A DNA stretch of 58,848 bases, filler included, from Jimgerdemannia flammicorona (lineage: Eukaryota): NCBI GenBank assembly GCA_003990765.1. It is 2 parts of 2 records of this genome, joined end to end, with 100 filler letters (N's around TTAATTAATTAA, not from the genome) between each part and the next. Parts side by side here need not be neighbours in the genome. Positions count along the whole stretch, not along the records: positions 1 to 29,387 come from RBNJ01000500.1; 1 more part is not named here. One strand, written 5' to 3'. Made by a program: the position numbers and the translations under genes. This document shows, piece by piece, positions 1 to 58,848 of this stretch. The first letter of the stretch is position 1. Every line of letters begins with the position of its first letter. The notes under the pieces were generated by a model that saw only the letters and a list, made by a program, of their open reading frames with translations, had not been told where the DNA came from and did not search any database.

Positions 1-3000
1 CATCCCCCAACCCTGCCACCAGCTATTTAAAATATCCAACAGCAACCATTCCCACCGTGCCACCCTTTCCCCAACCCCAACCTGACACCTGTCCTCAAAT
101 ACATATACCCAATGCCCCGCCAGCCCAACCTACATAGCCAAGGCCCAGCCAAGGGTCAGCCATTCATCCCCAACCCCTCCCACTAATCGCCAGCGAAGCT
201 CTCCCCATCTCCCCCCTCCCTCCCCTCTACCATCCCCCAACCCTACCCTGTCCATAATACATCTCCAGAACTCCCCCAAAACCTCACACTCACCAAGCCA
301 ATGTTCAGGCGTTTGTACCACTCCACCCTCCTGACCAATATTGAAACAATCCTCGTACTCAAATATCCCACCATCCACCAAGTGACCAGACTGAAAGTTC
401 AACATCACATTCCGCCATAGGATCCGCCACCACACCAACCAGAACTTGGGGGGCAGCCACTGCCTCACCCGTTTGCTCCAGAGCCAGAGTCCATTCCAAT
501 CCCACTCTTCCCCAATTCCAACCCTCTGCCAGGCTTCAGGCCACAGGTCTCCACCTAGGCCTCACAGACACTCCAGACCCTCGCCAAGCTGAAAGCCCTC
601 CACCAGAACACCACCCAATAGAAGCCTGTCCCATCTCCACATCTGTGGTCCCCAAACCTCCTTGGCCTCGTCACCTCGCCACTGAAGTCCAATTTTCTTA
701 GCACCATCTACCACTCCCCACCAAAATCCTGTAAACCACATCCTCTGGCTCCCTTCCATGGCCACCATTGCAAGCAGGTCACCAGAGCCACCATGTGGGG
801 AATATCGAACCTCCCACAACCTCTGCATGAGTGGCACTCACTCCCGACCTCTAAGCTCACTTGCCCTCCTTAGCCACCAGGCCTTCAGACATAGAAGCCA
901 TTTAGTAAAGTCCACTAAGCCCAGCCCACCTCTTTCCAAGGGCAGTGTGAGCACCTCCCAACCAATCTGGCTCCACCGCCCTCCCCAAATCTATGACCTC
1001 GCTATCTTCAACAACCCCTTAACCACCCAAGGTGGGAAATCCAAATGATATCCAACATACCACAGCTTTGGCATCCAGTACACATTCAACACCATCACCC
1101 TTCCGGCCAGGGACATATGCCAGCCTCCCCATCACATCAAGACATTACCCCACTCCAGCAGTTTATGGTCCCACTATGCCCAGGGGAGAAGAGATCTGAA
1201 TACCGAGAAGTAGATCCCCAAGTAGCACACTGGTTCACCAGCCAGAACCACCATACCAATAACATTGCTGCCAATAATTCCAGCACCCAGCACCAGTGTC
1301 TGGCATTTATGCCAGTTCAGTTTAGCACCAGAACCCTGCACATACCATTCCACCATCCTCTGTAACTCTCTAACATCCCCCAAGGAACCCAGCCCGACCA
1401 CCATATCATCGGCAAAGGCCCCCACCTTCCAGTTCACCCCTAAAATGTCCAAACCTCTAAACTTATGCCGAATCCTGTCCAGTAGTGGCTCCAGGGAAAG
1501 GGCATACAATATGGGTAACAAGGGGTCCCCTTGTGGCACCCCATGGCCCAGGGGGAAGGTCACCCCCCAGTGGCCATTGATGACCAGTGCCACCTGACTG
1601 TCCTCCAAGAGGCTGATTAATGAACCTCAGAACCCCAGGGGGATACCAATCCGCTTCAGCACTCCCTCCAGCCATATTCTCCACACTCTATTATAAGCCT
1701 TCTCCTGGTCCAGAAACACCAATCTACCATCCACCCCTGTAGCCTGGGCACCTTCAATCACTCCATGAACCCAGGCCATCCCATCTCGAATCAACTGACC
1801 ACCAACAAACCCACGTTGCTCCAAACCAAGCACCTGCTGAGCAATCACTTGCAACCTCATCACCAAGATTTTCGTCACCAATTTGTGGTCCATGTCCAGA
1901 AGCATAATTGGCTGCCAGTTCCTCCAATCCTCATGCCTGCCCTTGTTCTTATATAGCAAGGAGACTAGCCCTAAGTGCTGTCCCTCAATCCAGGCACCAG
2001 ACTGAAGAACTTCATCACACATAGCAATCATTTCCTCTAGCACCTCACTCACCCCTGTCATCTTCTGCCAAAAATCCCAGGGGAGACCATCCTCTCCCAG
2101 GGCTGTCCCTTTACTCGTAGAGGCCACCACCTTGCAAATCTCCTCACTGCTCACTGGGTCCCCCAATGCCCCAAGTCCCATCACAGGGTCTGGGTGCCAA
2201 TCCCCCAGCTGCCTTTCAATGTCCAGAGCATCCAGTCCCCCTTCATCCTCACTCCAAAGATTCCTCCACTGGGATCGCAATAGGCCCAAAATTGCTGGGG
2301 TCCCCACCACCAGCTCGTCATTCTCGTCCAAAACTCCCTCCCACCACTGCCTCGTTTGTCTTGCTTATAACAACTGTGACAAAAACCTGGTAGGTCTCTC
2401 CCCTTCCTCAAGCCCCTGCCATCGCAAGCGGGCCACCATCCCCTGCAACTGCTCCTCCTCCTCCCTTCTTAGCACCCCTTTGAGCTCCTCCATCTCCTGT
2501 CGGATTCTCGCAATATGCCAATCAGCCTCGGCCCTATTCTCCAGCACACCCACCCATCTCTCCATGAGCACTGCCAGACACCGTAAGGCCCACATCACCC
2601 ACCGCCTTTACTGGGCACTCTTTCCTTTCCCTGCTTCCCTCCAATACCCCTGAGCCTTCACCTTCAACCTTCTCCAGTGGTCCCCAATCGCCAGTCCTTG
2701 ATCCTGCCACCTGACAATATCTCCAACCACCTCTGTTTCCCAGCCCTCCCACAACACCCTATCCTCCAAATAGGAAGAATTTAGCCACCAATGTCTAGGC
2801 CCATCCTCCTTTCCCCCAAATCTCCCCCCTCCAAGCAACCCCCAATGATCAGACCATGGACACCATATGACTCCCAGCACCGTCCAGACATCTGCTCCCC
2901 AACACTCTGCTATTAGAACCCAGTCAATCCTAGAGCCCAGTCCTGCTGCCCAATGGGTGTACACCTGCCGATCAGCCCAAAAATGTCTCCCTGAGTCCAC

Positions 3001-3525
3001 TAAAGAACACAACCTTTCCATCTCCAACCAGTCTGCCAACCCACCACTTTCACCTCACATGCCTCTCCCTCCATCAGTTCTGTCCAACTCCTTATCCTAT
3101 ACCATGTTGAAGTCACCCCCCATACAGTCAAGCCCAACTTCTCCCAATAAACCAGCCTCTTTCAATCCACAAATCAAATCCACTCTCTCCCCTCTCTCAG
3201 CCAGCCAGTAATAAGATCCAACCATCAGCGAGCCCCATCCAGGCCTCTTCCACACTCCCCATACCACCCAAGACCCCCAATGTCCAATGTCCCCAATGTC
3301 CCCTATCCCTTTCTGAACAAGAATACCCACTTTCCCCCTCCAAACTGCTGCACCCCCCCATTCCTTAGTCCAATCCTGTAAATCCACATCTGCATCATAT
3401 CGAACATCCTATAACAAGAAGAGGTCCGCATCCAGACCCCGAAGCCAACCAAAGATGTACTTCCTCCTAGCCGCGCCCCGTAACCCATTAACGTTCAATG
3501 AGAATATCCTAGTTGTACTGTTCAT
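1..3525 (-). pseudogene. LINE-A ORF2 (APE endonuclease, reverse transcriptase, C-terminal zinc knuckle), broken by stops and frameshifts
   Basis: ATG at 3525 gives MNSTTRIFSLNVNGLRG. Motifs GGDFN, SRIDWVL, SDH, WWLNSS, EGERPTRF, GEDGLPWDFW, LDQEKAY, GVPQGDPL, AFADD and TPEHWLGEC occur in L1-clade order. Confidence 0.93.
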
Positions 3526-3529
3526 ATTG

Positions 3530-4404
3530 AATAGACATTGTAGAAGAGACCCCAACCTATAATTCCATACTCATCTCATCCCTCGCCAGGTCCAAGCGCC
3601 ACTCAGCTTCCAATTCATCCTCCAAAATATCCCGAGCATCCAGTGCCCCCAAGATTTCCTGACACTCCACTCTGTCCACCTCCTCCATATCTGCCTGGTA
3701 ATCCAAGCAGACTGCACATCACTTCTCTAGTCCCTTCCTTGAATTCCATAAGAAAAGTGCCCTGTCACTCACAATCCTTCTAAGTTCCTCCTCTTGCTGA
3801 TCATCAACCTGATACTCAACTGACTCCAGGAGGACAGCCAAGATCTCATTCCTCATCTTCCTTGGCACCTCTTTCCCATGTAGAATCTCCTCCCAATGCC
3901 TCTCTTCCATCACTCTAAAGTCCTCACCCCCCAGCTCTTCAGCCGCTACCCCTTCCAGGGTCTTCCACATCCACTTCTCCTCATCTACCACCTCTGCCAC
4001 CCCCTGAGCAATTTGACCCCCATCCACTTCAGGGTCCACCAGTGCACTCCTCCTCACTGACTCATCCCACTCCTCATCCGGCACATCCATCAGCTCCTCC
4101 TCGCCTTCTGCCCCATTTGGAACACTATACTGAGAGTGCCCACCTTCACCCATTTCGGCATCCACCTCCAAATTAACCTCCCTCCCCTCCCCGACTCCAA
4201 TCTGAGCCCTGCCCTGCGCCAACTCTCCCCCTTCAGCCCAGGTGCTCTCTTGCAACCCTGCAACCCCCTCCCCAGAACTTCCACCAGCCCTACCCCCACC
4301 CAACTTCGCCAACAACTCCTTCTGGATTCTCTTCCCCTGCATCTTCTCCCAGGCCCCCTTCTCCATGCGGACCTTCTTCCCATCTACCTCCCCCACTATC
4401 TTGA
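3530..4404 (-). pseudogene. LINE-A ORF1, C-terminal part
   Basis: ORF 3719-4396 is homologous to LINE-B ORF1: ELMDVPDEEWDE vs ELADVSKEEWDE, and EILAVLLESVEYQVD vs EILAILLEEEGYEVD. Confidence 0.8.
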
Positions 4405-7400
4405 GCCACTACATAGTTCTTCTTGTCTTGTTGTATGTGTTGGTTTCTCCTAAGTATCCTTGCTCATGTACTTCCTTCATTACTTGATACTTCTTGTATT
4501 CAGATATTACTAGCTTTTCTCCTTTTCTGAGTACAGTGTTGTCTAGTTCAAACTGTTTCCAAGTCCAGTTGATAATGGTGATTGTCCAGGGTTTGAGGTG
4601 GTTGGCCATCTTCCACAGCCTAAGATAGCTAATTAATCCATAGTATAGCTCCTTATTCATGTTGAATAATCTTGATGGGGGTGTTTCATGGTGTCCTTGA
4701 GAGTGCATCAGCATTGGTGTTGGTCTTTCCTGAGCAGTGCTTGACAGTACAGTCATACTCTTGCAGCCTGTATATCTATCTGACATATATTCCTTTGGGG
4801 TTCAGGGTGTGGAATAGCCAGGCAAGAGTGGAGTAGTCTGTTTGAATGGTGAAGTGTTTCCCAGCTAGATAGTAGTGGAACTTGTCTACTGCCCAACCAC
4901 TGCTAAGCATTCAAGCTTACATGACTCATAGTTCTGTTCTGCTCTGCGGGTACCTTGGCTTGCATAGGAGATGAGATATTCATATCTATCTATCTACTGA
5001 GCTAGAACTGCCCCAAGTCCTATAGCACTTGCATCTGTCTGCAGGATGAATTCTAGATTCCAATCTGGTCTTCTGAGGATAGGTGCTTGGGTCAATCTGG
5101 TCTTGAGTTCATTGAAGGTTTCTTGGTACTCCTTGGTCCATTCGAATTTGGTCTCCTTCTTCAGTAGCTCATAGATAGGTACTGCAATATTGGAGTATTC
5201 TTTGATAAATCTTCTGTAGTAGCTGGCCAGTCTAAGGAAGGCATGGACTTCTATAGTTGTTCTGGGTCTCGGGTAGACTGCAATAGCCTCAATCTTCATG
5301 GGGTCTGTGTGGATTCTGGTCTGGTTGATGAGGTGTCCTAGATAGGTGATTTCTTGAGCTGTAAACTTGCATTTCTTGGGCTTAATATAGAGGCCATACT
5401 CCTTGAGCTTCTTGAGGGCTAGCTGTATATGATTGACATGTTTCTGTGCTGTATTGCTGAAGATGATCACATCATCAACATAGACAAAGAGCCATTTTCC
5501 AATCTTATTACTGAAGACTCTGTTCATCATTCATTAGAAACTTACTGGGGCATTGCACATTCCAAATGATATTCGCAGGTAGATATAGGTGGCATTAGGT
5601 GTGATGAAGGCTGATTTCTCACTGGCATCTTGAGTGAGACCAATCTGATGGAAGCCTGAGAACAGATCCAAGGTGGTGTAGTATTTGGCTTTGCTTCCAA
5701 GAGTGGTAAGGATTTCTTGAATATTTGGCAAGAGCTGTCTATCCTTCTTGATGATGGCATTGAGCTTCCTGTAGTCAATGCAGAGTCTTAGTACAAACTC
5801 TCCAGGTTTGCTTCCTTTCTTTGGGGCAAGGACAATGGGTGAGGCCCAGGGGCTGATAGCTTGCTTGATGATTCTGGCTTCTTCCATTTCCTTGAGTTCT
5901 GCTCATAGCCACTCTCTATAGACAGGTGGTATGGGTCTGGCTTTCTGGTAGATGGGCTTGGTATCACCAGTGTCAACTTCATAGTAGTACTTGGGTTCTT
6001 GATTGTAGATATCCCTAAAGTCTATAGTAAGTACTTCTTCATTCTGGTGCAGGATCTTGAGAAGTTGTTCCTCCAGGGGAACATTTCTCCAATGGTATAT
6101 GTATGCTTGTTTTGGTTCTTGTCTTTCTTATATTCAAGTTCAGTAATCTTGGTGGCAGCATAGGCTCCTCTTCCAGTAGATCCAAAGCCTTGTTCTCCTC
6201 TCTTGGTCTTGATGAGTTCAATGGCTTCTATGATCTTGGGCTTCTTGATTTCATGGATCAGCATCTGGCCAATCCTGTCATGCTTCTTGACTTCGAAGGG
6301 GGTGGTGTGGTTGTGATTTCTAATTATGAGGAAGATCTTGCCAGTATAATCAGAGTTAATTACTCTTCCTTCAACTGAGATTTTACTTTTGGCCAGACTG
6401 CTCCTGGTCTTGATAATTTCAGTATGGTTTTCTGGCAGCTTGACTCCAATTCCAGTGCCAAGTAGGGTGGTGGTCTGTGGTTCAAGGGTAGCATCTTGAA
6501 TGCTGGCAAGGTCTATTCCTATGGATCCTTCAGCCTTGTATTCTGGAATCTTAGCTTCAAGTTGAAACTTCTTGATCTTGAGGGTGATGTCTGATTCTTG
6601 TTCCTCCGTGTTGTCACTGTCAGCTTGAAGCTCTGGGGGCTGGTCATCTTCTTTGGCTTTCCTTTTTGCTTCAGTGGCTTCTTGCTCATGTTTCTGTTAG
6701 TGGGTTTTCCTGACTTCACTGATATAGGAACAGCAGTTATTCAGGTGTTCAGAGCAGTACATCCTAGTACTATGGGGGCATCTTCCTTGAGGGGCATACC
6801 CATCGATGATCTTATTGTACCACTGCTCATCTGTGAGCTTGGGTGTTTTGTTCTTGTTCTTGTTCACTGAGTGCATAAAGACCTCTGTGTTCTCTTCATC
6901 TCCTTCCTCTATGTCTGATAGAACTCCCTTGTGGACATTGATAGAGACTTGTATCTTTCTTTCTCTATAGTTGATCTGCATCTTCTGGGCATTGAGGTCA
7001 ATGATGGCCTTGGCCTTATGAAGCCATTGGTTGCCAATGAGGATGTCATAGTTTGTGGTGCTTGTAATAATCACGTCTACTGAGATAGTAGCTCCTCCTA
7101 TCTTGATGGGGACTTCTCAGATTTGGCCTAGGGGGGTAGCTCATATACTATCTGCTATGATATAGACTATCTTGGTGGACTCTTCAATGTCCCAACCTAG
7201 GCAGTCAATTGCCTTCTTGCTTATGAGGCATCCTCCAGCACCAGTATCAATAATGGCATCAAAGATATAGTCTTCAATTTGATATGGGGTATAGGCTAAT
7301 GTTTTGCAATAGTCTTTGGATTCTTCACCTGAGTTCTCAGATTCTTCTTATGCATTGTGAGCTTCTACAATCTTATACTCTTGATTCTTGGCAGTAGTTG

Positions 7401-8744
7401 CAAGTCCTACTCTCAACTGCTGTCTGAAGGCAGGGACTTCAGCTAGCTGTCCAAAAGTGGCATTGACCTTCTGTTCCTTGAGATCCTTATAAATATCATA
7501 CTGGTGGATCTTGGTCTTGCACAGCTTCTGTTCCTTCTTGCTTTCACTTTCTCCTAAGACTAGAGTAGTGCCTTCAGTGATTTGGTGGGCAGCTTCATCT
7601 AACTCCATATCTTGATCAATCTCCTCAGATTGGGTCTTGCTTTAAATAGTGACAGCTGGGGTCTTCTTTGGTCTTCCAACTGGCTTGCTGTTGCTCTTCT
7701 TGTCATAGGGCTTGAACCAGATTCTAGTACCTTTAGTAGCAGGGTAGAATTCAAGCTCCTCATAGTTTTCTTCAACATCAGTATCACCAATCTCCTCGAT
7801 GACTACTGCATTGGTTTGTTCTCTGGTTCTGCTAGCATTGCTTGGTTGGGCTTTGTATGTATCTTGTTTTGGTCATGCAATTCTTTGCATAGTGGCCTTC
7901 TTCTCTACATCTGAAGCATGTGATATTACATTCTTCTGTAGCAGCTGCAAATCTCTACACTGGTCTCCTGTTAGCACTTCGGACTTCTCTAACAATATCA
8001 CCAAGGTGTGCAGTCATCTTGGTGAACTGCTTGGTGAGTTCCTCCACTGGGTCAGCTTTGGCTATCTTACAGGTAGGTGAGGTTGGTTGTCTGTTTACAA
8101 CTGTGGCAAGTATGATACTAGTTGACTTTGATGGCTCCATCTTGATGCCAGTTATTTTCTCCATTGAGTGTTCGGCAGGGTATCTGGCAGTCCAATATCT
8201 CTGTGCAAAGACCACTTTCTAATCAAGGGTCAGTGCAGCTGAGGTAGACCAGATTGCTAGGGCAATTTCAGGATGAACTACTTTGAGGAAGGTTGAATCC
8301 ACTATTTGTTCCTTGAGGCAGTCATCATAGCCAGCCAAGACAATCTGGTGGCAGATTTGGGTATAGAATGAGTTGAGATCTTTACTAAGTCCCTGGCAGA
8401 TAGTATTGAGTTGATCCTTGAGAGCTTGCTTGATCTCTTCAGTATAGTATGTTGTTCTGAGGAAGGCCTTCATGTAGGCAAGTTTGGCTGCACCAGCATT
8501 AGTAATGGTGGCTGCATTGAACTTGTCTCTGGCAGGTCCTCTGAGGCTGACTGGTAGAAGGGCCAATTGAGCATCCACACTAAGGACTTGTATGGCGACA
8601 AATTGTTCAAAGTCTTCAATAAAGGTCAGGATTGGCTCTTTAGTAGTATATCCATAGAATGTGGGGGGGTGCATTTCTATCTTGTCTTGAATTCTTACAG
8701 GAGTGACTCTTGTAGTCAGAGTAGTTATTGTGGGGGTTGTTCAT
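4405..8744 (-). pseudogene. G1 gag-pol
   Basis: Gag PPTFYGY..FIEDFEQF and knuckle CFRCREEGHYAKNC (about 7877-7920). Protease AIIDTGAGG (about 7235-7260). RT SPWASPIVL, LCIDYRKLN, LDLFSGFHQI, YVDD. RNase H LQTDAS. Integrase start HEQGYLG. Confidence 0.92.
6170..6575 (-). pseudogene. dut: dUTPase domain of G1, between protease and RT
   Basis: All five trimeric dUTPase motifs: GSIGIDL, KTRSSLA, GRVINSDYTG, DRIGQML, RGEQGFGSTG. Confidence 0.92.
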
Positions 8745-8788
8745 TTTTTAGCTTGAAAGTGAGGGATTTGTCTTGAATCACCAGCCAA

Positions 8789-8797
8789 TGGGTACCA
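8789..8797 (-). promoter_or_regulatory. Primer-binding site of G1, tRNA-Lys-like
   Basis: TGGTACCCA starts 3 nt inside the LTR edge. G2 has TGGTGCCCA. Both derive from TGGCGCCCA by CpG decay. Confidence 0.65.
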
Positions 8798-8800
8798 AGT

Positions 8801-9454
8801 TGTCACATAGTAGTCACTGAGTCCTTCAAATACACCAGATTCTCTTCAAGGTGTATCTCTTAGACTAACTCAAGTTTGTTATAAGCAAGTTCTTATTGGA
8901 GTGCCTTCCCAAGATCTTATAGTCCTCAAACTTCTTATCTTTTACTGTCTTGTTATCTCTTAGATTGCTTGCAAGTTATTGTGTATAAGTGAAATAAGAA
9001 CTGAGGGAACAATATTATATACATTGTTGTATAGTGGGCATTGAGTCCTTCAAATATATCAGATTCTCTTCAAGATATATCTCTTAGACTAACTACAAGT
9101 TTGTTATAAGTAAGTTCTTATTGGAGTACCATCCTAAGGTCTTATAGTCCTCAAACTTCTTTTCTTTAGACTGTCTTGTTATCTCTTAGATTTCTTGTGT
9201 GGAATTGAGTGTAAGTGAACCAGAACTGAGGGGACTATATTATATACATTATCATATAGTAGGCATTGAGTCCGTCAAATATATCAGATTCTCTTCAAGG
9301 TATATCTCTTAGACTAACTACAAGTTTATTATAAGCAAGTTCTTATTAGAGTACCTTCCTAAGGTCTTATAGTCCTCAAACTTCTTATCTTTAAACTATC
9401 TTATTATCTCTTAGATTGCTTGTATAGAATTAAGTATAAGTGAACCAGAACTGA
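8801..9454. repeat. Tandem triplication of a 224-225 bp unit at the PBS-proximal (U5) end of the G1 LTR
   Basis: Units start at 8801, 9025 and 9250 (tgtcacatagtagtcactgagtcc / tgttgtatagtgggcattgagtcc / tatcatatagtaggcattgagtcc). Confidence 0.92.
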
Positions 9455-10042
9455 CTTTATTTCAGAGGAAATAAGAGGGATATTTATACAAAATATAATT
9501 TGATAATTGCTAAGATATAAAGCTAAATATAAATTCCATTAACTAAAACTACTAAGTTCCAGAGTCAGTACTGATGGTTGTACAGGTTCAGGATGCTAGT
9601 ATAATTCAGTGTTACATCAGAATACCAGTGCTGAAACAATTTTGCATCACCTCAGAATGCCAGTGCTGACATTATCTGTTATTACATCAAAATACTGATA
9701 CTGGCATTATCCAGTATAATAAAGAACTTAGAGCAGAAAGTTCAGGACCATGGGGGCTTCATCCTTATTATCAGAGGTCAGGATATCTTCGAAGGAGATG
9801 AGGTCTGTGAATTCATCATTTTTGCATGCTTCGATGTTATGCAGGATGATGTCATTGCTGATGATGTCATCATGTTCAGCAGTGGGAAGGAGGTCTTGAG
9901 CTCTCCAGTCTATGAGGTTCTCTTCTACAAAATAGGGGACAAATGTGGGGTCTTGGAGAGATCAAACCTGGATACTTAGGCCTTGGAATACCAAGATCAA
10001 TCTTTGCAGGAATTGGTCTGGGTTGTCTTGGAGGGTGGGGTG

Positions 10043-10537
10043 TCAGAAGTCTTCTACTTCATCACTATTGAGAGTGATAGTGGACTGGGCTTCTATAGCC
10101 ACCCTGGCTTCTAGTGAATTGATACAGTAGGATGATAGGTTCCTGAAATCTGAGACTCTAACATACTTCAAGTTGGGGATTGAGCATGGTGCTTGCCTGA
10201 AGATCTGATGAATCTTCTTAGCTGTCCTTGTTTCACATATATCCATAGAAGTGGTATCTTGTAGCTCTTGAGTGCTGGCCTGTGGGAACTCCTGGTAGAG
10301 GAGGTTTTCTATTTTGTACTTCTGCTATATTTGGAGACATTTAGTAGCAATGGTGATTCTTGTTTCCATTTCATGGCAATAGAGGATAAAGTGATAGAGA
10401 TCTGTAGTATCCAGGTTAACACTAGGAGTCCTTCTTGAGTGGGTCCTCATGGCTCTTCTGATGTCTTAGAACATTCTTTCCTCAACTGAGATGCCTTGGT
10501 TATTCCTTGACCTTGAGGTTTGGTGGGCAGCAGGCAT
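10043..10537 (-). pseudogene. Accessory ORF3 homologue within the putative U3 of the G1 LTR
   Basis: One frame reads MPAAHQTS...YHFILYCHEMETRI...TRTAKKIHQIFRQAPCSIPNLKYVRVSDF with two in-frame stops. The motif is shared with ORF3 of G2 and B. Confidence 0.6.
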
Positions 10538-10779
10538 TTCATTTATAGTAAGTCTTTAAGCTATTTTGGGATTGGTGGTTCTTGTTGGTTGCTGCTACTG
10601 CAGTTCCTTAATCCTTCTTTTATATTCTTTAGGATGCTTGTACTGTGGTCACAATGACTTACAGTTGGTCATCATTGCTCATCTCATATACTGTATTATC
10701 TTTCTGTGCTTTGATCTGGTGGCTTGCAAGGAAAGGCTGTCTCCTGTGCTGATGTCATCATTCTGGGCTCACTATTACA

Positions 10780-11836
10780 ATATATAAGAGAACTGACTAC
10801 TTGTTAATAGAGAATATTTTTTATTAGTATATTGTCATCATCCTCAGATATAGTGTCTGGCTTTCTTAACTTTACAAAAGTATCTATAGGAGTACCAATA
10901 GACTTACATTTACTTATATTGAAAAATTTAAGAATTATTTAAGCATATATTACTTACAAGACATATATAGTATATATATTTCTATTATATAATAGATATC
11001 TCTAAAAGAATGGACTCATCATCTATATCTATCATCTTGAATTCTTAGTATAGGGCTTCTTTGACTTTATTAAACCTGTTCTTACTAATAATAATGATGA
11101 TATCATCTACTCATATATTGATAAATACTATATTACTATTATTATTATATTAGATATATATATAATTTTCTGTTTTATAATATGTGAATTCATTATTAAT
11201 AAGATATTTATCAATCCTATTATTCTATAACTATACTACTTATTTGATATCATATAGTCTCTTATACAATCTGTATATAAGCTCACTATTTTTATATCTT
11301 TATAATTGATAGATAATCTATATTATAATTCAGAAATACTATCTTTATATCTATTTGATAAATTTTGAGATTGTATACTATACTAATTGTAAGAAGTATC
11401 TCAAGTAAAGTAAGCTTGAATTCTGATGAAAATATTTCATTATAGTATATGTTATAATTCTGAGAGTATCTCTTAGTAATAAAACAAGCTTTATATCACT
11501 CTGTACTTTCATTACTCTTATGTTTGATTTTATAGACCCACTTTGATCTAATTAATTGGTGATTCAACAGAGAGATACTAAATTCTATATATTATTCTGA
11601 ATGAGTAAATTGTATTCTTTATCTATATTTCTTACTATCAGAGCTAGTTAGAGTTTTGTCATATATATTTAGCTCATCAGATGATATCACAATATATATA
11701 CATTTGTATACTTCTGTATAGCTCATATGATCTGTATATTACTATTATCTAGGGCTTACCGATATATTCTAATAATTTCCAAAATCAGAATGAGTTTCTC
11801 AATAAATATTAGAGCACTTTTGCTTATTCTTCATAG
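10780..11836 (-). mobile_element. Ty1/Copia remnant 1, RT segment, heavily AT-shifted
   Basis: Minus strand reads YKACFITKRYSQNYNIYYNEIFSS (about 11423-11495), a decayed YKARLVAKGYSQxxGIDYNETFSP, and I*VDDII (about 11095-11117). Confidence 0.8.
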
Positions 11837-12302
11837 TGTAATGTAGCAGATGCTTACTCTTGAAAGTACTTTGGATTTCTGTATCTTGAATACTTGATCT
11901 TCTCTGACTCCTCAGAGTCCTTGGGATGCAGGGGTGAATGAGTTCAAAGTGTATCTGCTTGCAGGCTTACTAGTTCCTTTGCTATCTCTTTGCTTTTGAA
12001 CTATTTCGATCTGAGGTTTATTCACTCTAAGATACTGGGTTATTTATACAAGTTTTGCTAACTATAAGGTGGCTAAGTAATGGCTTATTTCGCAAGTATT
12101 GAATCTTTTAACATCTGCTAAGATTTCACTAATTGCAAAGATTCTAACATCTCCTAAATCTTTGCAAATGTTAAAGTTTCTACACTTTGCAGAATATCGC
12201 TGCTATTTATAAGGCTAAGCTATATTGTGAATCAGATTCAGGTACTGCGATCAAATGTCTAATTCTCCTGTTTCATGTTACTAATTTGGATTGGCTGTCA
12301 TA
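11837..12302 (-). repeat. 3' LTR of G2
   Basis: Direct repeat of 18061-18514 with an 11-bp indel near the left end; abuts the PPT. Confidence 0.92.
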
Positions 12303-12343
12303 TCTCCCTCCTGAATAGGTAATTTGTCTCAGGAGCATCCTAT

Positions 12344-12760
12344 TCACTTGAATTCCCAGGCTTCTACAATTTGTATTTCCTTATACTGTGTGATTTGTGT
12401 CATTATGTCCTTCCAATATTGTCTCTTGACATATCCAAAGTCTCCTGGGGTTACTCCTCGAAAATGGGCTAAGGCTGACTTGTCGTCTTTGAATAACTTG
12501 TACACTCTTTTTGCAATTGTAATCTGAGTGTAGGAGAGCTGACATTCTCTGATCCAGTCTTCTTTTCCCATCTTTGGTCTTGAATTCAGTAGCTGTCCCA
12601 ACTTGAAGTATTCCTGGAACTCGGTTCAGTTCTGGTAGGTCTTGAAATGTGAGATTTGTGACAAGTGTGTTTGCACTATACTCTGGATGCTGTCAAAGGA
12701 TTCTTCTATTGTTGGTGGCTCAGTGGAACACCACTGTCTTTCAATGGCTTACTGGGCCAT
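12344..12760 (-). pseudogene. G2 accessory ORF3 (138 codons) between integrase and PPT
   Basis: Own ATG at 12760 in a frame different from integrase. Reads MAQ*AIERQW...QEYFKLGQLL...ITIAKRVYKLFKDDKSALAHFRGVTPGDF...WEFK* with two in-frame stops. Confidence 0.7.
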
Positions 12761-12761
12761 A

Positions 12762-15700
12762 CTAGTAATTCTGAGGGCAGCAGTATTACTTTGTTAACTG
12801 GTCATGATACTTCTTGAGCTGGTTTTGGTAGATGGTAGTGGGGATAATTGTGCCTGAGAGTTTTCATAGCCAAAAGGTGGTTCCTTTTATATCTTGCACA
12901 AGGTAAGGTCCTTCCCACTTGGGCTCCAGTTTTCATGACCATGAGGCTTCTACCATATTCTGATACACCAGGACTTTGTCTCCTATTTTGATAATCTCCA
13001 GGGGTTTGTGGGTTTTTTCCACATTCTTCCATTGTAATTCCTGTGCCTTCATTATGTAATCCTCAGCCTTCTTTCTGATTTGGTATAGTCTCTATATTTC
13101 TCTATCCACATGTTTCCATACAGCATCCTCATTGGATGATAGGGTTTCTTGAGAGCTTTCTTCTCCAAACAGCATTTCTCGAGAGGTAAAGTAGGTACTT
13201 TGTGATCTGATATCTCGGAGAGCAGATAATGCTATTGGCAGATAGTGATCCCAGTTTTCATAGTTATTGCAGATCTTGGCAATAACATTCTTGAGAGTCT
13301 TGTTGGTCCTTTCAGCTTGTCCATTTCCTTAAGGGTGATAGGCTGTAGTCTGAATGTACTGGATCTTGTACTTCTTGTAGAGAACCTCAAAGAACTGGTT
13401 CATGAATTCTGTTCCTCTATCTGTAGTTACTTTCATTAGGGTCTTGAACTGACAGATGATTTCTTTGTGGAAGAAATCGGTAATTGACTGTACATTGGCT
13501 TCCTTGAGGAGTCCTGCTTCTATCCACTTCATAAAAAGGTCTACGATGACAATGATATATCAGTTACCAGTCAGGGTCAAGGGTAGAGGGCCAATTTCAT
13601 CCATTGCTATGTGGGCAAATGGTACTGGTTCTATATGTACCGATTCTGGGGCTTGGTTTTGTTGGTCTTGTTTCTGTTTCTGGCATTTGTCACAGTTTTT
13701 GGCAAATTGTCTGATATCTTTCTCCATTCCTGGCCACCATATTGTTCTTCTTGCCTTGTCATATGAATTCATTCCTCCTAGATGGCCAAGTTCATATACT
13801 GATTTCATTGCTTGCTCCTTTTTGTATTCTGGTATGACTAGTAGATTTTCTTTCTTCAGTATTTATCCATCAGTTTTGAATTGTTTCCATGTTCTGTTGA
13901 TAATCATTTGTGTCCATTCTTTCAGATGTTGGGGCATCTTTTGCTGTCCCAGATATGTGATGATTCCATAGTAGAGCTCCTTATTCATAATTGATTTATT
14001 GGTTGGAGATGTTTTGAGGTGTCCATGAGAGAGCATCTGCATTGGAATTTGTTCTTCCAGGGTAGTGTACAATGGTTATATTATAGGCTTGTAACTTCAT
14101 TTTCCATCTGGTGTAGATTCCTTTGGGTTGTCCAGTTATTAGTAGCCAAGTGAGAGCTGAGTGGTCCATCTGAATGGTGAAGTGTCTTCCAGCCAGATAG
14201 TAGTGGAACTTTTCCACAGCCCAGATAGCTGTGAGGCATTCCAACTTGTAGGATTCGTATTCTTTTTCAGCTCCTCAGATTCCATGGCAAAGGTATGCAA
14301 TGTCATACTCTTTTTTGTCTTTCTTTTGAGCTAGAACTGCTCCTAGTCCTTGTGCACTTGCATCTGTCTGAAGGATAAACTCTTGAGTCCAATTGGGTTG
14401 TCTGAGGATGGGTGCCTGGGTCAGTCTGACCTTGAGTTCATCAAATGCTTTTTGTTGTCTACCAGTCCAGTTGAATTTAGTGTCCTTCTTGTTGAGTTTA
14501 TAGATTAGACCTGCAATATTGGAGAATCCTCTAATAAATCTGCAATAGTAGGAGGCGAGTCCCATGAAGGCTTAGGCTTCTGTAATGGTGGTGGGCCTTG
14601 GGTATGCTGCTACTGCTTGTATCTTGAGGGGGTCCATGTGCATTCTGTCTCAATTGATAACATGGCCAAGGTAGGAGATCTTGATTTCTGCAAATTTGCA
14701 TTTCTTGGACTTGATATACAGGCCATGCTTTCTCAGTCTTTTTATTATCTGCCATATATACTGTAGGTGTTCCTCAGGTATCTTGCTGTAGATGATTATG
14801 TCATTGACATAGACCATCATCCATCTTCTCATGTCATAGTGGAAGATTTTGTTCATCATTTGCTGAAAGCTTGCTGGTGCATTGCACATCCCAAACAGCA
14901 TTCATAGGTAGATGTAGGTTCTATCTGGGGTGATGAAGGCTGACTTTTCACTTGTCATCTCTGTGAGTCTAATTTGGTGGAATCCTGAGTATAAGTCCAA
15001 GGTGCTGTAGTACTGTGTTTCGTCTCCCAGTATTATAAGGATGTCACTGATGAGGGGCAGTGGTTGGCAATCCTTCTTCGTAACTGCATTGAGCTTTCTA
15101 TAGTTGATACAGAGTCTTGGGGCGAATTCTCCAGGTTTGCTTCCTTTTTTCAGGGCTAATACAACTGATGAAGACCAGGGGCTGCTGGCTTCTTTGATAA
15201 TACTGGCTTCTTCCATCTGCTTGATTTCTTCTCTAAGCCATTCTCAGTAGGCTGATGGGACAGGTCTTGCCTTCTGGTAAATTGGTTCAGTGTCTCTGGT
15301 ATCTACCTCATGATAGTAGTGTGGGGTCTTTCCCTTGATATCCTTGAAATCTGTGGCAAGGACATCCTTGAATTCGTGGACTATTTTCTTGAGTTCCTCC
15401 TTGAGTGGAAATTCATTTCCAATGGTGTAACTGTGCTTGTTTGTGATTTCCTCCTTCTTATACTCCAGTTCAGTGATCTTGGTACTGGCGAATACTCCTC
15501 TTCCTGTGGATCTGAATTCTTTCTTTCCTCTTTTTGTTTCCTCCAAATTCTTGACTTCTATGATCCTTGATTGTAGGATTGGAAAGATCAACATCTGTGC
15601 CAATCGGTCCTTCTTCTTGACCAGGAATGGGATTATAGGATTGTGATTCCTAGCAATGAGCAGGATTTCTCCAGTATAGTCAGAATCGATGACTCCTCCT

Positions 15701-17945
15701 TTAATCGTAATTTCACTTCTGGCCAGGCTGCTTCTTGTCTTAAGGATCCCAACATGATCCTTTGGGATAGTCATCTCTAGTTCAGGGTGGTTGTTTGGGG
15801 TTCTAGTACAGCTTCTTCTACTGTGGCAATGTCCATTCCAGCTGTGTTTTCTGACTTGTATTCTGGCAAGACTGCATCAGGGTGGGTCCTTCAAATCTTG
15901 ACCTTAATTTCTTCTTCATCATCACTATTCTCCAGGAGAGCTGGTAGTTCATCATCTTCCTCCTACTTCTCTTTTCTGACCTGTTTTTCAAGAGCTTTCT
16001 GTCTTCTTTCCTGGTGGATTTTCTTGATTCTGATGGTGCACTGGTAGCAATCATTGACATGCTCTATATAGTACATCTTGATCCCATCTGAACAGACTCC
16101 TTGTGGTATATAGCCTTCTGTGATCTTCTTACACCATTCTTCTTTGCTCATCCATCCAACTTTCTTCTTCAGAGTAGTCACCATATAAGCTTCCTCTTGC
16201 TTGCTCTCTTCTTCCTCTATGTCAGGCAAGACTCCTTTGTTGACATTGATGGGAATTCATATCTTTTGTCCCCAGTAGGTGATTTGCATCTTCTGGGCAT
16301 TGAGATCAATTACTGCTCTGGCTTTGTGAAGCCATGAGGATGTCATACTTGGTGGCATTGGTTATGATTACATCTACTGGGATGATTGCTCCTCTAATCT
16401 TAATGGGAACTTCTCAGATCTTTCCCAGAGGGGTGGCTCTTGTACCATCTGCTGTGACAAAAACCAACTTGGTTGCTTCTTCAACTTCCCAGCCTAGGCA
16501 GTCTGCTGCTTTTTTGCTGAGGAGACATCCTCCTGCTCCAGTATCGATGATGGCTTCGAAGACTCTATCTTCGATTTGGCATATTGTATAGGCAGAGGTT
16601 TTGCAATTGTTTTCATTTTCTTCTCCTGAGTCCTCTTGAATGTTATTGGCCTTGGTTATCTTCCATCCTTGCTCCTTGGTTTTTTTTGGCAAGTCCGAAC
16701 CTCATTTGTTGTCTGAATGTTGGGATTTCTGTGAGCTGACTAAAGGTTGTATTGACCTTTTGTTGGCTAATGTCCTTGAAGATATCATACTTGAAAGTCT
16801 TGGTCTTGTGAAGTTTCTTTTCTTTTTCTCCTTTGCTGGCTAGGGTAGTTCCTCAGATAATATCTTAAACTGCTTGCTCCAGCTCTATATCTTGGTCCAT
16901 CTCTTTGGCTTGGCTTTTGGTGGCCATTTCCATCTGCTTTTCTACTGGGTTCTTCTTGGGTCTTCCTGGTGGTCTCTTGTAGGGTTCCTTGTGAACATTC
17001 TTCTTAGTAGTCTGAGCAGGATAGGCCTCTCATTCTTCTTCATCAGAATCTCCAATTTCCTCAAAGGTAATTGTATTGGCCTGCTCTTTGTTTCATATAG
17101 CATTGCTTGGTTGAGCCTTGTACTTGATTTCACTCATGTATTCATAGGAGTAGTGGCCCTCTTCTCTGCAGGTGTAGCAGATACCTTTCTTCTTATCCGA
17201 GGTGGCAACAAATTTCTAAACTAGGCAGCAGTTTCTTCCTTGGATTTCTTTTACCACATCTCCCAGGTGGGCAGTCATTTCAGTGAACCTCTTGGCAAGT
17301 TCCTCCATAGGGTCACTGTTCTTTTGCTGCTCTATAGTTTTTGGCTGAGGTGTGTTTCAATTGATCATTGTAGTAGGGATCATACTGGTTGCCTTAGGCA
17401 TTTCGATTTTGACTCCTGTGACTCTTTCCATTGTATGGTCTTGTGGGTGTCTGGCTGTCCAATATCACTGAGCATAGGTGACCTTCTGTGAGATCCAAGA
17501 CTACTAGTGATGAATGGATGGCCATGGCTATCTGGGTGAACTTCTTTCATGAAGGTTGCTTCGGCTACTTAATCTCGGATAGCAGTAGCATAATCTGCGA
17601 GGATTATCTGATATCGAATTCTGGTATAGAATGTGTTTGGATCCTCACTCATTCCTTGGTATGTTATGTTGAGCTGATCCTTCAGGGCTTACTTGATTTC
17701 ATCTGTATATTATGTATTTCAGAGCCAGGTCTTCTGTGCTGTCAGTATAGCATCAGTATCATTTCCTGCATGGGTTGTGGCTATGAATGCTGCTCTGGCA
17801 GGACCTTGTAGGCTGAAGAGCATGAGAGCTACTTGCTGTGCTGCTGTCAGGGTCCTTACAGTGGCATACTGCTCAAAATCATCAATGAAGATAATGATTG
17901 ATTCATCTGAGGTATACCTGTGGAATACTGGTGATCTCATATTCA
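12762..17945 (-). pseudogene. G2 gag-pol
   Basis: Gag SPVFHRY..FIDDFEQY. PR AIIDTGAGG. RT LCINYRKLN, LDLYSGFHQI, YVND. RH LQTDAS. IN GHLG..CDKCQ, PFAHIAMD, TDRGTEF, TTAYHP and a GPY motif. Confidence 0.93.
15505..15905 (-). pseudogene. dut: dUTPase domain of G2, between protease and RT
   Basis: TAGMDI, KTRSSLA, GGVIDSDYTGEI, DRLAQML, RGKKEFRSTG. Confidence 0.93.
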
Positions 17946-18060
17946 TTTTATCTGGGTATTGTGGCTTGGTTTGTGTAGTTGCTCGGGTAGTGGTGGTTAT
18001 TTGTTGTTCAGCTTGAAAGTGAGGGATTCGTCTTGAATCACCAGCTAATGGGCACCAAGT

Positions 18061-18514
18061 TGTAACATACTCTTGAAAGTACATCGGATTTCTGTATCTT
18101 GAATACTTGATCTTCTCTGACTCCTCGGAGTCCTTGGGATGCAGGGGTGGATGAGTTCGAAGTGTATCTGCCTGCAGCTTACTAGTTCCTTTGCTATCTC
18201 TTTGCTTTTGAACTATTTCAATCTGAGGTTTATTCACTCTAAGATACTGGGTTATTTATACAATTTTTGCTAACTATAAGGTGGCTAAGTAATGACTTAT
18301 TTCACAAGTGTTGAATCTTTTAACATTTGCTAAGATTTCGCTGATTGCAAAGATTCTAACATCTCCTAAATCTTTGCAAACATTAAAGTTTCTGCACTTT
18401 GTGGAATATAGCTGCTATTTATGAGGCTAAGCTATATTGGGAATCGGATTCAGGTACCACAATCAAATGTCTAATTCCCCTGTTTCATGTTACTAATTTG
18501 GATTGGCTGTTATA
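18061..18514 (-). repeat. 5' LTR of G2
   Basis: TGTAACA...TGTTATA termini; repeat of 11837-12302; PBS adjacent. Confidence 0.93.
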
Positions 18515-19485
18515 ATAGAGATAGAGGATCCCTTATTACTGGAGGGTTCACTGTCATCTTCATCTCAGATCTTCATTAATCTTGGCTCAGATAACTCTGG
18601 CTCGGACTCAGATATATATTGCAGATGAAAATAATTTTGATTGACTACTAGAGAGATAGATAATAGATATTATACTAGCTGGAATATAGAAATCCTAATG
18701 GGTACTTCTATGTAAGATTCTTAATTTCGATTTTTCTCTAAATTATATATTATATGAAATGACTCTATACTATTTGCATGGATCCTAGAGTCTATAAGCT
18801 TTGCCAGAATACCTAAGAAATATATACTTGCTGACTTTTAGCTCAAACTTATACCAATTAGTATTACAATTATTGAGGATATAAGTATCATATCTGAATA
18901 TATATAAATGCAATATATTAGACTTAGTTCTACTTCATAATTCCTCTAGAGTAAGATTATTATCTCTATGCTTATTGTTATTGGAATTCTTACTTAGCAC
19001 TTGAGAAATATATTAATTACAGATACATATACAATACTATATTAATAGCTTTGGCCCAATAAGAATATAATAATCCAGCTACATTAATCATCATTTGAGT
19101 TATTTTAATAAACATATAGTTAAATTACTCAGTCATATCATTCTGCTGAGATATATATATAAGGAGTTATTATTTAATACTATATACTGCATTTTTTTCA
19201 GAAACTGCTTGAATATATTATTGATATATTCATATCTATTATCTGATCATATAATATATACTCTATGTTCTATCTCATTCTCAGAAATCACTTTGAATTC
19301 TTTAAACTTCTCTAGTCTTTTATTCTTTATTGATAAGAAAAATATATATATCTTATATATATAATTATCAATAAATTAATAAAATACTTCTTCCCAGAGT
19401 GTAATGATATATATATCAGCCTGTATATATCCATATATAAAAGGTTGAGAATCCCAGATATGTACTTTAATTATTTCTTAAATGG
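18515..19485 (-). mobile_element. Ty1/Copia remnant 1, integrase segment
   Basis: Minus strand reads I*SDNRYEYINNIFKQFLKKN (about 19190-19255), a decayed IRSDNGGEY Copia integrase core. Lies upstream of the RT segment, as expected for Copia domain order. Confidence 0.75.
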
Positions 19486-20269
19486 TTTTTTTTTTTTTTT
19501 TTTTTTTTTATCCTTTACATATACTATTTCTGATTTATTGACAAGAATATACTAATGCTACAGAATGAAATTGTGACAAATGGATTGAGATCTTATATAG
19601 CTAGTTATGAGAGAAATTATCTCTAATGATTGCTCTTTGCAATATGCTCCAGCTTATTCTTTTTTTGGATGGTATTTAAGTTAAATGAACCCTTGGCAGC
19701 ATTGATCAGCTCATCAGCAAGATACTCAGTAATTGTTTTGTTGTTATGAAAAGTGGATTCATGAGTACAGATAGTTAAAGAACAATAGCTTGGTTGATGT
19801 AATATAGTAGAGAAATATCAACAACCTGGTGTCTGACAGTATTAGCTACACTAATGTGAGTAGAATCTTCACACAAACCAGTATTAATGATGACATCAAC
19901 ATGTACTTTAATAGGTTCTGGTCAGTGAGCAAGTATATAATCTCAAAGGTATTCTTAATGATACAAACTGCTATGAGCTTTTTGCCATTATTGCAGCCCT
20001 TCAATATGAGCAAATTGGTCAAGTACTTGATGATGAGGTACTGCACTTTCCAAAATCTCTTCTGAGCGAATTGTCATATAGTGTGTAGCAAATAGACATG
20101 GTGCCTAATTTGGATATAGTCTTGTAGAGAGATATTCTTGATTTTAACATCTTTATAACTCTAAGTATTGAATAACTTGTATATACAATCAGCAGTAGCA
20201 ATAATATCAGTAGGCAAGCTAAGAGAATCCATATTGCCTATAGATTAAGCTTCTGTATGAAAAAGGAGG
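19486..20269 (-). pseudogene. RPS5: Processed pseudogene (retrocopy) of 40S ribosomal protein S5 / uS7
   Basis: Intronless decayed CDS at about 19623-20232: [80 protein letters not shown]. 24-nt poly(A) at 19486-19509. TSD atttcttaaatg (19473-19484) and atttctcaaatg (20270-20281). Confidence 0.95.
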
Positions 20270-20430
20270 ATTTCTCAAATGCTCACCAGAATGCTTTATT
20301 TTCTATATATGCATTATAAAAGTATCCTCTAGATATATATATATTAGTAATTCTTTTACTGAGCTACTTTGGATCATCCTTCTGAGACTCAATTTACTGA
20401 TATCCTAAGTATTGATACTATATATTAGAT

Positions 20431-20665
20431 CAATTTTTTTGCCATAATGTCGATCTATGCTAAGGAGGCATAACTATACTACATTTTGCATAATATCAAC
20501 TATGCTATGCTCACATGATGTCAATCTTCATGATAAAAAACACCGATAACCCTGTGTCACCAAAATGACCATGCATCACCCCGAAATCCTAGGAAAGAAA
20601 CCTCAAATAAATGATCAATTGTTCTGTATTTGGGTGGAAACACATGGTATAAAAGATCGGCCCAA
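20431..20665 (-). repeat. Ngaro split direct repeat B2
   Basis: 235-bp direct repeat of 20947-21181. Confidence 0.93.
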
Positions 20666-20699
20666 CCACTATATATATATATGTAGGGTGAGGTGGGTG

Positions 20700-20946
20700 G
20701 TAATGAAATGCATATGAATATATGGAAGCACAAAAGCATAAATATAAAGTGCGTATGAAGTAATGTTGAGTGAATGGTAGAATTATATATAGAAGTAATG
20801 CGCACACTGCGCTAGTACCAAAAAAGGAGACTACACCTGATTTAGAAATGCCTTAGACAAACAACGGCATTGAAACATTTTGGGTGCTATATGCCCAAGA
20901 CCTTCCTGCATTCATTGACCTGTGGTCTCGAGTGAGCCCCCTTATT
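20700..20946 (-). repeat. Ngaro split direct repeat A2
   Basis: 247-bp direct repeat of 25891-26137. Confidence 0.93.
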
Positions 20947-21181
20947 CAATGTTTTTGCCGTAATGTTGATCTACGCTAAGGAGGCGTAACTATACTATGT
21001 TTTGCATAATATCAACTATACTATGCTCATGTGATGTCAATCTTCATGATAAAAAACACCAATAACCCCGTATCACCAAAATGACCATGCATCACCCCGA
21101 AATCCTAGGAAAGAAACCTCAAATAAATGATCGATTGTTCTGTATTTGGGTGGAAACACATGGTATAAAAGACCGGCCCAA
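20947..21181 (-). repeat. Ngaro split direct repeat B1
   Basis: Direct repeat of 20431-20665; directly abuts A2. Confidence 0.93.
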
Positions 21182-21361
21182 ATGTTATATGTAAAATGTG
21201 CAGAATGATGATGTGTAGCAGTGTGAGTTGGCAGTACCAAAAGAAAGAACTCGGCCCAAAAGAAGTAAAAGGGGGGTTATGGATGTGGAAATGTGAGCAG
21301 AGTAGAAGATAGAAAGGTGCCGAAGGCTTAATAGAAAGGCCGCGCCCAATATCAATGATAT

Positions 21362-21726
21362 GGCTGATGTCGCGAGCCATGTAGTTAAAACCGAGGGCAG
21401 GTGTCGCAAATCGTGTGAAAGCCAAGAAGCTGATTTAATGAGCCCAGTGATCGAGGGATAGAACTGGTGTCACAAGTTGCGCAGGGGTCCGAGTAGGCTG
21501 GTGTCACGAGCTGCGCAATAATAAAAAGAAGGAGGGCTGGTGTCGCAAGCCATGCAATATCAGAAAAGGTTGGTATCGCGAACTACATGGTGGCAAGAGG
21601 CTGAGGTGGGTAGATTAAAGGCTGGTGTCGCGAGCCATGCGGTGATGTAAGACCGATGAGGAGAGGTAAAGGCTGGTGTCACGTGCCGCGCAGGACCCAG
21701 AATAAGCTGGTGTCGCGGGCTATGTA
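21362..21726. repeat. Array of nine 22-bp direct repeats (consensus about GGCTGGTGTCGCGAGCCGCGCA) separated by unrelated 11-44 bp spacers
   Basis: Copies start at 21362, 21396, 21462, 21496, 21535, 21568, 21620, 21671 and 21705. Confidence 0.88.
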
Positions 21727-21752
21727 GTAGAAAAAGAGGAATGGGAAAATTG

Positions 21753-22816
21753 TTAACCGCAAGTAATATGAGTAGCAGAACAAGTATTACAAGTTAACAA
21801 AGCCTGAAGGTGGAGAATGCAAAAAATAGGCATGTGAATATAGCCTTTATATGCCACGCTCTCCCACCAATCCAATATCTGAATCTCGTAATCAGATAAG
21901 CCGGCTGCAGCGGCATTGGATGTTGCACCAATCTGAAAACTATGCCCAGCATAAAGAAGCAGATTCAGACCAATCCGTGGAAGTACCATGCAAAGATAAC
22001 TAATGAGATAGGCCCAAGAGAATGATCAATTTGTGGAATGCCAGAACAGAGGGGTGTCGGGTGGGGCTGGGTGTGCCAGGTAAAGAAGGCAAAGTAAGGA
22101 TACAATGCATGGTGTGGTGGAATCCATTTTGGCGATAAAAAGTGATGCACCCTGGCGAAACGGGTCTGTTTTAGAGGCCGGCAGGGTGAGCATAATATGG
22201 GTGGGGTCACAATGCTAGGTTGAAAGACCACAGAGCCACGGGACAGCTGGGAGATGGGATCGAAAGACCCGTCTCATGTAAATTCGCCAGAGCAAAGAAA
22301 ACTGACATATGCAAGCAACATTGCGGTCGCAAGATGTAGATCATCATAATCAGATAGCCGAAGCAGACTGATAAGACTGCGAAGAATATCAAGCATGATA
22401 GGAAGCCGAGGTCAAGTTGGGCATATGCCTAGCCACTGCTTCATGCCACACATCACTCAGGGAAGTTGGTGAAGACTGATGAATGGATTGGCAAAGCCGG
22501 AGTTGATGTATAGAGAACAAACAGCCGAGAGGTAATGTTTGATTGTGGATGGTTGAAGCTATCGCAAGGCTAAGCTACAGATCCACTGCATTAGCACCAG
22601 TTCGGATGCAGGCAAAGGCCTGCCAGAGGCATTATTACCATCATGGAGATTGCAGAATTGGAGGAAGCTGTGTTGTCCTGAAGAGTATGAGCGGCACATT
22701 GATTTTGCCAGTCTGAACCACAAAAAGAAGACAATGATGGGTGGAAGCATGGAATGCAAATGATACCAATCGCGGTTGGGAGCATCTGAGCATAGGGGGC
22801 AAGATGACGGAAACAA
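21753..22816 (-). pseudogene. Tyrosine recombinase of the Ngaro element, frameshifted
   Basis: N-terminal RSYSSGQHSFLQFC..PLPASELVLMQWI. C-terminal YAGHSFQIGATSNAAAAGLSDYEIQILDWWESVAYKGYI matches HSFRxGAA...GRWxSxAY. Overlaps the end of RNase H. Confidence 0.92.
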
Positions 22817-24267
22817 GGAAGATCAGCATGGGATAAAGCATCAGCAATGCTATTATCGGACATCGAGATGAATATGGCATGAAGTTGAAAAGCGTGATGC
22901 GCCATTTAAAAATAGAGCTAGCGAAGAAGTTCCAGCAGAAGAGGGTTGCATGAAGAGCCTGAGTTGATAATAGCGACAACTACCTGATTATCAGAATGAA
23001 GCAATATACAGTGAAAATGCCATTGAGCACCCCAGGTAGTAGTGGCAGTGACCATGGCATAAAGTTCCTTGAACTGAATATCGCGCGAGGCTATATCAGG
23101 AGGCCAGGGAGCAGAAAACCATTCGCTATTGAAATGTGCACCAAAGCCTTGGATCCTGCTGGCATCTGTCCATAATTGTGCATCAGGCTCATAGAACCAT
23201 GCCACCAGATGTATAATGGAAATACCATTCCAGTGGGGTAGGAATTTGAGCCACCAACAAATATCAGTGTAGAATTCCTCATTCAGTGAGATATGGAATG
23301 AGGCGTTGCCAGAAAGAAGGTCAATAAACTGCTGCAGGAATGGGCAGCCTGGCAGAATGATTTTATAGGCAAATGCCAAGGAACCAATAAGAGACTGCAG
23401 TTGAGGGTGTGTATATAGCATACGCGATAGCCACTGCTGAAGAGTGGCGAGCAATGTGTCAAGCTTGCCGAGAGACAGGCAGGCTTCCATAGTCATTGTA
23501 TCCAATTCGATGCCCAGAAAGACAAGTGAGGTTGTCGGGCCTTTGATCTTGCACTCTTGAATCGACCAGCTGAGATGACGACAGATGGCAAGAAGTAAAT
23601 GTAGGTTGGAGAGGGCAAATGGCCAGAATGGCAGCGAAACAAGGAGGAAATTGTCGATATAGTAGATGAGCATGCATATGTCATGATGGTGGGTGATCCA
23701 TGCAAGAAGCTCTGCAAAAAGGTTGAAAAGAAATGGTGATGAGGATGCGCCAAAAGGAGTGAACCGATCGAAATAAAACTGCCCTGACCACTCAAAACCC
23801 AGCAACTCCCAATCCATAGAATGGATGAGAATATGATGATATGCATTAGCGAGGTCAACCTTTGATAGAAGACATCCCTGGCCAAAATGATGAACCAAGT
23901 CCAAAGCCTCGTCGAACTTAATGTAAGAGAGCTGGAAGGCATTGGTATCTATACCGGCATTCACCGAATCGCCATGACGGGGCCAAGAAAGGTCATGAAT
24001 ACAACACCATGCACTATTAGAATTCTTCTTCACGATGGTACCAAGAGGAGATGAGCAAAAGCATTCGAACCGAGGGGATGAGAATGGGCCACAAATTCTA
24101 CCAGCGGTGACTTTCCGCTCGATGTCAGACGTGATCGCTTCTGGGTGGTCGAGAGCGGAGCGATGATTGTAGGACAGCAGGTGCCAATGAGGTCCATCAA
24201 AGCCGAGAAGAGCACCTTGAGTAATAGCAGCGATGGCAGCCTGAGCTACTTGTAGGTCAAGATACAA
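22800..24267 (-). pseudogene. Ngaro RT/RNase H; a 449-aa stretch is still open but catalytic YxDD reads YIDN
   Basis: SSPLGTIVKK, IHDLSWP, KVDLANAYHHI, PFGASSSP, YYIDNF, FLGIELD, WTDAS, KELYAM, SDNQ, NSIADALS. Confidence 0.94.
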
Positions 24268-24432
24268 CTGGAGCTCATGTGCCCACGCAACAGGGCAAAG
24301 AGCAGAAGAAGGAAGAGGAAAATAATGTAGAATGTCTTGAGCAGCTTCGTTAAGAGGAGTGGTAAATGGGCGACAGAGTAGGGTATTTGGAGCAGCCAGG
24401 GGTATGTGTAAAGAATAAATGGGGGCAAGTTC

Positions 24433-25635
24433 CTAGGGGCGAGACGATGGATTGTGGGAGCATCGATACCACAGATGATCACCATTGCAGTGAGAACAGA
24501 AATGCGTATAAGAGCATCCTTTTCTGTTGCACCCAGGATTCTTCATGGGTGATCCATCGAATAGAATGCCATTGTATGCCCAACAAGTAGACCATTGAGA
24601 GGCATTCCTAGAAGATGGAGCGGAGGAGCCATCAGTAAGACATAGCCCCCATTGTATGTTGCAAGACTTGAAGGGCTTAAGTGGATTAGATGTAGAGGTC
24701 GGAGTTCGCAGACATTGATGTAGACTAAGGATCATAAAGAGATCGGGGTCATGCCATGCCCAATGCTTGCACCATACCAAAGAAACACCATTGTTCGCGA
24801 TCTCCGCCAGTCGTTTTGTGTGAAAGGAGACATAATAATCAAGAAGCATGGACCAATACGACGACGTTGATAGTAAAATAAAATCCGCAGCATATGAAAA
24901 GAATGGAGTAGGATCGGTGAGGCCCAGGTACACATCATGAAGAACGCTGAAATACATAAGCAGGGTGGCGAGGAAAGCAGGGACGTCTGGAAGATCTTTG
25001 ATAAGGGATGGTGGCTTTCAAAGAATGATCCGAGCACCCGATTCGTCAAACATTTCGATGAATTGAGCATCAGGAAGACCACCGATAGAAACAACATTTC
25101 ACTCCAAGAAACAGCTGAGTGATATGGCAGTGAACAAATTGTTGATGACCATAGCCAATAGCCATTAATTAACATGGGCATATTTTAAAGAGAGATTGAT
25201 GCCTTGGACAATAGTATGGGCAGAGACGACAGAAGGAGGTATAGGGATAGACTCACCCTGGAGATTACTGACAGGGCCATGAATGCCAGTGGACTGAACC
25301 AAAGGGATAGTCGGTAAGGGCTGGGATGAGGATGGGGATGTGACAACCGCCAAAAGAGAGGCAGTAGCATGATCGATAAAGGCTTGATTGATGATGAGAG
25401 ACGCATCCTGACCAGAAATGGCAGGAACTGTACTAGCTGGTGCCGCTGAAGATACAATGTTGGGGCGAGAGCGTAAAAGCTGAAAAAGTTCATCGAACCA
25501 ACGATCTTGTGTGGATGCATGCTCTTGGAGCTGAGTAATGCTGGCTTTGATGGAAACATCAGAGGCCGGTGTGCTGAAAAAAACTGGTCCAGCTGCCATA
25601 GCACTAGCGGGAGCCTTGGATGCGGTACATGCCAA
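24433..25635 (-). pseudogene. Ngaro ORF1 (gag-like) with C-terminal Cys/His fingers
   Basis: ORFs 25165-25635 and 24433-24957. The C-terminus CWAYN...CNRKGCSYTHFCSHCNGDHLWYRC is typical of DIRS/Ngaro ORF1. Confidence 0.8.
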
Positions 25636-25890
25636 TAGATGTGTGATTCAGCAGGGTGTAGAAGTAGAGTGATCAGGGAGGATGGCAAGATAATCCACAA
25701 GGATAGCAACATTAGGGTTCTCGCTATCAGATTCCAGGTCGTCTTGCAGAAAGCAGAGCATACACTTGATGAAATTGACGTCCAAGTGGAAAGGGCAGGC
25801 GGCAGAGCCCAGGTTGTGTTGGCCCTTCGACATATGGGAAGGGTCATATCGACACAAAAGGCAAGAATTTGTGGAGAGGACCATGGTAAT

Positions 25891-26137
25891 GTAATGAAAT
25901 GCATACAAATGTACAGAAGCGCAAAAGCATAAATGTAAAGCACATATGAAGTAATGTTGGGTGAATGGTAGAATTATATATAGAAGTAATGCACACACCG
26001 TACTAGTACCAAAAAAGGAGACTACACCTGGTTTAGAAACGCCTTAGACAAAAAATGGTGTCGAAACATTTTAGGCTCTATATGCCCAAGACCTTCCTGC
26101 ATTCATTGACCTGTGGTCTCGAGCAAGCCCCCTCATT
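25891..26137 (-). repeat. Ngaro split direct repeat A1 (5' terminus)
   Basis: Direct repeat of 20700-20946. Confidence 0.93.
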
Positions 26138-27900
26138 GTATCAGATATAGTTATCATATATACAGAGGCTTTCATGTTATTTCTGTTTAGTATCTCATTG
26201 CTTGTATAAAGATTATTATATTTTGAGATTTTCATTAGCTCATTGTCATCTAAATCATATATAGTTGTACTCTTTGAATATATTTATATATCTTTATTGC
26301 TATGGGATATCATCTTGCCTATCAAAAAGAGATTTTTGCAAATTTCTGAAGTATATAGTATGTCTAGGAAGATGTCAATGGATTCTATGATATTGCTATA
26401 GAGATATATCTCCATATTTCTCTTTTCTTGAGTATAGATAACATTGTTATCATTTAATTTACTAGATATAAGAACCCAAAAGACTCATACATATATAGAA
26501 AACTATTCTCTATTTGGCATCATATGTTATATAGCTCCAGAATATAATAGTCATATATCATTGTTATCAGCTATATTTATAGTACATTAATCAGATATAT
26601 GGCTAGGTATACTGCTCACTCTATTGGTATTTTTACTACTAGTAGTACTGATATTATTACCATATTTTATTAGGTAAAAAGTATTTTGCTACTAATCAGA
26701 ATTTATAGATAACAGATTGGTAAATTTAATAATAGAACTATGATCAATATATATTACTTATATAAAGAACATACCACTGCTATTAGTTTTAGCAGTGTTT
26801 GTATTATTATACTTCTCTTGACCTTAATAGTTCTTTCTGCTGCCTCTATATTATCAATGCTGACTTCTATGTTATTACTTTTCACTACTCTCCTTGTTAT
26901 TTTCTCAGTAGTAACAATTGTATTTCCTATGTCTATACTTGCTATAGTATTTATAGTAACTATTATACTTAGTTAATTGGCTGCCATGGTATTGATTTTG
27001 GAGTTGGATTAATTGACCTTATTGTTATCTATACTTTTGATCTCATTTGACACTATCACTATATCTGTGAGACTTATTGAAGGTGTTTTTATCATTATTG
27101 CCACTGTTTTCTTATTGCATTTTCTTATTTATAAGACTTATTATCATATGGACATAGTTTATAAGTCTGCTACTCTCATACATAGCTATGTATAACAATA
27201 ATATAATATATATATGAAAGTTCTCTTATGAGCACTATAATCTTATTATCATTACTAATGCAATCTGCAGATGCACTGAGAGAATTCACTTAATTCACCA
27301 GATCATCAATATGATAGATATATTTATAGATACTCTCCTTAGGTTTCATTCATAAATAAATAGCTGAGATTTTAGTTAAAATTAATTCAATATAGATGCT
27401 TATATATGATGATTGTGTCTATTATAGTATGTATTATAAGCTTTATTTGTAAATTCAATAATATGAATATAATCTCACATAATGCTTGATAATCATTTGT
27501 AGTATTATAATCTTGAATCAGTGCTTATGACTTTATATACTCTGCTAAGCCATATTTATCAAGAAGATTCATAATATAGAATACTTAGATCACATAATCT
27601 TTTCTGTTAAAGATTAGGATAGGCCACTTGGTCATATTTATACTTATAACTGAGATTGTTTTTCTCATACTTATTGAGATTATATATATCTATATTGCTA
27701 GGCTGATTGTCTGATATTTCTAGCATAGTGTATATTAAAGAGATATTTATTTACTATAGCCACTTAGTGCTAGCAAAGCTTATAACTTTTATTATAAAAG
27801 AGAAATTAAAATTGCATAGATCATATATTTTATAAATAATATAAAACTGATAAAATAGTATAATCATATATTGATATATTGAGTTGCCATCTTAATAGTT
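26138..27900 (-). mobile_element. Ty1/Copia remnant 1, gag/protease segment
   Basis: Minus strand reads *LLYSGAI*HM (about 26520-26552), a decayed WLLDSGATxHM. 27240-27480 aligns with 52320-52600. Confidence 0.7.
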
Positions 27901-27902
27901 AT

Positions 27903-28686
27903 ACTATATTTGGAAATTGGATTCAGAAACTATGATCAAATGTCTATTCTTCTGATTTATGTTATTAATTCAGATTCACTATCACAATTTTCTCCAAAAT
28001 AGATAATTCATCTCTGAAACATTCTGTTCATTCAAACTTCCAAGCTTTAATTAGTTGAATCTTCTTATATAATATGATTTGTATCATTATATTCTTCTAA
28101 TACTATTTTCTAATATATCTAAAGTCTCTTAGAGCTACTCCTTAGAGATGATCTAGGACTGACTCATTCTCTTTGATTAACTTGTATACTCTCTTATCAA
28201 TGGTGATTTGAGTATAAGAGAGGTGAGACTTTCTAATTCAATCTTCTTTTTTTATTTCTGGCTTTGAATTTAGTAGCTATTTCAACTTGAAGTATTTCTG
28301 AAACTCATTCCAGTTCTTGTAGTTCTTGAAATATGAAATTTATAACAAGTGTATCTGTTCTATGCTTTGAATACTGTTAATGGATTCCTCCTCATTAGTA
28401 GCTCAGTGGAATGCCACTGTCTTTCTATGGCTCATTGTGTAATACTAGTGATATAGAGAGCTGTGGCATTACTTATTAGCTAGTTATGATACTTATTGAG
28501 TTGGTTTTGATAGATAGTGGTGGATAAAATTGTATTTGAAAGTTTTTATAGCCAAAAGATAGTCTCTTTTATATCTTGTACATGATAAGATTCTTCCCAC
28601 TTAGGCTCTAGTTTTCATGAATATAAGACTTCTACCATTTTCTGATATACTAGGACTTTGTCTCCTATCTTGATAATCTTCAGAGG
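27903..28686 (-). mobile_element. 3' fragment of a G2-family Gypsy (integrase C-terminus, ORF3, PPT, part of the 3' LTR)
   Basis: Colinear, AT-shifted match to 12220-13004, for example aacttgaagtatttctgaaactc vs aacttgaagtattcctggaactc. LTR edge ATCACA at 27986. Confidence 0.85.
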
Positions 28687-29387
28687 CTTCAAAAGTACCA
28701 ACCAAAGGCGAATACCGTGATATATAATTTGCAAGTTAAGATGCTCAATATATAACTAGTATTCAACTTCAGCAAAGAAACTATTAAACAATGCATCTGC
28801 CACCCAAACTAGATACAGTGCATATGCTGGATCGCTTTCCTAAACAAGACGGGATTGATCCTTTGCTACGAAACCCGCCACGCGATGGACGTAGGTTCCA
28901 ATATACCATCTTATTCGGCAACAGTTTGTCATTCCGGCAGCAACCATGATTATTTTATGTAACAAGTAACCGTTTGAAAAAAACGCCCGATAATTGTTAT
29001 TGGCCGAGACGCAATGGTCATTAACTAATCCTTACATTCCTTCCTCGCGTATTTTATTTGCCTTATTCGAGCTTGCTTTGACCATTTTCTGACTTCAAGG
29101 CATCCATTATCGTCCCATGGTTGAAGAATCAAAGAGATGGATTGCACCTATAAGTGCATGATGGGTACGGTGTCTACTTCTGTAATATTTTCGGGTGCTG
29201 CATATTGTTATTCCTACAGGCAATCGTCACACACTAACGAAATTCATTCAAACTGCGCCTTTGTAAACCAGGAGAGATAAGAAGTCTATGAGATTCTGTT
29301 TCGAACCGTTTTTATCACATCAGAGGAAGTTCTGATCAAAGAATTTTCCATCTCATATCTGATTACAATAACGATCATTCCCTTTTT

Positions 29388-29487
29388 NNNNNNNNNNNNN
29401 NNNNNNNNNNNNNNNNNNNNNNNNNNNNNNNTTAATTAATTAANNNNNNNNNNNNNNNNNNNNNNNNNNNNNNNNNNNNNNNNNNNN
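29388..29487. other. Artificial 100-bp assembly spacer N44-TTAATTAATTAA-N44
   Basis: Exactly 100 bp and symmetric; the central 12-mer has stop codons in all six frames. Confidence 0.93.
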
Positions 29488-29519
29488 TCCAATCCCCCTA
29501 GGGGGGCCCCCCCCTCCTA

Positions 29520-32500
29520 CCCCTTCTCTGTGAAAGACCACTTTGTCGAACACTATCCCCACCCTCCCACCACTCTGTTCACAGATCTTCACCACCAAAC
29601 CACGATGTCATCCTCCCTGAGGACCCCAACCCACCCACCATCCAGTCAGCAGATCCCCCACCAGCTCCTCCCACCTTAACACCTTCTCATGCAGCCCCAA
29701 CCACTGCTCCTCCTCAAATACAAAAAGCCAATGGCCCGCCAGACCCACCCATACTGCTAACACCCATCCTACAGTGAGCCAACTATCCCCCACCCCACCT
29801 ATAAGCCAAGATCTTAAGTCCTCCCAGCGACCCCCTTCCCTTACCTACCGATGCCCCACACCCAGTCTATCCCCTATCTCAGCCCAAAATTCCCCCAAGA
29901 CCTCACACTCTCCCAGCCAATGTTCTGGCATCTGTACATGACTCCCAGCCTGCCCAACATTACAACACTCCTCACAGTCAAATTGTCCACCCTCCACCAA
30001 ATGCTCCAAGCAGAAATTCAGCATGACATTCCTCCACAACATTTGTCACCATACCACTCAGAACTTGGGAGGAAGCCACCTCTGTACCTCAGCACTCTAA
30101 GACCAGATGCCTGCCCAGTCCCACTCCTCTCCAATTCCAACTGCCTGTCAGCTACTTGGCCAAAGGTTCTGGCCAAGCCCCTGCTGACACTCCACTCTCT
30201 CCCCAATATCAAACGCAGCCAGTGGAGTACCCCCCAGGAGCAGTCTATCCCAACACCACATATTAGGCCCCCATGCCACCTCCCCCTCATTACCTTGCTA
30301 TCACAGGCCAATTCGGTGTGCTCCATCAGCCATTCCCCACCAAAAGCCCTTGAACCGCAACCTCCGAACTCCATTCAGCCCCACCAAAGAGAGCAGATCT
30401 CTAGAGGACCCTCAGGGTGATATCCGCATCTCCCACACCTTCTGCAGCAGAGGCACCCAACCTCCACCCTGTAATTCCACAGCTCTCTTCAACCACCAGG
30501 CTCTCAAGCAGTACAGCCTCTTAGGGAAATCCACCAGATCAAGACCTCCCCTGACTATCAGTCTCGCAAGAGTATCCCAACTGACCTGGGACCTCCTCTC
30601 CACCCAAATCCAATCCCTAGCCACCTTCGTCAGCTTCTTCACCACCCACACTAGAAAGTCGATGTAATATGCCACATACTACAGCTTCGGGAACCAATAT
30701 ATATTCAGGATCAACATCTGCCCTGCCAGAGAGATATGGCATCTGCCCCACCCTCGAAGGGCCTCCCCCCAACTATTCACCCTGCTCTCCCACCACACTC
30801 GTGACAAGACAGAACCATATACAGAGAGGAAGATGCCTAGATACCACACCACCTCACCAGTAGGGACAATTGTTCCAATGACATCCCCACCCACTAGCCC
30901 ATTCCCTAGCACTATTGTCTCACACTTATGCCAGTTGAGTTTCACCCCTGAGTGAGCCTCATACCATTCCACAGCCTCCTGAAGTGCCTCTACATCCACC
31001 ACAGACCCAAGTCCAACCACTATATCATCAGCAAAGGCCCCCACCTTCCATACTATACCATATATAGAGAGCCCTGCCACCTTCCAGCAAATCCTATCCA
31101 TCAATGGCTCCAGTGATAGAGCATAGAGTATCGGGGATAGAGGGTCCCCCTGAGGTACCCCTCTTCCCAATGGAAATGCCCTCCCGTGGTGACCATTATA
31201 TGTCAGAGATGCCCAACTACTTTCCAGCAGACTCAACATAGAGGCCCAAAATGTTGGGGGAATACTAATTCGGTCCAATACCTTTTCCAGCCACACCTGC
31301 CATATATGGTCATAGGCCTTCTCCTGGTCCAGAAAGACCAATCTTCCATCCAGTCCACAGGCCCGGGCCTCTTCAATGACACCATGAACCCATGCAGTCC
31401 CATCTCTTATTAGCCTGCCCCCAACAAAGCCCCTTTGCTCTTCCCCCAGCACCTGTTGGGCAACCTTCTGCAGCCTTGCGACAATCACCTTAGTCACCAT
31501 CTTCCTGTCCATATCCAGAAGCATGATCAGCCTCCAGTTCTTCCAGTCCTCCCTCCTTCTCTTGTCTTTGTACAGTAAGGCCACCAGCCCCAGATCCTGC
31601 TCTCCAACCCACTCACCACTCTGAAGGACAGGGTCACAAAGACCAGCTATCTCACCCAATACTCCAGGGACATTTACCATCTTCTTCCAGAAGTCCCAAG
31701 GCAATCCATCCTCCCCTGGTGCTGTCCCAAGCTTAGTTGTTGCCAGGACACTCTGGATCTCCTCCCTCTTCACTGGTAAGATCAAGTCCCTCAGTCCAGC
31801 AACCTGCGGCGGCCCCCACTCATCTAGTGTATTCACAATTTCCACCTCATCTGCACCCCTATCTCCCTTACTCCACAAACCCTGCCATTTCTCCTTCAAG
31901 ACGTTGCATACCATGAACCATGTCCCCATCAGCATCCAGGACTCCATCTCACCGATGATGCACTCTCCTAGCTTTAAGAAGTCTCAATAAGTACCTTGTA
32001 GGCCGCTCACCCTCCTCAAGCCTCTGCCACCACAGCCTAGCAGCCATGCCTCACATATGGGTCTCCTCCTCTTCCCTCAGCATCTGTTGTAGTTCCATTA
32101 TCTCCAATTTCACCCTCTCTATCCGCCAATCCTCCACTCCTACAACAGTGAGCAGATCCGCCCAATCTATTTATAGTCTCCTCAACCTGCTGGAAGCATA
32201 CCTCGTGCGCCTCCTTCTCTGCCTCCCAGCCTCTCTACCAGCCTCTCCCCAATAAACCCTTGCAGCCTCTTTCAACCTCATCCAGTGGACAGCCACAGGC
32301 AAACCCTCATGCTTCCAGATAAAAACTTTTGCCTAAATGTCCTCAACCCATAGTTCCCACAGCCCCTTCTCAGCCAGCAGGGAGGAGTTAAGGCGCCAAT
32401 GTCCAGGTCTATCTCCACTCCCCCCAAACTGCCCCTGCCCCAACAGTCCCCAGTGATCAGACCATGGGCACCACTCTACTTCCAATGTCTTCCAAACATC

Positions 32501-33133
32501 CGAGCCCCAGCACTCTACCATCAGAATCCAGTCAATCCTTGTGCCCAGACCATTCACCCAATGCATGTAAACCCTGGTGTCACCCCACCTCGTTCTGCCC
32601 ATATCTCCCAATGAGCTCAACATCTCCACCTCCTCCCATGCATCCAGACCTCCACTTCTACCCCCGGCACTCCTCCCTCCATCAGTTCTGTCCAGATGCT
32701 GATCCTGAACCATATTAAAGTCCCCACCGAGAATATCAATCCCTTCCTCCAAGAGAATACCCTCCTCCAGCAATCCCTTAATTCATGCAATCCTCTCACC
32801 CCTAGCCGCAGAGCAGTAGCAAGAGCCCACCTTCACCGATTCCCACCCTGGCCGATGCCAATCTCCCCAGACCAAGCGATCACCCCAACTCCTGATCCCC
32901 CCCAAGTCTCCTCTGCTCTTCCTCACCAGAATTGCTACCTTTCCAAACCAAGCAGCAGCCCCCCCCCACTCCCTAGTCTACTCTGCCCGATTGTCCTCAT
33001 CTTTATATTGAACATTCTGCAATAAAAAGAGATCAGCCTCCAATCCCTTGAGCCAAGTAAAAATGTTCCTACACTGCCCAGATCCCCTTAGCCCATTCAC
33101 ATTCAAGGAAAAAATATTGGTTGTACTATTCAT
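29520..33133 (-). pseudogene. LINE-B ORF2 (APE, RT, zinc knuckle)
   Basis: ATG at 33133 gives MNSTTNIFSLNVNGLRG. GGDFN, TRIDWIL, SDH, WRLNSSLL, APGEDGLP, LDQEKAYD, GVPQGDPLSPILY, AFADD, CEECC..PEHWLGEC. Confidence 0.93.
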
Positions 33134-33139
33134 AAAGGA

Positions 33140-35124
33140 TAATGGTATATATCAGAGCCCATCTTCTAAAAGTTGGCATCCTGCCTCTCCTGCACCAAGT
33201 CCAAGTTAAGTTCAGCAGCCAGTTCCCTCTCCCCAGCTTCCCATGCCTCCAACTCTCCCAGAAGTTCTACCATCGCCCCATCCTCACGCTCCTCAAAATC
33301 CTCACGATACTCCAGACAGGCCTTCTGCCAGAGCTGCAGACCCCAATGCTCTGCCCAACAGTAGTCTGCCCACTCAGTGGCAACCACCCCCAGCTCTGCC
33401 TTCCTCACCTCGTCAACCTCATATCCCTCCTCCTCCAGCAATATCGCCAGAATCTCTACCTTCAGGGCCTCCACCATACCATCTCCATGCAGGATCCTTG
33501 CTCAATGCTCCTCAGGCATCGCCCACAGGTCTACCTCCCCCAATGCTTCGGCTGTGAGATTATCCATCACCTTGTGTACCCACAACAGGTTCCCCACCTC
33601 CTTCCCTCCTGGAGTCCCTGGTCTCTCTGCATCCAACATCATGGTGTCAGCTCCTATACTAGCAGCCTCATCCCACTCCTCCTTAGAGACATCCGCCAGC
33701 TCATCCTCACCAACTGCCACCACCTGACCCCCTTGAGCCACATCAGGGACCCCAAAGTGCACCTGTTGGGCCCCCTGCATCTGTGTATCCTCCATCCTCC
33801 CTCTCTTCCCCACTGGGCCCCTCCTGATAAGTGGGGGGGTGGCATCCAACTCCGGCTCCCACACTTCAAAGATACCATCAGCAAATGGGTCCTTGTCCAG
33901 CCCCTTCCCAGCCCCTGTCTCCTTCACTTCTACCTCCTCTCCTCCTTTACTAGCCCAGACACTGGCCTCAGTGCCTCCAGACTCCTCAGCTTCACCCGAC
34001 TTCTCCTTCTCCCCACCTGTCACACTCGCCAACAGCTCCTTCTGTCTCTTGTGTCCCTAGACCCACTCCCACTGCTTCTTATCCATATGGATATGCCTCC
34101 CGCCCACAACCTCCAGATGCTTCGATTCCTCATACAGTTTCCAGGCCTTCGCCCTCCTCTCCACAGCACCACCCAACTCCTCCAGCACCTCCAACAAGTC
34201 CTCCTCCTCCTCTTCACTCCCCTTCACCCTCAACACCTTGCAGATGATGGCCCCCCACATCAGCACCGAGGGCCAGTCACTTATCTTCCCTGTGGCCTCC
34301 TTTCCAGCCAACCGAATTCTGACATTGACGTCGCCCATCTGGATAGTCGTCCCCTCCCACAACTGAAATCCAATGTCCACTACGTCTCTATACTCCACCA
34401 TTACCTCCTCCACCCTCCTCCTAGTCTCCTCCTTAGTCACCATGGGCACCCCCCTCACCAGAAGCTGCACCACCCTGGGGTCCCACCTCAAGCACCTTAT
34501 CATGGGGACCACTACCTCCCCAACCACCACTCCTGTCTTCATGGCCTCATCCAGTAGGCCTGCCTCCTCAAAGCCCACCTCAACCCCCTCCATGCCCTTC
34601 AAGAACTTCACCGAGGCTGCACCAGCCACCTGCCTTGAGATAAGCCCCAGGACCATTCTCGCCATCACCACCAAGCCCTGGAAGCACAAGGTAGCTGCGA
34701 ACTCCGAGATTGACTTCTTGAGCAATGGGGCCACTGCCAGTCCTGTTACACCATCAGCCAGGTCCCCCTTCCACATCGGGAGCCCCTGCCCCCCCTGGCC
34801 ATCAGCCATCATATCTCTTTTTTTTTCCTGATCCACCATCACACTACTATCAGCAGTCCCACCACTACTCTCAGCCACTACTCCCTCCACCTTCCACTAG
34901 TGAAGGCCCAGCTCCCCTAGCATCGCCAACCTTCTGCTTCCCCTTTCCTCCTGCCTGTCTACTGTGGGCACCCCTCGGCCAATCCCCAGCCTTAAGTACA
35001 TCTGCAAAGCTCCCTCCCTGCTGCCCTCCAGCCCCCCCACCAGTGCCTCCTCCACCCCCCGAGCTGCCCAGTCCACTTGATCCACCAAAAGACCCCATCC
35101 CCAGTCCATACCCCCTCCCGACAT
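33140..35124 (-). pseudogene. LINE-B ORF1, Gly-rich N-terminus and acidic C-terminus
   Basis: Consecutive minus-strand ORFs upstream of ORF2, with an SFADVLK motif. The C-terminal half is homologous to LINE-A ORF1. Confidence 0.78.
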
Positions 35125-36289
35125 ACTGCCAGTTGAAGGCCCCAGGTCCACCCAACCTAGGACATGCATCAGCTCGCTTGCTGGTTGATATCTCCTTAAT
35201 ATCTTTCTCCAATAAACGATTTGAAAGTATGTTGAAAAGTGTGTGTAACGTGAATTGTAGCAGAGAGAGATGTACCATCTATGTTGTTAGTCATCTTTCA
35301 CCAAAAACATTATTGAAAGTATTGTCTGAGTCTTGTATCACCTGAATGTTATCAGTGAAAGGAGTTGCAAACTATTATACTTGATAGCAGTAGTGTTATT
35401 ATATCTTATCTTATTAAAAAACCTTATACAAATTTAGAAACCAGTTACAACTAGTCACATAAGTTCAAAATGATCTGCACTAAAGAACCAGTCTACTATC
35501 TAGACCTCTTTACTATAGAAAAAGCAGACACTAAGGAGGCCTAACTATAAATGTATGGACCTTTCAATTGGACCAATACTTTGAACTCACAAGAATGAAA
35601 GAAGACAAGTAAGATCAATTTACTACCATACTTCTCTGAGGAAATACAGTCATCTGGTAGTATAATCATATTATAACTACTTCTATATACTTAAATACAA
35701 GAATCTAGAACTAGAAATCCTTCAAGAAGACCCTACATTAGCAGTTCAAGCCTGCTAATACTACTAAACTAGTCTGAGATAAGCTAGTGAATTTCAAACA
35801 ACTCAAGTCTATATAAAGCTATAATATATAATTCTTATCAATTCTACTCAAACTATATATCAGTAATATCTGAAGATGAAAAGATAGACTGCTACATCTG
35901 AGGCCTGAAAGGAAACACATGAGTCAAGGTCAAGCTAAAAGAGCTACAGATCCTCAATGAGGCCATGAGAATTACTAATAGGTTTGATATTATTACCTCT
36001 GGCAACTACTTTGAATCAAAATACTACAAAAAGAACTATTTTAAGAACCAACACAAGAACTAACTCAAAGCAGTTAATCTAGTACCAATGGACCTAGTTG
36101 CTATAAATAAGAAAAATAACAAACTTATCCCTGAAGAGAAAGACTACCTAAAGAAATTTAGAGCTTATTTCTTCTACTACTAAATAGAATACATTGTAAC
36201 TAAATATCCTAAGAAGGCCAGTGAACTCTCAAGACCAGTTACTGTATTGTCAAAGATACATCTACTAACTCTACTATCAGTTAATCTGA

Positions 36290-36700
36290 ACTTAAGATCA
36301 AGAAGCTTCATCTGAACACCCAGATCTCTCAATGTTAATCTGAAGGAACTATTGGTCTTGATCTATACTCTGTCAAACAAATCACTATTTAAGCCAATGG
36401 CTGAACTCTGGTGCCTACTGAAATTTCAGTCCAATATCCTGAAGAACATTATGTCAAAATTATACTACAATCAGAACTCAGTGTTAAATATCATTTAGAT
36501 ATTGGTACTAGTATCATTGATTCAGACTATCAAGGATAAGTTCAAGTCTTACTTGTCAACTAGAATAATCAAGACTACACAGTTAAGAAAGGAGACCAAA
36601 TTGTGCAAATGATCCTAGAAAAAGCCAGTTAATCCAAGATTACAGAAGTCTAAGAACTATCTGAACTGAGTGAGACTAAAAAGATTTGGATAATACTAAT
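36290..36700 (+). pseudogene. dut: dUTPase domain of C, between the gag zinc knuckle and protease
   Basis: Aligns with the D dUTPase: GTIGLDLYS, SIIDSDYQG*V, GDQIVQMI. Confidence 0.82.
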
Positions 36701-38859
36701 TAAGTAGCAAGTCTCACTGAAAACTGAGCTTAAGCAATACTCATTTCAAAGGTCTAGTCAAGGAAAAAGAAGTTCAAGTACTTATAGCAGGGAACTTCAT
36801 CAACCAGAACCTCATTAAAAATCTTAAGATTCTCACTAAGCCTATATCTAAGAATGATAGTATAGTTACTGCAGATGATATATTGTATCTTATCAAATTA
36901 ATTGCAGCCAAACTACTCATCAAGATCCAGAAATATTGAGAATGAGTAGACTTTGAGGTTATATTACTAAGAGATCATAACTTGATCTTAGAAAAACCCT
37001 GACTCATGAAATACAATCCAAACATTAATTGGTATAAGAATGAAGTTACTCTACTTTAAGGAGAAGTCAACATCACTATCAAGACAGATAAGCCTGTAAA
37101 TAAAATCCAGATTATAACACTATCAGCAATATAGTATAAGAAAGTACTCAAGAAGATAGTATATATCTTTATTATAATAGTCTATTCTAAGAAATAAAAC
37201 AAGAAGCTCTTAATCAATAAAAGTATCAAGTTATTACTTGAAGAATTCAAGGATATCTTTCCAGACAAGCTATCTGATCTACCATCTATACAAGAAGTTG
37301 ATTATGAAATCAAACTGACCCCAGGAGCTATACTACCCAAGAAATACATATACTGTATATTATCTCTTAAAATTGAGGTAGTTAAGAACTAGAAGAACTA
37401 CTTATATAAAGAGCTATTCAATCAAGTAAATCTCCTTAAAGCTCACCAGTTTTATTTGTTAAGAAGAAAGATGGTACTTTGTAGATATATATATATAGAC
37501 TATTATATACTCAACAAGCTTACAGTTAAGAACCAATATCTGCTACTCTTGATTGGTCAAATTTTTAATACTTTCAAGAATGCCAAGTACTTCACCAAGT
37601 TGGATCTTATATTGAGTTACCACCAAATCCAAATTAAGTTAGAAGATATTCCCAAGACTGTATTCATAACTCTCTTTGGACCTTATGAATTTTTAGTCAG
37701 TATTTGGTCTCATCAATATACCTATCATATTTCAGACTCTCATGAACAAGATATTCAAGAACTAACTTTCATCTTCTTATTGATACATATATCTTGAAGA
37801 TATCCTGATCTTTAGTACAACTAAAGAAGGATACCTCAAGCATATCTAAATAGTACTAGAAATCTTATGAAAATACAAGCTTTATATAAAGCTCAAGAAG
37901 TATGAATTATTCAAAAACAAGTTGAATATCTTGGCCACATTATTCTACATAAGAAATTTAAGTAGATCTATACAAGATAGAGATAATTCAAGAATAGTCT
38001 ATTCTATTAAATCTCACAGAACTCTAATCCTTTCTTGGTCTAGCTGGCTACTACCATTACTTTATCAGAAACTTCTCTAGTATTGCTGAGCTACTGACTA
38101 ATCTCATGAGGAAGATACCTCACTCTGATCACTATATCCCCTATATCTGAGACCTTTTCTATCAATAAGCCTTTCAAGAACTCAAGAACTATCTGACTTA
38201 TACTTCAGTCCTATGTAATATAGATCTAAGTTTAAAATTTACTATTACTACTGATATATCAAATTTTACTATTAGAGCAGTCTTGTTACAAGATGATGAC
38301 AACGAACATTATTTTATTACCTTCAAGTTCTATAAGTTAGCTCTAGCTAAATAAAAGCTAGCTATATATATAAAGAAGTTATTAGCAATAATACATATAT
38401 TAGACCACTGATAATGCTATCTAGAAAATATTGAGTTTGATATCATTACTGACTATCAATCTCTCAAATATATCAATACCCATTCTACTCTATCATATCT
38501 ATAAGCTAAGTAGAGTCTAAAGCTTCAAACTTTCAATCTGATGATCATCTACAAGCTTGGTAAGATACTTATAGTACCAGATATCTTATTCAGATATTCA
38601 GATCTTACTACAATTATAGAAGTTACCTTGGTACCCAAATTTGTAGACCAAATTAAGCAAGCTTATCAAGAAGATACTATCACTACTAGAGTTTTCTCAA
38701 ATAAGCTCAAGAATACATATATATTGAAGATAACCTGATCTACCATCAAGATCAAGTCTACCTATCTGACAATATGAATCTACACTATAAGATTCTGCAA
38801 GAACACTATGACTCTCCTCTTACTAAACACCTTAGAATTGTGAAAACTATTAAGAATAT

Positions 38860-40251
38860 TGTAACATGTCTGGCTCAATGGAGGCAAATTACAAGGTTGG
38901 GGGTTGATGTAGTTTGGCTTGAGCCCTCAGTTACTTTGCCAAAAGTAACAAAATGTTCTAAGATTCCTGAGGTTCTTAGTGTTTAGTGATATAATAGTTA
39001 AGCTGGATATCTGTGAGTGGTTTCCTTATTGGGATGGTTCTCTAGATATAGTGGCGATTTGTATCTTTCCTTCTTGGGTCAACTGGGAATGGCAGAATTT
39101 ATATATAGTATAAGCGGTTTCCTTCTTGAGTAGTGGGTGATTTCTGTATAGTATGATAATCTCTATGCATGATGGTCTGGCAATTTAGCAGTTCTCCTTA
39201 TATGATATCTGTATGATGATTTCTGTGTAGCATGACGATCTCTGAGTGTGACGGTCTGGCAATTTAGCAGTTCTCCTTATGTGATTTCTGTATAACGATC
39301 TTGTGTAGTGTGATGAGTTTTCAAAAGTATATAATTTCTGATAGATGGCTTGATTTGGCATGACTTCCCTGAAATAGTAGCTTTACTGGGAATTATACTA
39401 GCAGTGGATTCTTCTGAGTTGGTGACTTCAACTGGGAATACTACTGGTGTAGATTCTTCCAAAACAGGCTCACTGGGAACAAATGAACAACTTGGCAGTA
39501 GATAACTTAGATAACTCAGGTAACTCAGATAACTTGGATGACATGGATTCTCCTGAATCAGTGGACTTCTTGAAAATGGTGGCTTCAACTGGAAATTAAC
39601 TAGGATTCTTGGCAAGTTATGTCAAAGACTAGCTTCATTTGCACAGAGTTATGTCATAGACTGGCTCTACTGCAAAGTTGTATCAGAAAGACTGGCTTGT
39701 GGCAAGTTTCTTATAGCAGGCTCTCTGGGAATGCAGATAACTTGGAAATAGTGGCTTATTCCTTAAGCAGCGGATTATTTGAAAGGCAGTAAAGTTCTTC
39801 ACTCAAACTTGGCAGAAAAATCCGAATCTCCTAGCAGTGGCTGTAGAGTTCCTCTCAAAGTGTGGTAGGCAGACTTGTCTTTTGCTTCAATTTTAGACTC
39901 TTCTTTGTATTAGAAAGCGAACCGGAGTTGAAATGTGTTCTGAATTTCAGACTGAGGTTTATTCACTCTTGTCTCTGAGGTATTTTATATATTGTGGTTG
40001 CTATCTGGTTGCTATGTGGCTAACTATAGATTTGCTATCTATAGCAAGTTGTGCAGATCCAGCACAAGTGTAGAGATCTGGCACAGGTATACAGGTCCTG
40101 CACAGATATACCTTATCTGGTAGTCTGGCTATTTATATAGTTTCCACAGCAATGGTTGCTGGTTACTATGCTGTGTATTCATGCCATCTGGCTAATTGTT
40201 CACATCATCTGGCTAAGGTATAATTCAGGTGTTTTGTCCTGATTTGTCACA
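38860..40251 (-). repeat. 3' LTR of B (1392 bp), with internal 9-bp (taactcaga) and ~79-bp tandem repeats
   Basis: Direct repeat of 48238-49629. Confidence 0.96.
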
Positions 40252-40291
40252 TCAGCCCCCACTAAAGGATGGTTTGTCCTCAGACTATCCT

Positions 40292-40807
40292 TTAGTCATC
40301 ATTCCAGTGTGGGTAAGCATCTTCTGCATTGATACCTGTTCCATCATCTTCATCATCTGTACTATGGTCACTACATTCAAAGAGTTCTTCTTCTTCTTCA
40401 GGGAATAAGATTTCAACAGCATTGACAATACTCAGATAGGTGGCTAGGTTTATTTCTCATGTATTATACTAGGAGAATTGTACTTGCATCAGAGCTGCAG
40501 AGTTTTACTTGTAGAGGGTGTAGAGCCTATTAGCAGCAGTAACATCTCTTCTTAATAGTCTTGTGGTATTTCTGATATATGTTTGTTTGGGGACTGAGAG
40601 GTTCTGCAGTTGTTCCCCAATTGCATAGTGGGCCTGAAGTTGATGGACCTGTAGCAATTGTCTGGCCAAAACGAGATTCTCTTGATGAATCTGGATCTTC
40701 TAGAGAGTATTCCCATTGACTTCTTAGAATTGGGGTAGGGGAACTGGCAATGATTGAAATGAGCTGAGGATAAGAGTCTTAAGGCAGTTGTCAACTCTTT
40801 GATTCAT
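40292..40807 (-). pseudogene. B accessory ORF3 between integrase and PPT
   Basis: ATG at 40807 in a separate frame overlapping the integrase end. Reads MNQRVD...QAHYAIGEQL...RRDVTAANRLYTLYK*NSAAL..., with an acidic tail EEEEELFECSDHSTDDEDD. Confidence 0.65.
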
Positions 40808-43689
40808 GATATAGGGAAAGGTATATCTTGAGGTGATTGATGTGTACTGGTGTTCTGAGGGTTTATCTATCCATGCTTCTTAAATAGATGCTGGTCCCTC
40901 TGATGTTGTATACAGGATAAGATTCTTCCCATTTGGGTTCCAGTTTGGCAGCAAAATTTGTTTCAATCATGCTTCTCCAAACTAGTACTTGATCTCCAAT
41001 CTTGATCTCCTGATCCTTCTATTTTTGGTTATAGTACTTCTTTTGTCTTTCTTGGGCTTTGATAATCTGTCCTTGGGCTTGATTATGTAACTGTTCTGCC
41101 TTTTTGAAGAGGTCTCCAAGATTCTCATAGTCAGCAGTTCTGGTTCTCTTGGCAAACATCATTTCAAATGGCTTTTGTTTAGTGGAGGCAGCAGGGGTGT
41201 TCTGAATTTCCCATAGGATCTCAGGTAAGCAGAGGTCCCAATTGATAGGATTGACTTAGGCAAGTCCTTTCTTGATGGTCTGGTTCATCCTTTCTGTCAT
41301 GCCATTGGTCTGGGGGTAGTATGATGTGGTCCATTTGAGATGGATCTTGTGAATTTAGACATAACTTGTGATTATGTTATTGATGAATTCTGTGCCTCAG
41401 TCAGAGATGAGTTCTTCAGGGGGTCCATATCTGAGTGTGAGACCATGGAGGAGACCTACAATAGTTAAGGCATCTGCAATTTCCATTGGGAAAGCCTCAG
41501 GCCACTTGGTCAGATGTTCTACAAATACAAGAATGTATTTGTTTCTTCTTGGTGTAACTGATAGAGGTCCAATTACATCTATTCCCCATCTTTGAAAGAT
41601 GTGAGCAGGTGGGGGAATTGGTTGCAGAGGGGCTTAATAGTTCTTCCTTCCTTGGTACTTCTGGCAGACATCACATTTCTGAATGATATCTTGGACTTGG
41701 GTTCTGAGGTGGGGCCAATGTTGATATTGTTTTTGAATCTTATCTTCTGTGCTTGTCTGTCCTTAGTGGGCTTTCTGATGTTCTTGTCAGATGAGATCTT
41801 CTCATTCCTTGATGGTCTGAGGAGCTTTCTTTAGGGTGTGGTTCCTGGGGACACCCTTCTTCTAGTTTATTGGAGCTGATAGAAAAGTACATCAACATTG
41901 TTGTGGGCTTTCCCTGCTTTGTGAATAATTGTGATTTTGTAATCCTGAAGGATAAGGATCCAGTGGGCTAGGATTCTGGCAGGTTCTTTATAGTTGAATA
42001 ACCATTTGAGGGCTATATAGTCTGTAATCAGGGTGAACCTTTTTCCAATGAGGTAATGCTTGAACAGGGTGACTGCCCATATAACTGCAAGACATTCCAG
42101 TTTGGTACTATCATAGTTCATCTGCTGCTGATTGGTAGCTCTGCTTGCATAAGCTATTACATGGTGCTGTTGGTCAGATCCTTCTTGGGCTAGAACTGCT
42201 CCTAGGCCTTCTTTGGAAGCATCTGTCTACAAGATGAATGGCTTCTGTAGATTGGGGCATATAAGGATTGGTGCTGTAGTTATGCAGTTCTTGAGTTCTC
42301 TGAAGGCTTTTTCCTGTGATTCTGTCCATTTAAATGGCATTCCTTTTTTGAGAAGGATTCAGATTGGGGCAGTGATTTGAGCAAAATCCTTGATAAACCT
42401 TCTGTAGTAGGATACTAGTATCAGAAATGATAGTGTTTTCTTTGGAGTCTTGGGTACTGGCCAATTGTTGATCTTCTTGGTTTTCTTTGGGTCTGCATGT
42501 GTTCCTTCTTTTGAAACTATGAATCTAAGGAATTCAAGTTTCTGTTTCCCAAAGTAGCATTTCTTTGCATTCAGTCTCAAGTGGTTTTTGCAGGTGAGCT
42601 TGAAGAATTCCTCTAGGTAGTACAGGTGTTCTTCAAAATTTGCTGAATGGAAGTTGGAATCATCTATATATACAATCAGACAGTGGTGGATCAAGGGGGC
42701 ATAGACTGAATTCATCATCCTCTGAAAGGTGGGGGGTGCATTGTAGAGTCCAAAGGGCATTTAGAGATATTTAAACAGTTTTCCTAAAGCAAGAAAGGCT
42801 GTCTTTTGAATGTCCTTGGGGTCTATGGGGATCTCATAGAATCCTGTGAAGAGGTCCATACTGCTGAAGTATCTGGCATCTTGTAACTGATCCAAAAGGT
42901 CGTCAATTCTGGGCAAAGGATAGGCATCCTTCTCAGTGACTAAATTGAGTTTCCTGTAATCCACACAGAGTCTCCATCCTCCTTTCTTTGGTATAATAAG
43001 TATAGGGCTGGCCCAGGGGCTAGTGGAGGGTCAGATGACTCTATTGTCTAAGAGTTCTTGAATGTGCTCTTTTTCGAATGTTTTCAAGTAATGGGGTATT
43101 CTATAGGGCTTCTGCCAGATGGGTGTTGCACTTCCTATATTTATGCTATAGTGGTATGATGGGTTGTATGGTAGGTTGCCATAATCAGTGATGAAGATAT
43201 CTTGATATTTATTGAGAAGTTCTACTAGTTGTTGCTGTTGTTGAGGTGTCAATTCTTCTCCAATGTTGGTGGAAGGCTTCACTGTCTCCTGGGTCGCAGA
43301 GGGGCCTTTCCTTTCTTCTGAGACCTTTTGCCATTTCCTAATAGATTTAGTTCATAAACTTCCCCTTGAGTTCGGTTGAGAAAGGGTACCAGATATCCTA
43401 TGATGGTTCCTTTCAGTAAGATGATGGTCTTCCAACTTTGGTTGGTTGCTCGGGAGTGTACTGGGTTCATTTTGTCAGGGAATGTATGTCCCTCTATGTC
43501 CAGGTATGGGATATCTTCCTTGGGTTCAAAGCAAAGGTTTCTGGGGTCGGGTAGTATAAAGATTTCGAAGGTTGTTTGTTCTCTGGGCTCCAGGATGAGA
43601 TTCTTGTACAGTCTGACTGGTTGTTGGTACACTTGCTGGTGAATATTCCTCTTGAGGTGGTTGACTTAAAGGAGATGTACCTCCTTTCT

Positions 43690-44085
43690 ATCTGAACTTC
43701 CAAATCCCTTAGCTTGTCTTGTTCCTTCAGTTAGTTCAGAGACTTCCTGTAACTGTGGGGTTTTGACTTTCATGAAGACTGTCTGGGCAATCTTCTGTCC
43801 TCTAATGATTCGGTGCTATTCTGCACTGCTGTTGTATAGGATGACCTTAATTTCGCCTATATATCCTGGGTCAATGGTCCCTCCTTCTACAGTTATCTCT
43901 TGTCTAGCAAGTCCAGACCTTGAGGTCAGTTGAATATAAGCTCCTTGGGGTAGCTGCATGGCTAATCCAGTTCTGACCATGAAGGTTTTTCCAGGCTTGA
44001 TAGATTCATCCTCCAGGCTGTGAAGATCATATCCTATATCCTCTGGGTGGACTTTGGTCAGGGGTTTGGCCTTTGGGTGCAGTAG
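43690..44085 (-). pseudogene. dut: dUTPase domain of B, between protease and RT
   Basis: DIGYDLHS, TSRSGLA, GGTIDPGYIGEI, GQKIAQ, RQAKGFGSSD. Confidence 0.93.
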
Positions 44086-44975
44086 GGCATACTGGGTAAT
44101 ATCCTTGCTGAGTTCAGACTTTCCAAAGACTGAAGCTCCACTAGTGGAAAGCCTCTAGGTTCTAATATTGAGGTGTGGCCATCTGGCTCCAGTAGAGGGG
44201 TCTCAGAGATAGTTAATTCCCCTCCTTCCTGTAGAGTCAAGGGCTTCCATGAAGTTGGTGGCATCTTCTGCCCATTCTTGGCAGGTTGTATGTCTGATGA
44301 GAGCTAGGATGTCTTCTCCCAAATCATAGATCTTGAGGATTCCTTTTCTGGGATTCTTGATCTGGCTTTTTTGAATCTGGCTTTGGTTATCTCCTTTCTT
44401 CAAAGTGTGCACTGCAACATCATGACTGAGGTGAATCTTCTGAAGTCTGCCATCTTGACAGTCAGGGTGTTTCCCATGGTTGCAATATCCCATTGCCCGA
44501 AAATGGTATTCCTGGCTATTTATCTCTTATTGTCTTGGGAATCGGTACCCATCTTAATCATAGGTTGGGGGAAGGGTAGACAAGGGGTGTATTTCTGTTT
44601 GGGTGAAGAAGCCTTATCTCCTAAATTGACTTTGTAATCTTGTGGTGACTTCTTGAAAGGTGGTGGACTGTACAAGAGTAGTTGGGGGTTCTGGTCTCTG
44701 GGGTCTCTGTCTTTCTTATTGGTCCAACAGATGACACTGATAGCAGTAGTCTTGGGGAGAGTGGAAGACCATTTGGTGTAGACATCTTCCTAGCTGAAAA
44801 GCCTTTTCTTAGTAAGTTTCTTTCTTGGGAATAATGGGGATTGTACTAGGTCCTTCTTCTGTATTCCAAGGGTCATTGTCTTCAGGTGGTGTCCAGCGAG
44901 GGTCATCTCAGGGAATGAGTTTGGGGACCTCTTCTTCATCAAGTGCTTCTTGTTCAGGAACTTCTTGGTCAGAAG

Positions 44976-45346
44976 TAGTGCTCCCAACAAATTGAATCAA
45001 ATCAAATTTGGCCCAAACTCAATTCGATTTGATTGAATCAAGGGTCCAATTTGATTCGTTTCGAATCGAATCAAAGGTCCAATTCGATTCGAAGTTCGAT
45101 TCAAACCTTAATTTTCAAAATATAATAACTCGACGAAAACTCATCCAAATTTAACATCATTTAGCTTGTTAGATTCACCGTATTAATGTGATTCTAACAG
45201 ACTAAAGTACGTTAGATTTGGATGAATTTATGCTGAGTTATTGCATTTTGAAAATTAGGGTTCGAATCAGACCCTCAATTCGATTTGACTTGTTTAACCC
45301 TCAATTTGATACAATTCAAATTGATTCAACTTGTTTGGGAGCACTA
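44976..45346. mobile_element. Non-autonomous hAT-type MITE (371 bp) inserted in B pol
   Basis: TIRs TAGTGCTCCC-AACAA.TTGAATCAA / TTGATTCAACTTGTTTGGGAGCACTA. Perfect 8-bp TSD GTCAGAAG (44968-44975 and 45347-45354). Subterminal TTCGA-like repeats and a long internal inverted repeat. Confidence 0.93.
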
Positions 45347-47961
45347 GTCAGAAGTTTCTTCTTCCTCAGATGATTCTTGATCCCAAATGGCTTGTACTTC
45401 TGCAGCTTCAGTTGCAGGCATTTCTGGAACATATCTGCATTTCTTCTTCTTCCTTCTGCACTCTAGGCAGGCTGTGCCAGGCAATTTCCTTATTTCCATG
45501 ATCTTAGAGGAGTGCTCAGGACACTTGTGTCTCTTGAGGCAGGTAGGGCATCCTTTGGCTTCTCCTGCAATGGCTCCAATGGTGATGGGGATGGTGTTCT
45601 TGGTCCACACATTGTCTTCTAGTCTGTCATCTACCAGGTTAATTCAGGGATTGAGTCTGGGATCATTTCCATCTTCAGATTCTTTCTCTTCTTCTGCAGT
45701 GGATTCCTCACTACTGGCATATTCTTCCTGAATAGTGACCTTCTTCTTCTTTTTTGATTGCTCATAGCTAGTCACCTTAACCCTATACTTCTTACCTCAA
45801 TAATCAAACTTGAGCACTTATTGGCTGATATCAACAACTGCATTCATTTCCTTCATCCAGTTGGTACTGAGAATCATGTCATAGGTGACAGCTTCAGTGA
45901 CAACAGCTTTGGGGATGGAGAACTGAATGTGTCCAAGAGAGATAGTGATATTTCATTCTTCTCCAAGGGGTTGAGTTCGGGCTCCATCTGCTACTATGAT
46001 GCTGAGGTTGGATAGTCCATCAATGGGCCATTGGAGGGTGTCCAAGAATTGTTTGGCAATGACACAGACAGCTGCTCCTATGTCTATGAGGATTTTCACT
46101 TTTTGTCCTCCAATATCTCTATGTAAGTAGATGCTGACATGTCTTTCAGCTGCTTGGACAGAGATGGAAGCTGGCTCTTACTGTGGGATTGGAACTCAGC
46201 CAGTGCTAGACTTGGTAGTTCTTAACAATTTGTTTCAGACTCCAGCTGGTGTCAGTTATAAGAACTGCAAGAGAGGGACTTCCATCTTGGCTTCTTGAAT
46301 CTTCTGCCAGGCTTCATTGTAAATATCTCTAGGCATGGTCTTCAGAGTGTACTTCTTCTTAGGTTTTGGAGCAGTGGGTTCCTATTCTTCTTGTTCCATT
46401 TCTTCATCTTCTGGTGGCAACTCATTTGTTTCAAGGACAAAAGGTGAAGGGGTTTGGAGATATATTTCTACTTGTTCTTCCTCATGTTCTTCATCCTCTT
46501 CTTGGATAATTCTTCTGCTAATGTTCCTGGATGGTCTTCCTATAGGTCTTTTTCTTTTTTTTGCTGGATAGACTGTTTTCTGGGTTGTAACCTTAGTGGG
46601 ATATAAGTCTAGGTTACTATAGTCTTCACTGTTGCTTGCTTCCTCAAAATCTTTAACAGGATGGACTTCAGTCTTTTTGTACTAAGTGTCATTCCTTCGG
46701 TTTGGTAGTTCTGAGTCCCTTCAGTCACTTCTTTTGTTGTCACATTCAGTGGCATAGTGTCCAAATTGTCTACAGTAGAAGCATTGGACTTGGGTTCTGT
46801 CTCAGACAGGGTACCTTCTTTCTTCTTACTGGTAATTCCTGTTATCTCTTGATGAATAACCTTGGCTCCTCTATGGTGGGTACCCTCTATTGTCTTGATA
46901 GCTCTAATTTTTACATATAGTGAGTTTTTCAATCTGTCCAACCAATCGGTCCAGCTTGGAGCTGAGGTCTTGGATTTCACTTCTATCCTTCTTTCCTTCC
47001 TTGGCTGGCCTTCTTTCTTCAGATCTTTCTTGTCCTTGAAGGAGTCCTTGTAGGGCTTTGACCAGAATGTCTTCTTTATCTTCTTTCCTATCATGATCAC
47101 TCTAAGTAGTTCCTTGTCTGACATCAAAGAATTCTTGGGCTGCATCTACTTGCTCTTCAGACCTTCTGATGCCTAGGGTGCAGACATGCTGGGCAATGTT
47201 TGGGGAAATTCCATTCATGAAGGTCATTGGACCGATGATGTCCTGATTGGTGGCATTGAACCTGGCAGCATGCATTCTCTTCTGGATTCTTGTGAAGAAG
47301 GCTCTGGGTGATTCTCCAAGATTCATCTTCATCCCCATGATGGATTCTTGAGTCTTGTGGTAGGTTTCATTTCCCGTATACTTTTCAATGAGCCAGTGAA
47401 CCATGGCCTCATATTCTAGCTCATCAGACATTGCTGCTTGTATCTGTCTTGCTAGTTCTGAATCTCAGTTGTTTGCTGTTTAATGGAAAATTCCTCTGAC
47501 TGGTTCTCTGAGCTGAGCTTTGTAGATGGCAATTTTTCTTTCATCTGAGAGATTCCTCAAGGCTGCAATTCCTTCAATTCCATCAAGGAATTCTCTGGGG
47601 TCTTCCTCTAAGTATCCTGCAAAGATTGGCAATGAGGTGGCCATTTCATCATCACTTTCTTCTGATTCCGGTTCAAGTTCAGATTCTGATTCTGATTCAC
47701 TTTCTGAGCTATCACTAGAGATGGGGGTACTTGGGTATCTTGAAGATGGTGTTCTGGTCCTTGGATGGAGTGGAATAGGCCTAGGTATTCTTGTAGGAGC
47801 TACTTCTGGTTCTGCAAGGGGTTGTGGTAGGGGTTCTATTGGTGAGATTAGTGGGACTGGTGTGGGGTGTCTGGCTATAAAGTATTGAGTCCATGTGATG
47901 AGGTCTTCTAGTTCTTGTGCGAGTTCTCCAAAATCTCTAGCAGGGCTGCCTGTATTGTCTG

Positions 47962-48011
47962 ATTGATCTGGTTGATCTGGTTGGTCTGGTTGATCTGGTT
48001 GGTCTGGTTGG
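47962..48011 (-). repeat. 9-bp tandem repeat reading (PDQ)n in the B leader / gag N-terminal region
   Basis: (tgatctggt / tggtctggt) x5. Confidence 0.8.
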
Positions 48012-48219
48012 GGATTTCAGGCTATACTGCCTCCTGCTTCTGGTTGGGATCCTTCTGATACTGGGTAGTTGGCAAGTCTTGAGGTGATTACTTCTCTTCC
48101 TGTCCAAATGCTGGTGATAACTGGTTCTTCTGTAGTAGCAGAGATTGGTGTAGTGTCAAATGTATCCAGTTTGACTGTGGGTTCTTGTGAGCTGAAAAGT
48201 CATATCGATTTGAAATCTT

Positions 48220-48235
48220 CCCAGTTGAGTCCCCA
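48220..48235 (-). promoter_or_regulatory. Primer-binding site of B, tRNA-Pro-like
   Basis: TGGGGACTCAACTGGG starts 2 nt inside the LTR and resembles the tRNA-Pro PBS TGGGGGCTCGTCCGGG. Confidence 0.75.
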
Positions 48236-48237
48236 AA

Positions 48238-49629
48238 TGTAACATGCCTGGCTCAATGGAGGCAAATTACAAGATTGGGGGTTGATGTAGTTTGGCTTGA
48301 GCCTCCAGTTACTTTGTCAAAAGCAATAAAATGTTCTAAGATTCCTGAGGTCCTTGGTGTTTAGTGGTATAATAGTCAAGCTGGATATCTGTGAGTGGTT
48401 TCCTTATTGGGATGGTTCTCTAAGTATAGTGGCAATTTGTATCTTTCCTTCTTGGGTCAACTGGGAATGGCAGAATTTATGTATAGCATGAGCAGTTTCT
48501 TTCTTGAGTAGCAGGTGATTTATGTGTAACATGATAATCTCTGTGCATAATGGTCTGGTAATTTAGCGGTTCTCCTTATATGATATCTGCATGATGATTT
48601 CTATATAGCACAATGATCTCTAAGTGTGATGGTCTGGCAATTTAGTAGTTCTCCTTATGTGATTTCTGTGTGATGATCTTGTGTAGCATGATGAGTTTCC
48701 AAAAGTATATAATTTCTGGCAGATGGCTTGATTTGGCATAGCTTCTCTGAAATAGTGGCTTTACTGGGAATTATACTGATGGTGGATTCTTCTGGGTTGG
48801 CGGCTTCAACTGGGAATACTACTGGTGTGGATTCTTCTAAAACAGACTCACTGGGAACAGATGAATGACTTGGTGGCAGATAACTCAGATAACTCAAGTA
48901 ACTCAGATAACTCGGATGACATGGATTCTCCTGAATTGGTAGACTTCTTGAAAATGGTGGCTTCAACTGAGAATTAACTAGGATTCTTGGCAAGTTACAT
49001 CAAAGACTGGCTTCATTTGCATGGGGCTATGTCATAGACTGGCTCCACTGTGAAGTTGCATCAGAAAGACTGGCTTGTAGCAAGTTCCTTATAGTGGGCT
49101 CTCTAGGAATGTAGATAACTTGGAAATGGTGGCTTATTCCTTAAGCAGCGGATTACTTGAAAGGCGGCGAAGTTCTTCACTCGAACTTGGCAGCAAAATC
49201 AGAATCTCCTAGCAGTGGCTGTAGAGTTTCTCTCAAAGTGTAGTAGGCAGACTTGTCTTTTACTTTAATTTTGAACTCTTCTTTGTATTAGAAAGTGAAC
49301 TAGAGTTGAAATGTGTTCTGAATTTCAGACTGAGGTTTATTCACTCTTGTCTCTGAGGTATTTTATATATTATGGTTGCTATCTGATTGCTATGTGGCTA
49401 ACTATAGATTTGCTATCTATGGCAAGTTGTGCAGGTCCAGCACAAGTGTGTAGATCCAGTACAGGTGTACAGGTCCTGCACAGATATACCTTATCTGGTA
49501 GTCTGGCTATTTATACAGTTTCCACAGCAATGGTTACTGGTTACTATGCTGTGTGTTCATGTCATCTGGCTAATTGTTCATGTCATCTGGCTAAGGTATA
49601 ATTCAGGTGTTTCATCCTGGTTTGTCACA
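48238..49629 (-). repeat. 5' LTR of B (1392 bp)
   Basis: Direct repeat of 38860-40251. Confidence 0.96.
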
Positions 49630-50664
49630 ATATCTAGCATCACTACTATTGACTAAGTATAGTTAAGAAAATCAAGAACTATATTGCTAGTTGTAATATC
49701 TATCAGTACAACAAGTCTATTAACCTAGCACCAGCCAGTTTACTACAACCACTACCAATTCCAACCAAGAAATTTGATCAAATTATAATGAATTTTATAA
49801 CTCAACTATTATAAACTCAATCTGGTGCTGAAGCTATTGTTATATTTGTTAACTATCTGATTAAGACTATAGTTGCCAAACTAACTACTACCAATGCTAC
49901 TGCATCTAAGATTGAAAGAATCTTCTTTAAGTTTATCTTCTATCACTATGGCCTACTATGAGTAATTATCAGTAATTGTGATCTCAAGTTCACTAGTCAC
50001 TTTTGGCAAACTCTCTTCAAGACTCCAAAAATCAAATTGGCTATATTTACTGCCTTTTACATACAAACTAATAGACAAACTGAGTACATGAATAGCACTT
50101 TAGAACAGATGCTCAGAAATATATTTCTTATGAGTAAGATAATTGTGTCTATTACTTAACTTATATAGAACTTGTATATAATAATACTGTCCAATTATCT
50201 ACTAGTTCTTCAACCTTTTGGCTACTCTATACTCAAGATTCCAAGATCTCTATAAGTCTAGTCTCTTTAAGAAAAATAGTCAAATACAAGTCTCTACTAT
50301 CAAGAACCTTACTAAAAAAATAGATGAGCTAATCAAAATTACTACTGTGAACCTTCAGAAGGCCCAACAGTATCAAGCTAAGTATACTGATAAGAAGCAC
50401 TATAATATCACCTATACCATTTGTAATTAAGTTCTACTGTCTACTGAGAACCTCAAGATATAATCTCAAGTCAACTATCTATTAAACAAATTTCAACCTA
50501 AGTTTAATAGACCCTTTGAGATTACTGAACAAGTTTCTGCATTCTCCTATTATCTCAAGTTATCTGAAACCATAAGAGTATATCTAGTCTTTCATGTATC
50601 ACATCTCAAGACCTGAAACCAGCCACTACTTTACTTCAAAGCCATCTGTCTCTATAATTATTGA

Positions 50665-50828
50665 AGACTATATTGAGAATAAAGTTAAGAAAATCCTTAA
50701 TAAGTGAATTTGCTATGTATCATTATTCTGAATATCTGATCAAGTAGATGAGCTACTCTAAATATGATACAATCTGGGAACTACTGGTCAATCTCAAGAA
50801 CTCTCAAGACCTAGTTTAAGACTTTGAG
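50665..50828 (+). pseudogene. Chromodomain at the C-terminus of the C integrase
   Basis: ENKVKKILNK*I...EYLIK*MSYSKYDTIWELLVNLKNSQDLV*DFE matches decayed EVEKILDKR...EYLVKWxGYxxxDxTWEPxxNL. Confidence 0.82.
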
Positions 50829-51160
50829 ATAAAATATATTATTCAATCTCTATAGTGACTTTCTTAGATTATTGATGATCTATAATAATAATCAGTGCAT
50901 TATATGTTGGAAGTTTACTTTGAGACCCCAGAACTAGCAGAACATCTAGTGAATAAAATGTTTACTAAAATAAAGCTACTAGCTGGATTCAAACTCCTCT
51001 CAGTTGATTAGTCTAATAATAGACTCTCTGTCTTATATGTATAAGGATGATAAGTTCTTATCAATATACCAATATAAGTTTGAGAAATTTTGGTTAAGTA
51101 TATTTAGTCATATATAATCTAAAAACTCAATAAAAATGTTAGTTTTTAAAGAGAGAGAGA

Positions 51161-51583
51161 TATAATAATTATATAGTTATATTTTAGTCTTAGTACTTTT
51201 TGCATATTTTTGCTAGGCTTTTCTTACCTTTTCTTACATATTATACTTTATTTAAGTATCTTCCAAATATTTAGAAATCATTCTTATCTTTTCTCAGTAC
51301 TAAGTATCTTATCTTAGCTAATTATAGAATCTTTTGAAATATTGTAGAATTCTATTAGTCATCTTTGCTAAGAATCTATTTCTTGACTTTCTTTTCTTTT
51401 CTGAGATCCTTTCAGATCTTTTTTCAGATCTTATATAAATATTCTTAAATAAAGCTCAGAATATTTTCTTCCAGAATTTCTTCAAGAATACTTAAACCTA
51501 CAAGTATCTCTTTAAGCTACTTTAGGTGTACTAGAATCAATATAACTTAGCCACTTCCTCTTAAAAAATCTAGAACTATTATA
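51161..51583 (+). repeat. 3' LTR of C
   Basis: Follows the PPT and is homologous to 52769-53264. Termini decayed to TATAATA...ATTATA. Confidence 0.85.
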
Positions 51584-52768
51584 TCTTTATTACTATAGAC
51601 CATTATTTTGTCAATTAAAAAGATATTCTTTTCTATTTTTAGAGTATATAATATATATATCCTGGAAAGTACCAGTGGGCTCAGTAATATTTCCATAGTG
51701 ATATATACTGATATTTCCTCTTTCTTGATTATATATAACATTGTTGTCATCTAACTTGATAGATATAAGACTTATATATTGAGAACTATTCTTAGTAGAC
51801 TATTATATATTGTATAATATCTGAATCTATAAGTCAAATATTATTATTATTAGTAACATTAGTACCTCACTGGCTATATTCTTATTGATAGATAAATATA
51901 GATATTTCATATATAAAAAACATACTATCATTATTATCAATTTTGATAATATTTATATTATATTATTCTTTATTATCACATTTCTTTCTGTTACTCCCAT
52001 ATTACCAATACTGGCTTTTATACTTATTTTTATCATTTTTCTTATTCTCATAATAGTAATTATTTGGTATATATCTATACTTACTATAGTAATAGTAGTT
52101 TCTATTAAAATTTTCATATTTTTGATCTTATTAGTACTTCTTACCTCATCTATATAACCTATAGAATACTTTCTTATTATTGTCATTACCACTATTTCTT
52201 TAATGTATCTCTTATTAATAAGGTTTATTGTTATATAAGTATAGTCTATGAGTTTCCTGCTCTCATATATGACTATTACTATAATGTTATATATCTTAGA
52301 GAGATCTTATATAAGAGTCAGAATCTTGTCTTTATTGTTGATATACTCTACTAGTATACTTAGGAAATTCACCTGATTTACCAGATTATAAATATAATTG
52401 GTATATTTATAGATACTCTTCTTGAGTTTCATTTATAGATAAAATAGCTGAGATTTTAGATAAAATCAATTTAATAAAAATGCTGACATATGATAATTAT
52501 ATAGAGTCTTCTATATATTATGAGCTGTTATAGTATACATTATAAGTTTTATTTACTAGTTTGATAATATGAAAGCAATCTCTTATAATGTTTAGTAATT
52601 ATTTATAATATTATTACTAAATCTATACCTATTATTTAATTTAATTTAATTTTTATTTTTATTTTTTATAGTTACTTAAACTCCTTTATTATCTAATAAT
52701 CTCATATAATAACAAATCTCATATATCAACTACTATAATAATAATGTATAAATAAAAGACTTATTAGC
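51584..52768 (-). mobile_element. Ty1/Copia remnant 2 (gag/protease), related to remnant 1
   Basis: Minus strand reads I*LIDSDIIQYI (about 51804-51839), a decayed WLIDSGATQHI. Aligns with 26740-27500. Confidence 0.7.
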
Positions 52769-52843
52769 TGTAACAATTTCACAGTCATATTTAGTCTTAG
52801 TACATTTTTGTATCTTTTAGTTAGTCTTTTCTTATCATTTCTT

Positions 52844-52881
<38 letters not shown>

Positions 52882-53264
52882 GGACTCATAGTCCCATTTT
52901 TTGAACATTCTATTATATTCCATCACCTTCTACTTGCTTAGAAACCTTCTCTCAGCACCCAGATACTACTGAACATTCTTGTCTTTCTTTAGTACTAAGC
53001 ATCTTGTCTTAGCTAGCCATGGAACCTTTCAGAACATTATAGAATAGTATTAGTCAGTTTTGCTGAGAATCTATTTCTTGGTATTTCTCTTTCTTTCCAA
53101 GATCCTTCTGGATCTCTTTCAGATTATATATAAATATTCTTGTTCTCTGCCTGAATAAAGTTCAGAATATTTTCTCTCAGAAATCCTTTATCTTTGAGCT
53201 ACTTTAGGCCAACTAGAATTTCCAGATTTAGCTGCTTCCTCTTAAAGAAACTAGAACCATTACA
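52769..53264 (+). repeat. 5' LTR of D
   Basis: TGTAACA...ATTACA termini. TATA-like element near 53126-53135 and AATAAA at 53154. Homologous to 51161-51583. Confidence 0.88.
52848..52894 (-). mobile_element. Micro retro-insertion: about 16 nt plus a 31-nt poly(A), with a 12-bp TSD, inside the D LTR
   Basis: T31 at 52848-52878 followed by aatggactcatagtcc. Flanked by catttcttaaac (52836-52847) and cattttttgaac (52895-52906). Absent from the homologous C LTR. Confidence 0.75.
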
Positions 53265-54329
53265 CTTGGTAGCAATGGTATCATTATATCTTGCCTTATT
53301 AAGAAACCTCACATGAATTTAGAAACCAGTTACAACTAATCACATAAATCCAAAATGAGCCACAAAGAGTCAGTCTACCAGCTAGACCCCTCTGTACAGA
53401 AGAAGCAGGAGGATTACAGCTCAATATAGAAGATATGATCAATACCATGGCCCACCAAATTCAAGAACTTTAAGCACAACTAGAATACCAGAAAATACAA
53501 ACTATGGAAACATCACATCCTGCTATAGTATCAGTCAGTTTCAAGCCACTTAAGCCAGACACCTTTGACAGCCATTGAGGAGGACTATCTACAGATGCAT
53601 GAACCTTCCAGTTGGACCAATACTTCAAACTCACAAGAATGGAAGATGATATGCAAGTCTAATTTGCTGTCATACTTCTCTAAGGAAATGCAGCCATCTG
53701 ATAGTGCAATCATATCATGGTTACATCTGTATACTCATATACATAAATCAGAGATTGGGAAGCTTTCAAGAGAGCCCTTCACAAGCAGTTCAAGCCAGCT
53801 AATGCCACCAAGCTAGCCAGGGACAAGCTAGCAAACATCAAGCAACTCAAGTCTGTATAAAGCTACAATACATAATTCTTATCAATCCTACTTAAGCTAC
53901 CAGCAGTATCTGAGGATGAAAAGATAGACTGCTATGTCCAAGGTTTAAAGGGAAATACATGAGTCAAGGTCAAGCTAGAAGAGTCCAAAACTCTTGATAA
54001 AGTGATGAGAATTACTGATAGATTTGATGTCATCACCTTTGGTAACTGCTTCAAACCAGAATGCCACAAGAAGAACCACTTTGAGAACTGCTACAGAAAC
54101 CAACTAAGGACAGTTGGCCCAGCACCAATGGACTTAGATACTATGAATAAAAAGAACACCAAGCTTACTCCTGAAGAGAAGGACCATCTGAAGAAATCTA
54201 GAGCCTGTTTCTTCTATCATCAAACAGGACACATTGCAACCAAATGTCCTAGAAAGACTAGTGAACCCTCAAGACCAGTCACTGTATTGTCCAAGGACAC
54301 ACCTGTCAATTCTACCACCAGTTAACTTG

Positions 54330-54742
54330 AGCTCAAGGTCAAGAAGCTTCATCTAAAGGCCCAGGTCCCTCAATATCAAATAGAAGAAGTCATTGGTCTT
54401 GACCTATACTCAGTCAAACAAGTCACTATTCTAGCCAAGGGCCATACTCTAGTGCCTACTGGAATTGCAGTTCAATGTCCTAAAGGACATTATGCTAGAA
54501 TTTTACTGCAATCAGGACTCAGTGTCAAACATCATTTAGATGTGGGTGCTGGTATCATTGATCCAGACTTTTGAGGATAAGTTCAAGTCTTGCTTGTCAA
54601 TCAGAAGGATCAAGACTATACAGTTAAAGAAGGAGACCAAGTTGCATAAATAATCCTGGAAAAAGCCAGTCAACTCAAGATTACAGAAGTCCAAGAACTC
54701 CCTGAAACTAAATGAGATCAAAAGGATTTTGGTAGCACTGAT
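54330..54742 (+). pseudogene. dut: dUTPase domain of D, between the gag zinc knuckle and protease
   Basis: VIGLDLYS, LVPTGIAV, LQSGLSVKH, GAGIIDPDF*G*V, GDQVA*II, *DQKDFGSTD, then in frame LIFKGLVKGKEVQVLIDS. Confidence 0.92.
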
Positions 54743-57292
54743 CAAGCAGCAAGTCTTAGTGAAAATCAAGCTCAAGCTATGCTCATTTTCAAAGGCCTAG
54801 TTAAAGGGAAAGAAGTTCAAGTACTCATAGACAGCAGAGCTATGGAGAACTTCATTAATCAGAATCTCATTAAAAGCCTCAAGATCCTCACCAGGCCTGC
54901 ACCCAAGAATAATAGTATAGTTACTGCAGATGATACTCTGCACCCCATTAAGTCAATTACTGTCAAACTGCCCATCAAGATCCAGAAATATTGGAAATGA
55001 GTAGACTTTGAGGTTGCACTACTAGGAGATCATGACCTGATCTTAGGAAAACCCTGGCTTATGAAACACAACCCAGACATTGATTGGTGCAAGAATGAAG
55101 TCACTCTACTTCAAGATGGAGCCAATATTACAATCAAGACAGACAATATTACAAGTAAGACCCAGATTGCAATACTGTCAGCTATACAGTACAAGAAAGC
55201 ACTCAAGAAGGCAATACATGCCTTCATTGTAATGATCCACCCCAAGAAACAAGACAAGAGACTATTAGTTAATGAAAGCATCAAACTACTGCTAGAAGAA
55301 TTCAAGGATGTCTTTCCAGATAAGCTACCTGGTCTACCACCTATATGAGAAGTTGATCATGAAATCAAACTAACCCCAGAAGCTATACCACTTAAGAAAC
55401 ACATATACTACATATCACTACTCAAAATTAAAGCAGTCAAGAAGGAACTAGAAGAACTACATGCAAGAGGAGCCATCCAGTCAAGCAAATCTCCTTATGG
55501 CTCACCAGTCTTATTCATCAAGAAGAAGGATGGTACCCTGTAAATATATATAAACTATCGTGCACTCAACAAACTTACTGTCAAGAACTGCTATCTGCTA
55601 CCCTTGATTGATCAAATCTTTGATGCTCTCAAGAATGCTAAGTACTTCACCAAGTTAGACCTCATGTCAGGATACCACCAGATTTGAATCAAGCCAGAAG
55701 ACATTCTCAAGACTGCATTCATAACCCCCTTTGGACTCTACAAATTCCTGATCTTAGCATTTGGTCTCACCAATATACCCACTATATTCTAGACCCTGAT
55801 GAATAAGATATTCAAGGACTAACTATTTATTTTCCTGTTGGTATATCTTGACAACATCCTGATCTTTAGTGCAACTAAAGAAGAATACCTCAAATACATT
55901 CAAATAGTCCTAGAGATCCTGCAAAAATACAAGCTTTACACCAAGCTTAAGAAGTGGGAATTCTTTAAGGAACAAGTCGAATATCTTGGCCACATTATCT
56001 CTATATAAGGAATTCAAGTAGACCTACACAAGATAGAAGCAATTGAAGAATTGCCCATTCCATCAAATCTCACAGAACTCCAATCTTTCCTTGGTCTAGC
56101 TGGCTATTACTATCACTTTGTCAGAAATTTCTCTGGCATTACTGAGCTGCTGACTAACCTCATGAGGAAGGCCCTGCACTCAGACCACTATGTACCCTAC
56201 ACCTGAGACCTCTTCTGTCAACAAGCCTTTCAAGAACTCAAGAACTACCTGACCTATGCTCCAGTCCTGCATAATGCAGATCAAGGCCTGAAATTCACAG
56301 TTACCACTGATGCATCAAATTTTGCTATTAGAGCAGTCCTGTTACAAGATGATGGCAAAGAACATTACTCTATTACTTTTGAGTCCTACAAGCTGGCCCC
56401 AGCTGAACAAAAGCTAACTACTCACAAGAAGGAACTACTAGCAATAATACATACACTAGACTACTGGTGATACTATCTAGAAAGTTTTGAGTTTGATGTC
56501 ATTACTGATCATCAATCTCTCAAGTATATCAACACTCAACCTACTGTCACATCTTCAAGCCAAGTGGAGCCTCAAGCTTCAAACCTTCAATCTGATAATC
56601 ATCTATAAGTCTGGCAAGACACTTGTAGTACCAGATGCCTTATTAAGATGCCCAGACCTCGCTAGAATCATGCAAGTCACCTTGGTATCAGAATTTCTAG
56701 ACCAAATCAGGCAAGCTTACAAAGAAGATACAGTTGCCACTAGAGTTTTCTCAAATGAACTCAAGGATATATATACTGTTGAGAACAACCTGATCTATTA
56801 TCAAGATCAAGTCTACTTACCTAAAAACATGAACCTATACTATAAGGTTTTGCAAGAATACCATGACTCTCCTCTTGCCAGTCATCTGGAAATTGAGAAG
56901 ACTGTCAAGAACATCCAACACTGCTATTATTGACCAAACATGGTCAAGGAAATCAAGAACTATATTGCCATCTATAATCTATATCAGTGCAACAAGTCTA
57001 CCAACCAAGTACCTATCAGTTTGCTATAACTACTGCTAATTCTTACTAAGAAGTTCAAGTAAGTCACTATGGACTTTGTAACTCAACTACCATGAACTCA
57101 ATCTGGCACTAATGCTATGATTGTATTTGTTGACCACCTGTCCAAGACTATGGTTGCTGAACCAACCACTACCGATGCTACTGCACCTGAGATTGCAAAA
57201 ATCTTCTTCAAGTCTATCTTCTATCACTATGGTCTACCATGAGTAATTGTTAGTAATTGTGACCCCAAGTTCATCAGTCACTTCTGGCAAAC

Positions 57293-58838
57293 TGTAATAG
57301 AATGACGAATGATGAACGACGAATGACGAATGATCACGTGACCCGGCAATGACGTCATCATATGATCAAGTACAGCATATAAATAATGATACAAATGAAT
57401 AACACAGAAAACAATATTCAGCTTATCCCCAACAATTGGCGCTGCAGCAACAGTTGCCACAGTTGCTGATCATTGCCTAGTAATTGAGGTCCTGATCACA
57501 AAGTTGTTTTTGCCAAAAACCACCTGACAAAGGTCGCGATCACAAACCTCATTATAGTTACCAAATTAGTCACTCATACTTAGTCAGAAATCGTGGACCA
57601 ACTTGTATAAATACCCCCCAGTTTCCATTCAAAATAAAGCAGTTTTAGTTCAGTCCTTGATATAAGAATCAAGTCCCCCCCACACACACACATTCCCCTG
57701 AGTCTTAGTAATGACATCTAAGTGACTCTAGTGTTTCTGACTAAACTCTAGAAGCCTAGCTAACTTCTGCCAGAACTGAGACCAGTATATAAATCCCCAA
57801 AGACTTAAGTAAACCTATTGAACCTGAATTCCAAGGCGAATTCAGTCTGTGCATAGCAAAAAACAAGACCCTCAAAATAGGGCACAAGAGAAAGATCTTT
57901 GAAACAGAAGGCAACAGAGAAAGATCTTTGAAAGATAAGGCACTGCCACTACAACTACTTACTAGCGAGCACTTCCTCAAACTGAAGGCTTCTTGGTACA
58001 CATTGTGTACTAAGTTCCTAAATAATAGTCCACTTCCCTAATTATCCTAAGGATAAGAGAGGGGTAGAAGTGAGAGTTATTACAACTTGGTAGCAGCGGT
58101 TTACCAGCCAAGAAGGCACCAAAGAACACACTCCTGAAGTTGGAACAAGACCAACCTTGGACAGGAGTAACCCCCAGAAATAACTGTGGATCCCCAAACC
58201 AGAGCCAGAGAAGCCCTTGCCATTAGGACCAGGTGGTACCAGGAAACCACAGACCCAAGGACTCACCAGCTTGTAATTGACCAGGCTTACAAAGATCTAT
58301 ACCAGGTCTTTAGGACATACCACCCAGGACTTAGGAATATTGTTAGCCGCCATAGGTTCTACGAACTCCTCTGAGGACACATTGGAACCACTAGGACCCC
58401 AGAATCTACTGCTGTAGCCACCCAGGATTTTTTAGATTATATTACACCCCCTGCTGCAAGAGAAGCAGCTGCCGAGTGGATTGCCTCTGACAGGTACCAT
58501 CATACCCCTACCAAGACCTCCCTCTACTACAGGCTAGTTGTATACTATGCCTCTGCCATAACTAGATACAAGAATGAGCAAGCAGGCCCATCAACCCAGA
58601 CAGAGACTGATATCCTCTTTGAAGGACCTAGTCAGTACAAGGATGCACTATCTCATCAGAGAAGGGAGTCAGATAAAGAATCTATAGGTCACCAGTCTGA
58701 TGATAGCCAATGAGGAACAGTAGGCCTAGGAATTTACCAAGGAACCACAGGTCAAGAAGATCAGACCCCAGAACCAACTCAGCCACCTATACAGAGGTTT
58801 GGTTTACCCTCTCTCACAGGACTCTTTGACTTAATATC
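57293..58838 (+). mobile_element. 5' end of LTR retrotransposon E: LTR 57293-58084, PBS and start of a decayed ORF
   Basis: D integrase (FWQT) stops at TGTAAT. The LTR ends TATTACA at 58084 and is followed by TGGTAGCAGCGG (58088-58099, initiator tRNA-Met type). TATAAA at 57606 and AATAAA at 57633. Reading frame from about 58186. Confidence 0.82.
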
Positions 58839-58848
58839 TTTTTTTTTT

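Follow-up and report, generated by a model that had tools for sequence, protein, structure and literature searches.

Introduction

Extra genes beyond gag and pol turn simple retroelements into 'complex' ones. To our knowledge, a role has been assigned to only a handful of the non-env accessory proteins that LTR retrotransposons encode. In the Gypsy-type element Cer1 of C. elegans, CERV is a non-env regulator required for the export of genomic RNA (PMC10309623). A dUTPase domain between protease (PR) and reverse transcriptase (RT) has been reported in basidiomycete elements and in Juno, Vesta and TelKA of bdelloid rotifers (PMC5408684). A figure legend in a survey of fungal Gypsy elements names an additional ORF of unknown function in some elements (PMC2864245).

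We analyzed a 58,848-nt stretch of DNA from Jimgerdemannia flammicorona (GCA_003990765.1; positions 1–29,387 are RBNJ01000500.1), called the window in this study, which is eukaryotic repeat DNA. This study concerns a third reading frame, ORF3, that occurs in the window with the Gypsy-type elements G2, B and G1 and in a fragment of the G2 family.

Results

Organization of the Gypsy elements

The elements were delimited by self-BLAST of the window, and the coordinates are summarized in Table 1. Pfam searches placed the domains of G2 and B in the order protease, dUTPase, reverse transcriptase, RNase H (RH) and integrase (IN), and with their flanking LTRs both are dUTPase-containing Gypsy/Ty3 elements. 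A dUTPase was also detected by Pfam in G1, the pol of which is about 71% identical to that of G2 at the DNA level. The integrase ends just past the GPY/F module and is without a chromodomain. The elements had been described as using different tRNA primers; this holds for B against the other two, but G1 and G2 share a primer-binding sequence. A single LTR of G1 was found within the window, with no second copy.

Nearly all differences between the two LTRs of B (123 of 127) are transitions, and the CpG observed/expected ratio is 0.11–0.14. The host genome mutates repeats by transitions.

Location and state of the ORF3 copies

A profile of the ORF3 family was compared with all six frames of the whole window. 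The underlying alignment (A6) was built without the window's copies of G2, B and G1 as rows, while close relatives were among its rows. Exactly four matches were obtained, each on the minus strand; the best of the remainder had an iE of 0.27. These are the same four places at which the initial annotation had located homologues in the env position, after the integrase and before the polypurine tract or LTR, and the sequences it quoted are present.

ORF3 lies between the end of the integrase and the polypurine tract and 3′ LTR in G2, in B and in L001, a nearly intact relative described below. In all three, the conserved ATG of ORF3 overlaps the last codons of pol, and ORF3 ends 30–40 nt before the polypurine tract. 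The ATG of the G2 copy (12805–12803) overlaps the end of pol, whose stop codon is at 12788–12786, and its own stop codon (12344–12346) is separated by about 32 nt from the polypurine tract, which the LTR follows directly. This reading frame had been given a start at 12760; the actual start is at 12805, where the ATG aligns with the start of the intact relatives. B has the same layout of ORF3, polypurine tract and LTR, and its ATG (40807–40805) is 14 nt ahead of the pol stop codon (40793–40791). The G2 copy shares 114 of 153 residues with the intact ORF3 of L001, and the B copy is 78% identical to the intact relative P0013.

The G1-type copy consists of the homologous core and a C-terminal acidic extension. 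A homologue had been annotated at 10043–10537, and it is indeed present there, but it does not end at 10043: the frame runs past the TGA at this position to 9728, giving about 270 codons, as in the intact relatives of 247 and 271 aa. This copy precedes an LTR, and its own integrase is missing; no match to an integrase was found upstream of it at E ≤ 1e-3 by tblastn. The LTR in question is the one preceding G1 gag. Lying ahead of the LTR at the 5′ end of G1 gag-pol, the copy does not belong to that element, contrary to what had been assumed, but is the 3′ end of a neighbouring copy, truncated or in tandem.

In the G2-family fragment, an ORF at about 28000–28440 had been proposed. The profile match confirms the homology, but this copy is a heavily mutated remnant with six in-frame stops and a frame change upstream. 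In the window, each of the four ORF3 copies is a pseudogene interrupted by in-frame stops, and none is the open frame it had been taken for. Transition mutations have killed these copies.

Table 1 Features of the Gypsy elements and ORF3 copies in the window.
Feature	Position	Strand	Description
G2 3′ LTR	11855-12302	(-)	Partner 18068-18514; 93.5% identity over 448 nt (self-BLAST)
G2 polypurine tract	12303-12312	(-)	AGGAGGGAGA type, directly before 3′ LTR (sequence read)
G2 ORF3	12344-12805	(-)	153 codons + stop; pseudogene, 3 in-frame stops
Profile match, G2	12362-12805	(-)	iE 8.6e-54
G2 integrase	12765-14096	(-)	Directly upstream of ORF3; Pfam rve + Integrase_H2C2
G2 dUTPase domain	15244-15876	(-)	Between protease and reverse transcriptase; Pfam PF00692, E 6e-18
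G2 5′ LTR	18068-18514	(-)	Followed by primer-binding sequence TGGTGCCCATTAGCTGG
B 3′ LTR	38860-40251	(-)	Partner 48238-49629; 90.9% identity over 1393 nt (self-BLAST)
B polypurine tract	~40256-40262	(-)	G-rich (sequence read)
B ORF3	40292-40807	(-)	171 codons + stop; pseudogene, 5 in-frame stops
Profile match, B	40295-40807	(-)	iE 2.1e-47
G1 gag-pol	~8740 down to ~4406		Integrase cut at ~4406 by GC-rich non-LTR element
G1-type ORF3	9728-10537	(-)	~270 codons; pseudogene, 4 in-frame stops
Profile match, G1 type	10004-10498	(-)	iE 1.2e-39
G2-family fragment	27904-28683		75.7% identity to G2
ORF3 remnant, G2-family fragment	28049-28393	(-)	Heavily mutated; 6 in-frame stops in this stretch and frame change upstream
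Profile match, G2-family fragment	28049-28393	(-)	iE 1.9e-22

Intact relatives and selection on ORF3

Intact relatives were sought by word-indexed searches of 5.8 billion proteins, and those obtained are from public metagenome protein sets. Predicted proteins related to ORF3 were obtained for the G2 type (12 of the 15 candidates, 66–87% identity), the B type (7 of 28, 48–81%) and the G1 type (2 of 13, 68–80%). Intact relatives are 153, 171 and 247–271 aa long, and the full-length ones have one conserved start methionine per type.

The JGI metagenome contig L001 (6479 nt) carries a nearly intact element of the G2 family, which is about 75% identical to G2 of the window throughout; tblastn gave 77.9% and 68.4% identity between the two integrases. 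ORF3 of L001 (5795–6253) encodes 153 aa without interruption. Its start, in a different frame from pol, is 44 nt ahead of the pol stop codon, and about 30 nt separate its end from the polypurine tract and LTR.

We estimated selection by Nei–Gojobori counts on the alignment of L001 with G2, using for ORF3 the 136 codons outside the overlap with pol; the figures cover the G2 type. ORF3 gave a pN of 0.124, a pS of 0.722 and a pN/pS of 0.17, compared with a pN/pS of 0.15–0.35 for gag, PR, dUTPase, RT, RH and IN. The dN/dS of ORF3 was 0.055 (bootstrap 0.03–0.15), a rough value, since dS is saturated at a pS of 0.72. In the two other frames of the same DNA, dN/dS was 0.86 and 2.4, and segments of pol read in the wrong frame, an unplanned control, gave 0.77–1.14. 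Frame-specific constraint on ORF3 is plain despite the saturated dS. Selection had been surmised from the retention of the gene in different elements; the ratios, far below 1, clearly indicate purifying selection on G2-type ORF3, similar to that on gag and pol.

For the G2 element, no RNA run was listed; the only entry was a DNA run from a soil metagenome, which contained 0.13 of the words. A duplicate of the element's own gag or pol was considered as the origin of ORF3 and rejected, as the best BLASTP match had an E of 0.51 and the A6 profile reached at best 3.9 bits against these sequences.

Taken together, we conclude with high confidence that one Gypsy clade, which has the order PR-dUTPase-RT-RH-IN and is without a chromodomain, possesses in ORF3 a genuine accessory gene that is translated separately.

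Homology among the three ORF3 types

The G2-type protein P0002 matched the G1 copy in BLASTP (E 3e-6, 23% identity over 112 columns), while pairwise BLASTP of B with G1 and G2 gave no match. Comparison of profiles by hhalign gave an E of 3.2e-5 (probability 73%) for G2 with G1, 4.9e-4 (32%) for G2 with B, and 0.022 (2%) for B with G1 (A2 against A3).

An HMM of the G1 and G2 types was used to search 1,835,955,588 representative proteins, with only 11 matches at E ≤ 1e-3. They include the distant members P0023, P0024 and P0026–P0029 but none of the B type, and every one of them is from a short contig of JGI/IMG or ENA. The motif had been likened to a RARKIYKLF-type domain amplified in Glomeromycota; within HMMER's reach, no such large family was found to support this likeness, these 11 proteins being all that the representatives yielded.

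When the G1 and G2 profile was widened by the distant members, hhalign matched it to B with an E of 1.4e-5 (probability 80%, score 42.7, 52 columns). The 52 columns correspond to the Y-x-I-G helix, the linker and the T-A-x-R-I-Y-x-L-F block. In 200 column shuffles of the B alignment, the mean score was 11.9 (sd 2.2, maximum 22.0) and none reached 42.7, and the reversed B alignment scored 11.1. We therefore consider B very likely to be homologous to the G1 and G2 types, and the profile similarity among the types predicted by the initial annotation is present. The TxAx[RK]x[YH]x[LI][FY] block and the later V/I..DF that had been picked out by eye are the best-conserved columns of the alignment. 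The aromatic helix of G1 had been misplaced: its counterpart in BLASTP and in the profile alignment is QKYKIENLL, not FILYCHEME.

B and the G2 family are about 21% identical in the ORF3 core and 35% identical in the integrase. With integrases this divergent, the simplest history would be a single ORF3 in the ancestor of the dUTPase clade that has evolved faster than pol.

All nine clusters examined contain only JGI/IMG or ENA sequences, on contigs of at most 4.8 kb, annotated as 'hypothetical protein' or without a name. Scans of viral contigs with P0028 and with the B alignment found no relative. A second metagenome locus, L002 (31% identity over 53 residues), was rejected as a chance match with no long ORF over it. 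By eye, the long ORFs of L002 look like ordinary cellular genes.

Searches for known domains

In a scan of 15 members that admitted E values up to 1, no Pfam family reached its threshold. The best match, and the only helix-turn-helix (HTH) match, was HTH_Tnp_Mu_2 (E 0.031) in 2 of the 15. The best match to a PDB sequence had an E of 0.27, and searches of PHROGs and NCBIfam returned nothing usable, in agreement with the earlier view that no described domain is involved. DUF3102 and HTH_3, which came up as leads among BFVD and Atlas feature neighbours, were dropped, as they had no sequence support in the Pfam scan. A full-text search of the literature found no description of this ORF3 protein. 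Its absence from curated domain libraries and named proteomes is probably due to repeat masking, which hides the family.

ORF3 represents a new family of proteins, and the kind of feature to which it belongs, a non-env ORF3 in an LTR retroelement, is a known one. The similarity among types, the dN/dS and the domain searches all agree with the initial annotation of an uncharacterised retrotransposon accessory protein.

Predicted structure and composition of the ORF3 protein

An AlphaFold2 model of P0002 based on an alignment of all types is all-helical, with a pLDDT of 89.8 and a pTM of 0.80. An earlier model of P0002 with G2-type rows only had a pLDDT of 53.6 and was too poor for use; the gain on aligning all types fits a coherent family. 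Helices are predicted at residues 2–22, 40–75, 81–88, 92–105, 109–114, 120–125 and 128–151. Helix 81–88, a three-residue turn and helix 92–105 with the conserved motif look like an HTH in their proportions, as we read the model ourselves and not as the output of a tool.

Foldseek found no match to the model in PDB or BFVD at E ≤ 0.001. Among 48,161 chains, the highest Z found by VIA was 4.5, short of 5 and below the usual chance score for helical models, and a second look, at 978 chains, reached no more than Z 3.4. The ParB-type HTH domains of VirB (3vwb), SopB (3mkw) and KorB (8qa8) align to residues 60–153 of the model over 76–90 residues, with Z 3.1–3.6 and rmsd 4.1–5.3 Å, values inside the noise range for helical models, and have no sequence match to it. 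With no neighbour at Z 5, the HTH reading draws on the helix lengths and the motif pattern only.

A homodimer prediction scored 0.49, compared with 0.00 for the best control, and passed the mark of the tool. Among microbial proteins, this mark was attained by 21 of 30 whose solved structure pairs one chain with itself and by 0 of 23 whose structure is a single chain; the corresponding eukaryotic figures were 17 of 29 and 0 of 30. At least 94% of contacts agreed between runs, and the partner pLDDT was at least 66. The predicted interface is an antiparallel pairing of helix 40–76. As a prediction made without an alignment and on a predicted chain, this result supports, rather than establishes, self-association of ORF3.

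Hydropathy analysis of seven intact relatives revealed no signal-like start and no membrane segment, the maximum Kyte–Doolittle mean over 19 residues being at most 1.03 in all seven. The view that ORF3 is not Env was therefore upheld; an Env protein is also at odds with the all-helical soluble model and with the lack of any Pfam env family.

The protein is neutral to acidic overall (pI 4.5–6.8). The C-terminal ends are acidic with aromatic residues, and over their final 30 residues, 11 of the 12 relatives examined carry a net charge between −2 and −13, the value for P0029 being 0. G1-type proteins have 105–190 extra residues, which contain a conserved block as well as an acidic region and end in LNFLL. 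By eye, they also have an arginine-rich N-terminal stretch, RRAMRTRSRR.

Discussion

In this study, we identified a small gene family at the 3′ end of dUTPase-containing Gypsy elements. It is under purifying selection, is common to elements whose integrases are 35% identical, and has a confidently predicted fold without a solved neighbour. The protein probably helps the element to control or spread itself. The initial annotation had proposed a nucleic-acid-binding regulator or an anti-silencing factor, both of them putative roles.

Our working model takes up the regulator. ORF3 would encode a soluble, all-helical protein of about 150–270 aa. Two copies would pair antiparallel through the long helix (residues ~40–75 of the 153-aa form). 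This helix would be followed by an HTH-like unit, in which a turn joins a short helix to a longer one with the T-A-x-R/K-I-Y/H-x-L-F block, and an acidic tail with aromatic residues would end the protein. The dimer would bind nucleic acid of its own element, most simply repeats in the U3 of the LTR, and the tail would recruit host machinery. ORF3 would then act as an element-encoded regulator or activator of expression, like the small regulators of complex retroviruses. It could be expressed from a spliced subgenomic mRNA or by reinitiation at the pol stop codon.

We offer this model, a dimeric HTH-like nucleic-acid binder that regulates the expression of its own element by recruiting host factors through an acidic tail, tentatively, as a real possibility. 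The ParB-type alignments, the HTH_3 and DUF3102 neighbours and the tandem repeats of the LTRs are weak leads to it. The LTRs carry such repeats, including one of 18 bp × 4.5 with an AGATCT core in L001, but tandem repeats are common in LTRs and do not point to ORF3. An acidic-to-neutral pI is unusual for DNA binders and counts against the model. Most of the conserved positions in the motif are hydrophobic, which could reflect core packing alone. Its most specific form, in which ORF3 is a dimeric, sequence-specific transactivator that binds the repeats of its own LTR and recruits the host transcription machinery via the acidic-aromatic tail, is doubtful. If it were true, these would be 'complex' LTR retrotransposons with a Tas/Tax-like circuit outside vertebrate retroviruses, built on a fold without a solved relative.

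Other roles have to be considered alongside this regulator. ORF3 could be an RNA-handling adaptor that, like CERV or Rev, attaches to unspliced genomic RNA and aids its export from the nucleus or its packaging. Its position is comparable, since here too an LTR retroelement carries a small non-env gene at its 3′ end, and CERV is required for the export of genomic RNA and is made from a spliced mRNA (PMC10309623). The predicted self-association fits RNA-coating regulators, and by eye the RRAMRTRSRR stretch and the conserved hydrophobic LNFLL end, a possible export signal, would suit such a protein. Both features occur in the G1 type only and are absent from the G2 and B types, however, and the proteins are acidic overall, so that we consider an adaptor unlikely. 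The acidity itself could suggest a counter-defence factor, possibly a DNA mimic, that blocks a host system acting on the element; silencing, repeat-induced mutation or, alongside the element's own dUTPase, uracil excision from cDNA are candidate targets. The genome mutates repeats by transitions (123 of 127 differences in the B LTRs; CpG observed/expected 0.11–0.14), and the family is rare and evolves faster than the integrase (about 21% identity in the core compared with 35%), as expected in a conflict with the host. On the other hand, the pN/pS of 0.17 between L001 and G2 reflects purifying selection with no sign of positive selection, no known inhibitor was matched in Pfam or PDB, and all copies in the window were mutated anyway, which makes this role improbable.

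Short acidic-aromatic ends are typical docking peptides, and these ends could belong to an integration-targeting or tethering factor that links the pre-integration complex to chromatin or a host protein and replaces the missing chromodomain. The integrase ends after its GPY/F module without a chromodomain, and ORF3 abuts and overlaps the integrase end. We give this role little probability, as many Gypsy lineages have neither a chromodomain nor ORF3 and no known tethering domain was detected in Pfam or PDB sequences. The last alternative is that ORF3 is not a functional gene but a chance open frame or a cis-acting RNA or DNA sequence next to the polypurine tract. The stops in all four copies of the window and the lack of a listed RNA run for the G2 element would agree with this. 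However, dN/dS is 0.055 in frame compared with 0.86 and 2.4 out of frame, the start methionine is conserved, intact ORFs persist at 48–87% identity, and the merged alignment yields a confident fold. The frame-specific dN/dS and the fold largely refute this alternative, which is hardly credible.

Should ORF3 turn out to regulate LTR expression, the export of RNA or host defence, it would provide a handle on how elements control themselves in repeat-rich, mutation-prone genomes. The catalogue of small helical domains would then also gain a new entry.

Foamy virus Tas/Bel1, HTLV Tax, and lentiviral Rev and Tat are accessory proteins from the 3′ end that self-associate and combine a nucleic-acid-binding part with an acidic or effector tail. 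They belong to vertebrate retroviruses and are produced from multiply spliced mRNAs. ORF3 may work like these small retroviral regulators; the likeness would be one of function, and no homology is claimed.

Among retrotransposon proteins, the likeness of ORF3 to CERV is one of description only. CERV is confined to nematodes, is translated from a spliced mRNA, undergoes phosphorylation and was shown to drive the export of genomic RNA (PMC10309623). CERV has a regulatory role and self-assembles, while self-association of ORF3 is a prediction. Both are small non-envelope proteins of no earlier-known family that an LTR retrotransposon encodes beyond gag and pol.

Fungal dUTPase-containing Gypsy elements such as PosPlaTy3-5 of Postia placenta have the same PR-dUTPase-RT order (PMC2864245). 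The additional ORF of that survey, as named in its legend, may or may not be a member of the present ORF3 family. The ORF3s described for the rotifer elements encode a paramyxovirus-like fusion protein, small transmembrane proteins, and a GDSL esterase or DEDDy exonuclease (PMC5408684), whereas the present ORF3 has no membrane segment and no Pfam match. In their organization, Juno, Vesta and TelKA nevertheless resemble the elements of the window, with a PR-dUTPase-RT order, a GPY/F integrase without a chromodomain and a lineage-specific ORF3 after pol (PMC5408684).

ORF3 in a metagenome relative and in G1-type proteins

We examined L001, a 6479-nt JGI metagenome contig carrying a G2-family element. 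Apart from three lesions, this element is preserved. ORF3, the small accessory reading frame between the integrase and the 3′ LTR, is fully open in L001, while the lesions lie in gag, at the RH/IN junction and in the integrase (Table).

The G1-type ORF3 proteins (window 9728-10042 and the predicted metagenome proteins P0020-P0024 and P0026) have 105-190 extra residues beyond the shared core. This extension includes a conserved NPILQDNPDQ(F/W)LQ block and an acidic region, and several of these proteins have a terminal LNFLL. The extension was absent from G2-type and B-type ORF3.

Table. Lesions in L001, tandem repeats in LTRs and other features of the window.
Feature	Position	Description
L001 gag	L001 771-773	one in-frame stop
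L001 RH/IN junction	L001 ~4504-4619	frame change
L001 integrase	L001 5074-5076	one stop
LTR preceding G1 gag	window 8803-9454	tandem repeat, 225 bp x 2.9
L001 U3	L001 6399-6479	perfect array, 18 bp x 4.5, AGATCT palindrome; interrupted by contig end
B LTR	window 39138-39308	tandem repeat, 79 bp x 2.2
GC-rich non-LTR retrotransposon, two copies	window 1-4408 and ~29700-32725	RVT_1 domain
Further retroelement, non-Gypsy-like	window 20430-26137	RVT_1-bearing 504-aa open frame, 22918-24432, minus strand
~3.3 kb repeat, two copies	window 35525-38821 vs 53569-56876	79% identity
Very AT-rich stretch	window 10790-11850	~25-32% GC

Repeats in and around the elements

Tandem repeats are present in LTRs of the window and in L001. 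The integrase of G1, a dUTPase-carrying Gypsy element like G2 and B, is interrupted at ~4406 by the first copy of the GC-rich non-LTR retrotransposon. The two copies share 72-77% identity, and the element has a GC content of 53% with a strong strand skew. Two runs of 44 N each (29388-29431 and 29444-29487) were recorded as assembly gaps within the second copy; these positions belong to the filler joining the two records, which is not genome sequence.

Two pairs of repeats flank the further retroelement, one with 93.6% identity (20430-20665 and 20946-21181) and the other with 88.7% (20700-20946 and 25891-26137). Shorter matches lie alongside the ~3.3 kb repeat pair. The AT-rich stretch forms the spacer between the G1-type ORF3 fragment and the G2 3′ LTR; judged by eye, it contains remnants resembling a Copia-type polymerase.

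Mutation pattern between repeat copies

Nearly all differences between repeat copies were transitions: the B LTRs (38860-40251 and 48238-49629) showed 123 among 127 differences, the G2 LTRs (11855-12302 and 18068-18514) 24 among 28, and G2 compared with its fragment (12220-13001 and 27904-28683) 149 among 187. CpA/TpG was a frequent context of the differences among repeat copies. The observed/expected CpG ratio was 0.11-0.14, and that of the fragment was 0.00. In G2, B and G1, the three elements whose ORF3 copy is full-length, stops alone disrupt that frame, with no frameshifts. This pattern suggests that the host is a fungus, and it resembles repeat-induced point mutation or deamination of methylated cytosine.
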